Shown here: one piece after another, positions 1 through 64,000 of the stretch
Position numbering within the stretch: the first letter of the stretch is position 1
How the letters are laid out: each line of letters begins with the position of its first letter
DNA from: Planctomycetota bacterium
GTDB taxonomy: Bacteria; Planctomycetota; JAMOSO01
Direction of reading: 5' to 3'
NCBI GenBank assembly: GCA_027063065.1
Contig: JAMOSO010000007.1
Location: forward strand, 1,290-65,289
Length of the DNA: 64,000 nt
Program-made: the position numbers and the translations under genes
The notes under the pieces: model-generated
The model's input: the letters and a program-made list of their open reading frames with translations, nothing else
What the model was told of the DNA's origin: nothing
Database searches by the model: none

Positions 1-63
1 CCCAGTCAATTAGCTATTTATCGTTTTTTAAATGTATATTATTCAACTCGTAAACCCGAGGTC

Positions 64-1299
64 ATGGCCTTAGAAGATGAGTATTGGTTTTTGTTAAAAG
101 ATTTAGTTGAAAAAGCAGGATTTGAATATAAACAAAATAATAAAAATTTAAAGGGTAACTTTCATAAAAATATTATTAAAGGGTTGCGTGAATTTGGCAT
201 TATAGCTTTTGATGCCGATGAGGATTGGCAAAAACGTGATAATGCATTGTGGGTGCGTTTGAGGCCAGGTCCAGCTATAAATAAAGACACTTATGTTCCT
301 GCCAATATTATTCGTGAATATGAAAAACTTATAACATGGAAAATTAAACCAGAGTTGGCTAGTCAAATAGTACATTGTGCAGCAACTTCTATGGAATTTT
401 TAGGTACATTGCGTTATTGGTCATTAGCTTTAGACATAACCCCTGGAACTATTCAATCTCCAAAGGCTTATATTGAAAGTGCATATAAAGCTGAAGAACA
501 GGGTAATGGTTGGAAGGGCAATGCAAAATTGGCAGATTTGTTAGAGGAGATTAAATCACGCTATCCAAATATTAATGAATTAACTTTATATCAACGTGAC
601 TGGAACAATACTGCTTTATTTAATACCAGTGAAAAAAACATAGCATCAATTTGTACAAAACTGGGCATAGCAGAAAAAATTTATATTAAATGGTTGCGTA
701 TGGGTAAAAAATTTCCATATTTTGAATATTTATTGCATATGTATGCTATCAGAGATCAATTATTAGTGCAGGGCAAAAAGCCGGCTTATTGGGTCAAAAT
801 GATTGATAAGCAACATCCGTCTATTTGGGCTATTCCGATACCGGGTTCAGAATATCAACAAGTAATTTTGGATGAAAAGCACTCAAGTAAATTTTCTGTA
901 AATGCGGTGCCTAATCCATCAGAGCAACAATCTGTTTTACAAACAGACATAGAGATAGTTGCGCCAGATAAGACACAATATATAAATCCATTAGTAGATG
1001 TGGAAGGTTTAAAGGTAGCCATTAGATTTTTATTAAAGCAGTTTCAAAAATCTATACCTGCATTAACGGCATTACCTAAAGATAAGCTTAATCAATTAAT
1101 TAGTTCTGCAGCTTATGATTTAGCATCTAATAATGAGTATTGGCATGATGGAGATTACAGTGATGCCGTAGAAGTTTTAATGAATATTATTGAAACTTCT
1201 ACAGATAGTGTCATAACGCAAAGTCAAAGATTGCAACTTTTGCTGACACATAGGCAATCCATTAGTGATAATTTTGGGTTGTTAGTTTCATCATCCTAA
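64..1299 (+). CDS. hypothetical protein (no recognisable family motifs)
   Basis: Intact 411-aa ORF with an ATG start. I see no catalytic or family motifs by eye. Confidence 0.45.
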   Translation: MALEDEYWFLLKDLVEKAGFEYKQNNKNLKGNFHKNIIKGLREFGIIAFDADEDWQKRDNALWVRLRPGPAINKDTYVPANIIREYEKLITWKIKPELASQIVHCAATSMEFLGTLRYWSLALDITPGTIQSPKAYIESAYKAEEQGNGWKGNAKLADLLEEIKSRYPNINELTLYQRDWNNTALFNTSEKNIASICTKLGIAEKIYIKWLRMGKKFPYFEYLLHMYAIRDQLLVQGKKPAYWVKMIDKQHPSIWAIPIPGSEYQQVILDEKHSSKFSVNAVPNPSEQQSVLQTDIEIVAPDKTQYINPLVDVEGLKVAIRFLLKQFQKSIPALTALPKDKLNQLISSAAYDLASNNEYWHDGDYSDAVEVLMNIIETSTDSVITQSQRLQLLLTHRQSISDNFGLLVSSS

Positions 1300-1316
1300 G
1301 CTAAAAATATAGATTA

Positions 1317-3074
1317 TTATTTGAGTCTTAAAAGACTATCTTTTAAGCCTCCTATGCGGTTGCGTTTTAACCAAATAGTTTTATATTCAGTTTTGATTTC
1401 GTTAGGCATATTATGTAAAGCTCGGTTATGTTTTATTGTGCTGATAGCTTTATTTAAAGCATATTTAGCTATACTAATGCTTAAATTTAATTCTTGTTTG
1501 CTAATGGTTGCTTCGGAAGAAGTAGGTGTAATGTTTTTAAGACACTTTGATATTGTTTTTAAATGTTTTAAGCAGTTGTTGATTTGTACTTTGGTGAGTT
1601 GGTTTTCTGTAATAATTTTTTTTGTGTCATCTTCAAACAATAATTGATTAATAAATGTTTTATTATTGTTAATAGAATTGGGTGCTAATAAAATAGTTTG
1701 ACCTAGTTTTATCCATAAATCAGCAAGATTAAGTTTGGCATTTTTATAAAAGATAGTATCTATTATGATAGCCCAATTGTTTTTGTGGTTATTTTTTAAA
1801 CACCAGCTACATCCAGCTCCTACAGTAAAACCTAAGTAACTTATCGGCAAATTTTGATGATGACCGTGATCTCCCCAGTCTGTATTTAAAAAACCTAAGG
1901 CATTGTTGCGAATGGCATTTTTAGCAGCATTTTTAATGTTGGCAATACAGTTGTCGCTACGGCCTGTGATGCTATTCCAACTGGATGTACCAGGGCAAAC
2001 ATAAAAATTAATACCTGATTTTTTAAAAGTAGCAGTAGTTTTATTAAAAGGTGACTGTGCTTCGTAACCCCAATCAAGTGCAATGCAATCTTTTGGAATG
2101 TCTTTGATTAAGTCTGGTCGTTTTAAAATAATATCACCCCAAAACATCATTTGTTTTTTGTGTTTTTTTACTAAGCAATAGATACCTTTTAGATGTTTTA
2201 AATATACCTCTGTTGATTTTAATTCAAATGTTTCATCACATCCAACATTAAAAAGTGTACTGGTAAAATTTGGTAAAAATTCTTGGTAGAGTTCATCAAC
2301 AAAATTTAAGCTAGCTTGATTTGGTTTTAATGTGCTACCTACAGGTCGGTAGTTTTGCCAAGGATCAATAAAACCAGAAGGTTGTAATGCTAGGTGCGCA
2401 TATTTTTTATGTTTTAACCATCGTTCTAAATGCCCAAATGAGTTTAAATTTGGTACTAATGTGATAAACCTTTCACGACAGTAAATGTCTAATTCTATAA
2501 TTTCTTGATGGGTAAATGGTGATGATTTAAGCCATACTGTTTGATGTTGGCTAAATGCAAAACTGTGTTCTATATAAAGTTGTAGTTGATTGATACGCAT
2601 TATAGCCAAGCTATCAATTAGCTTTTTAAGTGTGTTTATTTTTGGCACCTTATCACGACTAACATCTAACATAATACCACGATGTTTTAAATCGGGGTAA
2701 TCTTCTATTTCAGTTTGGTATAAATTGTCATTGTGATTATTTAGTATTTGCAACACAATTTGCGAAGCATAAAAAATGCCAGCTTCATCACTGGCAATAA
2801 TGTTAAAACCTTTATTTGAAAGGGTTAATTTAAAATATTCTGATATTTTTATATTAGTATCAATTTTAAAATTAATTAATTGATTTGTATTGAGATTGGT
2901 TTTGCTTAATTGTGCTTTATGTTTGGTATGTTTTTTGATTTGGTTGCATAATATCACTAAATGTTTATATAAATTATCACTGGATAAATCAGGGGCTTTT
3001 ACCCAGTGAAGATTATCTAAAGATATTTGCCTTTTAAATTGTTTATATGTTTGTGGTTTAGGAAAAATAAACAT
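1317..3074 (-). CDS. glycoside hydrolase family 20 beta-N-acetylhexosaminidase-like
   Basis: 585-aa ORF. It carries the GH20 signature 'RGIMLDVSRDKVP' (cf. R-G-L-M-L-D-V-S-R) and a catalytic-loop-like 'NVGCDETF' (H/N-x-G-x-D-E). The N-terminal region resembles the GH20b accessory domain. Confidence 0.65.
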   Translation of the reverse strand: MFIFPKPQTYKQFKRQISLDNLHWVKAPDLSSDNLYKHLVILCNQIKKHTKHKAQLSKTNLNTNQLINFKIDTNIKISEYFKLTLSNKGFNIIASDEAGIFYASQIVLQILNNHNDNLYQTEIEDYPDLKHRGIMLDVSRDKVPKINTLKKLIDSLAIMRINQLQLYIEHSFAFSQHQTVWLKSSPFTHQEIIELDIYCRERFITLVPNLNSFGHLERWLKHKKYAHLALQPSGFIDPWQNYRPVGSTLKPNQASLNFVDELYQEFLPNFTSTLFNVGCDETFELKSTEVYLKHLKGIYCLVKKHKKQMMFWGDIILKRPDLIKDIPKDCIALDWGYEAQSPFNKTTATFKKSGINFYVCPGTSSWNSITGRSDNCIANIKNAAKNAIRNNALGFLNTDWGDHGHHQNLPISYLGFTVGAGCSWCLKNNHKNNWAIIIDTIFYKNAKLNLADLWIKLGQTILLAPNSINNNKTFINQLLFEDDTKKIITENQLTKVQINNCLKHLKTISKCLKNITPTSSEATISKQELNLSISIAKYALNKAISTIKHNRALHNMPNEIKTEYKTIWLKRNRIGGLKDSLLRLK

Positions 3075-3926
3075 TTATAAATTTGCAATATCATCAGCAT
3101 TAAAACTATATTCTTTATGGCAAAATTGACAATTTAATGTAACGGCACCTTCTTCTTTTAAAATTGCTTTTAATTCATTGCGATCGATTGTACGTAAAGC
3201 TTCTTGTGTACGTTTGCGCGAACAAGTACAGCGATATTGAACTATTTTTGGGTTAAATATTTTTAATGGATCTTGGTGATATAGGCGATATAAAAGAGTC
3301 TCGTATTCTACGCTTAGTAATTCTTCATCGGTTAATGTATTAGCTAATTGGGTGAGACGGTTCCAATTTTCGGCTCTTGTATCTGTATCGCTAATCTTAT
3401 GCATTGGCATTTGTTGTAAAATCATAGCGGCAGCGGTTTGACGTCCTTTGTCAGTACCAATGGCAAAATTAAAATGGGTTGGTAATTGTTCTGATTGTAT
3501 AAAATATTGCGATAAGCACTCAGCTAAATTTTTACCTTCTAATGGCACGATACCTTGATAGGGTTTACCATTAGTTGGCTCTATGGTTATAGCTAATGTT
3601 CCTTGGGCTAATAACGCATTAAAATCACCTTGGATAAAGTTATCTCGTACTTGAGCTATACCTCGTACTTCACGGTTGGAGTCGCATTCCATAACGATAA
3701 ATGGTATTTCACCTTTGGAGCTTGCTTGCAGGCTTAAGCGTCCTTCAAACTTCATAGTAGTGCTTAAAAGTACAGTTGCCACTAAAAATTCACCTAATAA
3801 GTTTTTAGCAACTTCAGGATAGTCGTGGTTTTGAATTAACTGCTCAAAGCTATCGGTACAGCGAACAAGCTCGCCTCTTATATCAGTATTGTCAAATATA
3901 AATCTTTGGGATATGTCTAGTTCCAT
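3075..3926 (-). CDS. hslO: redox-regulated chaperone Hsp33
   Basis: 283 aa. It aligns by eye to E. coli HslO at 'RGELV', 'LLVATVLL', 'IQSEQLPT', 'YRLYHQD' and the C-terminal zinc centre 'CTCSR...CQFCHKEY'. Confidence 0.85.
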   Translation of the reverse strand: MELDISQRFIFDNTDIRGELVRCTDSFEQLIQNHDYPEVAKNLLGEFLVATVLLSTTMKFEGRLSLQASSKGEIPFIVMECDSNREVRGIAQVRDNFIQGDFNALLAQGTLAITIEPTNGKPYQGIVPLEGKNLAECLSQYFIQSEQLPTHFNFAIGTDKGRQTAAAMILQQMPMHKISDTDTRAENWNRLTQLANTLTDEELLSVEYETLLYRLYHQDPLKIFNPKIVQYRCTCSRKRTQEALRTIDRNELKAILKEEGAVTLNCQFCHKEYSFNADDIANL

Positions 3927-4036
3927 AAAAATCTCTTTAAATTATTATAATGTGGTTGATATATATCGGTTTTTTTTATTTACGACTTAAATGGTATTTA
4001 GTTGCGCTTATGCGTAGGTGAGTTACTTAATTGTTA

Positions 4037-4064
4037 TTGTAAGTTATGGATACGTTGTTAGAAT
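4037..4064 (+). promoter_or_regulatory. candidate sigma70-type promoter for the OMP gene
   Basis: TTGTAA, a 16-nt spacer, then TAGAAT, about 35 bp upstream of the GTG start at 4098. It sits in an AT-rich intergenic region. Confidence 0.3.
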
Positions 4065-4097
4065 CACGGTTTTAATTTTATTTTCAAGGGGAAAATT

Positions 4098-4784
4098 GTG
4101 AAAAAATGTATGAAAGTTTTGTCTTTAACTACAGCGTTAATTTGTGGTTCAATTACTTCTTATGCTGCCGATACAGCTGTTACAACTAATACTAATAATT
4201 GGGATACTGGTTTGCGTATTAGTACTTTAGGTGCAGGAGCAGAATTAGGTTATAAATTAAATGATAATTTTAGAATTAGATTAGTAGGTCAAGGTTTTAA
4301 ATATAGTACAGATTATACTGATACGGATTTAACTTATGATGGTGATTTAGATTTATTAACCATTGGACCAATGTTAGATTGGCATCCTTGGGGTGGTAGT
4401 TTTAAATTGTCAGGTGGTTTGTTTTATAATGGTAATGAAGTATCTATGACTGCAAAACCTACTTCTGATGTAAAAATAGGTGATAACACATATTCTCCTT
4501 CGGATATTGGCACAGTCGATATGAAAGTAGATTTTAATTCTGTTGCTCCTTACTTGGGTTTTGGTTGGGGAAATGCATTTAAAGGCTCTAATTGGACTTT
4601 TAATTTTGAAATGGGCGCTATGTATCAAGGCGAGGGTGATTTAAGCTATTCTACAAATGGAGCTGCAGTTAATAATGCGGCGTTTCAAGCGGATATTGCA
4701 AAAGAACAAGATGAATTGCAAGATGAAATTAACAAGTATAAATTTTATCCTGTAATAACATTGGGTTTAACTTATTCTTTTTAA
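4098..4784 (+). CDS. small outer-membrane beta-barrel protein (OmpW/OmpA-like family)
   Basis: N-terminal signal peptide (MKKCMKVLSLTTALICGSITSYA/AD). Alternating amphipathic beta-strand pattern. The C-terminal '...LGLTYSF' with a terminal aromatic is typical of OMP barrels. The ORF finder uses a GTG start; an ATG at 4110 is an alternative. Confidence 0.55.
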   Translation: MKKCMKVLSLTTALICGSITSYAADTAVTTNTNNWDTGLRISTLGAGAELGYKLNDNFRIRLVGQGFKYSTDYTDTDLTYDGDLDLLTIGPMLDWHPWGGSFKLSGGLFYNGNEVSMTAKPTSDVKIGDNTYSPSDIGTVDMKVDFNSVAPYLGFGWGNAFKGSNWTFNFEMGAMYQGEGDLSYSTNGAAVNNAAFQADIAKEQDELQDEINKYKFYPVITLGLTYSF

Positions 4785-4805
4785 TATATAAATCAAATTA
4801 GTATT

Positions 4806-4846
4806 TAAAAAAAGCAATCGTTTATCAATAACGATTGCTTTTTTTA
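4806..4846. terminator. bidirectional rho-independent terminator between convergent genes
   Basis: Perfect 12-bp stem (aaagcaatcgtt / aacgattgcttt) with a 7-nt loop. An A-run lies on the left and a T-run on the right. It sits between the OMP gene (+) and the FGGY kinase gene (-). Confidence 0.7.
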
Positions 4847-4853
4847 ATGGCAA

Positions 4854-6533
4854 TTATTTTCTAACTTTATTGCGAATAGCAATTAAATCTTTCATGGCAA
4901 GATTTAATTTACCGCTATAATCTTTAGTGCCAAAGGCATCATGTAATTGTTGATAGATAGCATATAATTCTTTATATATTTTGACATTTGCTTTAATGGG
5001 TTTATATATTTTAGTTTTTACACCTGTCATTTTAGATTGTGCTATTGCAGTTGATTTGTGAGCGTTACCAACAACGGCTCCAAAAATAGCAGCTCCTAAG
5101 GCACATGTTTGTGAGCTACGGCTTATTTTGATAGGGCGGTTGCAAATGTCTGCATAAATTTGCATAACCATTGGGTTTTTTTCTGCAATACCACCGCAGG
5201 TTATGATTTCTTTGATTTTAATATCGTATTCTTGTATACGTTTAATAATTGTTAAAGCTCCAAAAGCAGTGGCTTCTATTAATGCTCGATACATTTCAGG
5301 GGCAGTGGTGTGCAGGGTGGTTCCTATTGTACATCCGCTTAATAAAGGATCTACTAATATTGTGCGATTTCCATTGTTCCAATCTAGGCACATCAATCCG
5401 CTTTCCCCGGGTTTTAATTTGTTTGCTATTTTAGTCAAGCTAATATGAGCATCTATTTTGCAAAATTCTGGAGGGCAAAAGTTTTTAACAAACCAATTAA
5501 AAATATCGCCAACGGCTGATTGTCCAGCCTCTATACCAATTAGCCCTGGCAAAACAGAGCCTGGCACTACACCGCATACTCCTGGTATATCTCTAGTGTT
5601 TTTTGCCCCTACCAATAAATCACAGCTAGATGTGCCAATGACTTTAATCAAGGTACCTTTTTTTACTCCGGAGCCAACAGCGCCGTGGTGGGCGTCAAAT
5701 GCGCCAACAGCAACGGCTATATTGTTTGGTAAGCCTATTTTTTTGGCTATTTCATTGGTTAAATATCCTGCTATTTGATCTGATGCGTAAGCAGTTGAAT
5801 ATAGTCTATCGCGTAGGTCGGCTAAGTCAGTATCTAGTGATTTTAAAAATGCTTTGCTGGGTAGACCGTTCCAATCTTCACTAAATAAGGCTTTGTGTCC
5901 AGCGGCACAAATAGAGCGTTTAAGGCTAAGCGGATTTAAGTTTCCAGTAATATATGCTGGGATAAAATCGCATAATTCTACCCAGCTATATGCTGCATTA
6001 AAAACACCTGGAGCTTTGTTTTTGCAATGCCATATTTTTGCCCAAAACCATTCTGAGCTATATGTTCCACCGCATTTTGCTAGGTAGGGTAGATTTTGTT
6101 TCTGTGCCATTTCGGTAATTTTGGCGGCTTCTTGATGACTTGTATGGTCTTTCCAAAGCCATGCCTGTGCATTTAAATTATTTTTAAACCTTGGTTTAAA
6201 GGCTAACGGAATACCTTCTTTATCTACAGGTATAGGGGTGGAGCCAGTGGTGTCGACGCCGATGCCTATTATATAGGCGGGATCAAATCCTTTAATTTTT
6301 TTAGCATCTTTAATTGTTTGTTTGCTTACTTTTAAAAAACCAGTGATATAATCTTGTGGATTTTGACGTGCCAAATTAGGGTCTTTGTCCAGCAAGATGC
6401 CAGCTTGTCCAGAAGGGTAGTTGTAGGTGTTGGATGCTATTTCGCGTCCATTGGAAACATCTACTATTAATGCTCTACAGCTATTTGTGCCATAGTCTAT
6501 GCCCATAGAGAATTGTTTGTGTTTAGCCATTTT
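4854..6533 (-). CDS. FGGY-family pentulose kinase, ribulokinase-like
   Basis: N-terminal 'FSMGIDYGTNSCRALIVD' matches the FGGY/ribulokinase phosphate-1 motif. The size (about 559 aa from MAKHKQ) fits the long AraB-type subfamily. I trimmed the start to the Met at MAKHK, since the track ORF carries an AT-rich N-terminal extension. Confidence 0.65.
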   Translation of the reverse strand, partial: KMAKHKQFSMGIDYGTNSCRALIVDVSNGREIASNTYNYPSGQAGILLDKDPNLARQNPQDYITGFLKVSKQTIKDAKKIKGFDPAYIIGIGVDTTGSTPIPVDKEGIPLAFKPRFKNNLNAQAWLWKDHTSHQEAAKITEMAQKQNLPYLAKCGGTYSSEWFWAKIWHCKNKAPGVFNAAYSWVELCDFIPAYITGNLNPLSLKRSICAAGHKALFSEDWNGLPSKAFLKSLDTDLADLRDRLYSTAYASDQIAGYLTNEIAKKIGLPNNIAVAVGAFDAHHGAVGSGVKKGTLIKVIGTSSCDLLVGAKNTRDIPGVCGVVPGSVLPGLIGIEAGQSAVGDIFNWFVKNFCPPEFCKIDAHISLTKIANKLKPGESGLMCLDWNNGNRTILVDPLLSGCTIGTTLHTTAPEMYRALIEATAFGALTIIKRIQEYDIKIKEIITCGGIAEKNPMVMQIYADICNRPIKISRSSQTCALGAAIFGAVVGNAHKSTAIAQSKMTGVKTKIYKPIKANVKIYKELYAIYQQLHDAFGTKDYSGKLNLAMKDLIAIRNKVRK

Positions 6534-6635
6534 GCTCCTTATATAAATATCATATAAGTTATATTTTATATAATAGATGGCAATGGTATATTCTGCGGGC
6601 GTGTAGAACAATACTGCTGGCTGTACCGATGTTTA

Positions 6636-7058
6636 TTAGCAGGATTTGTTAGTTGTTGAACAGATATCTTGTAAGGTTGTATTTTGTAAATATTGTTGTA
6701 TTTGCATATTTGCCTGTTTAATAATGCCGTTAAATATACAGCTAAAACGGGTGCAATTATTATGATTTCGTATACAACTATGACAATTAAATTTACCTTC
6801 AATGACTTCGTAAATATTTAATAAGCTTATTGAGTTTGGACATCTAGCTAATTGTACGCCGCCTTGTGGTCCACGAATACTACGGATTAAGCCAGCTCTA
6901 GTTAAGCGTTGATGAATTTTGGCTAGATGATTTTCAGACACTTGCAATTCTATAGCAATATTACACGTAGGTATTACTTGGTTATATTTGTCAGCTAATA
7001 TAGCTAAACTATGAAATGCCAATGAAACGCCCTCGGAGATTTGTAATATATCTGACAT
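6636..7058 (-). CDS. Rrf2-family transcriptional regulator (IscR/NsrR-like)
   Basis: 140 aa. N-terminal wHTH 'ISEGVSLAFHSLAILA...' and the 'GLIRSIRGPQGGVQLAR' recognition helix are typical of Rrf2. A C-terminal Cys cluster (CHSC...C...C) suggests an Fe-S cluster. Confidence 0.8.
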   Translation of the reverse strand: MSDILQISEGVSLAFHSLAILADKYNQVIPTCNIAIELQVSENHLAKIHQRLTRAGLIRSIRGPQGGVQLARCPNSISLLNIYEVIEGKFNCHSCIRNHNNCTRFSCIFNGIIKQANMQIQQYLQNTTLQDICSTTNKSC

Positions 7059-7133
7059 ATTAAATCCATTATAGAATAAAGATTGTTGATGGTAATTGTA
7101 CTATTGGCACAATTATTTTGCTAGAATCATTTT

Positions 7134-7796
7134 ATGATAAATAGTCCTATTGTACTTAGTCTAGATAATTATAATTTTCCAGATGCAAATTTGGCAATGC
7201 GTGAACCAGATGGTCTTTTGGCAATAGGGGGGGATTTATCGGCAGAGCGTATTGTCAATGCATATACTAATGGGATTTTTCCTTGGTTTAGTGAAGAAGA
7301 TCCAATTTTGTGGTGGAGTCCTAATCCGCGTGCGGTTTTGTTTCCGTCAGATTTGCATATTTCACGTAGTTTACAAAAAGATTTACGCAAAAGGATTTAC
7401 ACCACTACTAAAAATCATGCGTTTGAAACAGTGATTAAAAATTGTGCAACTGTGTGTAGAAAAGAACAAAATGGTACGTGGATTATAGACCCGATGCAAC
7501 GTGCATACATAAATTTATATAATATGGGAATAGCTCATAGTATTGAAGTGTGGTCTAATCAGCAATTAGTAGGTGGCTTATATGGTTTAAAATTGGGTAA
7601 AGTGTTTTTTGGTGAGTCAATGTTTCACATTAAAACAAACGCCTCTAAAGTTGCGATGGTGAGCTTAGTGCAATGGCTGTTAGAGATAGGGGTAGAGCTT
7701 GTGGATTGTCAAGTAAGCTCTACCCATTTAAATAGCTTAGGAGCGCAAAGTATACCTAGATCAGATTTTTTAGCCTTATTAAATCGTTTAATTTAA
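7134..7796 (+). CDS. aat: leucyl/phenylalanyl-tRNA--protein transferase
   Basis: 220 aa. 'REPDGLLAIGGDLS...GIFPWFSEEDPILWWSPNPRAVL' is near-identical in pattern to the E. coli Aat core. Confidence 0.9.
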   Translation: MINSPIVLSLDNYNFPDANLAMREPDGLLAIGGDLSAERIVNAYTNGIFPWFSEEDPILWWSPNPRAVLFPSDLHISRSLQKDLRKRIYTTTKNHAFETVIKNCATVCRKEQNGTWIIDPMQRAYINLYNMGIAHSIEVWSNQQLVGGLYGLKLGKVFFGESMFHIKTNASKVAMVSLVQWLLEIGVELVDCQVSSTHLNSLGAQSIPRSDFLALLNRLI

Positions 7797-9734
7797 TCAT
7801 GATATCTTTTTTAATTTAGCTTTAGCTTGTTTATAAAGATATTTGCGTTCAGTATTAATCATCATATTAATATCAGAATCAGTTATGTTATCATCAGATA
7901 ATAAATTTTTAATAGCTTTTCGTTCGGCAGCGCAAACATTGCCATCGGCTAGTGCTAGGCGTATTAATTGTCTTAAAACCTCATGTGTTTCTTTGTGATT
8001 TTTTAGATCTAATTTAAAATCAGGATTATTTTTAACGTGATTTTCAATGGAATTAAATAGTTTTTGACTAACATTTAATTTGTTTGCCATTTTTAATAAG
8101 GTTTCACGTTCTTTTATGTCGCGTTTGCCATCACTATCCATAACTAAAATCATAGCAGCAATTACTTCTTCAATTGGAATGTTATATAGTGGTGCTTCAA
8201 TTACATCTGGCAATTTGGCTTTGGCTTCGCTTATGGCGTCGTGATAATCTTCGTATTTATATGGTTCAATAGAATCTAAAACCCAATTTTTTAATCCGTC
8301 ATTTAAAGCTATACCACAATAACTACAGCAGTTGCTACTGTCTACAGTTTCAGGGGCTCCACAGCCTATACAACAATTTGCCGATAGAGCGTGTTTAGGA
8401 TTGCTAATGGCGTCTTTATGTCGACACATAATTAATTTATGCTTATATATACGAGAATTTAAAAAGCTGGGTACATCACCTGGTCCAGGTTTAGATTCTT
8501 GCCAACATCCAGACCAAGTTACTATAATATGGCAACGATTCATATCTGCTTTATTATCAAATCTAATAATTTCCACTGAGCCCACTGCTAAATCTTGTGC
8601 AAAAGTACGCATACCTTTTTGGTTTAATTGAAATTCGTTTTTGTGGATATTTAAAAATTTATTATTTGCCATTTTACTTAAATATTTAGCATTACAAAAA
8701 TATCTCGCACTGTGATATCGCCAAAACATAATAGAGGCTCTATCTTCTAGGTATTGAATATTTAATGCTTTATCTTGTTGTTTTAATTGGCTTGCTCCAG
8801 CAATTAAGTCTGGATTACGATGTTGAAATGCTTTAGCTTGGGTTATTTCTGAAAGTACCCAATCATATTCGCCACTGGTAATTAAGGCCTGACAAGACAT
8901 ACATTCTATTTTATCTGATAGCTTTAATGGTGATCCGCAGTTTGGACAAAACCCTTCAATCGCACCGCCTTGTTGTAATGTTTTAGTTCCTGGTTTGCGT
9001 AAAAACGACCAGTATTCTTTAAAGATATCTGTCGACAAAGAATATTTTTTATCTGAGCCTTCTTTAATATAATAATCTGCAGCAGATGCACTAATTGCTA
9101 CAATAATGACGTCAAAAAATTCATCGCATTTATATGATACTACATGTGCATCTTTAATGTCGATATCGGTAATTTTATTAATATATCCATTGGCTTTGTT
9201 TAATTCTAAATTTAGGTTTAATCTATCGTAGATGGCATCACTTAACATGCTTCTAACAGGAGACATGTTTTGGTTGTTCCAAGAATTTTGTAAAGCAAGA
9301 AAGGTTTGCTTGGCGCGTTCTAAAAATTGAATTTCATCAAAATTATTATCACGTTGAATTAATTTGTTTTTTTCATTGCGATTCATTGCAACATCATATT
9401 TGGCATTGCCTGTAGTGATGACATGGCTTTTATAAGAGTTAGCACCTCGTTGTGTACCAACTAAGCTAATATAACCACCTATTAATAACATAGGTATTCC
9501 AATTAATGGATGTTCAAGGCATAACCTAATTAATAAATATAATATTAAACCATCGCCAGAACCACCGCTGGAATGGCCTCCAGAGTATCCACCGCTAGAA
9601 TGGCTACTACCAAAGTTACCGCCACCGCCCATGCGTGCCCAAGTTTCGCTGGGCATAAATAATAGAATTATTAACGAGGCAAAGTATATTTGCCTCGGGG
9701 TTATTAAGCTTGTGAGTTTCCGCATTCTGGGCAA
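7797..9734 (-). CDS. membrane protein with Gly/Ser-rich segment, Tim44-like domain, two zinc ribbons and C-terminal TerB-like domain
   Basis: 645 aa. It has N-terminal hydrophobic segments flanking a GGGGNFGSSHSSGGYSGGHSSGGSG low-complexity tract. Two ZnRs are present: 'CPNCGSPL..x10..CMSC' and 'CIGCGAP..x9..CCSYCG'. The C-terminal tellurite-resistance/TerB-like helical domain reads 'DGKRDIKERETLL...ADGNVCAAERKAIK'. It overlaps the upstream SPFH gene by about 31 nt. Confidence 0.6.
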   Translation of the reverse strand: MPRMRKLTSLITPRQIYFASLIILLFMPSETWARMGGGGNFGSSHSSGGYSGGHSSGGSGDGLILYLLIRLCLEHPLIGIPMLLIGGYISLVGTQRGANSYKSHVITTGNAKYDVAMNRNEKNKLIQRDNNFDEIQFLERAKQTFLALQNSWNNQNMSPVRSMLSDAIYDRLNLNLELNKANGYINKITDIDIKDAHVVSYKCDEFFDVIIVAISASAADYYIKEGSDKKYSLSTDIFKEYWSFLRKPGTKTLQQGGAIEGFCPNCGSPLKLSDKIECMSCQALITSGEYDWVLSEITQAKAFQHRNPDLIAGASQLKQQDKALNIQYLEDRASIMFWRYHSARYFCNAKYLSKMANNKFLNIHKNEFQLNQKGMRTFAQDLAVGSVEIIRFDNKADMNRCHIIVTWSGCWQESKPGPGDVPSFLNSRIYKHKLIMCRHKDAISNPKHALSANCCIGCGAPETVDSSNCCSYCGIALNDGLKNWVLDSIEPYKYEDYHDAISEAKAKLPDVIEAPLYNIPIEEVIAAMILVMDSDGKRDIKERETLLKMANKLNVSQKLFNSIENHVKNNPDFKLDLKNHKETHEVLRQLIRLALADGNVCAAERKAIKNLLSDDNITDSDINMMINTERKYLYKQAKAKLKKIS

Positions 9735-10810
9735 AATTTAGCAGTTGGAGAAAGTAGCGCATTACAGTTCTTGCAGTGCATTTCTTGGGCAGCCCCACAC
9801 AGTGGACAAAATTTAGAGTCTTTAGGAATAGCTTGATTGCATTTTACACAGCTTTGTTCTTGTATGTGTAACGATTGGCCGCATCCACCACAAAATTTAG
9901 CATTGCTAGGTGATTGTTGTTGGCATTTAGGGCAGATTATAACTTCTTTTGGTTGTATTTGCTCTTGAGCTTTACCCATCATTCCGCCAAGATTAGCACC
10001 TACCATCATACCCATCATGTCCCCAGTGCCTCCTTGGTTATTGGCAGCATCTCTTAAAGCTTTTGCTTGTTGGTATTGGGCATATTGATTTAAATTGCCA
10101 ACGGCGCTCATTGATGCGCGTTCGTCAATGGCATTTTGTACGTCATCTGGCAAGCTGATGTTTTCTAGGGTAAAAGATAATAGCTCTAATCCCATTTTGA
10201 TGAAATAGCCATTTAATTTTGTTTTTATAGCATCACTTATTTCATCATATTGTGCAGCTAAATCTAAGGCTGGTATTTTAAGCTCTGCGATTGCATCCGA
10301 AAATGATGATACAATTTTAGTACGCACTTGATCTTCTAGAGCATCGGCAAAAAACTCTTCGCCAGCTCCTACAAATCGACTTAGCATATTTTCTTGTTCA
10401 CCAATTTTATAAGAATAATTACCTCTACATCTTAATCTGACAATGCCAAAGTCAATATCGCGTAACATAATTGGATTTGGAGTACCCCATTTGCGATTTA
10501 ATTGTTCTGTAGTATCAATAAAATAAATTTCAGCTTTGAATGGCGAATTAAACCCATATTTCCATCCATATAAGGTGGATAGTATGGGCATATTTTTGGT
10601 TTCTAGCGTATATGTACCAGCTTCAAACTGATCGGCAATTTTGCCTTCACGCACAAAGATGGCTTTTTGGCCTGGACGCACAATAAGTTGTGCTCCCATT
10701 TTGATTTCATTTTGATAGCGATTAAATCTATGTACCAACAAACCGTCTGTTTTATCAGTCCATTCAATAATATCTATAAATTCATTTTTTAATTTATTAA
10801 ATAATCCCAT
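9704..10810 (-). CDS. SPFH/Band-7 domain protein with three C-terminal zinc-ribbon modules
   Basis: 368 aa. The N-terminal 250 aa have Band-7 character. A Gly/Met-rich linker follows. Then come three tandem CxxC-x10-11-CxxC ribbons (CPKCQ...CGGCG; CVKCN...CPLCG; CKNCN...CPECG). Confidence 0.7.
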   Translation of the reverse strand: MGLFNKLKNEFIDIIEWTDKTDGLLVHRFNRYQNEIKMGAQLIVRPGQKAIFVREGKIADQFEAGTYTLETKNMPILSTLYGWKYGFNSPFKAEIYFIDTTEQLNRKWGTPNPIMLRDIDFGIVRLRCRGNYSYKIGEQENMLSRFVGAGEEFFADALEDQVRTKIVSSFSDAIAELKIPALDLAAQYDEISDAIKTKLNGYFIKMGLELLSFTLENISLPDDVQNAIDERASMSAVGNLNQYAQYQQAKALRDAANNQGGTGDMMGMMVGANLGGMMGKAQEQIQPKEVIICPKCQQQSPSNAKFCGGCGQSLHIQEQSCVKCNQAIPKDSKFCPLCGAAQEMHCKNCNALLSPTAKFCPECGNSQA

Positions 10811-10908
10811 ATTCCTCCTAACATAAAGATTTTTAATTTACTAATAGTATAGCCTTATTTATAAATAATAAACTTGAATTTTTTTTAATAGCAGTTATTA
10901 CTTTTGGT

Positions 10909-11724
10909 ATGTTTAAAATTAGTGTTATTATTCCTACATATAATCGACCGTTACAAACTTTATCTGCAATTAATTCTGTATTGGCTCAAACGTATAAAAA
11001 TTATGAATTAATAGTAGTCGATGATGGTTCAGAAAAACTCTTAGATACTTCTATATTGCAAAAGCACAATAATTGTCGCGTGCTTTTATTAGATAAAAAT
11101 TATGGGGTTTCTACTGCACGCAATGAAGGTATTAAGGCGTCTAACGGTAATTGGATAGCTTTTTTAGATAGTGATGACATTTGGCATTGTGATAAATTAA
11201 GACAGCAGGTTTTATATTTAAAACAAAATTTAGAATGTCAGATAGTACAAACTCAGGAGCAATGGATTAGGCATGGTAAAAAAGTTAACCAGCCCAAAAA
11301 ATGGCATAAAAAACAAGGTTGGATTTTTGAGCTTTCTTTGCAACGTTGTACTATTAGTCCTTCGTCAGTGTTGATTCAACGTAGTTTATTAGATGAAGTT
11401 GGTTGGTTTAATCCTAATTATTTAGCCTGTGAGGACTATGATTTATGGTTGCGAATAACATTAATTAGGCCTGTTGGTTTAGTAAATAAAATTTTAATGA
11501 CTAAATATGGAGGGGCTTCAGATCAATTATCTACATCTGTACAGAAGCAAGATATTTTTAGAATAAAGGCATTGCATAATATTTTAACATATGATTTAAA
11601 TATTAATCAACGTGAAGCTGTATTGGATTGTTTAAATAAAAAAATTGAAATAGTAGTAAATGGTTTTAAAAAACGTGGTAAATTAGCAGAGGCTGAAAAT
11701 TTTTATATTGATTTTCATACTTAG
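10909..11724 (+). CDS. family 2 glycosyltransferase
   Basis: 'ISVIIPTYNRP...ELIVVDDGS' opening, plus a 'DSDD' (DxD) motif at about residue 88. Confidence 0.75.
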   Translation: MFKISVIIPTYNRPLQTLSAINSVLAQTYKNYELIVVDDGSEKLLDTSILQKHNNCRVLLLDKNYGVSTARNEGIKASNGNWIAFLDSDDIWHCDKLRQQVLYLKQNLECQIVQTQEQWIRHGKKVNQPKKWHKKQGWIFELSLQRCTISPSSVLIQRSLLDEVGWFNPNYLACEDYDLWLRITLIRPVGLVNKILMTKYGGASDQLSTSVQKQDIFRIKALHNILTYDLNINQREAVLDCLNKKIEIVVNGFKKRGKLAEAENFYIDFHT

Positions 11725-11792
11725 CCTAGATAAGATGTTTGCATACTGCTTGTATATGCAACATATAAATTAAATTATAGTTAGAGAAAATT

Positions 11793-12674
11793 ATGAAATT
11801 TGTTAATCCTCAAAATGATTTTGCATTTAAAAAGATATTTGGTAATGAACAAAAAACATCTATTTTGGTTTCTTTATTAAATTCAGTTTTAGATTTTAAA
11901 GGTCAAAATAAGATAAAAAGCGTATCGATAGCTAATCCATATCAAGTTCCAAAGATTGATGCGTTAAAAGAAACAGTCTTAGATGTTAAAGCAGTAAATC
12001 GGCGAGGAGAGAGTTTTATTGTAGAAATGCAAAGAAAAGACAATCATGATTTTGCTAAGCGAAGCTTATATTATACTTCTAAAGCTTATGTGTCTCAGTT
12101 AGAGCCAGGAGTACAGCACGGGTATGCTAATTTAAAAAAAGTTTATTTTATAGGTTTTTTAAATTTTAATATGTTTGCAGGAGACAACTATATAAGTAGA
12201 CATTTAATTTTAAATAAAGACACGCTCAAACAAGAAATTAATGATTTTGAGTTTACTTTTATAGAACTGACAAAATTTAAAAAAAAGTTATCAGATTTAA
12301 CTACGGTATTAGATAAATGGATATATTTTATCAATAATGTACAGAATTTAACTATGATACCTCAGGAATTTTCTAATTTAGATGAATTTAAATTAGCTTT
12401 TGATACCGCTAATCAGTGTTGTTGGGATGCTAAGGAATTAGAAATTTATGAATATATGGCATTTAAAGAATATGAAGACCGCATGTACGTGCAACGTGAA
12501 ATAGCTAAAGGTGTTCAAAAAGGCATTGAGCAAGGCATTGAGCAAGGCATTGAGCAAGGCATTGAGCAAGCGAAAATTGAGACTGCTAAAAATCTTAAAG
12601 CTTTAAATATAGATGTTAATGTAATTGCTAAATCAACAGGGTTATCTATAAGACAAATTGATAATATTCATTAA
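11793..12674 (+). CDS. Rpn/YhgA-like PD-(D/E)XK recombination-promoting nuclease / putative transposase
   Basis: 293 aa. The 'FAFKKIFG' N-terminus, a 'LDVKAV...ESFIVEMQ' D...E-x-Q nuclease-core pattern and 'FIELTKF' are characteristic of the YhgA-like family. The C-terminal tail contains (GIEQ)x4. Confidence 0.65.
   Translation: MKFVNPQNDFAFKKIFGNEQKTSILVSLLNSVLDFKGQNKIKSVSIANPYQVPKIDALKETVLDVKAVNRRGESFIVEMQRKDNHDFAKRSLYYTSKAYVSQLEPGVQHGYANLKKVYFIGFLNFNMFAGDNYISRHLILNKDTLKQEINDFEFTFIELTKFKKKLSDLTTVLDKWIYFINNVQNLTMIPQEFSNLDEFKLAFDTANQCCWDAKELEIYEYMAFKEYEDRMYVQREIAKGVQKGIEQGIEQGIEQGIEQAKIETAKNLKALNIDVNVIAKSTGLSIRQIDNIH
12523..12570 (+). repeat. perfect 12-nt tandem repeat x4 (ggcattgagcaa) inside the Rpn-like CDS
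   Basis: Seen directly. It encodes GIEQGIEQGIEQGIEQ in frame. Confidence 0.9.
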
Positions 12675-12756
12675 GAAATACTATTTGATATACGTTATAT
12701 ATTTGCAATTTTATATTTGTAACATACACTAAATGAATTAAGTTCAATGGAGTCTA

Positions 12757-13689
12757 ATGCAAAATGCAATAGAAATTAAGGGATTGACTAAATTCTATAG
12801 GGGTAAATTTTTTAGATTAAGTGTTAATCCATCTTTGGATAATTTAAATTTAAATATACCTCAAGGTTGTGTATTTGGTTTTTTAGGCCATAACGGAGCG
12901 GGTAAGACTACTGCTATTAAGTGTTTAATGGACTTGATTAAACCGACAAAAGGCAGTGTTACTATTTTTGATTTGCCTGTCGATAGTAAAGAGGCTCGCA
13001 AAAAAATTGGTTATTTACCAGATGCTCCATCGTTTAGTTCTCATTTGTCCCCTAATCAGTTTTTAAAAACTTGTGCTAAATTAGTAGGCCTAGATTGGCA
13101 ACTTCGTAAGCAACGCATAGAGGAGGTCTTAACTGATGTGGGTATGCTTGAGTATGCTTCAAATAATATGGGTTCTTTTTCGCGTGGTATGATGCAGCGA
13201 ATCGGTATTGCTCAAGCTTTATTAAATAAGCCTGAGCTTTTGATTTTAGATGAACCTTTAGTAGGCTTAGATCCTCAAGGTCGCAGAGATTTATTAACAA
13301 TAGTACAGAAGCAAAAAGAATTAGGTACAACTGTTTTTTTTTGTTCACATATTTTATCTGATGTAGAAAAACTATGTGATTCGGTGGGCATTTTAAGTAA
13401 AGGTAAACTATTATTTGCTGGCGCTTTAAATCAGTTGACAAGCAGTGATGGGATCGTGGTTAAGTTTCCGGCGGAACACTTAGCAATAGCTCAATCTTTT
13501 ATGATGCAAGCAGATAGTTCAAAAAAAATAGATGATGGTGGCGTGGCATTAGAGTTTATTACAAATAATAATTGGCAATTAATTAAAAGAGCATCATTGC
13601 CTTCAAATGTGATAATAGAGGCGCATCATGGAACTTTAGAGGAAGAATTTTTTAAATTAACAGGTGAGGATACACCAGGCAATACATAA
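12757..13689 (+). CDS. ABC transporter ATP-binding protein (ABC-2 subfamily)
   Basis: Walker A 'GHNGAGKTT', signature-like 'FSRGMMQRIGIAQAL' and Walker B 'LLILDEP'. Confidence 0.85.
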   Translation: MQNAIEIKGLTKFYRGKFFRLSVNPSLDNLNLNIPQGCVFGFLGHNGAGKTTAIKCLMDLIKPTKGSVTIFDLPVDSKEARKKIGYLPDAPSFSSHLSPNQFLKTCAKLVGLDWQLRKQRIEEVLTDVGMLEYASNNMGSFSRGMMQRIGIAQALLNKPELLILDEPLVGLDPQGRRDLLTIVQKQKELGTTVFFCSHILSDVEKLCDSVGILSKGKLLFAGALNQLTSSDGIVVKFPAEHLAIAQSFMMQADSSKKIDDGGVALEFITNNNWQLIKRASLPSNVIIEAHHGTLEEEFFKLTGEDTPGNT

Positions 13690-13694
13690 CTAAA

Positions 13695-14435
13695 ATGGAG
13701 ATAGGCATGGATGAGGTCAATGCGATAGCAGAAGGTGTGTGGGGTAGGATTTTACGTATGAAAATATTGTATTTTTTGATAGGTTGTGCTTGGTTGCATA
13801 TAATTTTATCATCACAGTATGAAGCTTTAATGTTAAAAGAACAAAAGATGTTAATGGCAGATATGTCATTTTTTTTGGCGGGATTAGGTGCTGTTTTAAG
13901 TGTTTTAACTTTAACTTTTGATTTGTCTAAAGATTTGCGTCAAGGTACAGCTATCGCTTATTTGTCTAAGTCTGTTAGTCGCACTCAGTATATTTTTGGT
14001 AAATTTTTAGGCACTGTTTGGGTTGGCGTTGTTGTGACCGTATTAATTGCCATAGGTTTTTTTATGATTCATAATGCCACTTATGGCTCTTTACCTGTAG
14101 TAATGGTAAAGGCGCATTTACTTATTATAATTTCAGTTTTACCCATGGCGGCAATAGCTTTGTTTTTTTCTACTATATTGTCTGAAGCTGCCGCTGCTGT
14201 TTTAACGGTAGCAACAATTTGGATGGCTTATTCAGCTAATGCAATTAGTTCTGTATCTATGTTATATGGTGGCATTGTGCCAGATTTAAGCTTATTTAAT
14301 ATGCGTATGGAGGCGGTTCATGGCACACAATTTGGCTGGTCTTATATAGGTTTAGCATTTATATGGAGTGTTGTTTATTCTGTTGGATTAGTTTCATTGT
14401 CAGGCATCTTTTTTAATAAACGTGATCTTGGTTAA
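13695..14435 (+). CDS. ABC-2 type transporter permease
   Basis: 246 aa with about six hydrophobic helices. It lies 5 nt after the ATPase gene. Confidence 0.55.
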   Translation: MEIGMDEVNAIAEGVWGRILRMKILYFLIGCAWLHIILSSQYEALMLKEQKMLMADMSFFLAGLGAVLSVLTLTFDLSKDLRQGTAIAYLSKSVSRTQYIFGKFLGTVWVGVVVTVLIAIGFFMIHNATYGSLPVVMVKAHLLIIISVLPMAAIALFFSTILSEAAAAVLTVATIWMAYSANAISSVSMLYGGIVPDLSLFNMRMEAVHGTQFGWSYIGLAFIWSVVYSVGLVSLSGIFFNKRDLG

Positions 14436-14446
14436 GGAGGCTTACA

Positions 14447-15427
14447 ATGGATTCAAATAAAAAATTAATTGTTACATTTATTTGTTGTTTTGTAATTGCT
14501 GGTGTATTGGCAATCAAACTTAATAGGGTACAACATCAAGTTTCTCCAACTCGTAAGTTAGTGGACAATTTACCTGTGGCTGGGTCGCAAAAATTATTAG
14601 CTGATATACAATGGATGCAATTTATTCAGTATATAGGTCGTCAAAAAACTTTAGATAAATCTAGTGCTGCAAATGTCGAAAAGCGCTTAAATAACATTAT
14701 TGATTTAGATCCAGATTTTGCAAAAGTCTATTATGATGGTGCTTTAGTTTTGATGAATGATAACCCTGACGGCGCTTTAAAAGTGTTAGAAAAAGGTATG
14801 TTACATCCAATTATTGGTCGTAATTGGCGTTTATATATGCTTGCAGGTCATATTTTAATTCAGGGAGAAAGGGCAAATCGTCATGCACATCTACCTATAA
14901 ATTATAATCGTGTCAAACGTGCGGCATTATATTTTAAAAAAGCAATGAATTGTGCAGATTCGCAAAATTATGTAGTTAATCAATGGCTACAAGCAGAAGC
15001 TTTTAATGCTAGTGAAACTGCTAGTCATTTGACTCAGTTGCAGACTATGCTGAGATTGTACAAAAAGCATTTAACTGATATGCAAGATAATGAAAATGAA
15101 ATGTCTACGGGTATTTTTGGTAAATATGATACACAAGAATTTATTGATAAAATGATATCTGAGGCTTTAGAATTGCGTCAAGAAAGTGAAAATCAAAAAG
15201 GTCTGAAAGCGTTATTAGATGAAGTAGTGTTGACTGTTTTTCCTAATCAAGAAATAGACCCTTATACTTTACGCCCATATCCTGCAGGTTTTAGGTTTTC
15301 TCCACAAACAGGAAAGCCATTAAAGGTACATGGTGTGTGCAAGCATTGTGGACGTGTGTTGAAGGGACCATTTTGTTGGTATGATGGTACTGATAATGTG
15401 GCAGAGTGGAATAAATCTAAGCACTAA
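14447..15427 (+). CDS. membrane-anchored helical (TPR-like) protein with C-terminal Cys4 ribbon
   Basis: N-terminal TM (LIVTFICCFVIAGVLAI), a strong SD (aaggagg), and C-terminal 'CKHCGRVLKGPFCWYDG'. Confidence 0.5.
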   Translation: MDSNKKLIVTFICCFVIAGVLAIKLNRVQHQVSPTRKLVDNLPVAGSQKLLADIQWMQFIQYIGRQKTLDKSSAANVEKRLNNIIDLDPDFAKVYYDGALVLMNDNPDGALKVLEKGMLHPIIGRNWRLYMLAGHILIQGERANRHAHLPINYNRVKRAALYFKKAMNCADSQNYVVNQWLQAEAFNASETASHLTQLQTMLRLYKKHLTDMQDNENEMSTGIFGKYDTQEFIDKMISEALELRQESENQKGLKALLDEVVLTVFPNQEIDPYTLRPYPAGFRFSPQTGKPLKVHGVCKHCGRVLKGPFCWYDGTDNVAEWNKSKH

Positions 15428-15441
15428 GTGTTTGGTCTTAG

Positions 15442-16140
15442 TTGATGGTCATTAAAAGAAAAGTTATTAGTTTATTTACGCTAATGCTTTTCTTTTTTTT
15501 ATATTTGGTTGCCGAGCGTGGTTTACGTACGCAAGTATATGATAATGCTCAATTAAATAGTTTTGATTATCGAAAAACTATGGAAATGTTACCAGAGTTT
15601 TTGAGAATAGCATTGGAGCATCAGGTATTATTGGTTGAAAAACGTAAAAATGTTAATAATGCTAAAGGCGATGCTAAAATTAAGGCAATGTACATTTTAG
15701 CTGATGAGTATGGTTTAGGTATTAATTTTAGTGATTTAATGTTGCAAATAACACAAGATTCTAAGTTAAGAAATTCCAAATACGCTAGTCGCGCTTGGTT
15801 ACATGTGTTAAAGGGCAAATCAGACAAAAATGTATTAGCAATTTATTTGCAATATTTGCACTCTATTAAAAAAGCGACTCATACAGACTTGATAGATTTG
15901 TTTAAATCTGGTTTACAGTTGGCACCTTTTGCAGAAGAAGAGGTTAAATTAAAGTATTATTTAAATATGGCAAAAAATAATTTGATTGATAAAACTTTGA
16001 TAGATGCTTATGAAGACTTTGTGTTATTGTCATTTAAAGATGCAAATATAAAACAAATAGCAGAGAAATATTTAAAAGCATCTAAAGATGATTTATTGCA
16101 ATTTGAAGCCTCTCAAGCACGTAAAAGGGCTACAAAATAA
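15442..16140 (+). CDS. membrane-anchored hypothetical protein
   Basis: Single N-terminal TM, the remainder helical. Same tight operon. Confidence 0.45.
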   Translation: MMVIKRKVISLFTLMLFFFLYLVAERGLRTQVYDNAQLNSFDYRKTMEMLPEFLRIALEHQVLLVEKRKNVNNAKGDAKIKAMYILADEYGLGINFSDLMLQITQDSKLRNSKYASRAWLHVLKGKSDKNVLAIYLQYLHSIKKATHTDLIDLFKSGLQLAPFAEEEVKLKYYLNMAKNNLIDKTLIDAYEDFVLLSFKDANIKQIAEKYLKASKDDLLQFEASQARKRATK

Positions 16141-16141
16141 T

Positions 16142-16888
16142 ATGTGGGCTATAGCATGTCATACTTTGTATAAGGTCAAAGAGCCAGCTTTTGTATTATT
16201 GTTATTTGTAGGTGCTTTATTGGCTTGGTTTACTAAAGATATGGGTTGTATTTCGTTGATTGGTGAAGGTATTCATCGAGATAATATATTAATAGGTACA
16301 GTTATAATATTATCTTTTGGTGTAGTGGTGGCTTTGTTAGTAGGAGCAACAGAAATACCTAAGGATATGGACGCTAATATGATAGCAATTTTTTTAGGAA
16401 AATCTCTAAAACGAGAAGCGTATATTTTAGGTAAGGTAATAGGAGTTGCCATTTTAATTGTTAGCTGTTCAGGATTTTGGCTAACTTTACTTTTGTTAAG
16501 TCGTTATTGTTTTACGTTTGATAATGCAATCGAGGCTATGTCGTTTGTTGATATTTGTAGTCAATATTTCAGCTTACTTTTATTATTGCCTGTTTGTGCG
16601 CTTGCCATTTGTACATCGTGTTTATTTGGTGATTTGGGTGCTATGATTTTTAGTTTTATTTATATGGGTTGTTCTTTATTGGTGAGCATTGTACCTTATA
16701 TTTTAAAAATAGTTCCAAAGCCAATTAATTATATATTAGAAATACCTTATTATTTAGTGCCTAATGTTATGTATTTTGTCAGTAGTTTAGATGTCATAGG
16801 TTTTTTATATTTGGTTATGTATGCTTTAGTTATAGGTATGTGTTTTGTATTGATTGCACAAAATGTATTTAACAAGGCGGAGTTATAG
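16142..16888 (+). CDS. polytopic membrane protein (ABC-2 permease-like)
   Basis: About six TM helices. I moved the start to the Met at 16142, which abuts the upstream stop at 16140; the track ORF starts at 16088. Confidence 0.45.
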   Translation: MWAIACHTLYKVKEPAFVLLLFVGALLAWFTKDMGCISLIGEGIHRDNILIGTVIILSFGVVVALLVGATEIPKDMDANMIAIFLGKSLKREAYILGKVIGVAILIVSCSGFWLTLLLLSRYCFTFDNAIEAMSFVDICSQYFSLLLLLPVCALAICTSCLFGDLGAMIFSFIYMGCSLLVSIVPYILKIVPKPINYILEIPYYLVPNVMYFVSSLDVIGFLYLVMYALVIGMCFVLIAQNVFNKAEL

Positions 16889-17014
16889 GGCGCATTTAAA
16901 TCTTTTGTACTGTGATAAATTTCTTGAGAATAGGCATAACTTGTGTATCATTGTAATTTTATTATATTCGCTGTTTATGCTTTTGCGTATACAGTTTTGT
17001 TTTGAAAGAAATAT

Positions 17015-18781
17015 ATGAATCCACATACTTTTCATATCCCAGTACTTGGGACAGCCTTTACCATAGATACACCTATTAAGGTGGCTCGTTTTGGTATATC
17101 TTCTGTTATATCTTTAGCGGATGACTTTTTAATTGAAGATATGCGTAAAGTTTATGCTACCAAGTATTCTCAAGAATATACTCGTATTGAAAATAATGCT
17201 GAAGATGCTAGGGCACGTCGTATTACCAGTTATTTAAATTTAGTGAATTATATTGTTAATCAACAAATAGAAAATTTAAAACAAGAAGAATTTAAAGCTG
17301 ATACTGAAATTACTAAGTATTTTGAATTATTACCCGATGGTGTTTTAAAAACTAAATATCAAGCTATGTTAAATGCTTCGGCATCTGATAGACACAAATT
17401 AGAAGAAGAGTTGCGAGGAGCTATTAGGCCAGGTCGTATTGATGTTAATATTATGACTAAACTAGATAGGGATAATTATAAAAATCGTCAAAAGTTACCT
17501 TCTGAATTTAGTGATGCTTTAGCTGGCTTGCGTGGTTTTGCCCAAAGTGATTTAAGTAATGCGTGTGTTGTGTTTTCGGCTGGAATGAATCCTCGATTGT
17601 ATGGTTATGCTACAGAATTTAAAGATTTTTATCCAAATGAAGAAGGCGTCATTAAAAAAGGTATTATACTTAAGGTAAGTGATTATCGTTCTACAGCTAC
17701 GCAAGGTAAATTTTTAGCCAAGCGTGGTTTGTGGGTACAAGAATATAGGATAGAATCAGGCCTTAATTGTGGTGGTCACGCATTTGCTACTGCTGGGCTA
17801 TTAATGGGACCAATATTACAAGAATTTAAAGATAATCGTGATGATTTGCAGGCAAAGCTTGTTAAAATTTGGTTAAAGGGCATTGATAAGCAAAAGCATC
17901 AGGCTCATGGTTTAGAACCTAAGTTTGGCATTACTTATCAGGGAGGTTTAGGTAGTGCCCAAGAAAATAAATTTCTATGTACTTATTATAATTTAGAAGG
18001 TACTGGGTGGGGAACTCCATTTATGTTGGTACCAGAGGCTATCACAATAGATGATGATCATTTGTTAAAATTAGCTAAAGCTAAAACAGGTGATGTGTGC
18101 TTAAGTAAGGCGTCTCCATTAGGTGTGCCATTTTGGTTATTAAAGGCATCTTCTAGTGAAGACGAGCGCAAACAACGTATATCTGCAAATAAATCTGGTA
18201 GTCCTTGTCCTCAGGGTATATTAAAATTTGATACGGAATTTACTGAAGTGCCTATTTGTACGGCATCAAGGGGTTATCAAAATTTAAAATTAAAACAATT
18301 ACAAGATGCTAATTTAAGTGATGAACAAAGAGCAGAATTAATAGACGATGTTTTATGTAAAAGTTGTATTTGTAAAGATTTAGGTGGCTCAGCTCAGCTG
18401 ATATATAATGTTGTAAAACAGGTGGCCATTACTGTGTGCTCAGGGCCTAATATTGTAAATTTTTCGCAAACAGCAACTTTGCAAGAAATGGTGGATTTTA
18501 TTTATGGTCGAGTGAGTGGTTTAGCAGATTCTGATCGTCCGCATGTATTTTTAAATGAATTAAATATTTATATTGAATATTTCCGCACAGAATGGCATCG
18601 TTTTTCTATTGGGTTGTTAGACAAGAAAGATACTTATTTTAAAGAATTCCAACAAAATTTATTAAATGGTGTTGAATATTATAAAAATATTACTGAAAAT
18701 TTTATGGAAGATACACGTAGTACATTTTTGACAAGATTAGATGCTTTGCGCCGTGAAGTGGAACATTTAATTCCTGTATAG
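17015..18781 (+). CDS. conserved hypothetical protein, 588 aa, unknown fold
   Basis: Long intact ORF. Conserved-looking blocks are 'IPVLGTAFTIDTPIKVARFGISSVISLADD' and 'LNCGGHAFATAGLLMGP'. I could not assign a family. Confidence 0.5.
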   Translation: MNPHTFHIPVLGTAFTIDTPIKVARFGISSVISLADDFLIEDMRKVYATKYSQEYTRIENNAEDARARRITSYLNLVNYIVNQQIENLKQEEFKADTEITKYFELLPDGVLKTKYQAMLNASASDRHKLEEELRGAIRPGRIDVNIMTKLDRDNYKNRQKLPSEFSDALAGLRGFAQSDLSNACVVFSAGMNPRLYGYATEFKDFYPNEEGVIKKGIILKVSDYRSTATQGKFLAKRGLWVQEYRIESGLNCGGHAFATAGLLMGPILQEFKDNRDDLQAKLVKIWLKGIDKQKHQAHGLEPKFGITYQGGLGSAQENKFLCTYYNLEGTGWGTPFMLVPEAITIDDDHLLKLAKAKTGDVCLSKASPLGVPFWLLKASSSEDERKQRISANKSGSPCPQGILKFDTEFTEVPICTASRGYQNLKLKQLQDANLSDEQRAELIDDVLCKSCICKDLGGSAQLIYNVVKQVAITVCSGPNIVNFSQTATLQEMVDFIYGRVSGLADSDRPHVFLNELNIYIEYFRTEWHRFSIGLLDKKDTYFKEFQQNLLNGVEYYKNITENFMEDTRSTFLTRLDALRREVEHLIPV

Positions 18782-18785
18782 TCTT

Positions 18786-19085
18786 TTATATATCTAAAGC
18801 AGCTAATTGTTGTATAAAATATTGGTATAATATTTTTAATGCTAAAAAAGACGCTATGGTTATTGTTGTGCATAAAATAGTGATTATAACTTTAGTTGCT
18901 TTTTTGTATGTGGGATGAAACCAAATAAGCGGCAACATCAAAGGACCTACACATAAAAAAGAAAATACGATATTTGGAGTTCTATAATACCATCTAATTT
19001 GATTGCATCCGCAAAAACGACATTTAATAGCAGCATCTTGAATTTCTTCAGCACAAAAGAGGCATTTTTTCATTGTTTTTTCCAA
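18786..19085 (-). CDS. small zinc-ribbon membrane protein
   Basis: 99 aa. N-terminal 'CLFCAEE...CRFCGC' ribbon followed by two TM helices. Confidence 0.45.
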   Translation of the reverse strand: MEKTMKKCLFCAEEIQDAAIKCRFCGCNQIRWYYRTPNIVFSFLCVGPLMLPLIWFHPTYKKATKVIITILCTTITIASFLALKILYQYFIQQLAALDI

Positions 19086-19089
19086 TTAA

Positions 19090-19125
19090 ATAAAAAGGCC
19101 AGTTACTTATAACTGACCTTTTTAT
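19090..19125. terminator. rho-independent terminator (bidirectional hairpin) downstream of nrdJ
   Basis: 10-bp stem with one mismatch (aggccagtta/taactgacct) and a 4-nt loop, flanked by an A-run and a T-run. Confidence 0.55.
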
Positions 19126-19155
19126 AAAGTTTAATAAAATATCATATATGATATT

Positions 19156-21564
19156 TTAGCTACATTTACTAAATCCACAACTATGACATTTTGCACAACC
19201 TTCGGCCATTACAAGTTCTCCAGCACATTCTGGGCATTTTAGCTTAAAAGCTGTATTTGCTGTGGTTTCTTTGGCGCCCATATCATCACCCATAGTTCTA
19301 AGGCCTTTAGATACTTGGCTTAAATCACTTTCGCCAAGCAGTAAGGCTTTTAAGCCACTATCTTTTTTGGCATGTTGATATTTTTGAATAGCTTTCGCTA
19401 ACCCGTCTGCCAATGATGTAATACGGCCATCTTTGGTTGATATGGATAGGCTAGAGCCGATTCCTTCTAGTTGTTTTACAACATCGTTAAGACTGCCTTC
19501 AACACGTAAATATAAGCTCATAAGGCGACACATAGCCTCTAGATCAGAACATGCCACATCACCACCTTTGCCTAATTGCGCAAATACTTCACGTTCTTTT
19601 CCAGATATTGGATCTACAACAATTTTTACATGCATATTACCAAACGGAGTCATTTGTTTAATGCGAATAGCTGTAAGGATGTCTGGTAAACGCATAGGCT
19701 TAACAAAACCATCTTTGGTTAATTTTAAGGTAGATGTAGCTGGGATTACTTCTTTTTTAGTTTCTTTTTTCTTTTCAGTTAATGCCATAGGTTGATTGTC
19801 ACGACATCCATCGCGGTATACAGTAACGCCTTTGCATTTTTGTTCCCAAGCTTGCACATATATATCGCTAACTTCTTGTATGGTAGCTTCATGAGGGAAA
19901 TTAGTAGTTTTAGATATGGCACTATCACAGTGTTTTTGAAAAGCAGCTTGCATTTTTACATGCCATTCAGGAGTTATGTCGCGTGCGGTTACAAAAACTT
20001 TTTTGATATCTTCTGGGATACCATCAATTTGAGATATAGAACCTAATTCACAGATGCGATCTAATAATTTTTGAGAATGGATGCCAAGTTTTTTAGAAAC
20101 TGTTTCAAATTGTTCGTTTACTTCTGTCAGACGTTGACCATCTAATACATTACGATGAAAAGCCAATGAAAATAATGGCTCGATGCCACAAGAACAGTTG
20201 GCAATAATTGAGATCGTACCTGTAGGTGCTAATGTGGTTGTGCAGGCATTGCGCATTTTGCGTTTGTTTTTTTCCCATATAGAGCCTTTCCAATTAGGAA
20301 AACACCCACGATCATCGGCTAATTTTTCTGAAACAGCATGAGATTCATCGTTTAAAAACTTCATTACTTTTTCAGCAAATTTTACCCCTTCTGATGAATT
20401 ATAAGGGATGCCCATGGCGTATAAAGTGTCGCCAAAACCCATTAACCCTAAACCTATTTTGCGATTATTTTTAGCTATATCTTCAATTTCTTTTATTGGG
20501 TAATTATTGGCATCAATTACATTATCTAAAAATCTAGTTGACAGATGTATGGTGTTTTTTAGCGAGTCCCAATTAAAATTTGCTATGCCATTCTCGTCTT
20601 TTTCAACAAATTTACAGATGTTGATAGATCCTAAATTGCAAGATTCGTAAGGCAATAATGGTTGTTCTCCGCATGGATTAGTCGCTTCGATTTTGCCGAT
20701 ATGTGGCGTGGGGTTTTTGCGGTTTACTTCGTCAATAAAAATAATACCTGGTTCACCTGTATTCCAAGCTTTTTGTACGATTTCATCATATATTTCTTTG
20801 ACAGACCAGTTGCCTCCGTTGTCTTTGGGTATATTAGATGCTTCGCCAGTGCGTGGATTATAGCATACATGGTCGCTATTTGGATTGTCTTTTAAATTTT
20901 GCATAAATTCATCAGTAACCGATACAGATAAATTAAAATTAGTTAAATTGGTTAAATTTTCTTTGACATTAATAAAATCGACAATATCTGGATGGTCAAT
21001 ACGCATCATGCCCATATTGGCGCCACGACGAAAAGCTCCCTGTTGAATAGCGTTGGTGGCCTCAGAAAATACCTTCATAAAAGAAAGAGGTCCTGAAGTA
21101 GTGCCTCCTGATGAGCGTACAATATCATTTTTAGGACGTAAATTGGCAAAGCTAAAACCTGTTCCGCCGCCGGCTTTTTGGATAAGAGCAGTGTTTTTAA
21201 TGCTGGTAAAAATACCGTCAATACTGTCCTCAACGGGTAAAACAAAACAGGCGCTTAACATACCCATACTTCTACCGGCATTCATTAGAGTAGGCGAGTT
21301 AGGCATAAAACGTCCAGATACCATCAAATCATAAAATTCTTGTTTGACTGTTTCTATGGCGCCTTCGGATAGACCGTAATTTTTTTCAACATCAGCTATG
21401 ACGGTGGCAACTCTGTTAAATAGTTCCGCTGGGGTTTCAATAGGTTTGCCATTGTCGTCTTTTGCAAGATAACGAGCTTTTAAAACAGCCTCTGCATTTT
21501 TGGTAATGGCATATGTTGATTTGTCCCCTGCAACTCTATTTGTACTAGTTTTCACAGCCTCCAT
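19156..21564 (-). CDS. nrdJ: class II adenosylcobalamin-dependent ribonucleotide reductase
   Basis: 802 aa. 'VLKARYLAKDDNG' N-terminus, active-site 'NPCGEQPL', and a C-terminal CxxC...CxxC Zn ribbon (CPECAGE...CAKCHSCG). Confidence 0.8.
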   Translation of the reverse strand: MEAVKTSTNRVAGDKSTYAITKNAEAVLKARYLAKDDNGKPIETPAELFNRVATVIADVEKNYGLSEGAIETVKQEFYDLMVSGRFMPNSPTLMNAGRSMGMLSACFVLPVEDSIDGIFTSIKNTALIQKAGGGTGFSFANLRPKNDIVRSSGGTTSGPLSFMKVFSEATNAIQQGAFRRGANMGMMRIDHPDIVDFINVKENLTNLTNFNLSVSVTDEFMQNLKDNPNSDHVCYNPRTGEASNIPKDNGGNWSVKEIYDEIVQKAWNTGEPGIIFIDEVNRKNPTPHIGKIEATNPCGEQPLLPYESCNLGSINICKFVEKDENGIANFNWDSLKNTIHLSTRFLDNVIDANNYPIKEIEDIAKNNRKIGLGLMGFGDTLYAMGIPYNSSEGVKFAEKVMKFLNDESHAVSEKLADDRGCFPNWKGSIWEKNKRKMRNACTTTLAPTGTISIIANCSCGIEPLFSLAFHRNVLDGQRLTEVNEQFETVSKKLGIHSQKLLDRICELGSISQIDGIPEDIKKVFVTARDITPEWHVKMQAAFQKHCDSAISKTTNFPHEATIQEVSDIYVQAWEQKCKGVTVYRDGCRDNQPMALTEKKKETKKEVIPATSTLKLTKDGFVKPMRLPDILTAIRIKQMTPFGNMHVKIVVDPISGKEREVFAQLGKGGDVACSDLEAMCRLMSLYLRVEGSLNDVVKQLEGIGSSLSISTKDGRITSLADGLAKAIQKYQHAKKDSGLKALLLGESDLSQVSKGLRTMGDDMGAKETTANTAFKLKCPECAGELVMAEGCAKCHSCGFSKCS

Positions 21565-21766
21565 CGAAGCTCCTTTATAAGAAAATGGTTAAATTATTGT
21601 TTGTCTATGCAAGATTGTTGCAAAGAAAGTTGTACTTAAAACTTGTGCAAAATTTATCAGCTTTATAAAAAATGACAAGTAAAAACCAATCAAATGCGTA
21701 AGACGTTATGCTGAAAGTGTTTAAGTAATGTTAGCCTTATTTGCAAAGTTGTTTTTGTACAGTTTC

Positions 21767-21815
21767 ATACTATATATGGTATATGCTTATTGTTTTTAAG
21801 CCCTGTATATAGTGG
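21767..21815 (-). promoter_or_regulatory. two candidate NrdR boxes in the nrdJ upstream region
   Basis: Box 1, 21767-21782 'atactatatatggtat', is a 7/8 palindrome and matches 13/16 of acaCwAtATaTwGtgt. Box 2, 21800-21815, reads 'ccactatatacagggc' as its reverse complement and matches 12/16. Centre-to-centre spacing is 33 bp, against the typical 31-32. Confidence 0.4.
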
Positions 21816-21860
21816 TCGTTTTTGTTGTTGACAGACTCTAACCTCTAAGAGAGCAAGGGT

Positions 21861-22385
21861 TTAGGGTGATGATGTATATTTTTTTGCCAGTGCTTGGTAT
21901 TTATTTGCCCACTTTATATGAGTTTGTATAGTATGTGGCTCTAAGTTTTTAATTGTTTTGCCAGGAACGCCTACGACCATTGATCCAGGGGTAATAATTT
22001 GCCCTTCGCGTATTAATGCACCCGCACCAATTACGCTACCTTGTCCAATAATAGCCCCAGATAATACTATGGCGCCTATGCCTATTAAGCAGGCGTTTTC
22101 TACTACACAACCATGCAAATTAACATTGTGTCCAATGGTACAGTTGTTTCCTATAATACATGGATGGTTATTGCTAACGTGTAATACACTACCGTCTTGA
22201 ATATTTGTATTATCACCAATTTGAATATGATTGATATCAGCTCTTAATACAGCATTGTACCATATGGAGCTATTGTTACCTATTTTTACATCGCCAATAA
22301 TTTTGGCTCCATCGGCGATAAATATACTTGAATGAAATGTTGGAATAGAGGTATTAATATTTATGGGTAAATCAGTAGCTGTCAT
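21861..22385 (-). CDS. gamma-class carbonic anhydrase family protein (hexapeptide-repeat, YrdA/PaaY-like)
   Basis: 174 aa left-handed beta-helix hexapeptide repeats: 'IGDNTNIQDGSVLHV', 'IGNNCTIGHNVNLHGC'. Confidence 0.8.
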   Translation of the reverse strand: MTATDLPININTSIPTFHSSIFIADGAKIIGDVKIGNNSSIWYNAVLRADINHIQIGDNTNIQDGSVLHVSNNHPCIIGNNCTIGHNVNLHGCVVENACLIGIGAIVLSGAIIGQGSVIGAGALIREGQIITPGSMVVGVPGKTIKNLEPHTIQTHIKWANKYQALAKKYTSSP

Positions 22386-22429
22386 TAGTTAGTTCTCCAA
22401 AAAAAAAAGTTATCTGTTATACTACATAA

Positions 22430-23512
22430 ATGTCTATAAACAATGAAGCAAGAGATTTAGCACAAAGTATATCACAATTGGGTTCACATAGTGCTTTAGA
22501 AGAAATGCGTCATTTAAAAGGTGAGGCATTAGTTAAACGTTATTTAGAATTTTTAGCTAATTGCACCCTTGAAACAGTACATAGTTATCAAGTGCATTTA
22601 ATGCAGTTTTTTGAAGTAATTGGTACAGATGATATAGGCAAAGTTGATGGTGAAGCAGTTGCGGATTATATTTTTCATCTCAAGCAAGAAAATTACGCTC
22701 AAGATTCGATTAAATTAAAAATCGGACGCGTGATGGGTTTTTTGCGTTTTTGTAATGATTTAAATATGCTAAATTTCCCATTGGGCTTGTTATCTCATTT
22801 AATTAAAGCACCTAGAGTTCATACAAAAGAGTTAAGCAGTAAAGATATCTTTGATTTGGGTGATATAGAAAAGTTGGCAATGTATTTTAATACACGCATT
22901 TCTCAAGCTACTGTAGAAAACAATTTAAAAGCCATGCGTTTGGCATGGAGAGATAGGTTGATTTTTACGATAGGTCTTAATACTGGCATTCGAGTTAGTG
23001 AGATATCTAATATCCAAATTAAGGATATGATTCAATATAATGGAAAATGGTATATTAAGATTATTGGTAAGGGCTCTAAACATTTTGATGTTCCTTTATT
23101 AGGTAGAGATTTAACAGAGGTTATTAAACCATATTTACAAATTACAAAACGCACGATGGGTGATAGAGATAGTTATTTATTAATGAGTGATAGATCTAAA
23201 GGTTTAAAACCTCTTAATCGTACAGCTATTTTTAAAGTAATTAAAAAGGTATGTTTAGAAGCAGAGATATATAAAAATTTATCACCCCATTCTTTGCGTC
23301 ATACCTTTGCTACAAATTTAGCCTTGCAGGGTGCCGATATTCATACGGTTAAAGAAGCTTTACATCATGAAAGTATCACTACTTCAGAGCGATATATTCA
23401 TATGGCTCAGCAGTTAAAGGATAAAATCCGTAATTATATACCAGGTGTGGTATTAAATGCGCAAAAGGGTGGGGAAGTTTATATTAATTATCATGCAGGT
23501 TATAATTTATAA
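22430..23512 (+). CDS. site-specific tyrosine recombinase (XerC/XerD family-like)
   Basis: C-terminal catalytic region carries R (LNTGIRVSE), 'HSLRHTFAT' and 'SERYIHM' (the Tyr). The N-terminal SAM-like core-binding domain is present. Confidence 0.6.
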   Translation: MSINNEARDLAQSISQLGSHSALEEMRHLKGEALVKRYLEFLANCTLETVHSYQVHLMQFFEVIGTDDIGKVDGEAVADYIFHLKQENYAQDSIKLKIGRVMGFLRFCNDLNMLNFPLGLLSHLIKAPRVHTKELSSKDIFDLGDIEKLAMYFNTRISQATVENNLKAMRLAWRDRLIFTIGLNTGIRVSEISNIQIKDMIQYNGKWYIKIIGKGSKHFDVPLLGRDLTEVIKPYLQITKRTMGDRDSYLLMSDRSKGLKPLNRTAIFKVIKKVCLEAEIYKNLSPHSLRHTFATNLALQGADIHTVKEALHHESITTSERYIHMAQQLKDKIRNYIPGVVLNAQKGGEVYINYHAGYNL

Positions 23513-23514
23513 AT

Positions 23515-24756
23515 ATGTCTGAACCAATGTTTTTATCCCGTGATAAGCATCCAATATCTCGTAAAGATATTGATAAGGGTGTATTACATATTTTATATAC
23601 ATTAAAAGATTCACGTTTTAGAGCCACTTTGGTTGGCGGATGTATTAGGGATATGTTATGCGGTTTAAAGCCAAAAGATTTTGATATAGCTACTGATGCG
23701 CCTCCAGAGAAAATCAGACGGTTATTTAGGCGTTGTTATATTATAGGTCGTCGTTTTAGGTTGGCGCATGTATATACCTCTAAAAATGACTTTGTTGAAG
23801 TGGCTACATATCGAGGCCCTGTTGATCAGGACGCAAAAGAAAATCAAATGCATCCCCAAGCTAATAATACTTATGGTAGTATTTCTGAAGATGCCCTGCG
23901 CAGGGATTTTACTATCAATGCGTTATATTATGATATCAATGGCTTTAGTATTATTGATTATGTTGGTGGCTTAGATGATATTAAAAATAAAATTGTGAGG
24001 ATGATAGGTGATCCGTATCAGCGAATTTTAGAAGATCCAGTGCGTATAATACGCGCTGTAAAATATGCTGCTAAATTAGATTTTAATATCGAACCAGTTT
24101 TATTGACACAGTGTCAAAATTTAATTCCAGAGCTTATTAAAACTAATACTGTTAGACGTTTAGAAGAATTGTATAAAATATTAAATAGTGGCTATAGTGC
24201 GCCAGTTTTTAAGTTATTACATAAAATAGACGCTATTAACGCCATTGCCCCACAGTGTGATAAGAATATAGATTTATTAATAACTAGATTGCGTTTACTA
24301 GATGAGTCGATTGCCAATGGTAATAAATTTTCTAGGGGTGTTTTAATTGGCTTATTATATTATCAACGCATTTTAGGTGCTTTGCATACTAAGCAGGCAC
24401 AATTAGGTAAACGTATAGATGCTACATCTTTTTATTATGATGAGTTTACACCTATTGCTATTAGTATTAGTTTACCTAAAGTCGATCGTGAGATTATGCG
24501 TAGTGTTTTAATGCAACAAGATATTTTTAAAAACCCTTATGAGCGCTCGTTTAATAAAAAGCGTTTTGTACAATCTCGCAATTTTAAAGACGCATTTGAT
24601 TTATTTAAAATTTTAAATAACGCAGATGAAAACTCAGAAATATTTGAGTTTTGGTATGATTTAATCGATAAAATACCACCCTTGCCAGATAAGCCAAAAA
24701 CCAAAAAAAAGGCCAATCGCTATAAGCGTAAACGTCGCAAGCCACCTGTTAAATAA
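23515..24756 (+). CDS. pcnB: poly(A) polymerase I-like nucleotidyltransferase
   Basis: Head domain 'LVGGCIRDMLCGLKPKDFDIATDA' (the GG..RD / DxD motifs of the CCA/PAP family). The lysine/arginine-rich C-terminal tail (KPKTKKKANRYKRKRRKPPVK) is typical of PcnB. Confidence 0.6.
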   Translation: MSEPMFLSRDKHPISRKDIDKGVLHILYTLKDSRFRATLVGGCIRDMLCGLKPKDFDIATDAPPEKIRRLFRRCYIIGRRFRLAHVYTSKNDFVEVATYRGPVDQDAKENQMHPQANNTYGSISEDALRRDFTINALYYDINGFSIIDYVGGLDDIKNKIVRMIGDPYQRILEDPVRIIRAVKYAAKLDFNIEPVLLTQCQNLIPELIKTNTVRRLEELYKILNSGYSAPVFKLLHKIDAINAIAPQCDKNIDLLITRLRLLDESIANGNKFSRGVLIGLLYYQRILGALHTKQAQLGKRIDATSFYYDEFTPIAISISLPKVDREIMRSVLMQQDIFKNPYERSFNKKRFVQSRNFKDAFDLFKILNNADENSEIFEFWYDLIDKIPPLPDKPKTKKKANRYKRKRRKPPVK

Positions 24757-24792
24757 CAGGTGCAATAAGGCTAGATTGCCTTAGCGATTAAT

Positions 24793-26229
24793 TTAGTTAT
24801 GTATATGTGTTACTGTAAAATGAGTAATATTTTTGCCAATTATTTTAACCTGTTCACCACGATTGATAAAGCAACCTTCAGTAACTACATCAATGGTTTT
24901 ATCATTGATAATTATTTTGCCACTGGGTCTTAAATCGGTGGAGGCTATACCAATTTGATTTATTAAGTCGTCTTGACTGTTGGAGCAGGTGATGCTTTTG
25001 TCTAATGTAGTTTTTAAAGCTATAGCGTTAAAAACTGGTACATCTGGCAAATAATAGGCCAATATTAAAAATATAACTATTGAGGTTGCAAATGAGCCAG
25101 ATAAAATTTGCATTTGGGTAAATACAAAATCAGTTTGCAATGGCGTATCAGGGATAATTATTCCACCGGTGAAGGATAAAACTAAACCCATTAAAAATAA
25201 TCCAAAGCCAATCAAACCAAATAGCATAGTGCCAGGAATAATAAATAATTCTATTACGATAAGTACAATGCCTGTAAAAACCATAATAATATAAGGTATA
25301 TCAGCTAAGCCAGATAAATAGCGTGCACCTAATAAAATACTAAAACAGGCGATAGATGTTAAACCAGGCATTCCAAAGCCAGGCATTTTAAATTCTGTCC
25401 ACATGGCGACAAGCGCAATAATTAATATGATTGAACTAACTCCACTAGAGGTTAAATACATGGTTAAATTTTCTGACCAATTTGGTTTAATAGAGGGAAG
25501 TTCTTGAAGGTTATAATATTGTTTAAGTTCACTTATATCTTTTATATTAGCTTTAGAAAATCCCATTTCCAAGGCTTCACTGTTGTCTATGGTTAATAAT
25601 TTGCCTTTAGCTATGATGGTCTTTTTTTGAGTATAACGATTTTTTTTGATTTTTGATAAATCTTGATATTGCTGTTTGCTTAGGTAAGTGGTTTTGCCAT
25701 TTAATTTAAATTTATAAACTTCTATGCTCTGATCGACAAAAGCTTCAGCTAATGGTTGCGAATAACCATTGCGTCTGGCAAATGATCTAAATTGAGAGCG
25801 TAAAACGGTTTCTATTTTTTCGCCAGCTGGGGTTGGTGCGCCATTGTTGCCTCCTACGATTGGTTGGCAATCACCTATTTGTGCTCCGTGTGTCATTATT
25901 ATTTCATTGCAACTCATACTAATTAAAGCCCCCGCAGAGATGGCTCTAGTATTGACCCATGCAATGGTTTTAATCTTTGGATTTGTATTAATTGTATCGC
26001 AAATTTTTAATGCACTATCTACTCTGCCACCAAAAGTATTTAGTTTGTATATAATAATATTTACACCGTTTTTGATTGCTTTTTGGGTGGCATTTTCAAT
26101 GTGCATAGCAAGACTGGGGCTTATTTCTCCGTCTATATTGATAAGCACAGCTTTAGTTTTGGTTGATTCTTGAGCTTGTATATGCAAGCAAGAGATAAAT
26201 AATGTAACAAAAATAGTTATATATTTCAT
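24793..26229 (-). CDS. NfeD-like membrane-bound ClpP-class serine protease
   Basis: 478 aa. Signal peptide, a ClpP/SDH-like domain, about four TM helices, and a C-terminal NfeD OB-fold. Confidence 0.7.
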   Translation of the reverse strand: MKYITIFVTLFISCLHIQAQESTKTKAVLINIDGEISPSLAMHIENATQKAIKNGVNIIIYKLNTFGGRVDSALKICDTINTNPKIKTIAWVNTRAISAGALISMSCNEIIMTHGAQIGDCQPIVGGNNGAPTPAGEKIETVLRSQFRSFARRNGYSQPLAEAFVDQSIEVYKFKLNGKTTYLSKQQYQDLSKIKKNRYTQKKTIIAKGKLLTIDNSEALEMGFSKANIKDISELKQYYNLQELPSIKPNWSENLTMYLTSSGVSSIILIIALVAMWTEFKMPGFGMPGLTSIACFSILLGARYLSGLADIPYIIMVFTGIVLIVIELFIIPGTMLFGLIGFGLFLMGLVLSFTGGIIIPDTPLQTDFVFTQMQILSGSFATSIVIFLILAYYLPDVPVFNAIALKTTLDKSITCSNSQDDLINQIGIASTDLRPSGKIIINDKTIDVVTEGCFINRGEQVKIIGKNITHFTVTHIHN

Positions 26230-26936
26230 TGATTGTTTGATTGTGCGTATGCATCAACCACCTTTTTATTAATCATTGAGGCTTGATATCCAGCCCCAAA
26301 TCCATTGTCAATATTTACCACCGATATACCGGCAGCACAAGAATTTAACATGCTTAAAAGGGGTGCTAATCCGTTAAAAGATGCTCCATACCCAACTGAG
26401 GTTGGCACAGCAATAACAGGAGTATCTATTAAACCTCCGATTACAGAAGGTAATGCTCCGTCCATACCAGCAACGACAACCACGGCATTTGCTTGCTTAA
26501 TTTGATTTATTTTTGCCAAAATTCTATGCAGTCCTGCCACACCACAATCACTTATGCGGATTACTTTGCTACCTGTTACCTCTGCGGTAACGGCGGCTTC
26601 TTCAAAGACAGGCCTGTCGCTTGCACCAGCTGATATTATGGCTATTAATCCAGATTGCTGAATGGGTTGATTATGTATTATTATTGTGCGTGCTATTGGG
26701 TTGTGTTGTGCGTTTGGATATATAGCTAATATTTTATCTGCTGTTTTGGATGATACTCTTGTGCCAAAAAATATTTTATTTTGGTCAGTAAAGTGTTTGA
26801 CTATAGTCAAAATATCTTCGGTAGTTTTTTCGGCACAGTATATAGTTTCAGGCGCAAGGCATCTTTTTTGGCGGTGTGCATCAATGCAAATATGCTCTAA
26901 ATCTTGATAATAATCATTTAAATGGTTTTGGTTCAT
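26226..26936 (-). CDS. larB: LarB-like PurE-fold protein (nickel-pincer cofactor biosynthesis / AIR carboxylase-related)
   Basis: 236 aa. The C-terminal PurE-like block reads 'VVVAGMDGALPSVIGGLIDTPVIAVPTSVGYG'. The N-terminal LarB-specific extension is present. It overlaps nfeD by 4 nt (ATGA). Confidence 0.65.
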   Translation of the reverse strand: MNQNHLNDYYQDLEHICIDAHRQKRCLAPETIYCAEKTTEDILTIVKHFTDQNKIFFGTRVSSKTADKILAIYPNAQHNPIARTIIIHNQPIQQSGLIAIISAGASDRPVFEEAAVTAEVTGSKVIRISDCGVAGLHRILAKINQIKQANAVVVVAGMDGALPSVIGGLIDTPVIAVPTSVGYGASFNGLAPLLSMLNSCAAGISVVNIDNGFGAGYQASMINKKVVDAYAQSNNQ

Positions 26937-26937
26937 A

Positions 26938-28461
26938 TTAAAAGAATCCTGAAAAATCTACATTGGGTAATGGCAGGTCGCCTTTGATTTTAATAGGATA
27001 GATTTGATTTTTTTTGACTGTGGGATCTAATTTGTTAAATCCTGTTAATCCTATATTTAAATTAAGATAGTTTGGTGCTTTAAAATATCCATTTAAATAT
27101 GTATCAAATGATGATGGGCTATTGATTTGAATATCTTTTAATTGATATTGGTTGTTTTTAAATATTAATTTGCCAGAGTTAATATTAAAATCATATTGAT
27201 TGGGTATGGTTTGGATAATATTTGCTATTTGGTGTTGGTTGTGATTATTAGCTTGTGTACTGATGGGAAATTGCAATCCTATCTTTATAAATTTAAACCA
27301 TTGTGCATTTATATGTCCGTTGCGTAAACGTGGCTCGGCATTAAAACTTAGATGATGCATAATAGGATTGTATTGCCAACCTTTGGTTTGTAAATCATTA
27401 ATGGCAACATTTAATTGTCCTGACACACCCGCTAATGATGAAAATTTTGATTGAATCATTTGTGTGATGTCTAAATTACTAATATTGCCATTGGCTGACC
27501 ATACAGGATTGGTGTTATTTATATTGCCAGATAAACTACCTGTTGCTATGCCATGAAATATAGATGCGTGGTTAAGATTTATACTTAGCAGACCATTATC
27601 TAAAAAACTTTCCAACTGTATATTTTTGATGGGTGCAATCGGTGTTTGTAAAATATCAAGCGATGCTTTGTTGTTAAGTGTAATCTTGTTATGATTTGCC
27701 TTAGTTATTTGTATAGTTCCATTAGTATTAAAGTTTTTAAATGAGTATCCATTAGGTAAAAGTTCTGGAAAGTTTAGTTTTAGCATATCATCATTTTGAA
27801 TTGTGATACTGTAATCAAAACTGTGTTGATTATGATTTGAAATACCAGACAATACTATCTTGCCAATGGGCGTAAATATGGTGGTATCTTGAATACTAAT
27901 CAAGTTGTTTTGTAGTGCAATTTTAATATTAAATTCTATTTTGCAAGCGCTTAAATTGACTGGGTGTAAACCTAATGCTAATGGCGTTGCTTGTAGATTT
28001 GCCGTTGTATAACCTGTAAAAAATAGTTTTTTAGTGTTGCCATTTATTTGACAATTTAAATTAATATTTTTTAAGTTAATTTTATATTGATTTAAATAAA
28101 TCTTAAAATTTGCGTGTTTAAAGTTTATGTTTTCTATTTTTAGTTTACCTTGTAAAAGCGATGGCGTGTCAACTTGCGCCAATATTTTTTTGGCATCAAA
28201 AACATTTTTTTTATGCCTTAAGTGCATATTGCTGATTTGAATATCAGATTTATTTAAGCCTGTACTAATTTGTAAGTGTTTTAATTTACAGTCCCCTTGT
28301 ATATATGTGCTTAATACTTGTTCTAGTTTAGCTTTTGTTGATTTGCTAGAAAGATAATTAGATATTATATTTGGCAGAATAACAGTGCTTGTTATTAAAA
28401 AAATTATCAGTCCAACCGTGCCAAAGATAATAGCTTTATTGTAAGTTTTAGATATTTGCAT
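26938..28461 (-). CDS. AsmA-like membrane-anchored Asn-rich protein
   Basis: 507 aa. N-terminal TM anchor, then a long Asn/Ile-rich beta-rich region. The family assignment is tentative. Confidence 0.4.
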   Translation of the reverse strand: MQISKTYNKAIIFGTVGLIIFLITSTVILPNIISNYLSSKSTKAKLEQVLSTYIQGDCKLKHLQISTGLNKSDIQISNMHLRHKKNVFDAKKILAQVDTPSLLQGKLKIENINFKHANFKIYLNQYKINLKNINLNCQINGNTKKLFFTGYTTANLQATPLALGLHPVNLSACKIEFNIKIALQNNLISIQDTTIFTPIGKIVLSGISNHNQHSFDYSITIQNDDMLKLNFPELLPNGYSFKNFNTNGTIQITKANHNKITLNNKASLDILQTPIAPIKNIQLESFLDNGLLSINLNHASIFHGIATGSLSGNINNTNPVWSANGNISNLDITQMIQSKFSSLAGVSGQLNVAINDLQTKGWQYNPIMHHLSFNAEPRLRNGHINAQWFKFIKIGLQFPISTQANNHNQHQIANIIQTIPNQYDFNINSGKLIFKNNQYQLKDIQINSPSSFDTYLNGYFKAPNYLNLNIGLTGFNKLDPTVKKNQIYPIKIKGDLPLPNVDFSGFF

Positions 28462-28690
28462 AATTAATTAAAATGTCCTTAAATAGAAATTACATTGTAA
28501 TGCCTTTGTTAATGGATGCAATTGTACCTATCTTCTTTTGCAAATAGAAAATGTTAAATAAATAATAGAAAAAGATATTTATTAATCAATTATAGGTATT
28601 AAATTGTAATTAAGCTTAAATCTAATCATAAGCTTATATTATTTGTTAAAGTTAAATATAGTAATAACAACAAAATAAAGGTGAAATTCT

Positions 28691-31600
28691 ATGAAGGCGT
28701 ATTTTAAAATAATTTGCATAATATTGGTAATCACTGGTACAGCTTATGCCAATCAAAATTGGCCAATGTATCGTGGTGATAATCAGCGTAGTGGCATAGT
28801 AGATGCCAAGCTAACATTGCCATTGCAAACGTCATGGGTGCATAAGCCTTTAAATGAGCCTAATCCATCTTGGCCAAAACCAGCTAAGCAAGATTTTTGG
28901 CATCGTGTTGCTAAATTAAGTCCAACAACTATTTATGATAGGGCATTTCATCCAATTATTTTTAACGGTATGGTTGCTTATTCATCATCTGCGGATGATA
29001 CCGTTTATTGTTTGGATGCAAAAACAGGCAAAAACATTTGGCATTTTAGCACTAACGGTCCTGTTAGACTGGCACCTGCATATAAAGAAGGCAGGTTGTA
29101 TGTTGGTTCTGATGATGGATATTTGTATTGTCTTAATAGCAATAATGGTGAGTTGATTTGGAAATTTTGGGCTGGCGATGACAAACAACGTTTGTTTTTG
29201 GGTAATTCGCGTTTGATTTCTCGTCAACCTGTGCGTACAGGAGTTGTTTTTAAGGATGGCTTTGTTTATGTAATAGCAGGCTTATTTGCTAAAGAATCTA
29301 TTTGTTTATCTGCTGTTAATATGCAAACAGGTAAAGCTAAATATAAAACAAAAGTAGATGTGCCAGCTCAAGGATATATCACTTTATTTAAAAATAAATT
29401 AAGTTTTCCTGTGGGGCGTACTGCACAGGCTGTATATAATATAGAGACAGGCAAAAAACTTTTTAGCTTTGCGCCAGGCTCAAATGCGGCTGTATATGAC
29501 AATTTGTTTTTTTCTGGTGTTGATGAAAGGGGCTTTGGAACATTGTTTTTAGTCGATGATGGCAAAAAAACAGTTGTGGCTAAGCTTCAGGCACATCAAA
29601 TAACAGTTATTAAAGATATTTTATATGTTTTTACTAACAACACCATAACTGCCTATAAAAGAAATGATTTTGTAAATTCGTCAGTTAAATATAGTCAATT
29701 AGCTTTGGTTAAGCATAACCAGCGAGACGCCAAATGGAAAGCTGCCGCAAAAGCTGCTTTAAAAATAAAGCAAAATAGCAAGTTATGGAGCGCACCTGTA
29801 CGCGAAAACATCTCAGTTATTACTACGGCAGATTATTTTATTTTGGGATGTAAAAATAAAGTTGTGGCAGTGTCAAAAACAGCAGGAAAAATTTTATGGC
29901 AGGCAAAAACAGAAGGAAAAATTTATGGCTTGGCAGTTGTAGATAATTGTTTGGTTGCCGCTAGTGATAATGGTAACATTTATTGTTTTAATAATGTTAA
30001 TAAGAAAACGCCTACAAATATTATTACAACTTCTAAAAAAACACCAGAGGCTACATATCAGCGTAATTATGATGACAGTTTGTCTAATGCTTGGATATTT
30101 TCAAAGTCCAGCATTGATAAAGGATTTGTAAAGGATCAAAAAGGCATTAGGGATGTGGCTGTTCCAGTGGCGCAAATAGTAACGGATAAAAAAAATAGTT
30201 ACCTTAAATTGTCAGGTAAATCTTGTGTGTCAGTAGGTGATGAAACTAATATCAATCTTTTACCTAAAAAAGCATTTACATTGGAAGCAATAGTTTTAAT
30301 TAGTAAACCATTAAAATGGGGCGGTATTATTGGTGCATTTCAAGATAATGGCAACGATGAACATGGTTGGGTGTTAGGTTTTTTAAATCAACGCTTTATG
30401 TTTGGGCTTAAATGCAAAGATTCAAAACAATTAACTTATTTAAAATCTGCTCAAAATTTTAAGCTTCATACTTGGTATCATGTGGTTGCTACTTATGATG
30501 GCACAGATATGGTGCTTTATATAAATGGTAAAAAATCGGCCTCGTCTAAAGCCCAACGGGGTGAGATAGATTACAGTAAAAACTTTTTTTATGATATCGG
30601 CAGTTATCACGATGATAATGAATTTTATAAAATGTCAGGACGTTTGTTAGAGGTTGCTGTATATTCTAGTGCATTGACAGCTACACAGGTTGCGGAAATG
30701 TCAGATTTTCTTAAACCTTGGATGCCTGTTGTAAAATTAGCATCTAAGAACTCAAAAGGTAATGTGATATCTAAAGATTTGTATGGCGAACCCAGTGTCT
30801 TATTTGATTATCGTGGTATTTGCACAATATCTTTTACAGAAAAAATGACATTAGATACAAAGGTGGCTTATGGCACAGATCGTAATCAGCTAGAAAAAAC
30901 ACTATCGCCAAAAAATGCTCAGGTGGTGATTAGTGATTTGCAACCCAACACTAAATATTATTTTACAATAGTACCCGCTAACGGGAAAAAAACAAAAATA
31001 TATGAAATGCATACCCCAATAAATCCTTTTAAAACCAAACAAATACAAAGTAGTGTTGCTAAAGTTGCAGAACAAATATTAAAAGCAGGTAATGTTACAA
31101 AAGGGTATTGTTATATTTTAGATTTTGATAATGGTGATTTAGCTTTAGCTTTGGCATCTAAAAGCAATTTGCAAATAATTGGCATTGCTACCGATACTAA
31201 AAAAGCAGCTTTAGTTAGAGAAAAATTTAGAAAAACGGGTTTACTAGGTACGCGTATTACGGTTTTAAATCTAAAAGATTTAAAAAAATTGCCAGCTCGT
31301 ACGGCTAATATTATTACATCAGAGTTATCATATAAAACTAATACATTGCCAGATTATGATGATAAATTAATTAAAAGACTTTTACGTCCTAATGGTGGTA
31401 CTTCTGTTTTTATTACCAGCCAAAATAGTATGGTGTATAAGCGTCCGGCGTTAGAAGGTGCTGGTAGTTGGACACATATCTATGCAGATAGAGGTGCAAG
31501 TGCCAATAGTCAAGATTCTTTAATTACATCAGATATGGAGATTCAATGGTTTGGCCGTCCAGGACCAAGGCGTATGGCAGATAGGCATCATAGGCAAATG

Positions 31601-32758
31601 CCACCTTTATATAGCAATGGCAATTTATTTATTTTAGGCAATAATTATTTATATGGTGTAGATGCTTATAATGGCACAATTTTATGGGAACGAGGCATAC
31701 CTAAATCAAGACGATTAGGTGTGATGTATGATACTGGTATTATGGCGGCATCGGCAGATAAATTATATATTGGTTCGGGTGATAAATGCTTGGCTTTAGA
31801 TGGACGCAGTGGAATAGTAGAAAAAAGTTTTGCCATCTCTTATAAAGATAGTGAAGTTGGTTATATTGCTATTGATAATGATAATTTAATTCTTTCAGCT
31901 CAACCTACAAACGCTTCATGGAATAAACTTTATCGCAATAATGCATTAATGGAAGGTGATTTTAGGCCTATTGCTTGTAGCAGAGCTTTGTTGTCGTATT
32001 CAGTTGCTTCGCAACAAATCAAATGGAAATATAAAAATGGTATTATTTTTAACCCAGCCATTGTGCAAAGCGATGATGCCATTTATTTTTTAGAATCTCG
32101 TAATCCAAACTTGATGAATAAGCCAGACGGTCGTTTTGGTATAAAAGATTTATTGGCAGATGGTTATGGTTTTTTAGTTGCCTTAGATTTAAAGACGGGC
32201 AAAAAATGTTGGCAACAAAAAGTAGATTTACCTTTTACTAATATTGTCTTTTTAAATTATAGTCATAATGTTGTTGTGGCTAGCGGTAGTTACAATATGG
32301 ATAAGCACGTAAAATATCAAGTGTCTGGATACGATGCTAAAGATGGTAGTTTAAAATGGCAACATGATGCGTCTTTAAAAGGTATCAAAATTAATGGAGC
32401 TCATGGTGAGCAATGGCAACATCCATTTATATTAAATGGCGCAGTGATATTACAAGCTCACGTTATTGATTTAGCTACTGGCAAAATCAAAAGAGGAGTA
32501 AGAGCAATGGCGCGCAATGGCGGTGGATGTGGTACTATGTCATGTAGTGCTAATTTTACTTTTCAGCGCTACCGTTATCCAACCCAAAAAAATCTAAAAA
32601 CAGGTGTATTGTCAAAATTGACCACAGAAATTAAACCGGGATGCTGGATTAATATGATTCCTGCTGGTGGGATGGTTTTAATTCCAGAAGCTAGTTCTGG
32701 ATGTACCTGTGCCTATGCTATACAAGCTTCAATGGCTTTGGCGCCTAAAGAAGAATAA
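28691..32758 (+). CDS. secreted multidomain protein: PQQ-like beta-propeller / LamG / FN3 / methyltransferase-like / PQQ-like beta-propeller
   Basis: 1355 aa. Signal peptide. Repeated 'DxxxYxLDxxTGKxxWxF' PQQ/BamB-like blades occur at both ends. A LamG-type jelly-roll sits centrally ('HTWYHVVATYDGTDMVLYINGKK'), followed by an FN3-like segment ('LQPNTKYYFTIVPANG'), then a Rossmann-like segment ('CYILDFDNGDLALAL'). Confidence 0.75.
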   Translation: MKAYFKIICIILVITGTAYANQNWPMYRGDNQRSGIVDAKLTLPLQTSWVHKPLNEPNPSWPKPAKQDFWHRVAKLSPTTIYDRAFHPIIFNGMVAYSSSADDTVYCLDAKTGKNIWHFSTNGPVRLAPAYKEGRLYVGSDDGYLYCLNSNNGELIWKFWAGDDKQRLFLGNSRLISRQPVRTGVVFKDGFVYVIAGLFAKESICLSAVNMQTGKAKYKTKVDVPAQGYITLFKNKLSFPVGRTAQAVYNIETGKKLFSFAPGSNAAVYDNLFFSGVDERGFGTLFLVDDGKKTVVAKLQAHQITVIKDILYVFTNNTITAYKRNDFVNSSVKYSQLALVKHNQRDAKWKAAAKAALKIKQNSKLWSAPVRENISVITTADYFILGCKNKVVAVSKTAGKILWQAKTEGKIYGLAVVDNCLVAASDNGNIYCFNNVNKKTPTNIITTSKKTPEATYQRNYDDSLSNAWIFSKSSIDKGFVKDQKGIRDVAVPVAQIVTDKKNSYLKLSGKSCVSVGDETNINLLPKKAFTLEAIVLISKPLKWGGIIGAFQDNGNDEHGWVLGFLNQRFMFGLKCKDSKQLTYLKSAQNFKLHTWYHVVATYDGTDMVLYINGKKSASSKAQRGEIDYSKNFFYDIGSYHDDNEFYKMSGRLLEVAVYSSALTATQVAEMSDFLKPWMPVVKLASKNSKGNVISKDLYGEPSVLFDYRGICTISFTEKMTLDTKVAYGTDRNQLEKTLSPKNAQVVISDLQPNTKYYFTIVPANGKKTKIYEMHTPINPFKTKQIQSSVAKVAEQILKAGNVTKGYCYILDFDNGDLALALASKSNLQIIGIATDTKKAALVREKFRKTGLLGTRITVLNLKDLKKLPARTANIITSELSYKTNTLPDYDDKLIKRLLRPNGGTSVFITSQNSMVYKRPALEGAGSWTHIYADRGASANSQDSLITSDMEIQWFGRPGPRRMADRHHRQMPPLYSNGNLFILGNNYLYGVDAYNGTILWERGIPKSRRLGVMYDTGIMAASADKLYIGSGDKCLALDGRSGIVEKSFAISYKDSEVGYIAIDNDNLILSAQPTNASWNKLYRNNALMEGDFRPIACSRALLSYSVASQQIKWKYKNGIIFNPAIVQSDDAIYFLESRNPNLMNKPDGRFGIKDLLADGYGFLVALDLKTGKKCWQQKVDLPFTNIVFLNYSHNVVVASGSYNMDKHVKYQVSGYDAKDGSLKWQHDASLKGIKINGAHGEQWQHPFILNGAVILQAHVIDLATGKIKRGVRAMARNGGGCGTMSCSANFTFQRYRYPTQKNLKTGVLSKLTTEIKPGCWINMIPAGGMVLIPEASSGCTCAYAIQASMALAPKEE

Positions 32759-32768
32759 AATTAATTAG

Positions 32769-33641
32769 TTATGATTTAGGGTTTTTATGGTACTGATCAC
32801 GGTAATGTTTAGGTGATTGACCGATAATAGTTTTAAACGCTCGGCTAAATGCGTATATATTTTCATAGCCACATTCTTGGGCAATCGTACTGATGCGCAT
32901 ATCAGTAGTGCCTAATAATTTACATGCTTTATGACTTTTAACTTCGCGGATATATCGGCCTAGGCTCATGCCAAAACTTGTTTTAAAAATAAAACTCAAA
33001 TGCGATACAGAACAACATAGACTTTCAGCAAGCTCTGCAATCTGTAAATTTTTATGTATTTGATTATGAATTAATGGCAAAACAGATTCTAGTAATGAAG
33101 AAGGTATAGGTTGGTTATTGGCACAAATAGGGTCTTCATCGATTTTTTGCAATAAATAATGATTTAATAATTCAGCAGCTTGCAAATTTATAGCTCGTAG
33201 ATTACTTATAGAGTTATCTTCATCTTGATATAGTTCTAGCATTTGTTGTGTGTGTTTTATGGCTTTTGAATCGATATTGGTGGTATGAAAACGCAAGTGG
33301 TTTAATTCTTCTGATGAATAATGATCAGGTAATGCAAATGTAGTAAATAACCAAGTAGGATTTGGTGGTACATCAATATAATAATGTTGTTGAAATGGAA
33401 AAATCAAATAAGCATGCATCGGTTCAAAGGGTATTAGTTTGCCATCGACACATAAAGTACCGGTTGTTTTAAAGTTTTGTATTAATACAAAACGGTTGTG
33501 TTGATCAGGTGTAGTATTTGCAAATAATTTAGGTGCGCAAAAACAAATTATGTTTTTTGGAATGACAATTTCCGGTATAGCTAACCCTCTAAAAAATTGT
33601 GGGGGATTAGGTAGATTTCTGATTTGTTGGCACACATCCAT
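32769..33641 (-). CDS. AraC-family transcriptional regulator
   Basis: C-terminal double HTH: 'ISTIAQECGYENIYAFSRAFKTIIGQSPKHYR'. Confidence 0.8.
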   Translation of the reverse strand: MDVCQQIRNLPNPPQFFRGLAIPEIVIPKNIICFCAPKLFANTTPDQHNRFVLIQNFKTTGTLCVDGKLIPFEPMHAYLIFPFQQHYYIDVPPNPTWLFTTFALPDHYSSEELNHLRFHTTNIDSKAIKHTQQMLELYQDEDNSISNLRAINLQAAELLNHYLLQKIDEDPICANNQPIPSSLLESVLPLIHNQIHKNLQIAELAESLCCSVSHLSFIFKTSFGMSLGRYIREVKSHKACKLLGTTDMRISTIAQECGYENIYAFSRAFKTIIGQSPKHYRDQYHKNPKS

Positions 33642-33772
33642 AGATTGTATTATATAGGGTTTTCATAGAAAATGTTAAAAAAATAATTAGAAATACCATT
33701 TATTAATAATGAATTACTATTAAATTATGAACAATAAAATAATTTAAAGTATATTATATAAAGGTTAGTAAA

Positions 33773-35608
33773 ATGGATAAATTCATTATTAAAACACCGC
33801 ACTCAGCTAGTAACATTATTGATTTTGCTGCGATAGAATTACAAAAATATCTTTGTAAGGCTAATTTAGATTTATATTTTAATAACTCAGATTTTCAGCT
33901 GATATATCATTTGAAACTTGATAATAATTTAGATTCAGATGGGTTTTCTATAGCTGTAGATGATAATAATATATATTTGATAGGTTTAAATGAACGATCA
34001 GTTTTATTTGCTGTTTACACTTATTTAGAAAAATATATTGGCTTTAGCTGGCCACATGTTGGTGAAGATGTTTATTCTAATAAGTCTATTGTATATCCAT
34101 CTACTGCTAAAGAAGATTTTAAACCAGATTTTTTTGATCGTGGTTTTAATTTAGAAACAGGTTTTACAGATGATGATATGTTATCCTTTGTTGATTGGAT
34201 AGCTAAAAATCGAATGAATACTGTTGCTATACCGTTTCATTGTTGGGATAAATTTAAAGATATAGTATCTCAACAAATTATAAAACGTGGTATTAAATTA
34301 GTATTAAGTGGTCATTCTTATTTTAAATTTTTACCTAAAGAAAAATATTATGCCGATAACCCTCAATGGTATGCTCTTATTGATGGCAAACGCAAAGAGA
34401 CGGGTCAATTATGTTTTGCTAATAAGCAGGCTATTGATACCTTATATAAAAATGTTTTAGACTATTTAAATCAGCAACCGACAGTATCAAGGTTGTCTAT
34501 ATGGCCAGCTGACAATAAACAATTATGCGAATGCGAACAATGTTCTCAATTTAGTTTCTTAGAAAATTATTGTCGGTTTACCAGTAATTTAAAAAGTTTT
34601 TTGGCAGACAAAGGTTATGTTATTGAAGTTGACCATTTAGCATATAATGCAGCGTTATCAGAGACTATGTTGCATGCACCAGATAATGCCGATGCCCATG
34701 AAAATATTGATACACAACTTGCGTTTTGGGGTCGCAATTATAAATTTCCTTTGGCAGAATCACCAATTTTAACCGATCAAAAATCAAAGGATACTATCGT
34801 TAATTGGTCAAAATTAAGACAGGCAAAATCACAGTCCTTATATATTTTAGAATATTATACTGATTACTGGATGTTAAGCCCGTTATTTCCACCGCTAACT
34901 AATGTGATTGCAAAGGATATGAGTTTTTATAAAAGTATTGGCGTACAAGGTATGTATTCATTATGCGTAGGGTGTTCATTTGGTTTTTTTAAAGGCAAGG
35001 GATATCCTTGGCAATGGCGTCAAGGTTTAAATATGTACGTGTTTGCCAAGGCATGTTGGGACAGTAATTTAGACGTTGATGCAGTATCGGATGCATATTT
35101 CACAGATTATTATGGAGAATATGCTCAGGAGGCAACTAAAATATTTAAAATTTTAGAGCAAAATTTACCATCTTTAACATCTTGTAATATACCATTATTT
35201 AGATTGCGATTTGTTGATATTTGGCAACGTGATGAAACGCCAGAAGAAGGTGGCGTGATGTTTGACCCGCAAGACTGGCACCCAGAGCAATGTCAAAGTA
35301 ATGCCGAAAAAACTAGGGCACTTTTATGCAAAGAAGTTACACAAAATTTTATCAAATGTACCCCAAAAAGTTTTGGTGATAAAAAGTCAATTTACTATGA
35401 CAGGTATATGCACGCGTATAAATATTATGACTATTGTAAAAATAAATTAATTGCATTAAATGCTCAATTAGAAGCTCAACAAGCCATACAGAATGGCGAT
35501 AAAAAATATGCTATTAAATGTTTACAGCAAGCATTGTCATTGCAACATAAATTGTATAATCAAAATATTGATAATTGTAATAAATGGTTAAAAATATTAA
35601 CTGAATAA
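33773..35608 (+). CDS. GH20-related DUF4838-like putative glycosidase
   Basis: 611 aa. An N-terminal GH20b-like segment and a central TIM-barrel-like region. It is divergently paired with the AraC regulator. Confidence 0.45.
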   Translation: MDKFIIKTPHSASNIIDFAAIELQKYLCKANLDLYFNNSDFQLIYHLKLDNNLDSDGFSIAVDDNNIYLIGLNERSVLFAVYTYLEKYIGFSWPHVGEDVYSNKSIVYPSTAKEDFKPDFFDRGFNLETGFTDDDMLSFVDWIAKNRMNTVAIPFHCWDKFKDIVSQQIIKRGIKLVLSGHSYFKFLPKEKYYADNPQWYALIDGKRKETGQLCFANKQAIDTLYKNVLDYLNQQPTVSRLSIWPADNKQLCECEQCSQFSFLENYCRFTSNLKSFLADKGYVIEVDHLAYNAALSETMLHAPDNADAHENIDTQLAFWGRNYKFPLAESPILTDQKSKDTIVNWSKLRQAKSQSLYILEYYTDYWMLSPLFPPLTNVIAKDMSFYKSIGVQGMYSLCVGCSFGFFKGKGYPWQWRQGLNMYVFAKACWDSNLDVDAVSDAYFTDYYGEYAQEATKIFKILEQNLPSLTSCNIPLFRLRFVDIWQRDETPEEGGVMFDPQDWHPEQCQSNAEKTRALLCKEVTQNFIKCTPKSFGDKKSIYYDRYMHAYKYYDYCKNKLIALNAQLEAQQAIQNGDKKYAIKCLQQALSLQHKLYNQNIDNCNKWLKILTE

Positions 35609-35665
35609 TTAATATTTTGATGGTATAGATAGCCGTGGTTATAAAGTCGTGGGTGATTTTTTTAG

Positions 35666-35890
35666 CTCAAAAAGTTTATATCGTTGCTATCCAAAAGATG
35701 TATGCGGTTACATGTTTTAAAATCACTTATATATGATAGTTATCTTAATGCATACGAATCTATAAATGAAGCAAAACAGCGGATAGGTAACTATTGTAAT
35801 AATTACAATAGTTTTAGACCTCATGTAGCTATGAGTGGAAATACGCCAGAGGAGGTTTATTATAAAAAGGAGTTGAAACAAGTGGAATAA
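35666..35890 (+). pseudogene. IS3-family transposase (OrfB integrase core) 3' remnant
   Basis: An in-frame stop at 35663 precedes a 74-codon stretch with no ATG/GTG start; the track uses TTG. It matches the conserved C-terminus of IS3 OrfB: 'YLNAYESINEAKQRIGNYCNNYNSFRPHVAMSGNTPEEVYY'. Confidence 0.6.
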
Positions 35891-36467
35891 AATTTCACAC
35901 TAGAAAATCAGTGGGAGACTGCTACGCAATCGTTAATTAACTTTTTAAAATTTAATGGTTTTTTTCTTATTTACCACTGAATCTGTCTGTTGATTGGGGA
36001 CCGCTTTACCAGAAGAACTCAGTGGATTAAAATTTAAATTTCCTTGCCATTTTATTTGCATTTGTTTATTGGTTTGGCAATAAAAGAGCATGGGGTTGTT
36101 AACGTTTGGTTTGGTGGAAAAATTATGTACAGTAAAATTAATATTATTTAAAATGCGTTTAAAATTAAAACTTTATCAATGAAGTATAACTTACTTTTTG
36201 TGATAGAAATATTTTTTATGTCTAAAGGTGATAAATGCAAAGGTTTATTGTTGGGCTTAGTTTTAGTTGGGTGCTGTAATATAGTTAAAAGATTTATAGA
36301 ATGCTCATGGTTAATTGTTATGTTGATATTTGTTTCTCGACTTTTAAACTCATCTAAAACAATGCGCCATGTAGTTAAACTTTTTATCGCTTAAAAATCT
36401 TTGCATTATACTCGCAAAATTAGTCTAATTATATCCGCAAAAAATCACATTTTTTTATGGAAACCCA

Positions 36468-38579
36468 ATGGATAATATAAATATCATATCAGATAGTTTA
36501 GGCTATAGACACAATAGCGTAAAGGCTGTTTTGGATTTATTAGCAGATGGATCTACTGTGCCATTTATCGCTAGATATAGAAAAGAACAAACAGGCAGTT
36601 TAGATGAGGTGGCGATTGCCAAAATACGTGATACTCATACACAAATTTTAGAATTGTCAAAAAGACGTAACGTTATTATTGCATCATTGTCTGAGAGAGA
36701 TTTATATAAATCTAATTTAAAAAATAGTATTAATAATGCTAGTAGTTTAAAAGAACTAGAAGATTTATATTTACCATACCGCCTTAAAAGACGAACGCGT
36801 GCTACTATAGCTAAAGAAAATGGTTTGCAACCATTGGCAGATAGTATTTTTAACAGTGCTGATATCTCATTGTTAAAAAATGCTGATGAACAATCCATAC
36901 TAGGTGCTCGGGATATTATTGCAGAAAAGATTAGTGAAAACACACAGTTGCGCAAAAAATTACGTGAATTGTATGCCACGCAGGCAATATTGGTTAGCAA
37001 GGTTGTAAAAAAGAAAACAGAATGTGCTATAAAATATAAAGATTATTTTGAGTGGTCAGAAAATGCAAGTAAAGTGCCTTCACATAGATTCTTAGCAATA
37101 TTGCGTGGAGAAAGTGAAGGTTTTTTAAAAGTTCAAATACGCCCTGCGCAGATAGATGCGTTAAGGTTAATGCAACATTATATTATTAAGTCTAAACATA
37201 AAAATCATCCCCTTATCTATAGTCAAATTAAGCAGAGTATTGAAGATGCGTATAAGCGTTTATTAGCACCGTCAATGGAGACAGAGTTGCGATCTGTTTT
37301 AAAAGAAAATGCCGATGAAGATGCTATTAAAGTATTTACGGATAATCTGAGGGAATTACTTATGGCACCGCCGTTAGGGCAAAAGGCAATCTTAGCTATA
37401 GATCCAGGCTTTAGGACAGGTTGCAAAGTAGTTTGTTTAAATCCACAAGGTAAATTGCTTTATAATACAGTGATTTATCCGCAGGCACCTAAATCAGTAA
37501 AAAACTCTGAGCAAATATTGGTTGATTTGGTTGATAAGTATATGATTGAAGCCATAGCAATAGGCAATGGCACGGCGAGCCGTGAGACGGAATCATTTGT
37601 GCGTCAATGTAATTTTAAGCGTAAGCCAATTATTGTACAAGTTAATGAAAGTGGAGCGTCTATTTATTCTGCTTCGGATATTGCTCGTGCAGAATTTCCA
37701 AATGACGATATTACTGTGCGTGGGGCAGTTTCGATTGGACGTAGGTTGGCCGATCCGTTGGCAGAGTTGGTTAAGTTAGATCCAAAATCTATAGGTGTAG
37801 GTCAGTATCAGCATGATGTCGATCAGCATAAACTAAAAAAAGGTTTGGATGATACGGTTGTGTCGTGTGTTAATGCAATAGGGGTAGAACTAAACACAGC
37901 CAGTGCTTATTTGTTGTCTTATGTTTCTGGTTTAGGTATGCAACTAGCACAAAATATTGTTGATTACCGCAATGAAAATGGAGCGTTTACATCTAAGGCG
38001 CAATTAAAAAAGGTTAAGCGTCTAGGGCCAAAAGCATTTGAGCAATCAGCAGGTTTTTTGCGTATTCATAATGCTAAAAATCCTTTGGATAGTTCTGGTG
38101 TTCATCCAGAACGTTATCCTTTAATAGAGCAAATATGTAAAGATTATCAGACTAATATTGCAGATTTAATGCAAGATGCTACATTAAGATCTTCTATTAA
38201 TTTATCAAAATATATAACTAATGATGTTGGTTTGCCTACATTAAAAGATATTATTGTGGAATTATCCAAGCCAGGTAGAGACCCTCGTCAAAAATTTGAG
38301 TTGTTTTCTTTTGCTACAGATATTAATACAGTTGATGATCTTAAAAAGGGGATGCGTTTGCCTGGTATTGTTACTAATGTCACTAATTTTGGTGCGTTTG
38401 TGGATGTGGGGGTGCATCAGGATGGTTTAGTGCATATATCTCAATTGGCTGATAAATTTGTTAAAGATCCATCTGCTATCGTTAAAGTAGGTCAAAAAGT
38501 TAAGGTATGGGTATGTGATATTGATAAAAAACGCGCTCGTATAGCCTTATCGTTGCGTAGTGAGTATCAATGTGATTAA
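36468..38579 (+). CDS. tex: transcription accessory protein Tex
   Basis: 703 aa. YqgF/RuvC-like 'ILAIDPGFRTGCKV', HhH motifs, and a C-terminal S1 domain 'GMRLPGIVTNVTNFGAFVDVGVHQDGLVHIS'. Confidence 0.9.
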   Translation: MDNINIISDSLGYRHNSVKAVLDLLADGSTVPFIARYRKEQTGSLDEVAIAKIRDTHTQILELSKRRNVIIASLSERDLYKSNLKNSINNASSLKELEDLYLPYRLKRRTRATIAKENGLQPLADSIFNSADISLLKNADEQSILGARDIIAEKISENTQLRKKLRELYATQAILVSKVVKKKTECAIKYKDYFEWSENASKVPSHRFLAILRGESEGFLKVQIRPAQIDALRLMQHYIIKSKHKNHPLIYSQIKQSIEDAYKRLLAPSMETELRSVLKENADEDAIKVFTDNLRELLMAPPLGQKAILAIDPGFRTGCKVVCLNPQGKLLYNTVIYPQAPKSVKNSEQILVDLVDKYMIEAIAIGNGTASRETESFVRQCNFKRKPIIVQVNESGASIYSASDIARAEFPNDDITVRGAVSIGRRLADPLAELVKLDPKSIGVGQYQHDVDQHKLKKGLDDTVVSCVNAIGVELNTASAYLLSYVSGLGMQLAQNIVDYRNENGAFTSKAQLKKVKRLGPKAFEQSAGFLRIHNAKNPLDSSGVHPERYPLIEQICKDYQTNIADLMQDATLRSSINLSKYITNDVGLPTLKDIIVELSKPGRDPRQKFELFSFATDINTVDDLKKGMRLPGIVTNVTNFGAFVDVGVHQDGLVHISQLADKFVKDPSAIVKVGQKVKVWVCDIDKKRARIALSLRSEYQCD

Positions 38580-40936
38580 TTTTTTGGATTAATTTTGATT
38601 ATTTTTTCTGGTGGGATTTTAACCATGAAGGTTGTCTCTGGCAAAGTGGTATTGTCTGTCTCTAGTAGGCTTAAATGTCCGCCAATTTCGCACATCATAT
38701 TAAATGCATTGTGTAATCCAAACCCATAGTGTTTGTTTTTGGTTGTAAAACCGTATTGAAATATACTATCTTTGTTTTTGGCTGGGATAGCTACGCCTTT
38801 ATTTGATATTGTAATTTTAATGCCTTGTGTTTCATTGCCACTTAATTTAACCTCTATATTTTGGTTGGGGTTTTCTTCTAATGATTCAATAGCATTATTT
38901 AATAGTTCAATAAAGACATGGGCTAATTTTGATTTGTTTAATTTGATATTTATGTTTGCGTTTATTTCATTGATCAACGAGATGTTATTTATTAATGCGT
39001 TTTGTTTAAACAATAAAAGTTCTGTTATCATATTTGTTAGGTTAAATTTTAAGTCAAACTCTGGGTAGCGGGTTAATTTTTTTTGTGATGTAATAGTTTG
39101 CGATATTAAGTCTAAACAATGTTTTAATTCGTTTTGCTGTATATTTATATCGCCATGTAGCTTTAAGATGCCTTTGTAAAAAGATGTTCCAAGTATCGAT
39201 AGGTGTCTAGATTTGTGTTCTATATCAAGATTAGGATTGTTTTTAATTTGATTAAATTCTTGATTTAGGCGTTCAAATGCTTTTAGTTCGTCATTTAAAT
39301 TGCTAGATAAATTGTCGTAGGCAGTGTTGGCAAGTACTAGACTGTTGCCAAATAGGTGCACAATATTGGTGGCTATTTCTGACTTGCCAGATTCATTGGC
39401 TTGTTGTAATAGTTCGGCTTTTACTTTTGCTAGCTCATTGGTGCGGTTGGCAACTTCTTTGCGTAGTTGCTGTTTTACTTCTTCTTGAAATTTAACATAT
39501 TCACTTACGTCATTGATTATTATTACTGCTCCTTGGCTGATAGGGTAAAAGGTAATATTTACTTGTCGTGTTGTATTGTTGTTTTCTAGTTGTAGTGTGA
39601 TATTTTCTTTTGTGGTTATACATTTGCATCCGATTGTTTTTTCTATTTCTTTTTTAAAAGGGTTTAATACATTTATGTATTCAAATAATGGGCGACCAGC
39701 GATACGGCGAATATCTAAATTGATAATTTTGCTTGCTGCTCTATTGGCAGTGGTAATAATTAATTTATGATCAATGACAAATATAATAGCGGGCATTGAA
39801 TCTATTATGTCTGTCAAATTATTGCGGGATTTAATTACGTTATCTCTCTGGGTTTGGATATGTCTAAATGCTTTTTCAATAGCATTGCCAATAACATTAA
39901 AGTCTTTTACTACAGTTTTTGTAAATGGTTTTATATTTGTGTAGGCTGTTTCGGAGTTTCTAATATATGTTAAAAGCTTAGATAGAGGTTTGTTTATAAA
40001 GAACGAAAAAAATAATAAGATAATTAAAATAATAATTATGTAAGCGACTGTTAATATTGGAAATTTATATTTGAATGTAGTAGGGGCTTTTTTAAGTGGG
40101 CTAGCTAATATTATATTTAACTTATTTTGTGTTTTGTTGTTATGTAATGGGTATGATTTACAATATATGGTATTTGCTTTAGTGTGTTGTTCTATCAAAT
40201 TGTATGGTGTATCTGTAAAGCGTAGTCCAATTTGTGATTTGGCGATATGTTTTGTAAATTCTTGGTAAAAACCTACTATGGGTTTATTGTTATAGGTTAT
40301 TAAAAAATCTTTATTATTTAGAATTTGAATAATTTTTGAATATATATTTAAGTTGTTGTTAATAATGGTTGCGCCTGTAATGGTTGCAATGACTTCGCCA
40401 TCTTGACTTAAGATTTCTTTGGAGCTTACTTGATAAAGCTTGATTTGTTTTTGATCATCGACAAATGAATATATAGAAGCATCGTCGTTATTGACGTTTT
40501 GTACGATTGAATTTAAAGTTTTTTTGCTGTACATACCCAAGCTTAGATTTAGCCAAACTTTGTTATTTTTTGTGATAAATAATATTTCACTCTGTTCAAT
40601 TTCAGAAAACAATATAATGCTATCTGCTTCGTTTAAGGTGGGTTGTTTTTGATTTGATTTTATAAGTTGAGAAAATCTTTTATTATTAGCTAAGTTAGAT
40701 ATGAAATTTTCGAGTTGCTTCCAATTTAAGTTAAGGCTGTACTCAATTGAAAGTTTGTTGTGATCAAATTGTGAGTTGACTTCATTTTTTAATATTTTTT
40801 GTGAATAATCATTGATTTCTAGGTATAGTCCACCTAGCCCGATGGCGGATATTAGTGTTATAAGTAAGATACTTAAATTAATTACTTTCCATTTGTTATT
40901 TGTTTTATCGTTTGGCATTAGAGTATCGAAAAGCAT
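38576..40936 (-). CDS. sensor histidine kinase (two TM helices with periplasmic domain, PAS, HisKA, HATPase_c)
   Basis: 786 aa. TM1 at about residues 20-40 and TM2 at about 290-312. PAS-like 'MPAIIFVIDHKLIITTANRAA'. HATPase N-box 'ELLNNAIESL' and G-boxes 'GFGLHNAF...GGHLSL'. No receiver domain. Confidence 0.75.
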   Translation of the reverse strand: MLFDTLMPNDKTNNKWKVINLSILLITLISAIGLGGLYLEINDYSQKILKNEVNSQFDHNKLSIEYSLNLNWKQLENFISNLANNKRFSQLIKSNQKQPTLNEADSIILFSEIEQSEILFITKNNKVWLNLSLGMYSKKTLNSIVQNVNNDDASIYSFVDDQKQIKLYQVSSKEILSQDGEVIATITGATIINNNLNIYSKIIQILNNKDFLITYNNKPIVGFYQEFTKHIAKSQIGLRFTDTPYNLIEQHTKANTIYCKSYPLHNNKTQNKLNIILASPLKKAPTTFKYKFPILTVAYIIIILIILLFFSFFINKPLSKLLTYIRNSETAYTNIKPFTKTVVKDFNVIGNAIEKAFRHIQTQRDNVIKSRNNLTDIIDSMPAIIFVIDHKLIITTANRAASKIINLDIRRIAGRPLFEYINVLNPFKKEIEKTIGCKCITTKENITLQLENNNTTRQVNITFYPISQGAVIIINDVSEYVKFQEEVKQQLRKEVANRTNELAKVKAELLQQANESGKSEIATNIVHLFGNSLVLANTAYDNLSSNLNDELKAFERLNQEFNQIKNNPNLDIEHKSRHLSILGTSFYKGILKLHGDINIQQNELKHCLDLISQTITSQKKLTRYPEFDLKFNLTNMITELLLFKQNALINNISLINEINANINIKLNKSKLAHVFIELLNNAIESLEENPNQNIEVKLSGNETQGIKITISNKGVAIPAKNKDSIFQYGFTTKNKHYGFGLHNAFNMMCEIGGHLSLLETDNTTLPETTFMVKIPPEKIIKINPKN

Positions 40937-41990
40937 ATTCTTTAATTTTTTTCAGTTCTGCTTTAGTGGTGTTTTGGTCGATAATTTTCATGGAACCAGA
41001 ATATATAATAGGCTTAGGTAATTTTTGGGCTTCTATATTTAGTTTAATTGCTTCGGCCATCGCAACACCATTGTCATCGTTAAGGCGCATTACTGTAAAA
41101 GCCATATCTTTTTTTGCTATTGATTTAAGCTCGTCGCTGCCTCCGCCCCAACCATTAACTATGGGTGGGTTTGATATGTCGCTGTCTTTAATTGCCGATA
41201 TTGCGCCTAGTGCAATGTCGGTGCTACAGGCGTATATAAAATCTAGCGAGTGTTGTTTTTTTAGTATTTTTGCTGTTGCTGTTTTAGCTGTTTGAAAATC
41301 AGCTTTAGTATAAAACGCATTGGTTAGTGTGAATTTAGACTTTTTAAATAAGTTTGTAAAATACAGGCCTCTTTGTCTGTTTATGGGAGAGTTTCTTAAG
41401 AAATATAAAATACCAAAATTTATTTTTTCTTTTTTGGCAAAGATTTTTTTATATTTATCGGCTAGCATTTTAGTGCCTTTGCGGTGAGAAAATCCAACAT
41501 ACATAAATGGTGGTGTGTTGCGCCATTTTTCTAGTGGCTCTACTAGGTTTTGAATAATTACTTTTGTATTTTTGGCAGCTAGAAGGTTAGAGATGGTTAT
41601 TTCGTCGCTTTTAGAGCTAATAGTAGTTACAAGATAATCTGGTTGTAGCAACATGGCTTTTTGAATGGCGATATGTGCTTTGCGTTTTTCGTAAATGGCG
41701 GTGGAAAATTCATAAAGTTTATAATTTATTTTTAATTCTTTCATACGTGCTTCAAATGATTGTATGCTACGTCTCCAGTAATCGGAATTTTGTTTTAGAG
41801 GTGTTGCAAACGCTATTGTTACATTCTTGTTTTGTAGGTTGGCTTTTATTGGTCTTGCAGGGGTTTTTATAATTTTTTGAAAGTTATCTTGAAAGCGTGT
41901 AGCTGTTTGTGTGTTATCTGCGAAGGTGTTGGCTAAAATGTTGCAGTTGGAATAGTTACAAATTAAAAATAATAGGATAATAATACGCAT
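40905..41990 (-). CDS. periplasmic binding protein (type I sugar-binding fold, TorT/LuxP-like)
   Basis: 361 aa with a signal peptide. Characteristic 'SDYWRRSIQSFE' and 'IVNGWGGGSDEL' hinge segments. It overlaps the kinase gene by 32 nt. Confidence 0.6.
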   Translation of the reverse strand: MRIIILLFLICNYSNCNILANTFADNTQTATRFQDNFQKIIKTPARPIKANLQNKNVTIAFATPLKQNSDYWRRSIQSFEARMKELKINYKLYEFSTAIYEKRKAHIAIQKAMLLQPDYLVTTISSKSDEITISNLLAAKNTKVIIQNLVEPLEKWRNTPPFMYVGFSHRKGTKMLADKYKKIFAKKEKINFGILYFLRNSPINRQRGLYFTNLFKKSKFTLTNAFYTKADFQTAKTATAKILKKQHSLDFIYACSTDIALGAISAIKDSDISNPPIVNGWGGGSDELKSIAKKDMAFTVMRLNDDNGVAMAEAIKLNIEAQKLPKPIIYSGSMKIIDQNTTKAELKKIKEYAFRYSNAKR

Positions 41991-42025
41991 AGTATGTCCT
42001 TATTAAAAGTATTATTACTGCAAAT

Positions 42026-42059
42026 ACAATGGCTTTTGCCGTAGTTCAAAAGCCATTGT
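42026..42059. terminator. perfect 12-bp hairpin, possible terminator of the small membrane-protein gene
   Basis: acaatggctttt / aaaagccattgt with a 10-nt loop. Only a weak T-tract lies on the minus-strand side. Confidence 0.3.
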
Positions 42060-42070
42060 ATTATAATTTG

Positions 42071-42373
42071 TTAGGAGTCTTTTTTGATTTGTAATTTTTT
42101 TATTTCGATGATTAATATACCGACAGCAGCAATTAATAAACCCATTTGGCATTGATTGAAATAATTTTCAGTGATACCTTGTTGCATGACATTTTGGGGT
42201 GAAATTAATATATATTGTATTAGTGAATATAAAAACCAATACGAACCGATACCAACAAAACCTACTCCAGAGGTCAAACCTAAAAAGCCCATTATTTTAA
42301 ATAAGGTTTTGTTAAACCAATTTTGAGCATCTTTTGCCTCAAGATCATAATTACATTCTTGTTTATCTTCCAT
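42071..42373 (-). CDS. small two-TM membrane protein
   Basis: 100 aa with two hydrophobic helices. Confidence 0.4.
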   Translation of the reverse strand: MEDKQECNYDLEAKDAQNWFNKTLFKIMGFLGLTSGVGFVGIGSYWFLYSLIQYILISPQNVMQQGITENYFNQCQMGLLIAAVGILIIEIKKLQIKKDS

Positions 42374-42526
42374 TTATATCTCCTTATTAAATTAATTATA
42401 GTTTAAAGATATAAAATGTAAAATCTAATAAAACTAGATAAATAATTATAATGTTAGATGTTGATTTATATCAATGTATCTTAATCAGCAGTGGCAACCG
42501 CGGAGGTAAGGCCATATAATAAGTTT

Positions 42527-43285
42527 ATGCTTATTTTAATTTCACCTACAAAAACATTAAATTTTGTGCAAAATATAAGCGGCTTGGCAGAAACCAAGCC
42601 GCTTTTTTTTGATAAAAGCGCAAGTCTAGTCAATGTAATAGCAGGTATGTCATTGGCTCAGATTAAAACTATTTTTAAATTAAGTGACATGTTGTCTCAA
42701 AAAACATTTAATGAATATCAAGATTGGTCGGTAACAGATATACAAAATCCAGCGATTTATTCTTATGCTGGTACTGTTTTTGATAAGATGAATCCATCTC
42801 AATTTTCTTTAGAAGATATGCAGTTTGCACAATTACATTTATGTATTATTGATGGTTTATATGGTTTGTTACGTCCTATGGATATGATTAAAAGATATCG
42901 CTTAGAAATGAATACAAAAATACCGTTACACGGCTTTAAAAATTTATATGCATTTTGGTGCGATTTAATAACCTCTTATTTGCAAACACAATTATGCCAG
43001 TCAGACTATATTATAAACTTAGCTTCCAAAGAATATTTTAAGGCTATTAAATTTGAAGATTTAAACGTTTTAGTAATTACGCCTACCTTTGCAGAATGGT
43101 CAAATGGTGTATTAAAAACAAAAGCGACTTATGCCAAACAAGCTAGGGGGTTAATGGTGGCTTTTTGTATTAAAAATCAAATAGAAAACCCCAATGATTT
43201 AAAGCTTTTTAATCAAGAAGGATATGAGTTTTCTGAAACGCATTCCAACAAAAATAATTTTGTTTTTATCAGAAAATCACAATAA
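42527..43285 (+). CDS. yaaA: peroxide stress protein YaaA (UPF0246/DUF328)
   Basis: It begins 'MLILISPTKTLNF' like E. coli YaaA. The start is placed at the internal Met of the track ORF. Confidence 0.8.
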   Translation: MLILISPTKTLNFVQNISGLAETKPLFFDKSASLVNVIAGMSLAQIKTIFKLSDMLSQKTFNEYQDWSVTDIQNPAIYSYAGTVFDKMNPSQFSLEDMQFAQLHLCIIDGLYGLLRPMDMIKRYRLEMNTKIPLHGFKNLYAFWCDLITSYLQTQLCQSDYIINLASKEYFKAIKFEDLNVLVITPTFAEWSNGVLKTKATYAKQARGLMVAFCIKNQIENPNDLKLFNQEGYEFSETHSNKNNFVFIRKSQ

Positions 43286-43502
43286 TTAACATTATTTTGA
43301 CAAGGATTTTAACATCGGTTTTGTTATAGTGTGTATATAATTAAATTGGAGAGCATAGTATTATGAAGTATAAGCCATTTTTAAAATGGACTCTTTAAAT
43401 TGTAGGAGGATATTAAGTAATTCTGATGTTAAGGCTGATTATGGAACAGATACAATAGATACGTTTATAGATTAGCAATTTAGTTAAAGGTAATAAATTA
43501 AT

Positions 43503-44549
43503 ATGAGTATAGAACAAAAATTAGAAGTGATTTGTGGTAATATTCCAGAGTTGGATATGGGCTGGGCAAAGTGTGCTAAGACTAGATTTAATGAGTCATT
43601 TTTGCAAGGTGGTGGTTTGGGTACTTTAGTAGAACCAGCATCAATTGTTGCGGCAATTAACGAAGATTTATTATCTGGAATTAAAAGTAAAATGTTATAT
43701 ATGGTTGCTGCTGATCACGGTTTATTGCGCAATTTTGATGTGTCAACTTTTGGCTCAGATTTTTTAAATGAAGCTAGTCAAGCAATTTTAAATAATAAAT
43801 CTGCGGGAACAATTACTGCAAAAGCATCGGGGGTTAAAGTACGTTTGATAGATGCTGGTATTAAGGGTAAAATAGAAAAACACCGCCATTATATCGAGAT
43901 AGGTAAACGCATATCCGCAGATATAACCATTGAAAATGCTTTTAGTCGTAATGAAACCCTTGAGGCAATTGGCGCAGGTGTTGGGTTGGTTGAGGTTGGA
44001 GTCAGAGCTACAATGGATTGCATTGCTGTTGCTTCATTGGGAGTGGGTGCCGAGCTTAGTGCATTATCTTTATTGGGTGCAATTACAGATTTAAAAGCGG
44101 AACAACTTTTAGATAATACAGATGAAAAATATACGCAAAAACGCACAGTAATAAATAAGTCAATAAATCGTACTAATAAAAATCAAAATGCCATAGATTT
44201 ATTAGCTACAATTGGTGGTGCTGATATAGCGGCCTTGGTGGGTATTTGTTTGTCTGGTGCTTTTTATAGGCGACCAATTGTTTTAGACGGCATAGCATCT
44301 TTGGTTGCAGGTATTATTGCTTGCGAATTAGCACCCGAAGTGCGCGGATATTTATTGGCTGCTCAAGAAGGATATGACAATGCAACTGATAGAGCATTGG
44401 AATGTTTACAAGTGCCTGCCATAATTGATATGGGCATAGGTGAAGGTGATGGCACTGCAGCATCTATTGCCTTAAATGTTTTGGATACCAGTATGCAGTT
44501 ATTAAATAAATTACCAACTTGTAAAAATGTAGGTATCAACAAAATTTAA
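43503..44549 (+). CDS. cobT: nicotinate-nucleotide--dimethylbenzimidazole phosphoribosyltransferase
   Basis: It aligns by eye with Salmonella CobT at 'LYMVAADHGLL' (LVMCADHGV), 'VRLIDAGI', 'PIVLDGIASLVAGIIACELAPEVRGYLL' and 'GIGEGDGTAASIAL'. Confidence 0.75.
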   Translation: MSIEQKLEVICGNIPELDMGWAKCAKTRFNESFLQGGGLGTLVEPASIVAAINEDLLSGIKSKMLYMVAADHGLLRNFDVSTFGSDFLNEASQAILNNKSAGTITAKASGVKVRLIDAGIKGKIEKHRHYIEIGKRISADITIENAFSRNETLEAIGAGVGLVEVGVRATMDCIAVASLGVGAELSALSLLGAITDLKAEQLLDNTDEKYTQKRTVINKSINRTNKNQNAIDLLATIGGADIAALVGICLSGAFYRRPIVLDGIASLVAGIIACELAPEVRGYLLAAQEGYDNATDRALECLQVPAIIDMGIGEGDGTAASIALNVLDTSMQLLNKLPTCKNVGINKI

Positions 44550-44550
44550 A

Positions 44551-46323
44551 ATGTTACCTAAAAAAGATTTTGTTTTTCTGGATAACGCATTAAAAAGTGA
44601 ATCTGGTTTTGGTTTTGGAAAGCATCAATTGCTTTTTACTAACCCACATAAGCAGTTGGTGTTAAAATCATTTAAACAGGTCAATTCATTTTTTGATGAT
44701 ATAGAAAGGTTATCTAAAAATTTTTGGTTAGCTGGATATTTTACTTATGAGCTAGGTCATTATTTTAATACAGGTATAGCCAAAGCAATAAATACTCCAC
44801 TGGCTTGGCTTGGTGTATTTGATGAACCAAAAGAACCAAATCAAAATTTTTTATCGATGACGCAATCATTTGATATGTCCCAAGGGGCTTTATCACAAAC
44901 CAAGCAAGAATATTTTAAAGCTATTGATTTAATTAAATTAGCCATTGAATCAGGTGTTACTTATCAGGTTAATTATTGTTTAGCATATTTGTTTAAACTC
45001 TGCGGAGATCCGTGGGGGCTTTATAAATTTATGCGTTCTCAACAACCAGTGTCCCATGGGGCTGTATTACAATGTGCAAATATGTGGGCTATTTCAGCTA
45101 GCCCAGAATTGTTTTTTAATTGTAAGTCAAATAAATTACGATCCAAGCCTATGAAGGGTACAGCTTGTCGAGGGCGTAATAATTATGAAGATAACCAACA
45201 ATCTAAATGGTTGCAAAATGATATAAAATCACGGGCAGAAAATGCAATGATTGTAGATTTATTACGCAACGATATTGGGGCGTTATCTGAGTTGGGCTCA
45301 GTTAAAGTGAAAAATTTATTTGATATAGAAAAATACCCAAGCTTATTGCAAATGGTATCTAGCGTTGAAGGTAAATTAAAAAACAATACATCTTGGCAAA
45401 CAATGTTTACAAAGTTATTTCCCTGCGGTTCTATTACTGGTGCGCCAAAAATATCTACGATGCATTTAATTGATCAATTAGAGACTCGGCCTAGAGGTGT
45501 TTATACAGGTGCAATAGGTTATATACATAAAAATTTAGCAGAATTTTCTGTGCCGATCAGAACGGTTCAGTTACAAGAAAATCCCTTGGGTGATTTTAAT
45601 GCAAGCTTAGGCTTAGGTAGTGGAATTATTATGGATTCTGATGCACAATCAGAGTTTGATGAATGTTTACTAAAAGCAAAATTTTTGCAATATAGATACC
45701 CAGATTTCCAATTGTTAGAAACTATGTTATGTAAAAATGGTACTATAGAGTTATTGGATTATCATTTAAATCGAGTGCGAGAGTCGGCTATTTATTTTGG
45801 ATGGGATTTAAATCATCAGTTAATTAAGCAACAAATATTGTCTTTAATCGTAAGCTTAAAGGGATATTATCGTATCAGAATGTTAATTTTTAAAGATGGT
45901 CGATGTAAAATTGAAAAATTTTCTTTTAAAACAGATAAATCTAATCAATTACTTAATGTAACAATTAGTAATCAGCGTATAGATTTGAAAGATTGTTTTC
46001 ATTTGCATAAAACTACTAATAGAAGTTTTTACGATAAGCAATTTTCTATGGCACAAAAACGGGGCTTTGCAGATATTGTATTTTGTAATAAAGATGGTTT
46101 GCTTACACAAGGTGCTATTAGCAATATTTGGATTAAGCGTAAAGGTGTACTATTGACCCCGCCTGTTTATGTGGGTGCGTTGCCAGGTGTTTATCGCCAA
46201 TATTTATTGGATAGGGGGGCAAAAGAATCAAAATTATATTTAGATGATTTAAAAAATGCAGATGAAATATATTTATCTAATGCCCTGCGTGGTTTGCGCA
46301 GGGTTACATTAAATATTAATTAA
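44551..46323 (+). CDS. pabB: aminodeoxychorismate synthase component I fused to aminodeoxychorismate lyase (PabB-PabC)
   Basis: Chorismate-utilising core 'PCGSITGAPK' and a 'KPMKGTA' motif carrying Lys, which is PabB-type rather than TrpE-type Ala. The C-terminal roughly 200 aa are class-IV aminotransferase/ADC-lyase-like. Confidence 0.75.
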   Translation: MLPKKDFVFLDNALKSESGFGFGKHQLLFTNPHKQLVLKSFKQVNSFFDDIERLSKNFWLAGYFTYELGHYFNTGIAKAINTPLAWLGVFDEPKEPNQNFLSMTQSFDMSQGALSQTKQEYFKAIDLIKLAIESGVTYQVNYCLAYLFKLCGDPWGLYKFMRSQQPVSHGAVLQCANMWAISASPELFFNCKSNKLRSKPMKGTACRGRNNYEDNQQSKWLQNDIKSRAENAMIVDLLRNDIGALSELGSVKVKNLFDIEKYPSLLQMVSSVEGKLKNNTSWQTMFTKLFPCGSITGAPKISTMHLIDQLETRPRGVYTGAIGYIHKNLAEFSVPIRTVQLQENPLGDFNASLGLGSGIIMDSDAQSEFDECLLKAKFLQYRYPDFQLLETMLCKNGTIELLDYHLNRVRESAIYFGWDLNHQLIKQQILSLIVSLKGYYRIRMLIFKDGRCKIEKFSFKTDKSNQLLNVTISNQRIDLKDCFHLHKTTNRSFYDKQFSMAQKRGFADIVFCNKDGLLTQGAISNIWIKRKGVLLTPPVYVGALPGVYRQYLLDRGAKESKLYLDDLKNADEIYLSNALRGLRRVTLNIN

Positions 46324-47326
46324 TTTTTTTTGCTTCAATTAGCCAGTGAGGCAATGGGGCTGGCAATTTTGTGGTGCAAGCATTTTTAAAATTGGCATTA
46401 CTTAACCATTGTTTTATTTCTGTATCGCTAAAAACCCACCCATTGTCAGTAGTGAGAGCCATATTGATAGCAAACAAAGCCGAAAACGTAGGTTGTGTAT
46501 GGGTTTTATCTGTCATCATATCTAAAATATAAATTTTACCACCCGGTTTTAAAGCTGTATAAGCTTTTGATAATAACTTTTTTATGTCCTCGGGACTTTC
46601 TTGGTGTAGCATACCAAAAAAATTAATGGCATCCATATTTTGTGGAAATTCTATTTCATGATAACTACCTGCTAAAGTGCTAACTTGTTGATCCATATTA
46701 TGATCGGTAATGATTTCTTGCGCCACTTTTACGACTTCTGGTAAATCTAGTACGATTGATTTTAATCGTGGGTAGGCTTTGGCAATTAAAATGGAGTATG
46801 TGCCGGGGCCACCACCAATATCAAGTAGTCGTGAACAATTGTTATAATCTAAGTGTGGTATTAGACCTTTGCCAATTGCCATAGCTCTACCGTGCATTGA
46901 ATAAACAAAAGTTCTAGTTCTGTTTAAATCACTGCCTAGGTGTATTTCTGGTTTTTCTACTGGCTTACCAGATTTAATTAATTGTGGCAATTTACCCCAT
47001 GCATTATATACATCACGGTTATAGCGAATGGCTTTAGATAAATCTGCGGGTGAATTTTCACTTAAAAATATGGAGCTTATTTCTGTATTATTATAGGTAT
47101 CATTATTTTTTTGTAATAATTGTAGGGCGACACAACCATCTAACAATAATCTTGCACCACGTGTATCTATTTTTAAATCTTTGCTGATGTGTTGAATATC
47201 TTGATTTGGATTGTTTTGTAGATATGTAAAAACACCTAAATCACTGGCAGTGAATAAAATACAAGAGTCATAAAAAGCAGAAGCCATATCAGTAATATAT
47301 TTTGGATTTATTTTATTAGATTGCAT
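46316..47326 (-). CDS. class I SAM-dependent O-methyltransferase (COMT-like, with dimerisation domain)
   Basis: 'LLDIGGGPGTYSILIA' motif I, plus an N-terminal winged-helix dimerisation region. Confidence 0.75.
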   Translation of the reverse strand: MQSNKINPKYITDMASAFYDSCILFTASDLGVFTYLQNNPNQDIQHISKDLKIDTRGARLLLDGCVALQLLQKNNDTYNNTEISSIFLSENSPADLSKAIRYNRDVYNAWGKLPQLIKSGKPVEKPEIHLGSDLNRTRTFVYSMHGRAMAIGKGLIPHLDYNNCSRLLDIGGGPGTYSILIAKAYPRLKSIVLDLPEVVKVAQEIITDHNMDQQVSTLAGSYHEIEFPQNMDAINFFGMLHQESPEDIKKLLSKAYTALKPGGKIYILDMMTDKTHTQPTFSALFAINMALTTDNGWVFSDTEIKQWLSNANFKNACTTKLPAPLPHWLIEAKKIN

Positions 47327-48437
47327 TTATTTTCTCCATGGCGAAATAGTATTCGTTAATAATTGATTTGGTTAAACCAATATTTTGTAAATTTGTTGGC
47401 AGTACATTAAAAGTGTAGGTTTCGATTTCAAAATGTTTTACACCAATTTTTAAAGCCGTTTTAAAAAAATCTAAATCAATTTGATTATTGGTAGTTTTTA
47501 TATTGTCATAACCATTAAAATAAATCGGCAAATGAAAATGTATTCTCATCTCTTGCCATAAATCAGTATTTTGTTGCATAATGTCTGGTGATAAATCGCT
47601 AAAACTTAAAATATTTTTATTTGTTTTTATTTTAACTTGATGTAAATATTTATCATCGTAAAACTCGTGCAATAAATTTTGTTGAAAATTTTTATCAATA
47701 CGCAAAGCGGAAGATATTTGTATTTTATTAATAGGTATATTGGCGGCGTGTAGATTAAGTAAGCTTTGGGTTAAGTTCTCATATTGAATAGCTAAATGGC
47801 AGGTATCAAAACATAGTCCAATATATTGTTGAGTTATATTATTTAATTGTTGATAAAAATCAATAAATTCTTGGCTAGTTTCTATACAACAGTCAGGTTC
47901 TGGTTCAATGGCAATATCAATATGTTTGCCAGTTTTTAATTCTATGTGTTGTAAAAATAGAGCAATATCATTTAATTTTTTTTTGGATTGTTTAATTTTA
48001 TCCCAAGAATTATTATTGGTTTTATATGAGATGGGTATACTACTAATCGATCCATTAATATTGTCTGGTAATAGCTCAGCCATAATATTGCAAACTCGTT
48101 TAGAGTATTGCAATCTTTCTGATGAGGTCCAGTCGGGATAGTATACCTTTGTTTTTAAATTTGGAGTAAAAAAATCACCATAGGGAAAAGCATTTATTGT
48201 AAAACAATATAAATTATGTTTGATTAAAAACTCTTTAAATCTGTTTAAATTATTTGGTTTTTCTAGCTCTATAGAGGCTTTATTAGATAGGTATAAACCT
48301 AATCCAAATGGTTGATCAGGGCATATTTGATTTTTTATTTTTAGTGAATATTCTTTAATAGCTAAGGAAATTTCATCAATATTATTTGCATTATGTACGT
48401 TAAGGCAATAGGTTAAATGGCAATTTTGAATTTGCAT
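47316..48437 (-). CDS. EboE-like TIM-barrel (xylose-isomerase-like) protein, putative
   Basis: 373 aa. Its position after the DHQS-like and UbiA genes matches the eboC-eboD-eboE order. The fold assignment is inferred, not motif-proven. Confidence 0.45.
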   Translation of the reverse strand: MQIQNCHLTYCLNVHNANNIDEISLAIKEYSLKIKNQICPDQPFGLGLYLSNKASIELEKPNNLNRFKEFLIKHNLYCFTINAFPYGDFFTPNLKTKVYYPDWTSSERLQYSKRVCNIMAELLPDNINGSISSIPISYKTNNNSWDKIKQSKKKLNDIALFLQHIELKTGKHIDIAIEPEPDCCIETSQEFIDFYQQLNNITQQYIGLCFDTCHLAIQYENLTQSLLNLHAANIPINKIQISSALRIDKNFQQNLLHEFYDDKYLHQVKIKTNKNILSFSDLSPDIMQQNTDLWQEMRIHFHLPIYFNGYDNIKTTNNQIDLDFFKTALKIGVKHFEIETYTFNVLPTNLQNIGLTKSIINEYYFAMEKINAI

Positions 48438-48453
48438 ATTTAATAAATGTCAG

Positions 48454-64000: not shown

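Follow-up and report, generated by a model that had tools for sequence, protein, structure and literature searches.

Genes A and B, on the minus strand of the window (the whole 64,000-nucleotide stretch of DNA analysed here), encode a soluble SPFH protein of the YdjI clade and a membrane protein that, by analogy with Bacillus subtilis, is probably its membrane receptor in place of YdjG/YdjH. With moderate confidence, we read the pair as a two-gene operon whose products cooperate on the cytoplasmic face of the inner membrane, with B recruiting A. The pair falls inside a known kind of module and does not constitute a new type of system. Both open reading frames that the initial annotation had placed between 7797 and 10810 are present, on the minus strand. 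Bacterial SPFH proteins are widespread, and their membrane partners and functions are mostly unstudied; to our knowledge, YdjI, which depends on YdjG/YdjH, is the only member of the Band_7_1 family that has been studied.

Gene A encodes a soluble SPFH protein of the YdjI clade

The features of gene A and its translation signal are as follows.

9704 to 10810, minus strand: gene A, a 368-aa soluble YdjI-type SPFH protein with three C-terminal zinc ribbons (open reading frame, Pfam, AF2)
10814 to 10819, minus strand: strong Shine-Dalgarno sequence AGGAGG, 3 nt 5' of the ATG of gene A (read from the sequence)
10106 to 10735, minus strand: SPFH (Band_7_1) domain of A, aa 26-235 (Pfam PF13421, Foldseek)
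9947 to 10039, minus strand: Gly/Met-rich (small)xxx(small) zipper linker of A, aa 258-288, GDMMGMMVGANLGGMMG (ortholog conservation)
9722 to 9934, minus strand: three CxxC-x10-CxxC zinc ribbons of A, aa 293-310, 321-338 and 346-363 (regex, Pfam)

The Pfam Band_7_1 profile (PF13421) aligns with A over profile positions 1-210 of 211 at 275 bits against a cutoff of 24 (E 5e-82), and the AF2 model (pLDDT 72.9) resembles stomatin, HflK/C, prohibitin, flotillin and QmcA with E values down to 1e-9, human stomatin being the best Foldseek match (E 1.2e-9). The highest 19-residue Kyte-Doolittle mean of A is 0.99; the protein has no hydrophobic segment and no membrane anchor of its own. Behind the SPFH domain, the residues G267, M268, M269 and G271 of the zipper are unchanged in 65 of 65 orthologs; this region has low pLDDT, and a helix is modelled at aa 263-278. 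The ribbons match Pfam DZR (E 3e-20) and Zn_Ribbon_1 (E 9e-15) and are kept among the orthologs, in numbers from one to three. At 58% mean column identity, the A orthologs are unusually conserved. Profile, fold, and the combination of linker and ribbons with no anchor all place A among the Band_7_1/YdjI-type SPFH proteins, which makes it a soluble member of the YdjI clade that carries a Gly/Met zipper and three zinc ribbons.

The parallel with B. subtilis YdjI drawn in the initial annotation is sound: both are Band_7_1 proteins that lack a TM segment and have a Gly-rich linker of low complexity followed by C-terminal ribbon(s), the three ribbons of A being a difference from YdjI. Unlike the cage-forming SPFH proteins, A has neither a TM anchor nor a long coiled-coil wall helix. 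The DUF4178 domain (PF13785), which had been listed for checking, is absent from both A and B according to Pfam.

Gene B encodes a membrane protein with tandem Tim44-like domains and a TerB-like domain

Gene B can be divided as follows.

7797 to 9725, minus strand: gene B, a 642-aa membrane protein from ATG 9725, with an alternative start at TTG 9734 (open reading frame, homologs)
9630 to 9725, minus strand: signal-peptide-like or first TM segment of B, aa 1-32, ending in AR(A/M) (alignment)
9552 to 9629, minus strand: Gly/Ser/aromatic-rich tail of B, aa 33-58, predicted to be extracytoplasmic (homologs)
9351 to 9551, minus strand: TM helix of B, aa ~59-91 with a kink at P73, and cytoplasmic stalk helix to aa 125 (Kyte-Doolittle, AF2)
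8826 to 9350, minus strand: Tim44-like (NTF2-fold) domain 1 with an inserted ribbon, aa 126-300 (ribbon aa 260-278, 8892-8948)
8256 to 8798, minus strand: Tim44-like domain 2 with an inserted ribbon, aa 310-490 (ribbon aa 452-470, 8316-8372)
7800 to 8213, minus strand: TerB-like helical domain, aa 505-642, with two invariant DG..D..E motifs

Whether the two genes overlap, as the initial annotation stated, depends on the start codon of B: the overlap is 31 nt if B starts at TTG 9734 and 22 nt at ATG 9725, and it disappears with the database gene call, which starts B at Met24. The long form is preferred because the protein sequence 5' of Met24 is conserved among homologs. In the alignment, this N-terminus has a positively charged N-region followed by a hydrophobic core, A30 and R31 are nearly invariant, and the signal-like segment ends in a conserved AR(A/M)-GGGG motif; judged by these features, it may be cleaved. 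The Gly/Ser tract that follows is a family signature found in 115 of 117 B family members, with a median length of ~29 aa and a composition of 55% Gly, 15% Ser and ~10% Phe/Tyr; G33 is invariant, and the pLDDT of the tail is below 50. Given the hydrophobic segments on both sides, the tail probably lies outside the cytoplasm. Kyte-Doolittle windows exceed 1.6 at aa 59-73, and the AF2 model, with an overall pLDDT of 85.8 and pTM of 0.78, contains helices at 58-71 and 73-125 (pLDDT 85-93), between which P73 is nearly invariant.

Domain 1 of B exceeds the cutoff of Pfam Tim44 (PF04280; 56.3 bits, cutoff 29.6). Domain 2 is recognised only via its homology to domain 1 (hhalign probability 99.9%, E 1.7e-33, 182 columns), and the two have an identical order of secondary structure elements in the AF2 model. 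The region has an NTF2-like alpha+beta fold like that of the Tim44 C-terminal domain, and the Tim44 fold suggested for B is therefore real; the NCBIfam TimA models NF033778 and NF033779 stay below their cutoffs (29.2 bits versus 80 and 15.4 versus 200, respectively). The two CxxC-x11-CxxC ribbons, located at aa 260 and 452 by regex, keep 8 of 8 cysteines invariant across 117 homologs and, with the three x10 ribbons of A, make up the total of five counted previously. In comparison with Tim44, mL45 and TimA (PF04280, COG4395), B differs in having tandem domains, each with a CxxC-x11-CxxC ribbon before the last strand, in its fusion to TerB, and in the signal-like segment and Gly-rich tail that precede them; unlike for Tim44 and mL45, nothing was observed that connects B with a translocon or ribosome.

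The C-terminus of B also exceeds the cutoff of its Pfam family, TerB (PF05099; 28.7 bits, cutoff 24.4), and its 138 residues resemble the solved TerB-like structures 2ou3, 2h5n and 2jxu, which upholds the TerB fold assigned earlier. The domain is all-helical in the AF2 model, and its motifs D532/G533/E539 and D594/G595/E601 are invariant. With its two acidic DG..D..E motifs and membrane-adjacent position, it is like the clan of TerB, DUF533 (YebE) and the DjlA N-terminal domain. The order along B is thus a signal-like or first TM segment, the Gly-rich tail, a kinked TM helix, a stalk helix, two Tim44-like domains with their ribbons, and the TerB-like domain. The TM, Gly-rich, Tim44-like, ribbon and TerB-like parts of this layout had been recognised in the initial annotation, whereas the second Tim44-like domain, the signal-like segment, and the family-wide and probably extracytoplasmic nature of the Gly/Ser tract had been missed. 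The label "TerB/Toast-rack-type" used there merges two different domains: the TerB and Toastrack folds are unrelated, and no Toastrack match was found in A or B (Pfam, E<=1).

Distribution of B and its linkage to A

The B family occurs in at least 584 species genomes and forms at least 622 clusters at 50% identity, and it is annotated only as "TIM44-like domain-containing protein". The Gly/Ser and Tim44-TerB architecture, previously thought undescribed, is thus not rare; a fusion of TerB with a Tim44-like domain was not found in the literature searched.

Among the 65 B loci with enough upstream DNA, 13 have an A ortholog directly upstream on the same strand (54-67% identity, 46% in L060); their hosts belong to the Bacteriovoracaceae, Thermodesulfobacteriota, Victivallales, Kiritimatiellia, Verrucomicrobiota and Lentisphaeria. 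Of seven further A orthologs, six are followed directly by B. In at least 13 cases an A match and a B match lie on contigs of the same length, and about 8 of 19 A-B pairs have a stop codon and a start codon that overlap by 1 or 4 nt. At three loci in Elusimicrobia, a Band_7_1+ribbon paralog (28-32% identical) is located directly downstream of B, an independent gene order. The adjacency of A followed by B is therefore conserved across phyla, and the two families, which the initial annotation allowed might never co-occur, do co-occur across them.

On the other hand, most B genes, such as those of Fermentibacteria and many Victivallales, have no adjoining Band_7_1 gene, which implies that B has no strict need of an adjacent A. 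An unlikely explanation, which nevertheless deserves weight, is that B is a self-sufficient membrane-tethered protein that might sense or organise lipid or metal at the membrane surface, or tether another machine as mL45 and Tim44 do; its adjacency to A in some lineages would then mean that two separate factors of membrane homeostasis are co-regulated but form no complex. Such a role would fit the absence of a Band_7_1 neighbour at ~80% of the sampled B loci, the many B genes that look monocistronic, and the wider spread of B than of the pair, as well as the presence of DUF4404 upstream in 9 loci (mostly Victivallales) and of a PLD-like gene downstream in 5 (mostly Fermentibacteria); in addition, the nearest structural relatives of B are membrane tethers for other machines. 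It is harder to reconcile with the regular A-then-B order and frequent codon overlap of the close A orthologs, with the second arrangement joining both families in Elusimicrobia, and with two Victivallales chromosomes in which a solitary B is accompanied, at another site, by a gene for an SPFH+GYF_2 relative of A (70% identity).

A metagenome scan with A reached more distant Band_7_1 groups, and in its best 80 loci the Band_7_1 proteins at 41-54% identity to A showed no linkage to B. In these other Band_7_1 lineages, a YdjG-like protein lies immediately downstream in 17 loci, and its cluster spans 19 of the 80. These downstream proteins combine two ribbons with a C-terminal TM segment and give a weak PepSY/YpeB hint, and Ravi et al. 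describe YdjG likewise (two ribbons, an NTF2/YpeB-like domain and a C-terminal TM segment). As a possible third component of the module, DUF6172 was set aside as lineage synteny, as it is found downstream of B in only three Kiritimatiellae loci.

Relation to PspA and the ydjGHI operon

In B. subtilis, YdjI is soluble and requires the membrane proteins YdjG/YdjH to reach the membrane; it binds PspA, and PspA foci require it (PMC8581546). The absence of a TM segment from A and its presence in B match this dependence of a soluble SPFH protein on membrane-integral partners. Like ydjGHI, the A-B pair joins the SPFH gene to a neighbouring ribbon-bearing membrane protein, with Gly-rich low-complexity segments, and YdjG is described with an NTF2-like domain, the fold class of the Tim44-like domains of B. 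The pair is unlike pspA-ydjGHI in having no pspA in the operon or nearby and in having one partner gene instead of two, downstream and not upstream of the SPFH gene. The operon consists of A and B only. B itself differs from YdjG/YdjH by an N-terminal instead of a C-terminal TM segment, by its two Tim44-like domains with ribbons and its TerB domain, and by the absence of any match to TPM, the domain of YdjH (Pfam, E<=1). When the YdjG-like neighbour family was compared with B by hhalign, only the zinc ribbon aligned and not the Tim44-like domains; homology of B to YdjG is therefore not claimed, and the analogy is one of position and architecture.

Since YdjI binds PspA, the pair might instead be the membrane-receptor arm of a PspA-dependent system like YdjGHI, in which A recruits a PspA/IM30 protein encoded elsewhere in the genome, and the module would then not be PspA-independent. 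We regard this as doubtful, yet it merits serious attention, as one A ortholog closes an operon of DUF4178, DUF350, spermine synthase and amine oxidase. Ravi et al. list this operon type as Psp-associated; it usually bears a CesT/Tir-PspA pair, although in a published variant a Band-7 protein replaces the pair. The operon with the A ortholog has no PspA and so resembles the variant. Moreover, Pfam PspA had no match within 10 kb on either side of A-B, among ten PspA-sized open reading frames elsewhere in the window, or among the genes called at nine loci with A or A-B in other organisms for which Pfam tables were available, and tblastn with an approximate E. coli PspA query, a weak test, gave no match in the window or at any locus.

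The initial annotation had treated Tim44 and TerB as established Psp partners. They are not, since the comparative-genomics surveys of Psp systems consulted here, including that of Ravi et al., leave both unmentioned. Literature searches for TerB with Tim44, for bacterial TimA and for a TerB domain with SPFH returned no relevant paper, and a P. aeruginosa SPFH paper has no content on Band_7_1, YdjI or Tim44.

Proposed role of the A-B pair

Based on the results presented above, we prefer the reading in which B is the receptor of A, and B probably anchors A to the inner face of the cell membrane. B, being membrane-integral, would recruit and position A as YdjG/YdjH do for YdjI in B. subtilis. 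The Tim44-like domains may sit on the inner leaflet and bind lipid or membrane there, an activity reported for mL45 and for the C-terminal domain of Tim44, while the TerB domain may bind a divalent metal near the membrane and report ion leakage; both activities are extrapolated from distant relatives. The ribbons of A and B would mediate assembly, and the assembled scaffold may serve membrane maintenance or envelope-stress tolerance, a stress or repair role suggested by context, possibly with recruitment of a PspA encoded elsewhere. SPFH-NfeD pairs (QmcA-YbbJ, HflK/C-FtsH, stomatin-NfeD) likewise place an SPFH scaffold gene beside a dedicated membrane partner; unlike NfeD, B has no NfeD/OB domain, and the assembly proposed here, unlike those pairs, would be wholly on the cytoplasmic side.

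A bolder extension, which we consider improbable when taken as a whole, is that B-type proteins are a new class of SPFH receptor in a PspA-free membrane-surveillance device. In such a device, bilayer damage or ion leakage would be detected by the Gly/aromatic tail outside the cytoplasm together with the TerB metal site close to the membrane, and the two lipid-facing Tim44-like domains would nucleate a YdjI-type SPFH patch under the lesion, providing a repair route parallel to ESCRT-III/PspA. The hosts would be PVC bacteria, Bdellovibrionota, Elusimicrobia and their relatives, with B also acting with unlinked SPFH partners.

If B is the receptor of A, one SPFH clade would have swapped its receptor at least once, for a very different and well-conserved membrane protein. 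Comparison of the partners would then point to what a receptor for a soluble SPFH protein needs: ribbons, an NTF2-type domain, a TM segment and a Gly-rich tract. The pair also provides a first functional lead for the ~600 sequence clusters labelled only as TIM44-like, and a bacterial setting in which membrane binding by the Tim44 fold and metal binding by TerB can be studied together.

Genomic neighbourhood

TerB domains are components of the Ter gene clusters of the stress response, and some conflict systems have SPFH proteins nearby. These associations are what would favour reading the pair as a stress-defence module of the anti-phage or Ter type, in which TerB is the sensor and the SPFH protein the effector scaffold, a role that appears very improbable and that no result of the analysis supports. 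It is set aside because neither A nor B matches PADLOC (E<=0.01). Furthermore, B is unlike the Ter systems in that no terZABCDE-like or other Ter genes accompany it, no enzymatic effector domain is present, and the high conservation of the A orthologs is unlike that of fast-evolving defence genes. No stress regulator was tied to the pair, and in a scan of 7500-11100 promoter and terminator counts were at or below shuffled expectation, so that no regulatory element is claimed. The genes around A-B are housekeeping genes, namely aat, an Rrf2 gene, an FGGY kinase and a glycosyltransferase, which also argues against a defence role. The GC content of the contig is ~33%.

Organization of the A-B locus

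The segment from 7797 to 10810 is occupied exactly by two minus-strand ORFs, A and B. The two genes, the ribbons and the Tim44 and TerB domains described in the initial annotation were all recovered by ORF, Pfam and motif scans.

9704-10810, minus strand: gene A, 368 aa (ORF)
7797-9725, minus strand: gene B, 642 aa

A strong Shine-Dalgarno sequence, AGGAGG, precedes gene A, as read from the sequence. For B, the candidate starts are TTG 9734 (31-nt overlap with A) and ATG 9725 (22-nt overlap), and in the public gene call B begins at Met24 and does not overlap A. Because the 23 residues ahead of Met24 match the N-termini of homologs such as P0002 (65% identical), the start was taken as ATG 9725. 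On the other side, aat (7134-7796, plus strand; Leu/Phe-tRNA protein transferase) is convergent with B and ends one base from the B stop (7797, minus strand), and the 7796/7797 junction leaves zero intergenic room for a terminator on either strand.

Protein A belongs to the YdjI clade

A belongs to Band_7_1, the YdjI clade. Pfam gives a full-length Band_7_1 match (E 5e-82) and further matches to the DZR and Zn_Ribbon_1 families, and three CxxC-x10-CxxC motifs are located at aa 293, 321 and 346. No hydrophobic segment was found in A (top 19-residue Kyte-Doolittle mean 0.99). In the AF2 model, which is of moderate quality (pLDDT 72.9), the SPFH domain is followed by two helices to approximately aa 257, a helix modelled with low confidence across a Gly/Met zipper, GDMMGMMVGANLGGMMG, and three small ribbons; residues G267, M268, M269 and G271 of the zipper are invariant in 65 orthologs. 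In Foldseek the model is similar to the cage-forming SPFH proteins stomatin, HflK/C, prohibitin, flotillin and QmcA, but A is without their long wall helix, and no close sequence relative was found among solved structures.

In a subfamily of A relatives (P0200-P0239; loci L167 and L168), a GYF_2 (DUF4339) domain stands in place of the zinc ribbons, and identity in the SPFH domain is 65-71%.

Protein B carries two Tim44-like domains and a TerB domain

The Tim44-like and TerB domains of B are genuine; both Pfam matches exceed gathering scores (Tim44 E 5e-15, TerB E 1.8e-6). The AlphaFold2 model from 117 homologs is confident (pLDDT 85.8, pTM 0.78), with poor modelling confined to aa 1-3 and 25-56. 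The following elements are seen in it.

aa 10-22: short N-terminal helix (AlphaFold2)
after the N-terminal helix: disordered Gly-rich stretch (AlphaFold2)
aa 58-71: helix, then a kink at the conserved P73 and a 53-residue helix to aa 125 (AlphaFold2)
two alpha+beta domains, then a helical C-terminal domain (AlphaFold2)

Comparison of aa 112-300 with aa 301-495 gave an hhalign probability of 99.9% (E 1.7e-33, 182 columns); therefore, the "unknown" middle of B is a second Tim44-like domain. A zinc ribbon is inserted in each copy directly ahead of the final (D/N)WVL strand; these are the two CxxC-x11-CxxC motifs at aa 260 and 452, whose eight cysteines are all invariant in the 117 homologs. In a profile search, the last 138 residues, which include two invariant DG..D..E motifs, matched 2ou3 (E 1.9e-6), 2h5n (E 1.3e-4) and the TerB structure 2jxu (E 0.011). 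At the N-terminus, a positively charged start leads into a hydrophobic core, which is followed by a near-invariant AR(A/M)-GGGG junction. The Gly-rich tail is found in 115 of the 117 family members, with a median of approximately 29 aa and a composition of 55% Gly, 15% Ser and approximately 10% Phe/Tyr. This tail would lie outside the cytoplasm both if the first segment is cleaved and if it is kept as a TM helix, and the part of B beyond the TM helix at aa 59-91, cysteine-rich ribbons included, is predicted to be cytoplasmic.

The Toastrack-type domain named in the initial annotation had no Pfam match, and DUF4178, also raised there, is absent (Pfam). A TPM domain in B was likewise not matched in Pfam. 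By the NCBIfam cutoffs, B falls outside the TimA family.

The B family is coherent and full-length (more than 500 matches, 30-40% identity, 620-690 aa). Its relatives occur in 584 or more species genomes and fall into 622 clusters at 50% identity (E<=1e-30, among 1.84 billion proteins); the family is frequent in databases, and it is uncharacterised. The main PVC hosts are Victivallales, Kiritimatiellia, Verrucomicrobiota, Lentisphaeria and Planctomycetota. Other hosts are Fermentibacteria/Aegiribacteria, Elusimicrobia, Riflebacteria, Thermodesulfobacteriota and one Bacteriovoracaceae MAG, the closest named relative among the matches listed.

A and B form a conserved two-gene module

Linkage was counted from the B side in the best 80 B loci, with the upstream test made on the 65 whose upstream DNA reaches 1.3 kb or more. 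In 13 of these 65, an A ortholog lies directly upstream on the same strand, 54-67% identical to A (46% in L060). From the A side, the closest approximately 80 homologs have three ribbons and 54-81% identity; at least 13 are on contigs equal in size to B-match contigs, and B is directly downstream in six of seven further A orthologs looked up (one of these B genes is interrupted by the contig end, with its ARAGGGGG N-terminus visible). Because the A-B loci are phylogenetically related, the counts do not represent independent events. In approximately 8 of 19 A-B pairs, the stop and start codons overlap by 1 or 4 nt, and the others are spaced by 27-285 nt. Band_7_1 genes typically number only a few per genome, so the contribution of chance to adjacency at the observed rates is negligible. 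As a two-gene module, A-B is both real and conserved.

It is conceivable, though unlikely, that B works alone and that adjacency to A reflects co-regulation only. Many B genes are indeed solitary, including most of those in Fermentibacteria among the best 80 loci. However, the A-then-B linkage is near-obligate; a second gene order exists, in which B is directly followed by a 28-32% identical Band_7_1+ribbon paralog, in three Elusimicrobia loci (4 kb away in a fourth); and two Victivallales chromosomes with B also carry unlinked SPFH+GYF_2 relatives of A. On one, OY787460.1, this relative lies at 2.93 Mb and B at 2.39 Mb. In L060, the SPFH+GYF_2 protein (378-1481) is directly upstream of B.

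Several other neighbours of B were observed. A DUF4404 protein (108-140 aa), which may be an alternative partner, lies upstream of B on the same strand, directly or one gene off, in nine loci, mostly Victivallales/Lentisphaerae (including L013:7404-7790 and L032:7463-7846). A PLD-like (HKD) protein of 173-175 aa is directly downstream in five loci, mostly Fermentibacteria (including L056:9734-10255); a PLD hydrolase is also present in some Band-7/PspA operons (Ravi et al.). In three Kiritimatiellae loci (L170:4139-4429, L171:7658-7954, L018:9980-10267), a DUF6172 protein (approximately 96 aa) is encoded downstream of B, which is probably lineage synteny.

B as a putative membrane receptor of A

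A metagenome scan with A returned mostly remoter Band_7_1 relatives (41-54% identity, best 80 loci), and none of these 80 loci has B beside the relative. An approximately 368-aa YdjG-like protein (e.g., L137:6108-7214), which has a pair of ribbons at its N-terminus, a C-terminal TM helix and a weak PepSY/YpeB hint, is immediately downstream in 17 loci (cluster in 19 of the 80), and a VanZ-like gene is upstream in 27. Thus, the slot 3' of a soluble Band_7_1 gene is repeatedly taken by a ribbon-bearing membrane protein; in A's clade, this protein is B. B and the YdjG-like proteins are alignable by hhalign only at the ribbons.

In B. subtilis, YdjI is soluble and requires YdjG and YdjH to reach the membrane; it binds PspA and influences membrane fluidity (PMC8581546). 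Because A has no anchor and B has one, and because the gene order is conserved, often with overlap, and B replaces YdjG in the same slot, B is proposed, by analogy, to be the membrane receptor that places A beneath the inner membrane. Both mL45 and the C-terminal domain of Tim44 are membrane-binding. By analogy with distant relatives, the Tim44-like domains of B would touch the bilayer, the TerB domain would bind metal and the ribbons would drive assembly. From context only, we infer the function of the pair, whose output could be membrane maintenance or stress tolerance.

A less likely alternative is that the pair serves a PspA encoded elsewhere in the genome. Searches of the 10 kb to each side, of ten PspA-sized ORFs in the window and of the called genes of nine loci with Pfam tables gave no PspA. 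The seventh A ortholog (P0124, 63% identical) ends an operon at L172:3512-11095 with two DUF4178 genes, DUF350, spermine synthase, amine oxidase and an unknown 336-aa gene; no PspA is present in this operon, which resembles published Psp-associated polyamine operon variants. A role of A-B as a defence module is very improbable, as there is no PADLOC match and the surrounding genes are housekeeping.

The initial annotation regarded Tim44 and TerB as established Psp partners. This is unsupported, since two published Psp surveys mention neither domain, and no paper linking bacterial TerB and Tim44 was found. The A-B module is best filed as a variant under the theme of a soluble SPFH protein plus a membrane receptor, within which B is distinctive and unstudied.

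Other features of the window

14447-18781, plus strand: four consecutive ORFs (326, 232, 266 and 588 aa) just past an ABC transporter pair; no Pfam match
11793-12674, plus strand: PD-(D/E)XK "transposase" nuclease (PDDEXK_2, E 2e-51), with a direct repeat, (GIEQ)x4, in its C-terminal part
57393-61195, plus strand: three consecutive Band_7 (PF01145) genes encoding 617, 298 and 355 aa

The last of these is a second, different SPFH locus, approximately 47 kb from A-B, flanked by an ABC-2 membrane protein gene (56434-57393) before and a P-type ATPase gene (61164-63104) after.

Follow-up and report, generated by a model that had tools for sequence, protein, structure and literature searches.

A putative ABC-2 exporter cassette of five genes, with two single-helix accessory proteins, and its flavoenzyme-like neighbour in a Planctomycetota genome

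Layout of the block

The stretch of DNA analysed here (termed the window, 64,000 nucleotides) carries a run of six open reading frames on the plus strand, all of which the initial annotation had placed correctly and every one of which encodes a protein with homologues:

12757..13689, plus strand: g1, ABC-2-type ATPase of 310 aa with a C-terminal extension of ~75 aa (Pfam ABC_tran)
13695..14435, plus strand: g2, ABC-2 permease A of 246 aa (242 aa from ATG 13707), ~6 membrane helices (ABC2_membrane_2, hydropathy)
14447..15427, plus strand: g3, single-helix accessory protein of 326 aa, with an N-terminal membrane helix, a TPR-like domain and a degenerate zinc ribbon
15442..16140, plus strand: g4, single-helix accessory protein of 232 aa from TTG, or 231 aa from ATG 15445
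16142..16888, plus strand: g5, ABC-2 permease B of 248 aa (266 aa from 16088), ~6 membrane helices, paralogue of g2
16889..17014, plus strand: spacer of 126 nt between the cassette and g6
17015..18781, plus strand: g6, 588 aa, predicted FMN-type TIM-barrel protein, outside the cassette

At a G+C content of ~32%, about 7.6% of random codons are stops, and arithmetic from this rate gives a chance of ~1e-8 per start for an open frame of at least 232 codons. The genes g1–g5 (12757-16888, plus strand) constitute the five-gene cassette. The gap between g1 and g2 is 5 nt, or 17 nt if g2 begins at ATG 13707, which is the choice of gene callers and results in the 242 aa that are the length in homologues; g2 and g3 are separated by 11 nt and g3 and g4 by 14 nt, while g4 and g5 either overlap by 53 nt (g5 start 16088) or are 1 nt apart (start 16142, the position where g5 homologues begin). 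The spacing of 5-15 nt, or overlap under an alternative start, that had been claimed for the whole block does not extend to g5 and g6, which lie 126 nt apart. In this spacer no terminator-like site was found after g5, the scan performing no better than on shuffled sequence, so that co-transcription of g6 with the cassette in this organism is possible. The spacer contains a single sigma-70-like match (16924-16951), and such matches are not enriched in the region (33 found, 38 expected from shuffled sequence). An Rfam scan of the 64-kb window gave no matches.

Conserved gene order and proteins of the cassette

The order ATPase, permease, TPR/zinc-ribbon protein, single-helix protein, permease is kept in 11 of 11 related loci, as far as their contigs reach. 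It is present in five loci found via the ATPase (L018, L019, L020, L021, L022) and in the Kiritimatiellaeota-labelled contig L031, and a scan of metagenome contigs with four g3 sequences independently returned five loci (L023-L027) that show the same order to the limit of each contig, with the exception of L024, in which the ATPase gene is missing ahead of the permease. Source labels are carried by three of the 11 loci (Victivallaceae for L020, Lentisphaerae-group for one other, Kiritimatiellaeota for L031). It had been proposed that homologous loci in which the genes are not conserved together would speak against the block; g1–g5 do stay together in the related loci examined, whereas g6 is absent beside the cassette there, which leaves five of the six genes that the initial annotation had grouped. 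Apart from the cassette, which thus has the character of a self-contained module, nothing is common to the window and the related loci; in every locus examined it is surrounded by unrelated housekeeping contexts. About 120 homologues of g1 were found at 47-57% identity, with named sources that are all Lentisphaerae, Victivallales or Kiritimatiellaeota MAGs, and a scan of genome contigs of species representatives with g1 returned only unrelated ABC ATPases of at most 37% identity. The cassette seems restricted to one part of the PVC group, Lentisphaerae/Victivallales/Kiritimatiellaeota, and a literature search for papers on it in Lentisphaerae/Kiritimatiellaeota gave nothing relevant.

The g1 protein matches Pfam ABC_tran (E 6e-30), as is expected of a generic ABC-2 (type V) ATPase. 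It has an intact Walker A, Walker B (DE) and H-loop, which are conserved over the ~120 family members, and judged by these motifs the ATPase should be catalytically competent; the family is further marked by a Q-loop of the form GF/YLPD, in which Asp replaces Gln, and by the signature FSRGM. The closest solved structures are the nucleotide-binding domains of ABCA1/3/4/7 (E about 1e-54), and the closest solved stand-alone bacterial ATPase is NosF, aligned over residues 3-276 (274 residues), C-terminal domain included (E 1e-49).

The initial annotation listed three membrane proteins of unknown function besides the ATPase and the permease. Two of them, g3 and g4, indeed have one predicted helix each, but the third, g5, has ~6 helices and is a second permease, not an accessory protein. 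Its own match to ABC2_membrane_2 is weak and under the cut-off (16.3 bits), and its homologues match ABC2_membrane_2 or _3; g2, as a generic ABC-2 permease, passes the cut-off of the former model (28.3 bits, cut-off 27.2). The g2 and g5 profiles align with each other in hhalign at a probability of 98% (E 1e-13), and the two permeases are paralogues. Identity to the gene in the same position is 39-48% for g2 (10 loci) and 32-36% for g5. A PDB profile search with g2 found nothing, and according to Pfam, NCBIfam and hydropathy neither permease has a large extracytoplasmic domain. The nearest likenesses of the permeases, all weak, are PmtD, an RbbA-type ABC-2 permease and MutG, the last being matched by one of nine g2 relatives (E 0.003); the solved chain of PmtD is matched by the g5 family profile (E about 1e-3).

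The structure of g3, predicted with high confidence, comprises a membrane helix, a TPR array in which tandem helix-turn-helix repeats build a superhelix, and a zinc ribbon. Its family counts 143 representatives, which surfaced only in a full HMMER search, as a word-index search with g3 returned the query alone; no Pfam or NCBIfam model matched g3 or g4 of the window. The C-terminal Cys4 ribbon that had been noticed earlier is a feature of the family, but in the window it is degenerate, with Cys298, Cys301 and Cys310 followed by Asp313 at the fourth position. In the column of Asp313, 29 of 49 family members have Cys; the double zinc ribbon of Pfam (DZR), with two CxxC pairs per ribbon, is recognised in 23 of the 49, and its first ribbon is wholly lost in the g3 of the window. 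In about one third of the relatives this putative metal site is replaced by a Cys-free, beta-rich domain. Of the shorter relatives of the N-terminal domain in g3, the one inspected has no adjoining ABC transporter, therefore this domain alone does not predict ABC association. Around the g3 helix, Lys and Arg are more numerous in the C-terminal flank in 36 of 48 relatives and in the N-terminal flank in one; yet the short N-terminal flank, 'MKK', is basic in the manner of a signal anchor, and the net charge, with acidic residues counted, shows no preference for the C-terminus-in orientation, so that topology is ambiguous.

The second single-helix protein, g4, has an N-terminal membrane helix that ends in a conserved Y-x4-E-x2-LR motif. 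No family match was obtained in any library searched (Pfam, NCBIfam, defence-system, PDB profile search), where the only PDB profile hit, CpoB, is marginal (E 0.024). Genes in the same position in seven loci are 17-24% identical to g4, several relatives have strongly Lys-rich C-terminal tails, and no relatives outside the cassette are detectable. The possibility that g3 and g4 are paralogues was rejected (hhalign probability 0.1%).

The domain order of g3, i.e., N-terminal membrane anchor, TPR repeats and C-terminal CxxC...CxxC metal site, is shared with LapB (YciM), the domains of which are cytoplasmic and act as an adaptor. The resemblance is architectural only, and the LapB gene does not lie inside an ABC operon. 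The identification of g3 as LapB was rejected, since a g3 profile search of the PDB did not retrieve LapB at E up to 10 and no NCBIfam model matched. The LapB architecture (membrane anchor, TPR, C-terminal metal site) was described for the E. coli regulator of LPS assembly (PMC11046580).

The neighbouring gene g6

The description of g6 as an unknown protein of 588 aa is right insofar as it matched no Pfam model (NMO included) and no NCBIfam model; its predicted fold is, however, recognisable as an FMN-type TIM barrel of the nitronate-monooxygenase/FabK/FabX kind with a conserved cysteine set. As in FabX, where a [4Fe-4S] subdomain is borne after the barrel, conserved cysteines follow the barrel of g6, but their spacing differs (C398, C415, C451, C453 and C475 in g6; C300, C304, C308 and C320 in FabX), the two proteins are 16% identical, and g6 has extra helical insertions (588 aa against 366 aa). 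An invariant Gly-Gly-His255 is found in g6, and by motif resemblance only His255 may correspond to the catalytic His182 of FabX, which stands in the motif G180-x-H182 (PMC8626469).

That g6 belongs to the system was not borne out. It never follows the cassette in any related locus reaching past g5, and in four other genomes its homologues stand alone among unrelated neighbours, with no ABC genes nearby. Its family is also spread far wider than the cassette, with more than 8000 clusters in many phyla and about 53% identity across phyla, against the 143 representatives of g3. Consequently, although g6 lies on the strand of the cassette behind a gap with no terminator-like site, it is very improbable that all six genes are one functional unit, in which the flavin enzyme would, e.g., make or modify the cargo. 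Instead, g6 is best regarded as a neighbouring gene for a putative flavin-type oxidoreductase, the role of which is unrelated to the cassette. Being large, highly conserved, unannotated and flavoenzyme-like, the family is a reasonable biochemical target.

Possible function of the cassette

The initial suggestion of an accessory-rich ABC-2 system that fits no named one agrees with the NCBIfam scores, all of which are far under the curated cut-offs. Against TIGR01188 (DrrA) g1 scores 200 bits (cut-off 312), which places it outside DrrAB, and against TIGR03522 (GldA), the third-best ATPase model, 157 bits (cut-off 402.6). The GldA/GldF/GldG system likewise combines an ABC-2 ATPase, a permease and an accessory membrane protein, but the large periplasmic domain of GldG is absent from the cassette and neither GldF nor GldG is matched among g2-g5 in NCBIfam. 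In the defence-system library only generic ATPase matches were obtained.

We favour the reading that g1–g5 are a conserved type-V ABC exporter cassette with cytoplasmic adaptors and that g6 is an unrelated neighbour, and we give this whole statement a probability of roughly 0.55. The composition of the cassette and the separation of g6 from it are, taken alone, very probable; the mechanism of an exporter with cytoplasmic adaptors, taken alone, is tentative. Starting from gene content, homologies, conserved order and predicted folds, we infer stoichiometry, topology, direction of transport and cargo as follows. The complex would consist of a g1 ATPase dimer, one copy each of g2 and g5 as a heterodimeric membrane domain, and g3 and g4 as accessory subunits. 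The soluble domains of g3 and g4 probably face the cytoplasm, where Cys4 zinc sites are typically located; the Lys/Arg counts around the g3 helix and the Lys-rich tails of g4 relatives favour this side as well. Their role there could be that of an adaptor or regulator that hands a client over to the transporter or gates its ATPase. What the transporter expels from the inner membrane would be an amphipathic or lipid-linked component of the envelope, as with its nearest relatives PmtCD, LanFEG and the ABCA lipid transporters.

Other readings draw on the same likenesses. Over its whole length, C-terminal domain included, g1 has NosF as one of its closest solved relatives, and the ABC-2 system NosDFY(L) relies on accessory proteins; one may ask, then, if the cassette is not a transporter but a mechanotransducer of the NosDFY/FtsEX kind, in which conformational changes powered by ATP hydrolysis in g1 would pass via g2/g5 to g3/g4, and these would act on a partner such as an enzyme, a protease or a factor for envelope assembly. 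Typical of such machines is a pair of dedicated accessory subunits that are strictly inherited together with the rest, one of them with a TPR interaction domain, and cargo-related genes are not conserved near the cassette. However, Nos has one permease and the cassette two paralogous ones, no Pfam or NCBIfam match to NosY, NosD or NosL was found among g2-g5, an FtsX-like partner is missing as well, g2 and g5 have no large extracytoplasmic domain, and such likenesses as the permeases show are to true exporters (PmtD, MutG), which makes this reading unlikely.

PmtABCD is the phenol-soluble-modulin exporter of Staphylococcus and LanFEG are lantibiotic-immunity transporters, and a peptide-toxin export or self-immunity transporter of this kind would clear an amphipathic peptide from the membrane. 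These systems share with the cassette the ABC-2/type-V class, two different permease genes per system and small 6-helix permeases that have no large external domain; one ATPase, two distinct permeases of ~250 aa and accessory membrane proteins mirror LanFEG with LanH/LanI. The best permease matches also come from these systems, although they are weak (PmtD E 1e-5 to 1e-3; MutG), and the lantibiotic-protection ATPase TIGR03740 is the second-best NCBIfam match of g1 (E 8e-51). Nevertheless, every score is far under its curated cut-off, the shortfall being put at 5-10 fold (for g2, PmtD 25 bits against 220; for g1, PmtA 129 against 350, PmtC 118 against 375 and TIGR03740 173 against 310). Pmt has two ATPase genes and the cassette a single one, the subunits g3 and g4 have no counterpart in PmtABCD/LanFEG, and the membrane proteins found no match in the defence-system library. 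Furthermore, the cassette occurs in Gram-negative PVC bacteria, with no bacteriocin, lanthipeptide-modification, peptide or regulatory genes found near any locus. Since its contexts are unrelated housekeeping ones at every locus examined, a housekeeping function fits better than strain-specific immunity, and the peptide reading is decidedly unlikely.

A bolder version, which we consider rather improbable, is that the cassette is a lineage-specific PVC envelope machine, in which a LapB-like, membrane-anchored g3 adaptor acts with g4 to link a client in the cytoplasm to the ABC-2 motor. Such a client might be an enzyme that makes lipids or glycans, or a protein destined for extraction or degradation. 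We know of no description of an ABC-2 transporter that is used in this way, through cytoplasmic adaptor subunits. Separately, this version would allow the g6 family to be a major FMN/iron-sulfur enzyme, so far uncharacterised, in the lipid metabolism of anaerobes. ABC-2 transporters are common and their function is usually decided by accessory subunits; what is new here is the pairing of two unannotated families (g3 and g4) with a two-permease ABC-2 core, and current understanding is not overturned by the cassette or by the g6 family. The envelopes of the PVC lineages that bear the cassette are poorly understood, and a step of envelope biogenesis that is specific to the lineage could come to light once its cargo or client is named. 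One observation speaks against cytoplasmic adaptors: at four loci, all of a single lineage, the gene directly upstream of the cassette is a membrane-anchored, CBM9-like one, and its presence may hint at a role outside the cytoplasm that is related to carbohydrates.

Gene order and conservation of the cassette

The genes g1-g5, located on the plus strand (12757-16888), form a real, conserved ABC-2 cassette that includes accessory proteins of two unannotated families, and g6, which lies downstream, is a separate, widespread flavoenzyme-like gene that is unrelated to the cassette. All six plus-strand ORFs proposed in the initial annotation are present, with exactly the coordinates given there:

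12757-13689, plus strand: g1, ORF, ABC ATPase
13695-14435, plus strand: g2, ORF, ABC-2 permease
14447-15427, plus strand: g3, ORF, accessory protein
15442-16140, plus strand: g4, ORF, accessory protein
16088 or 16142 to 16888, plus strand: g5, ORF with two possible starts, second permease
17015-18781, plus strand: g6, ORF, 588-aa protein

In DNA this AT-rich (G+C of the window ~32%), the probability that open frames of such length arise by chance is negligible, and homologues exist for each of the six proteins. The better-supported starts are probably the ATG at 13707 for g2, which gives 242 aa as in the homologues, the ATG at 15445 for g4 and, judging from where homologues begin, 16142 for g5. 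The spacing of 5-15 nt or overlap ascribed to the whole block holds within g1-g4, where the consecutive gaps are 5, 11 and 14 nt, but not before g6, which is separated from g5 by 126 nt; g4 and g5 overlap by 53 nt or lie 1 nt apart, depending on the g5 start.

The closest g1 homologues are 47-57% identical, and those with a named source come from Lentisphaerae, Victivallales or Kiritimatiellaeota MAGs. By similarity only, homologues with known sources point to a PVC-group bacterium of low G+C as the origin of the window. The g1-g5 order is kept in the related loci reached via the ATPase (L018, L019, L020, L021, L022 and L031, the last as far as its contig reaches) and also in those found independently via g3 (L023-L027, as far as each contig extends). 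Products encoded at the same positions are 39-48% identical for g2, 25-37% for g3, 17-24% for g4 and 27-36% for g5. The exception is L024, in which the permease, the TPR protein, g4 and the second permease are present with no ATPase upstream, and which may reflect chimeric assembly or rearrangement. Its upstream 1.4 kb (L024 1-1470) holds only an odd Arg/Gly/Ala-rich ORF, and the sequence looks anomalous.

The conserved neighbourhood sought in relatives was thus found for g1-g5 (L024 lacking the ATPase) but not for g6, which never follows the cassette in related loci and stands alone among unrelated genes in four other genomes, with no conserved neighbours in five genomes; its inclusion in a six-gene block is contradicted by this gene order. 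Apart from the cassette, no neighbouring genes are common to the window and the related loci. In one lineage, a gene for a 305-316-aa CBM9_1-like protein directly precedes the ATPase gene:

L020, 8975-9892: CBM9_1-like gene
L021, 6994-7944: CBM9_1-like gene
L022, 7010-7945: CBM9_1-like gene
L027, 2-199: CBM9_1-like gene

The copies are 45-52% identical and comprise an N-terminal hydrophobic segment (membrane anchor), a Lys-rich linker and the CBM9_1-like domain. This gene, absent from the window, L018 and L019, may encode a lineage-specific sixth subunit. L018 and L019, the two closest loci, share another conserved ABC cluster downstream of the cassette (L018 14242-20933, L019 6947-13475). It encodes an ABC-2-like membrane protein of 519-524 aa, on the opposite strand, together with an ATPase of 249-256 aa, a PqqD-like protein and an FtsX-domain protein of ~1650 aa; no such cluster occurs in the window.

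Transporter core and accessory proteins

g1 encodes an ABC ATPase (E 6e-30 to Pfam ABC_tran), whose nearest solved relatives are the nucleotide-binding domains of ABCA1/3/4/7 (E ~1e-54), with NosF at E 1e-49. Intact Walker A, Walker B and H-loop motifs are conserved in ~120 homologues, Asp replaces the Q-loop Gln in the family, and the signature motif is FSRGM. The g2 product matches the ABC-2 permeases just over the Pfam cut-off, and g5, initially taken for an unknown membrane protein, is instead a second permease paralogous to g2 (hhalign probability 98%, E 1e-13), whose family profile gives a weak match to PmtD, a permease of solved structure (E ~1e-3). Both are 6-helix ABC-2 permeases without large external domains. 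At the sequence level, the core is shown to consist of one ATPase gene with competent motifs and two paralogous ABC-2 permeases. The view of an accessory-rich ABC-2 arrangement with no specific named match was borne out, as none of Gld, Nos, LanFEG, Pmt and Drr was reached at curated thresholds, and a literature search for such a cassette in Lentisphaerae/Kiritimatiellaeota turned up nothing relevant.

The core is strictly co-inherited with two single-helix proteins, one of which has a TPR and zinc-ribbon architecture. This protein, g3, has a single N-terminal membrane helix and no match in Pfam or NCBIfam; in a full HMMER scan its family proved to have 143 representatives, and a word-index search returned g3 only. 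The confident AlphaFold2 model built with 49 family members (pLDDT 92.9) predicts a long membrane helix that is followed by some ten helices and then by a small beta ribbon. The C-terminal Cys4 ribbon reported initially is a feature of the family, 23 of the 49 members matching the Pfam double zinc ribbon, but not of the window protein, in which the first ribbon is missing and the second reads C298, C301, C310 and D313; most relatives have the fourth Cys at the D313 column. In about a third of relatives a Cys-free beta-rich domain takes the place of the ribbon. The g4 protein, with no match in any library searched, including Pfam and NCBIfam, and no detectable relationship to g3, has one membrane helix, the end of which carries a conserved Y-x4-E-x2-LR motif.

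The domain order of g3 resembles that of E. coli LapB, which has a membrane anchor, TPR and a metal-binding C-terminus (PMC11046580). Membership of g3 in the LapB family was rejected, since there is neither sequence similarity nor specific fold similarity, and the likeness is therefore a lead to mechanism. Outside the cassette there are shorter (~250 aa), membrane-anchored proteins (P0344-P0389) related to the N-terminal TPR region of g3, with which they share the motifs ADxxW(L/M)xFIQY and LDPxF; the one checked (L030 6001-6753) adjoins a prepilin-type gene, with no ABC genes in its vicinity.

Proposed working of the cassette

We infer a complex in which a g1 dimer would sit on a heterodimer of g2 and g5, and g3 and g4 would join it as adaptor or regulator. 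The soluble domains of both accessory proteins probably face the cytoplasm, because the distribution of Lys/Arg favours C-terminus-in in 36 of 48 g3 relatives, Cys4 zinc ribbons are typically cytoplasmic and several g4 relatives end in Lys-rich tails. Yet this orientation is not secure, given the short, basic N-terminal flank of the g3 helix, the Cys-free domain in a third of relatives and the CBM9-like neighbour of one lineage, which could be a sign of an outward orientation.

If it works as its nearest relatives PmtCD, LanFEG and ABCA do, the core would move a molecule that is amphipathic or lipid-linked out of the inner membrane. The main rival to such expulsion is a mechanotransducer that, like NosDFY or FtsEX, transports nothing. 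A role in bacteriocin immunity is less likely, as the cassette occurs in housekeeping contexts and no peptide genes lie alongside it.

The sixth gene and the flanking genes

The g6 family includes >8000 homologous clusters, the best 120 of which are all 51-55% identical (~53% across phyla) and contain no Pfam domain; the few named homologues are from Planctomycetota, Desulfobacterales, Acidimicrobiia and others. The protein had been called unknown, which holds in so far as no Pfam or NCBIfam model was found for the family, but its predicted fold is recognisable: the confident AlphaFold2 model (pLDDT 87.7, pTM 0.89) shows an FMN TIM barrel as in FabX, FabK and nitronate monooxygenase, and enoyl-reductase domains of fatty-acid and polyketide synthases are also listed for it. 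The motif ...ESGLNCGGH255 is invariant, and H255 may, by motif resemblance only (FabX G180-x-H182), be the counterpart of the FabX catalytic His182. Five invariant cysteines (C398, C415, C451, C453, C475) follow the barrel; FabX carries a [4Fe-4S] subdomain at this place, although the cysteine spacing differs (PMC8626469). Judged from fold and conserved residues only, g6 most likely encodes an FMN oxidoreductase of an uncharacterised kind, which may also have an iron-sulfur or zinc site.

The cassette and g6 are flanked by the following genes:

10909-11724: GT2 glycosyltransferase, upstream of the cassette
11793-12674, plus strand: Rpn/PDDEXK_2 (Rpn-family PD-(D/E)XK) transposase-like gene, directly upstream of the cassette
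18786-19085, minus strand: 99-aa ORF, no family match; one pipeline calls a 95-aa gene
downstream of g6, opposite strand: B12-dependent ribonucleotide reductase NrdJ

The Rpn-family gene, which sits between the glycosyltransferase gene and the cassette and has a fourfold GIEQ repeat near its C-terminus, may mark a local rearrangement. The 99-aa ORF converges on g6, with 4 nt between the two, and follows NrdJ on the minus strand. The window also encodes, on the minus strand, an SPFH/Band-7 protein that has a double zinc ribbon at its C-terminus (9704-10810) and a protein of 645 aa in which Tim44-like and TerB-like regions occur (7797-9734); the two genes overlap by 31 nt and constitute a possible membrane-stress pair.

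Follow-up and report, generated by a model that had tools for sequence, protein, structure and literature searches.

The protein encoded at positions 28691 to 32758 of the window (the whole 64,000-nucleotide stretch of Planctomycetota DNA analyzed here) is a divergent member of a large, uncharacterized family in which a methyltransferase fold lies between two β-propellers. In the family core, a signal peptide is followed by an eight-bladed BamB/PQQ_2-type propeller, a class-I methyltransferase fold, and a family-specific second eight-bladed propeller, which closes the protein and carries four invariant cysteines. We found 455 homologs and about 715 clusters at 50% identity (representatives matched at E ≤ 1e-30); among species-representative genomes, the loci number at least 593. 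The earlier note on this DNA had suggested a search of PVC genomes, and most homologs do come from the PVC group; the family is present in Planctomycetota, Verrucomicrobiota, Kiritimatiellota, Hydrogenedentota, Bacteroidota, Nitrospirota, Omnitrophota, and other phyla. We found neither a dedicated Pfam or NCBIfam model nor a solved structure for the family, and no published study of it or functional test of any member.

The features of the window protein and of its surroundings are as follows.

28462 to 28690, no strand: AT-rich divergent intergenic region of 229 bp, from the start of a minus-strand 507-aa gene (28461) to the ATG at 28691
28678 to 28683, plus strand: Shine-Dalgarno sequence AAGGTG, 7 nt before the ATG by direct reading
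28691 to 32758, plus strand: complete open reading frame with an ATG start, 1355 aa plus stop codon (the window protein)
28691 to 28750, plus strand: predicted Sec-type signal peptide, aa 1 to 20, MKAYFKIICIILVITGTAYA / NQNWP (sequence features)
28751 to 30025, plus strand: predicted N-terminal eight-bladed BamB/PQQ_2-type β-propeller, aa ∼21 to 445 (PQQ_2 E = 1e-20 and homolog model)
30254 to 30694, plus strand: LamG/concanavalin-A-like jelly roll, aa 522 to 668 (Laminin_G_3 E = 3.6e-21)
30788 to 31024, plus strand: FN3-like domain, aa ∼700 to 778 (profile of nine homologous segments)
31049 to 31441, plus strand: class-I methyltransferase-fold (Rossmann) module with degenerate SAM-binding motifs, aa ∼787 to 917 (model and profiles)
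31463 to 32755, plus strand: predicted C-terminal family-specific eight-bladed β-propeller, aa 925 to 1355
32528 to 32710, plus strand: region with four invariant cysteines, C1280, C1318, C1338, and C1340 (CCCC in 197 of 200 nonredundant family members)
32769 to 33641, minus strand: convergent AraC-family regulator (HTH_18 E = 9.4e-21)
33773 to 35608, plus strand: DUF4838 protein with a GH163/GH185-type glycoside hydrolase domain and no signal peptide (PF16126 E = 1.2e-37)

The divergent intergenic region and good Shine-Dalgarno sequence described in the earlier note are both present; sigma-70-like promoter matches in the 229 bp are at chance level (26, with 22.8 ± 4.8 expected). An identical protein with the same neighbors, P0001, is encoded on an independent public assembly. 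The N terminus of the window protein reads MK..K, a hydrophobic core, and then AYA/NQ, the cleavage site predicted by sequence reading; there is no Cys at +1 after this site and hence no lipobox. The signal peptide abuts the conserved WPxY start of the N-terminal PQQ_2-type propeller (MKAYFKIICIILVITGTAYA/NQNWPMYRGD), and a comparable hydrophobic N terminus immediately precedes the conserved (D)WPxY propeller start in 109 of 120 homologs. Judged by these sequence features, the window protein is probably exported, in keeping with its earlier description as secreted.

Pfam places PQQ_2 on four stretches of the window protein at both of its ends (E = 2.6e-34), where PQQ-like propeller regions had been proposed. 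These regions had been read as halves of a split propeller; modeling points instead to two complete propellers. The N-terminal blade count is taken from a full-length model of the core homolog P0038 (pLDDT 92.8, pTM 0.91), which contains two propellers and a Rossmann module and whose N-terminal region comprises 32 strands, that is, eight blades, plus a helical hairpin; a short helical insertion lies at about aa 326 to 375 of the N-terminal propeller. The modeled homolog matches BamB in Foldseek at E = 1e-18, and none of the solved structures found extends beyond a single propeller (on the query, TM-scores stay at or below 0.27). The N- and C-terminal propellers resemble each other at the motif level only (BLASTP E = 2e-4 over 69 aa). 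We conclude, from the homolog model, that the window protein is built on two complete, dissimilar eight-bladed propellers of the predicted BamB/PQQ type.

The C-terminal propeller is marked by the conserved motifs RHxR, HGEQWQHP, GGGCG, PGCWIN, and PEASSGCTC; in the model, pLDDT drops below 50 only in the SSGCTC loop. Among the 200 members, conserved polar residues include R965 (≥97%), H966 (189), E1333 (192), H1238 (169), E1240 (156), and H1244 (156), and the secondary structure of the model places them in loops leading into inner blade strands. R965, H966, R968, H1238, E1240, H1244, and the four cysteines are all retained in the window protein. Several near-invariant positions of this protein carry nonconsensus residues (W1056V, R1315K, F1101L, and G1068L).

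Existing genome annotation labels family members "BamB" or "PQQ-binding" (PQQ-binding-like beta-propeller repeat protein). For the window protein, we rejected BamB identity, as the BamB models TIGR03300 and NF008351 score 84.1 versus 285.2 bits and 62.9 versus 423 bits, respectively, and the lipobox is absent. The identity of a PQQ dehydrogenase was also rejected: the PQQ alcohol dehydrogenase model TIGR03075 reaches 52.8 bits, with a cutoff of 480.05.

The central module shows the alternating helices and strands of a Rossmann α/β pattern in the model, and the family profile matches the SAM methyltransferase 3dlc in PDB at E = 8.7e-13 over about 158 positions. Methyltransf_25-type scores of homologs exceed the cutoff of 27 bits (34 to 38 bits), whereas the window protein falls below it (18.3 bits). 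At motif I positions 811, 813, and 815, the family has G/G/G (79, 61, and 95 of 120, respectively) and the window protein D/D/G (D811-F-D813-N-G815); the post-I residue is E or D in 102 of the 120 homologs and A833 here. The family's own invariant residues in this module, G805, R843, P900, and G902/G903, are all kept. The Rossmann-like segment with a degenerate motif I seen earlier is thus real, and the profile matches argue that the module derives from class-I SAM methyltransferases and that its SAM-binding motifs have been lost in the window protein.

The LamG jelly roll noticed earlier is a strong Pfam match (PF13385, 76.3 bits, cutoff 27.6) that covers profile positions 12 to 151 of 151, and the PDB matches of this segment are pappalysin LamG modules. 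It lies within a lineage-specific insertion, aa ∼450 to 775, in the linker that joins the first propeller to the methyltransferase fold, where alignment columns are filled in only about 6 to 7% of 120 homologs. On a single sequence, the proposed FN3 segment remains below the Pfam threshold (fn3, 14.5 to 18.6 bits versus 25), as does Pur_ac_phosph_N, but a nine-sequence profile of the segment matches PDB structures of fibronectin FN3 at E = 8.7e-10, as well as many other FN3 domains. The same profile also aligns, over its positions 10 to 87, with the N-terminal domain of purple acid phosphatase. All four domain calls therefore survive HMM, profile, or structure tests, which rules out that the center consists of more propeller blades. 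The composition had been called unusual; this does not hold for the core architecture, which is common to a large family, but does hold for the site of the LamG+FN3 insertion, which is rare (about 8 of the 120 top matches carry both modules at the linker).

The window protein shares 66% full-length identity with P0002, 49% with P0003, and 41% with P0004. By Pfam, other members bear LamG, NPCBM, PA14, malectin, or CHB_HEX_C modules at differing positions; LamG is N-terminal in P0005 to P0010. Several metagenome-assembled genomes (MAGs) carry two separate loci (L013 and L050, L036 and L040, L029 and L069, L048 and L073, and L025 and L074), and two copies lie within one locus in L020, L021, and L072.

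Downstream of the window gene, the AraC-family protein is the probable regulator of the adjacent DUF4838 glycosidase; GH163 and GH185 both have DUF4838 as their catalytic domain (PMC10570127). The remainder of the window is mostly housekeeping. Carbohydrate-related neighbors were present at all four examined loci of the LamG+FN3 subclade, a small sample from genomes rich in carbohydrate genes: the P0003 gene follows a GH9 gene at a distance of 4 bp and has GH130 close by; the P0004 locus contains GH2, a sulfatase, PL22, and, like the window, an AraC regulator; and the P0002 locus has two Gfo/Idh/MocA genes. On the other hand, the 139 immediate neighbors across the wider family are heterogeneous and show no CAZyme enrichment, and in the cultured Snuella lapsa the family gene sits among ribosomal and translation genes. 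The sole recurrent partners of the family, at about 80 loci, are c1, a membrane-anchored, Cys-rich protein of unknown family that is directly adjacent on the same strand at 15; an FtsX-like permease, at 7; and an ABC ATPase, at 15. None of these three partners was found within the window, nor any homolog of c1 or of the FtsX-like permease.

The reading that we prefer, and to which we give an even chance, is that the window protein is a soluble, Sec-exported, glycan-directed protein of the periplasm or cell surface, a binder or possibly an enzyme. The link to glycans draws on the varied LamG, NPCBM, PA14, malectin, and CHB_HEX_C modules of family members and on the carbohydrate-related neighbors in the LamG+FN3 subclade. 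Its three core modules (propeller, methyltransferase fold, and propeller) would form one rigid body, with the methyltransferase fold as a structural hub rather than an enzyme, and the four cysteines may staple or metal-bridge the closing blade in an oxidizing compartment. LamG, held out by an FN3 spacer, would serve as a carbohydrate-binding module, targeting the propeller platform to a polysaccharide or glycoconjugate, and the protein would therefore act on glycans outside the cytoplasm, capturing or possibly processing them upstream of the AraC-controlled, cytoplasmic GH163/GH185-type glycosidase. On the C-terminal propeller, the conserved face (RHxR, HGEQWQHP, and E1333) may be catalytic or serve in ligand binding only; "binding protein" is a possible label. 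Against the glycan reading, LamG domains bind proteins too, not glycans alone, and the recurrence of c1, the FtsX-like permease, and the ABC ATPase points to an envelope machine rather than to nutrient capture.

If the conserved face is catalytic, the C-terminal propeller could be the catalytic domain of a new extracytoplasmic class of glycan-processing lyases or hydrolases, with LamG as its carbohydrate-binding module and the chemistry carried out by conserved Arg, His, Glu, and Tyr residues of a single face, as in β-propeller PL and GH families. We consider this unlikely but tenable: R965, H966, E1333, H1238, E1240, and H1244 lie in loops entering inner blade strands, members carry several kinds of accessory carbohydrate-binding-type modules, the LamG+FN3 subclade is found in CAZyme contexts, and multiple loci per MAG and two-copy loci are usual for substrate-diverse degradative enzymes. 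However, conservation is lower for the putative catalytic His and Glu residues (78 to 96%) than for structural Cys, Gly, and Trp residues; Pfam gives a faint resemblance to the lambda-carrageenase propeller, confined to homologs; and CAZymes are not enriched around the wider family. This ranking of residues fits better with a noncatalytic envelope scaffold, in which BamB-like protein-protein platforms would work with an FtsX-type ABC system and c1, the window copy being a specialized paralog. Structurally, BamB and BamB-like binding proteins come closest, the three partners form a module, and the context in S. lapsa is a housekeeping one. Yet the window lacks c1 and FtsX-like permease homologs, the BamB models failed, the window protein has no lipoprotein signal, and a housekeeping scaffold would not usually have inserted carbohydrate-binding-type modules or occur in several copies per genome, so that we regard this explanation as rather unlikely. 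A broader proposal, and in our judgment quite an improbable one, is that the whole family is a new extracytoplasmic enzyme system and the window protein a LamG-targeted derivative without a donor site. The methyltransferase-fold module, with SAM-type motifs kept in most exported members, would be the extracytoplasmic binding site for a nucleotide-like donor; envelope or environmental glycans would be the target of the family-specific propeller with its invariant cluster of four cysteines (a metal site, or else a redox or cross-linked center); and c1 and the FtsX-type ABC system would mature, energize, or supply the family protein.

That the window protein is an active SAM-dependent methyltransferase, with the propellers holding its substrate, is extremely improbable. 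The central module is homologous to class-I methyltransferases, and GxGxG and the acidic post-I residue are kept in most family members, but here Asp replaces two of the three glycines of motif I, Ala replaces the ribose-binding acid, and the Pfam score is below threshold. The protein also has a Sec signal peptide, and, to our knowledge, SAM is not available outside the cytoplasm. We likewise think it very unlikely that the window protein is a PQQ-dependent dehydrogenase or an adhesin, as its PQQ-repeat Pfam matches and its large, exported, multidomain make-up with FN3 and LamG might suggest. TIGR03075 falls far short of its cutoff, and each propeller spans about 420 aa, the size of BamB, versus the 560- to 600-aa chains of the PQQ-dependent dehydrogenases among the PDB matches. 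The earlier impression of an adhesin-like protein was not borne out: at E ≤ 1, no Pfam family for an autotransporter barrel, LPXTG, a T9SS C-terminal domain, PEP-CTERM, or stalk repeats was found, so that an anchoring or sorting domain, stalk-type repeats, and a C-terminal signal are all absent by Pfam, and the C terminus is a conserved closing propeller blade.

Members of the family are common among environmental bacteria and polysaccharide degraders, and the labels "BamB" and "PQQ-binding" both fail here. Two features of the family should interest specialists: SAM-type motifs are retained in the class-I methyltransferase fold of exported proteins, and the end of a propeller bears a strictly invariant four-cysteine cluster. 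If the members are enzymes, the known carbohydrate-turnover repertoire of PVC bacteria would grow by a new module; if they are scaffolds, they would represent a new envelope machine linked to FtsX/ABC. The window gene itself is more modest, a divergent LamG-bearing member beside a glycosidase and its probable regulator.

Among known systems, BamB (YfgL) and the BamB-like propellers Rv3035 and YxaL share the eight-bladed fold predicted for the window protein. Unlike BamB, the window protein has two propellers per chain, joined by a methyltransferase fold, and lacks a lipoprotein signal; its C-terminal propeller is distinguished by invariant motifs of its own and by four cysteines, and nothing links the protein to the BAM complex. 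Compared with PQQ-dependent alcohol and glucose dehydrogenases and with tetrathionate hydrolase, the propellers are much smaller, identity is 10 to 19%, and there is no pointer to PQQ or to a Ca/lanthanide site. The central module is homologous at the family level to class-I SAM methyltransferases (Methyltransf_25/_11/_31; PDB 3dlc and 3bus), from which the window protein differs in the loss of motif I and the post-I acid and in carrying the module between two propellers in a probably exported chain; we know of no methyltransferase that works in the periplasm. With the multimodular carbohydrate-active proteins of PVC bacteria and Bacteroidota, the window protein has in common LamG (Laminin_G_3) and FN3 modules, probable export, and neighbors that are likewise glycoside hydrolases, lyases, sulfatases, and AraC regulators. 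Unlike those proteins, it has no recognized catalytic CAZyme domain, and its accessory modules are inserted between core domains rather than appended at the end.

The ORF at 28691..32758 on the plus strand (ATG start, 1,355 codons) lies exactly where the earlier note had placed it, and its product belongs, as a divergent member carrying LamG and FN3, to a widespread, unstudied exported family. AAGGTG is found 7 nt 5' of the ATG, and an AT-rich intergenic gap of 229 bp separates the gene from a divergent upstream gene that starts at 28461. Sigma-70-like matches in this gap are no more common than in shuffled sequence (26 versus 22.8 +/- 4.8 expected), and therefore point to no promoter for the window gene. 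P0001, encoded on an independent public assembly, is an identical protein with the same neighbors; thus, the ORF is not an assembly artifact. Read directly from the sequence, the N terminus (MKAYFKIICIILVITGTAYA, then NQNWP) shows the marks of a Sec signal peptide (charge, hydrophobic core, and A-x-A site) and no lipobox cysteine, and the window protein is thus probably Sec-exported.

In Pfam searches, PQQ_2 (E = 2.6e-34) matches the window protein at both ends, in four stretches, and Laminin_G_3 (E = 3.6e-21) matches aa 522-668. The fn3 model scores 14.5-18.6 bits on the window protein alone, versus a threshold of 25, and the excised FN3 segment has a sub-threshold match to Pur_ac_phosph_N (E = 3.8e-5). 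A nine-homolog profile of the segment finds fibronectin FN3 domains in the PDB (E = 8.7e-10) and aligns, over nearly the whole length, with the FN3-like N-domain of purple acid phosphatase. The first domain reading was thus largely right, PQQ_2 and Laminin_G_3 being recovered by Pfam and FN3 by the nine-homolog profile. On the Rossmann-like segment of the window protein, Methyltransf_25 reaches 18.3 bits (cutoff, 27); the same segment in homologs scores 34-38 bits for Methyltransf_25, _31, and _11, and the family profile matches the SAM-dependent methyltransferase 3dlc (E = 8.7e-13, ~158 positions). The homolog scores and the 3dlc match indicate that the central module truly derives from a class-I methyltransferase; it does not consist of more propeller blades, the outcome that would have undone the initial reading. 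Motif I had been called degenerate, and the alignment bears this out: G occupies positions q811, q813, and q815 in 79, 61, and 95 of 120 homologs, respectively, versus D, D, and G in the window protein. The SAM-ribose-binding acidic residue, E/D in 102/120 homologs, is Ala in the window protein.

The propeller had been described as split, its halves lying at the two ends of the protein; the models and BLASTP point instead to two complete, dissimilar propellers. AlphaFold2, run on window residues 776-1355 with a 67-sequence alignment, gave a model (pLDDT 91.9, pTM 0.93) with an alpha/beta module followed by ~31 strands, and the C-terminal fragment alone models as a complete 8-bladed propeller. 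The N-terminal propeller was judged on a full-length model of P0038 (1,092 aa; pLDDT 92.8, pTM 0.91), a core homolog, in place of the window protein. There, 32 strands make up eight blades, interrupted by a long helical hairpin, and the Rossmann module and a second propeller follow. Within the window protein, the N- and C-terminal propeller regions resemble each other only in the repeat motif (BLASTP E = 2e-4, 69 residues). This motif-level similarity and the 32-strand N terminus of P0038 argue for two different propellers and, together with the complete C-terminal fragment, rule out one propeller split in two. For the predicted packing of the domains in the family core, the evidence is the high pTM. 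By Foldseek, no solved structure spans more than one propeller (query-normalized TM-score <=0.27).

The homolog search returned 455 proteins; a Verrucomicrobiota MAG supplied the closest (66% identity). With one genome scanned per species, at least 593 family loci were detected in Planctomycetota, Verrucomicrobiota, Kiritimatiellota, Hydrogenedentota, Omnitrophota, Nitrospirota, Calditrichota, Armatimonadota, Bacteroidota, Acidobacteriota, and anammox bacteria; the cultured Snuella lapsa (Bacteroidota) is a carrier. Three loci (L020, L021, and L072) hold two family-gene copies a few kb apart, with SBP_bac_11 solute-binding proteins and an ABC ATPase between them. The bulk of the homologs are 1,050-1,100 aa long, with a methyltransferase fold between two propellers after a signal peptide; in 109/120 members, a signal-peptide-like N terminus immediately precedes a conserved (D)WPxY motif. 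With the C-terminal propeller alone as the query, 715 cluster representatives among 1.84 billion matched at E <= 1e-30, nearly always at the extreme C terminus of the protein. The LamG and FN3 insertion is present at the window protein's position in only about 8 of the best 120 of the 455 homologs. Thus, what had been taken for an unusual composition is, apart from this insertion, that of the bulk of a large family. The family has no dedicated Pfam or NCBIfam model, its members are annotated at the source as "BamB" or "PQQ-binding-like," and literature searches by architecture, name, or Pfam identifiers found no paper on it. The window protein is a multidomain exported propeller protein of known folds, and the conserved arrangement is itself undescribed.

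Among 200 nonredundant members, four cysteines (C1280 in GGGCG, C1318 in PGCW, and C1338 plus C1340 in SSGCTC) stand out as the most invariant polar feature; 197 members have all four, and the other three sequences have gaps or are truncated. In the residue 776-1355 model, only the SSGCTC loop has pLDDT <50. Catalytic-type residues are kept less strictly than the cysteines (R965, at least 97%; H966, 189/200; E1333, 192/200), with H1238 present in 169/200 members and E1240 and H1244 in 156/200 each. By the secondary structure of the model, all six lie in loops leading into inner strands, and such loops usually form the propeller face around the central channel; we infer that the conserved catalytic-type residues are on this face of the C-terminal propeller. 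The window protein retains the four cysteines and these six residues and has every definable feature of the uncharacterized family. Its departures from consensus at near-invariant positions (W1056V, R1315K, F1101L, and G1068L) and its lost SAM motifs mark it as divergent. In most members of this Sec-exported family, the acidic post-I residue and a canonical class-I methyltransferase motif I (GxGxG) are kept, a puzzling conservation given that SAM is not known to be available outside the cytoplasm.

Genes of the window referred to in the text:
7797-9734, minus strand: 645-aa protein with Tim44-like and TerB domains
22430-23512: tyrosine recombinase gene, adjoining a poly(A) polymerase-like gene
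26226-26936, minus strand: clear LarB, nickel-pincer cofactor biosynthesis protein (NF033503, 281 bits versus a cutoff of 175), in the divergent gene string between the 507-aa protein and an NfeD-type membrane protease
26938-28461, minus strand: divergent neighbor, 507-aa protein with a high content of Asn, Gln, and Ile and a membrane anchor at the N terminus
Next 3' of the window gene, convergent: AraC-family regulator
33773-35608, plus strand: DUF4838 protein with a GH163/GH185-type glycosidase domain, beyond the AraC-family regulator
46316-49602, minus strand: three adjoining genes for an O-methyltransferase (Methyltransf_2 plus dimerization domain), a xylose-isomerase-like TIM-barrel protein, and a 3-dehydroquinate-synthase-like protein

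The 507-aa neighbor matches nothing in Pfam, NCBIfam, or PDB sequences. GH163 (BT1035, active on complex N-glycans) and GH185 (6-sulfo-beta-GlcNAcase) have DUF4838 as their catalytic domain, and a signal-peptide-less cluster of DUF4838 proteins has been described (PMC10570127), which the window DUF4838 protein resembles in having no signal peptide. The three closest relatives are also found in carbohydrate settings: P0003 starts 4 bp past a GH9 gene, with GH130 near; P0004 lies among GH2, sulfatase, PL22-type lyase, and AraC genes; and P0002 is flanked by two Gfo/Idh/MocA oxidoreductase genes. Other family members carry LamG at the N terminus, or NPCBM, PA14, malectin, or CHB_HEX_C modules, so the family has repeatedly gained sugar-binding-type modules, in differing positions. 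Across the wider family, no CAZyme family is enriched among 139 immediate neighbors, and the Snuella lapsa gene sits amid ribosomal and translation genes; no family-wide CAZyme association was found.

The remaining annotated genes of the window are mostly housekeeping. The trio at 46316-49602 could be a sugar-phosphate-cyclase-type small-molecule cluster. A Tim44-like/TerB protein (L086:14747-16495, minus strand) is also encoded ~3 kb from family member P0006 in a Planctomycetaceae MAG, probably by coincidence. Scans of the 64-kb window found no tRNA genes and no Rfam families at gathering score; GC content is 30-38%, and GC skew is positive almost throughout.

Only three neighbors recur across the family: c1, which belongs to no known family, an FtsX-like permease, and an ABC ATPase. 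c1 adjoins a family member on the same strand in 15 of ~80 loci:
L018:435-1673, plus strand
L005:4505-5698, plus strand
13 other loci
The c1 protein (~400 aa) has a signal peptide and, at its C terminus, a membrane anchor. Its predicted mature N terminus bears an invariant Cys (A-C-R-Y-x-V-R-E), and a C-E-C-G-L-D motif is likewise invariant; c1 matches no Pfam, NCBIfam, or PDB profile. The permease (7 of the ~80 loci) and the ATPase (15 loci) often accompany c1. None of the three partners is encoded in the 64-kb window (by hmmsearch for c1 and FtsX-like homologs), and a conserved operon around the window gene is rejected on this absence and on the unmatched 507-aa neighbor.

The analysis establishes the architecture, an export signal, membership in the family, the decayed SAM site, and glycan-related genes close by. 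We propose that, in the periplasm or extracellularly, the three core modules are joined into one rigid body, in which the methyltransferase fold of the window protein would serve as a structural hub; the four cysteines may pair into two disulfides or may bind a metal at the closing blade. FN3 would hold LamG out, and LamG would carry the propeller platform to its target, a polysaccharide or glycoconjugate, perhaps within an uptake and degradation route under AraC control. We give this overall reading, the architecture plus a glycan-directed function outside the cytoplasm, an even chance; its architectural part is much more secure than its functional part. The catalytic-type residues predicted around the channel would fit a true enzyme whose catalytic domain is the C-terminal propeller, a possible but doubtful reading, and these residues are less strictly kept than the cysteines. 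The recurrent permease and ATPase would fit a BamB-like scaffold in an envelope machine linked to FtsX/ABC, which we consider unlikely; the window lacks the FtsX-like partner.

The window protein has the BamB fold, but it fails both BamB models (84.1 bits versus 285.2 and 62.9 versus 423) and carries no lipobox; these curated cutoffs exclude it from BamB. Its central module is homologous to class-I methyltransferases, but with D, D, and G at motif I and Ala at the ribose-binding position it fails the SAM-motif test, and these motifs rule against an active methyltransferase, for which we see only the slimmest chance. The protein had also been called adhesin-like, a suggestion we reject since Pfam found no anchoring module in it; an adhesin and a PQQ dehydrogenase are, even taken jointly, very improbable. 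With PQQ dehydrogenases the window protein shares the repeat type, but its score of 52.8 bits against a curated cutoff of 480 excludes membership, and its propellers measure ~420 aa, versus 560-600 aa in the PQQ-dependent dehydrogenase chains among the PDB matches.

Follow-up and report, generated by a model that had tools for sequence, protein, structure and literature searches.

A CobT-like gene and a PabB-PabC fusion gene form a recurrent pair convergent on a predicted variant ebo-type cassette

A plus-strand gene pair and the cassette facing it

The stretch of DNA analyzed here, 64 kb in length and referred to as the window, carries two closely spaced genes on its plus strand. The first (43503-44549; ORF call, PF02277) encodes a DBI_PRT/CobT-fold protein of 348 aa and is preceded by an intergenic leader of 217 nt (43286-43502, plus strand). 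Its TAA stop codon ends at 44549 and is followed, after a single base (a), by the ATG at 44551 of a PabB-PabC fusion gene (44551-46323, plus strand; ORF call, PF00425 and PF01063) encoding 590 aa. The TAA of the fusion gene (46321-46323) lies within an 8-nt overlap with a convergent O-methyltransferase (OMT) gene on the minus strand (46316-47326; PF00891 with dimerisation domain), which ends at 46316 and is the last gene of an ebo-like cassette. This arrangement had been described in an earlier note on this DNA, including the 1-nt gap within the pair and the overlap of its stop with the OMT gene, and the ORF calls bear out both points.

No Rfam family reached its gathering score anywhere in the 64-kb window, and an E-value search of positions 42300-43700 returned neither a cobalamin nor a THF riboswitch. 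Note that the weak Rfam matches at 42451-42670 represent a single hairpin. A scan for promoter and terminator consensus sequences was uninformative in DNA this rich in AT (63 promoter-like sites against 64 expected).

The cassette is read from the minus strand in the order eboB-SDR-eboC-eboD-eboE-OMT. EboB, a TatD-like metal hydrolase (51225-52055; PF01026), is 56-60% identical to its counterparts in two ebo operons of PVC bacteria (L010 and L011). The gene 5' of it (52055-53299, minus strand) encodes a secreted alpha/alpha-toroid protein resembling prenyltransferase and squalene-cyclase repeats (weak PF13243 and PF09492 matches); the last base of its stop codon is also the first base of eboB, and the two genes may be co-transcribed. 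The short-chain dehydrogenase/reductase (SDR; 50488-51213, minus strand; PF00106, 197 bits) has no counterpart in either PVC operon. It is followed by a diverged EboC-like UbiA prenyltransferase (49602-50525, minus strand), which scored 132 bits against the NF035940 cut-off of 250 and is only 30-35% identical to PVC EboC, far below the value for EboB. For this gene the gene caller picks a shorter, 294-aa start. The EboD-type sugar-phosphate cyclase, a DHQS-like protein (48454-49602, minus strand), exceeded the NF004852 cut-off of 333 with 510 bits and is 48-49% identical to EboD of PVC ebo operons. EboE, a xylose-isomerase-like TIM barrel (47316-48437, minus strand), scored 386 bits against the NF035939 cut-off of 250. 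It is 40-44% identical to EboE of Kiritimatiellae and Lentisphaerales, and a scan of the GTDB-representative genome collection returned no relative of it.

Set against the ebo cluster (eboA-F), three of the products (EboB, EboD and EboE) are clearly orthologous and the fourth, EboC, is related as a UbiA-type protein, in the same B-C-D-E gene order as in the PVC operons. The cassette differs in having no eboF, an inserted SDR gene, an appended PF00891 OMT gene and an EboC far more diverged than the other products. A tblastn search of the 64 kb with PVC EboF found no eboF, which could lie elsewhere in the genome; eboA is likewise absent from the window, as it is from the PVC relatives. By gene content and sequence, we thus classify the locus as a variant ebo-type cassette. 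The ebo cluster has been tied to saccharoquinoline and thallusin, and eboF was reported to be essential for thallusin synthesis (bioRxiv 10.64898/2026.05.21.724671). A cobT-like/pabBC pair convergent at the 3' end of ebo is not mentioned in that report or in PMC5133447.

Conserved and replaced residues in the two proteins

The fusion protein has the two-domain architecture and length of PabB-PabC fusions in general, with ~40% identity to thousands of them. This architecture has reportedly been studied in the pabBC of Lactococcus lactis. The PabB-like (aminodeoxychorismate synthase) part (44551-45690, plus strand) matches PF00425 with 252 bits over residues 118-375, and scored 324 against the TIGR00553 pabB cut-off of 328.4 and 350.5 against the NF005698 cut-off of 452. 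Its closest solved relatives are ADC synthases. Its identity to E. coli PabB is 35%, and E186 and K202 correspond to E258 and K274 of that protein, respectively. The PabB-type lysine claimed earlier for a PxKGT motif is thus K202, within P-M-K-G-T; a lysine of this type occurs in 118 of 118 other fusions. The N-terminus is shorter than that of E. coli PabB, the alignment beginning at residue 117 of the fusion and at residue 189 of the E. coli protein. Scans of the ORFs of the 64-kb window with Pfam and NCBIfam found no glutamine amidotransferase.

The PabC-like part (fold-type IV PLP, aminodeoxychorismate lyase-like; 45703-46323, plus strand) matches PF01063 (Aminotran_4; 128.6 bits, residues 388-586). 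Its PLP lysine is K487 in HKTTNR, again conserved in all 118 other fusions. E. coli and P. aeruginosa PabC have the pair K140/E173, with Glu173 hydrogen-bonded to PLP N1 (PMC3174152). In the window protein this PLP-N1-binding glutamate is replaced by Gln520, 33 residues after K487. The homolog at a second locus (L002, see below) also has Gln here, and 116 of the 118 other fusions have Glu. Both proteins moreover share the substitution T143C, at a position that is Thr in all 118 others. Overall, 113 of 120 conserved positions are kept, and the sequence has the catalytic residues of both parts, Lys and Glu for the ADC synthase and the Lys that binds PLP.

The product of the upstream gene matched PF02277 (DBI_PRT) over its full length with 201.7 bits (E = 2e-59), but fell well below the NCBIfam cut-offs for CobT equivalogs, with scores of about half the required values (TIGR03160, 166 against 319.3; NF000996, 176.1 bits against 306). 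An AF2 model (pLDDT 80, pTM 0.87) aligned by Foldseek with TM scores of 0.78-0.84 to ArsA and bacterial CobT, the range extending to 0.87 over ArsA and the CobT structures of Thermus, Yersinia and Salmonella; ArsA was the best solved match (98 bits). Among 1.84 billion (1.84e9) representative sequences there was one related cluster, at 71% identity, and the next match beyond it reached 130 bits at 26% identity. Three sequences of this clade are known. A phylogeny of the CobT homolog had been called for, and in a neighbor-joining tree of 115 sequences the cobT-like proteins formed a distinct clade on the longest internal branch (0.263; median 0.012). Of the 36 positions with at least 85% conservation in the family, the clade retains 21, compared to a median of 97% for the other members. 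A clade-specific motif scan found it in none of the representative genomes of 185,579 species; the motif (IIDMGIGEGDGTA, back-translated and degenerate) had 0 matches in genome contigs and 0 in metagenome contigs, and a metagenome scan with the clade alignment yielded no confirmed locus.

The clade keeps the ADHG, IDAG, GG and LDG motifs; in the window protein ADHG lies at 70-73, LDG at 261-263 and a further block, G-E-G-D-G, at 313-317. The CobT-like motif blocks singled out in the earlier note are present, but in both HMMER and MAFFT alignments the residue opposite the catalytic Glu of canonical CobT is D316, not E314 of the last block. The general base E317 of SeCobT (L-G-E-G motif) is accordingly Asp316, with the additional Glu314 two residues earlier, in 3/3 clade members; 6 of the 112 relatives also have Asp here. 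Note that a CobT can use Asp as its general base, an example being D52 of MjCobT (PMC9561151).

The remaining changes fall on the substrate site. In SeCobT, Glu174 is the ligand of the ribose 2'-OH, and the 5'-phosphate is bound by the G-x-G-N-T-T loop; in MjCobT the phosphate is bound by T156, six residues after E150, which corresponds to SeCobT E174 (PMC9561151). E174 is replaced by Ser (S178), invariant in all three clade members, and N179-T180-T181 by A183-E184-L185, within a stretch reading G-V/P-G-A-E-L/V in 3/3 members. By this alignment to published structures, the new Glu184 takes the place of the phosphate-binding Thr. Also in 3/3 members, the Ser of GSLG is Gly (G38) and the GxGxG loop is deleted; in the window protein H290 of CobT is Gln (Q288). 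Among 112 other family members, the E174 position is E or D in 103, and the N-T-T-loop positions hold N in 98 and T or S in 105.

The pattern of substitutions indicates that the ribose/phosphate (NaMN) site has been rebuilt. Since the contacts to the ribose 2'-OH and the 5'-phosphate are replaced, the protein has probably lost the ability to move phosphoribose off NaMN. CobT phosphoribosylation chemistry can thus not be assumed for the pair as a matter of course, with the phosphate-binding Thr changed to Glu, the ribose-2'-OH Glu to Ser and the Gly-rich loop deleted; phosphoribosylation of pABA is not supported by the sequence. An RFAP-like N-ribotide, also proposed earlier, is doubtful on the same grounds as a product made from NaMN. 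The product of the "cobT" gene is, as judged from its sequence, a very rare and heavily altered CobT relative rather than a normal CobT.

Recurrence of the pair and its genomic context

The fusion gene lies directly 3' of the cobT-like gene in 3/3 known loci; the two are 1 nt apart in one locus and 3 nt apart in another, and overlap by 32 nt in the remaining one. An eboE gene converges tail-to-tail on pabBC in 2/2 loci with downstream sequence, so that the ebo adjacency rests on two informative loci; all three clade members are on metagenomic contigs. Genome-wide co-occurrence of cobT-pabBC with ebo-like genes had been put forward as a check; at the level of the locus, the two were found together wherever downstream DNA is available. 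At L002, eboE directly abuts pabBC, with no OMT gene at the junction. The upstream neighbor is different in each locus (YaaA, TrpB and a radical-SAM/SPASM protein), and GC content is 33, 45 and 58%. Across genomes of such different composition the cobT-like proteins are 67-71% identical, indicating that they are under strong constraint. Between loci, PabBC is 59% identical and EboE 46%, the latter measured against a partial EboE of L002.

The nearest other PabBC fusions (42-43% identity) lie in unrelated housekeeping contexts without cobT-like or ebo partners, so coupling to a CobT-fold gene was not seen for them. The pair is also absent from the two PVC ebo operons compared. A Rosetta-stone fusion of DBI_PRT with PabB or PabC was not found among 33 multidomain DBI_PRT proteins (0/33), which are joined to CobU, CobC-like, BluB-like and similar domains.

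Unlike CobT (EC 2.4.2.21), with which it shares fold and Pfam family, the gene has no cobamide neighborhood or riboswitch. The earlier statement that the 64 kb hold no other cob or fol genes agrees with Pfam and NCBIfam scans of ORFs of at least 120 aa, which found none in the window. CobS and CobU were not found there by tblastn with the E. coli proteins, and E. coli CobT matched only positions 43680-44513, indicating that the window has no second DBI_PRT gene. In L002 and L003 there are likewise no cobS, cobU or cobC-type cobamide genes around the cobT-like gene. The B12-dependent NrdJ noted before is indeed encoded in the window (19156-21564, minus strand; 1039 bits with NF006417, which requires 961), and some cobamide metabolism is therefore to be expected.

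Possible roles of the pair

The pair stands tail-to-tail with a variant ebo cassette in both informative loci, and for this reason we favor, with a chance we put slightly below even, a role as accessory module that supplies and modifies an amino-aromatic unit for the variant ebo pathway, as opposed to cobamide or folate housekeeping. The pair would be a translationally coupled module of a secondary-metabolite locus; as pair and cassette are convergent, they do not form one operon. From chorismate, PabBC would make 4-aminobenzoate or a closely similar 4-amino aromatic. The cobT-like protein would most likely bind two partners, one an aromatic acid or amine and the other a sugar-like or cyclitol compound that is not phosphorylated, and would form or process a linkage (C-N or C-O) on the amino-aromatic unit. 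Given the conserved adjacency, the product may feed the convergent cassette, with its EboB, SDR, EboC, EboD cyclitol synthase, EboE and OMT and without EboF.

There is a conceptual parallel in other pairings of a chorismate-using enzyme with a ribosyl-type transferase: TrpD uses anthranilate and PRPP, and RFAP synthase uses pABA and PRPP. The parallel ends there, since the cobT-like protein has no sequence or fold relation to these enzymes and lacks the phosphate-binding residues expected. Cyanobacterial scytonemin clusters next to ebo contain trpE and trpD. Clusters of the ebo type have been reported beside aromatic-metabolite loci (PMC12904256).

A more specific scheme is a long shot. In it, the CobT fold would have given rise to a new type of transferase that has abandoned 5'-phosphoribosyl donors. 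The enzyme would join the arylamine of pABA made by PabBC to an electrophile that resembles a sugar but is not phosphorylated, such as the EboD cyclitol, a derivative of it or an unphosphorylated riboside. Prenylation of the resulting N-aryl (pseudo)glycoside by the diverged EboC would follow, and then reduction and O-methylation. This would amount to an undescribed branch of the ebo/thallusin pathway leading to a pABA-cyclitol meroterpenoid, with pABA replacing L-aspartate and without EboF.

Against an accessory role, the pair could be incidental housekeeping, with PabBC as the pABA source for folate, the cobT-like protein as a fast-evolving but functional lower-ligand activator, and the ebo adjacency due to chance or inherited synteny. 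PabBC could indeed supply the cell's folate pathway, considering its 113/120 conserved positions and a fusion architecture that is common, with thousands of matches, the nearest of them in housekeeping settings. NrdJ shows that the organism needs cobamide, the wider DBI_PRT family is firmly tied to cobamide synthesis, and an Asp general base is compatible with CobT activity. We nevertheless consider this unlikely. The protein has lost its ligands for ribose and phosphate and scores well short of the cut-offs; cobS, cobU, cobC and a B12 riboswitch are missing nearby; a housekeeping enzyme of a lineage is not expected to be so rare; and both the pabBC coupling and the ebo adjacency recur despite changed upstream flanks and GC content. 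Of the earlier proposal that the pair serves neither folate nor cobamide synthesis, the negative part thus gains support from the sub-cut-off scores, the orphan clade, the lost NaMN-site residues and the recurrent pabBC/ebo linkage, but the phosphoribosylation chemistry proposed with it does not.

We regard it as similarly improbable that the two genes form a self-contained pathway to a pABA-derived small molecule or cofactor, such as 4-aminobenzoate that has been glycosylated or conjugated in another way, and came to lie beside ebo through a shared mobile or variable segment. The operon is tight in all three loci, and the pair diverges less than eboE (71% and 59% against 46% identity), which fits an independent history; the convergent orientation means that it is not co-transcribed with ebo, and an OMT gene separates pair and eboE at one locus but not the other. 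However, the adjacency to eboE is kept across a rearranged junction and changed upstream flanks, and the neighboring cassette departs from the usual form in lacking eboF, in its diverged EboC and in the extra SDR and OMT genes, as would fit an altered supply of substrate.

Less likely still, the cobT-like protein could be a non-catalytic partner of PabBC, a pseudoenzyme or ligand sensor that replaces the missing PabA or N-terminal regulatory region or uses the former nicotinate site to bind an aromatic carboxylate. In favor of this, the protein has lost several of its catalytic and substrate ligands, scans of the window found no glutamine amidotransferase, the PabB part is short at its N-terminus, and ArsB, without an N-T-T motif, is a precedent for a degenerate DBI_PRT subunit. 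However, the replaced positions are invariant, acidic residues have been gained (E184, E314 and D316) and the 67-71% identity exceeds that of the enzymatic neighbors, so that a new active site fits better than decay; moreover, PabBC fusions elsewhere, equal in length, function with no partner of this kind. A silent subunit of the ArsB type was rejected: ArsB keeps E174 and E317 and is encoded in tandem with ArsA, the ArsAB of Sporomusa ovata comprising two tandem DBI_PRT subunits, whereas a single DBI_PRT gene is present here.

Genome-based predictions of B12 metabolism take membership of the DBI_PRT/CobT family as a reliable sign that a cobamide lower ligand is attached. If the accessory-module reading is correct, the cobT-like clade would clearly exemplify neofunctionalisation and would call for caution in DBI_PRT-based predictions. 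As ebo has only recently been linked to a product (saccharoquinoline and thallusin), a variant without eboF and with another supply of aromatic amine would be a useful comparator for determining which enzyme builds the aromatic core, and it may lead to a new meroterpenoid.

The cobT-like/pabBC pair in the window

The cobT-like gene (43503-44549, + strand) encodes a 348-residue protein of the DBI_PRT family (PF02277, 201.7 bits in Pfam). A single base separates its TAA from the ATG of pabBC (44551-46323, + strand), which encodes a 590-residue fusion carrying the Pfam domains Chorismate_bind and Aminotran_4. The pabBC TAA (46321-46323) falls in an 8-nt overlap with the end of the convergent O-methyltransferase (OMT) gene (46316-47326). 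The ORF calls thus bear out the coordinates, strand, single-base gap and stop overlap described in the earlier note. The B12-dependent NrdJ that it reported in the window is genuine, and scans of the larger ORFs in the 64 kb found, as it had stated, no cob or fol gene besides the pair. CobS, CobU and EboF had no match in the window by tblastn, and the riboswitch searches came back empty for every class. Towards the 5' end of the yaaA ORF, 42577-42604 forms a perfect GC-rich hairpin of 11-12 bp (AAGCGGCTTGG...CCAAGCCGCTT) with T-runs on either side, which is the source of several weak sub-threshold Rfam matches. This hairpin could be a REP-like or terminator-like element; alternatively, the true start of yaaA might lie further downstream.

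Elsewhere in the window, a clear LarB is encoded at 26226-26936 (- strand; NF033503, 281 bits, cut-off 175). LarB acts in nickel-pincer cofactor biosynthesis and uses a nicotinate nucleotide. Its gene is flanked by those for an NfeD-like protein and a 507-residue protein without family assignment; neither larC nor larE was noticed nearby. The left half of the window also contains a PD-(D/E)XK-family transposase-like gene (11793-12674, + strand) and a phage-type integrase gene (22430-23512, + strand), mobile-element remnants that are not adjacent to the cobT-like/pabBC locus.

A rare CobT-like clade and its active site

Against the NCBIfam CobT equivalogs, the CobT-like protein scored 166-176 bits, far below the cut-offs of 306-319, and is therefore no ordinary CobT. 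When 1.84 billion cluster representatives were searched in full with HMMER, a single related cluster (71% identity) was returned, followed by a best score of 130 bits at 26% identity. In a word-indexed search of 5.8 billion clusters the clade had three members in total, from the window and from two further loci, L002 and L003. A clade-specific motif had no occurrence in JGI metagenome contigs or in the genomes representing 185,579 species. The phylogeny against the CobT family suggested in the earlier note was run as a neighbour-joining tree of 115 family members; the clade is divergent, its stem being the longest internal branch (0.263; median 0.012). Within this set the CobT-like protein averages 25% identity to the other members, compared to 35% among themselves. 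The CobT fold is intact in the AF2 model (pLDDT 80, pTM 0.87), with Foldseek TM-scores of 0.78-0.87 to ArsA and bacterial CobT.

To define the changes in the active site, we aligned the clade with E. coli CobT and 111 of its best family matches. Of 36 positions conserved at 85% or more, the clade keeps 21; for the other members the median retained is 97% (minimum 61%). The ADHG, IDAG, GG and LDG fold motifs are still present, and the losses fall mainly on residues of known role. SeCobT E174, which binds the ribose 2'-OH (PMC9561151), is replaced by Ser178, and the G-x-G-N-T-T loop that binds the 5'-phosphate reads G-V/P-G-A-E-L/V. In MjCobT the 5'-phosphate is bound by T156, six residues after E150, together with G154 (PMC9561151); the same six-residue spacing puts a Glu (E184) in the clade where the phosphate-binding Thr sits. 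At two putative phosphate-ligand sites, the Ser of GSLG is Gly and the GxGxG loop is deleted. By their spacing, these would be the counterparts of Mj S38 and G177, also phosphate ligands. The general base, SeCobT E317, aligns with Asp316, a new Glu (Glu314) stands two residues ahead of this, and Ec H290 and E294 are Gln and Asp, respectively.

All of these replacements are identical in the three clade members, which share 67-71% identity despite source DNA of 33, 45 and 58% GC. Between the same loci, PabBC (59%) and EboE (46%) are less conserved. At the sequence level, invariant replacements combined with such identity across differing GC are the hallmark of an active site that has changed and is held under constraint, as opposed to one that is decaying.

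PabBC and the variant ebo cassette

The PabBC architecture is very common, with thousands of matches at ~40% identity. E. coli PabB K274 and E258 align with K202 and E186, confirming the PabB-type Lys cited in the earlier note, and the PLP Lys is present (K487 in HKTTNR). Of 120 positions with at least 90% conservation across 118 other fusions, PabBC retains 113. These features point to a largely canonical PabB-PabC fusion, whose product is most likely still pABA or a closely similar compound. Two substitutions are common to the window and L002 proteins: T143C (about 44977-44979, + strand), where 118/118 other fusions have Thr, and E520Q (about 46108-46110, + strand) in the PabC-like domain (45703-46323), where 116/118 have Glu. 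Position 520, 33 residues past the PLP Lys, corresponds to Glu173 in the PabC of P. aeruginosa and E. coli, the hydrogen-bond acceptor from PLP N1 (PMC3174152). The PLP electronics of PabBC may be tuned differently, and together the two substitutions suggest a change in PLP chemistry or in how substrate is handled.

In all three loci pabBC lies directly 3' of the cobT-like gene; the two are 1 nt apart in the window and 3 nt apart in L002, and overlap by 32 nt in L003. The upstream neighbours are unlike (YaaA, divergent TrpB and a radical-SAM/SPASM protein, respectively). The TrpB-like gene (tryptophan synthase beta; L002, 58% GC, 2-382, - strand), divergent from the pair, is another chorismate-pathway gene adjoining the module. 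Adjacency to ebo can be read at two of the three loci, L002 being the only other one with downstream sequence; there pabBC is again tail-to-tail with eboE, with no OMT between them. As controls, the PabBC fusions next in similarity (42-43% identity) are surrounded by unrelated housekeeping genes, and the nearest EboE relatives (Kiritimatiellae and Lentisphaerales MAGs) are in eboB-eboC-eboF-eboD-eboE order, in operons with no cobT, pabB, SDR or OMT. The partners in 33 multidomain DBI_PRT proteins are cobamide-related, e.g. CobU, His_Phos_1, CobQ and nitroreductase; none of the 33 is fused to PabB or PabC.

The cassette on the minus strand encodes, in transcription order, EboB (TatD-like), an SDR, an EboC-like UbiA, an EboD-type DHQS-like cyclase, EboE and a PF00891 OMT. 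Compared to the ebo operons of these PVC relatives, it lacks eboF and has the SDR inserted and the OMT appended. The EboC-like protein (49602-50525, - strand; 132 bits, cut-off 250) is far more diverged from its PVC orthologues (30-35% identity) than are EboB (56-60%), EboD (48-49%) and EboE from theirs, a hint that the acceptor or the prenyl donor has changed. For the ebo pathway, a 2026 preprint reports that the EboD cyclitol and L-aspartate are the source of the aromatic core and that EboC farnesylates hydroxyquinaldic acids (bioRxiv 10.64898/2026.05.21.724671). The absence of eboF, the diverged EboC and a neighbouring module for amino-aromatic supply would be consistent with a changed building block.

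Three co-oriented genes directly upstream of eboB (52055-55675, - strand) may be part of the ebo operon. They encode a membrane-anchored alpha/alpha-toroid (squalene-cyclase/prenyltransferase-repeat) protein of 543 residues, a YdjY-domain protein of 235 residues and a secreted alpha/alpha-toroid protein of 414 residues, whose stop shares one base with the eboB start. If these genes do belong to the operon, they would be of interest, as the ebo/thallusin pathway has no known terpene cyclase.

Possible roles of the pair

We tentatively favor, at somewhat under even chances, a reading in which the pair serves the variant ebo pathway as an accessory module. PabBC would supply a 4-amino aromatic, and the CobT-fold protein would draw on a donor lacking the canonical 5'-phosphate to modify or couple it. 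The ebo-linked role outside cobamide and folate synthesis put forward in the earlier note is thus supported in part, by the divergence of the CobT-like protein, the linkage to pabBC in three of three loci and the tail-to-tail arrangement with eboE at two. Phosphoribosylation to an RFAP-like N-ribotide from NaMN or PRPP, which it also proposed, finds no support, because the ribose and phosphate contacts are replaced.

Incidental housekeeping, to be weighed with the common PabBC architecture on one side and the conserved pairing on the other, is unlikely. A self-contained pABA-derivative pathway with no relation to ebo is equally improbable; here the repeated eboE adjacency stands beside the convergent orientation of pair and cassette. 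We count that orientation as a weakness of the accessory-module reading, along with an evidence base of three loci, two of them informative for ebo adjacency. That the CobT-like protein is a non-catalytic partner of PabBC, its phosphate ligands lost but its replacements invariant, is very unlikely.

We found no report of this arrangement of cobT-like/pabBC with ebo in the literature searched, and the text-searched ebo papers make no mention of pabB, chorismate or CobT as partners. A full-text literature search placed CobT homologues solely in cobamide-related or phage-annotation contexts. The arrangement would bring together a neofunctionalised CobT-family clade and a variant ebo locus. In other degenerate DBI_PRT lineages from the search of cluster representatives (P0250, P0266, P0272, P0269, P0161, P0146 and P0179), either the GxGxG loop or the N-T-T phosphate loop is missing, or Asp takes the place of the catalytic Glu. 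Thus, non-canonical CobT-fold proteins may be a broader, uncharacterised phenomenon.
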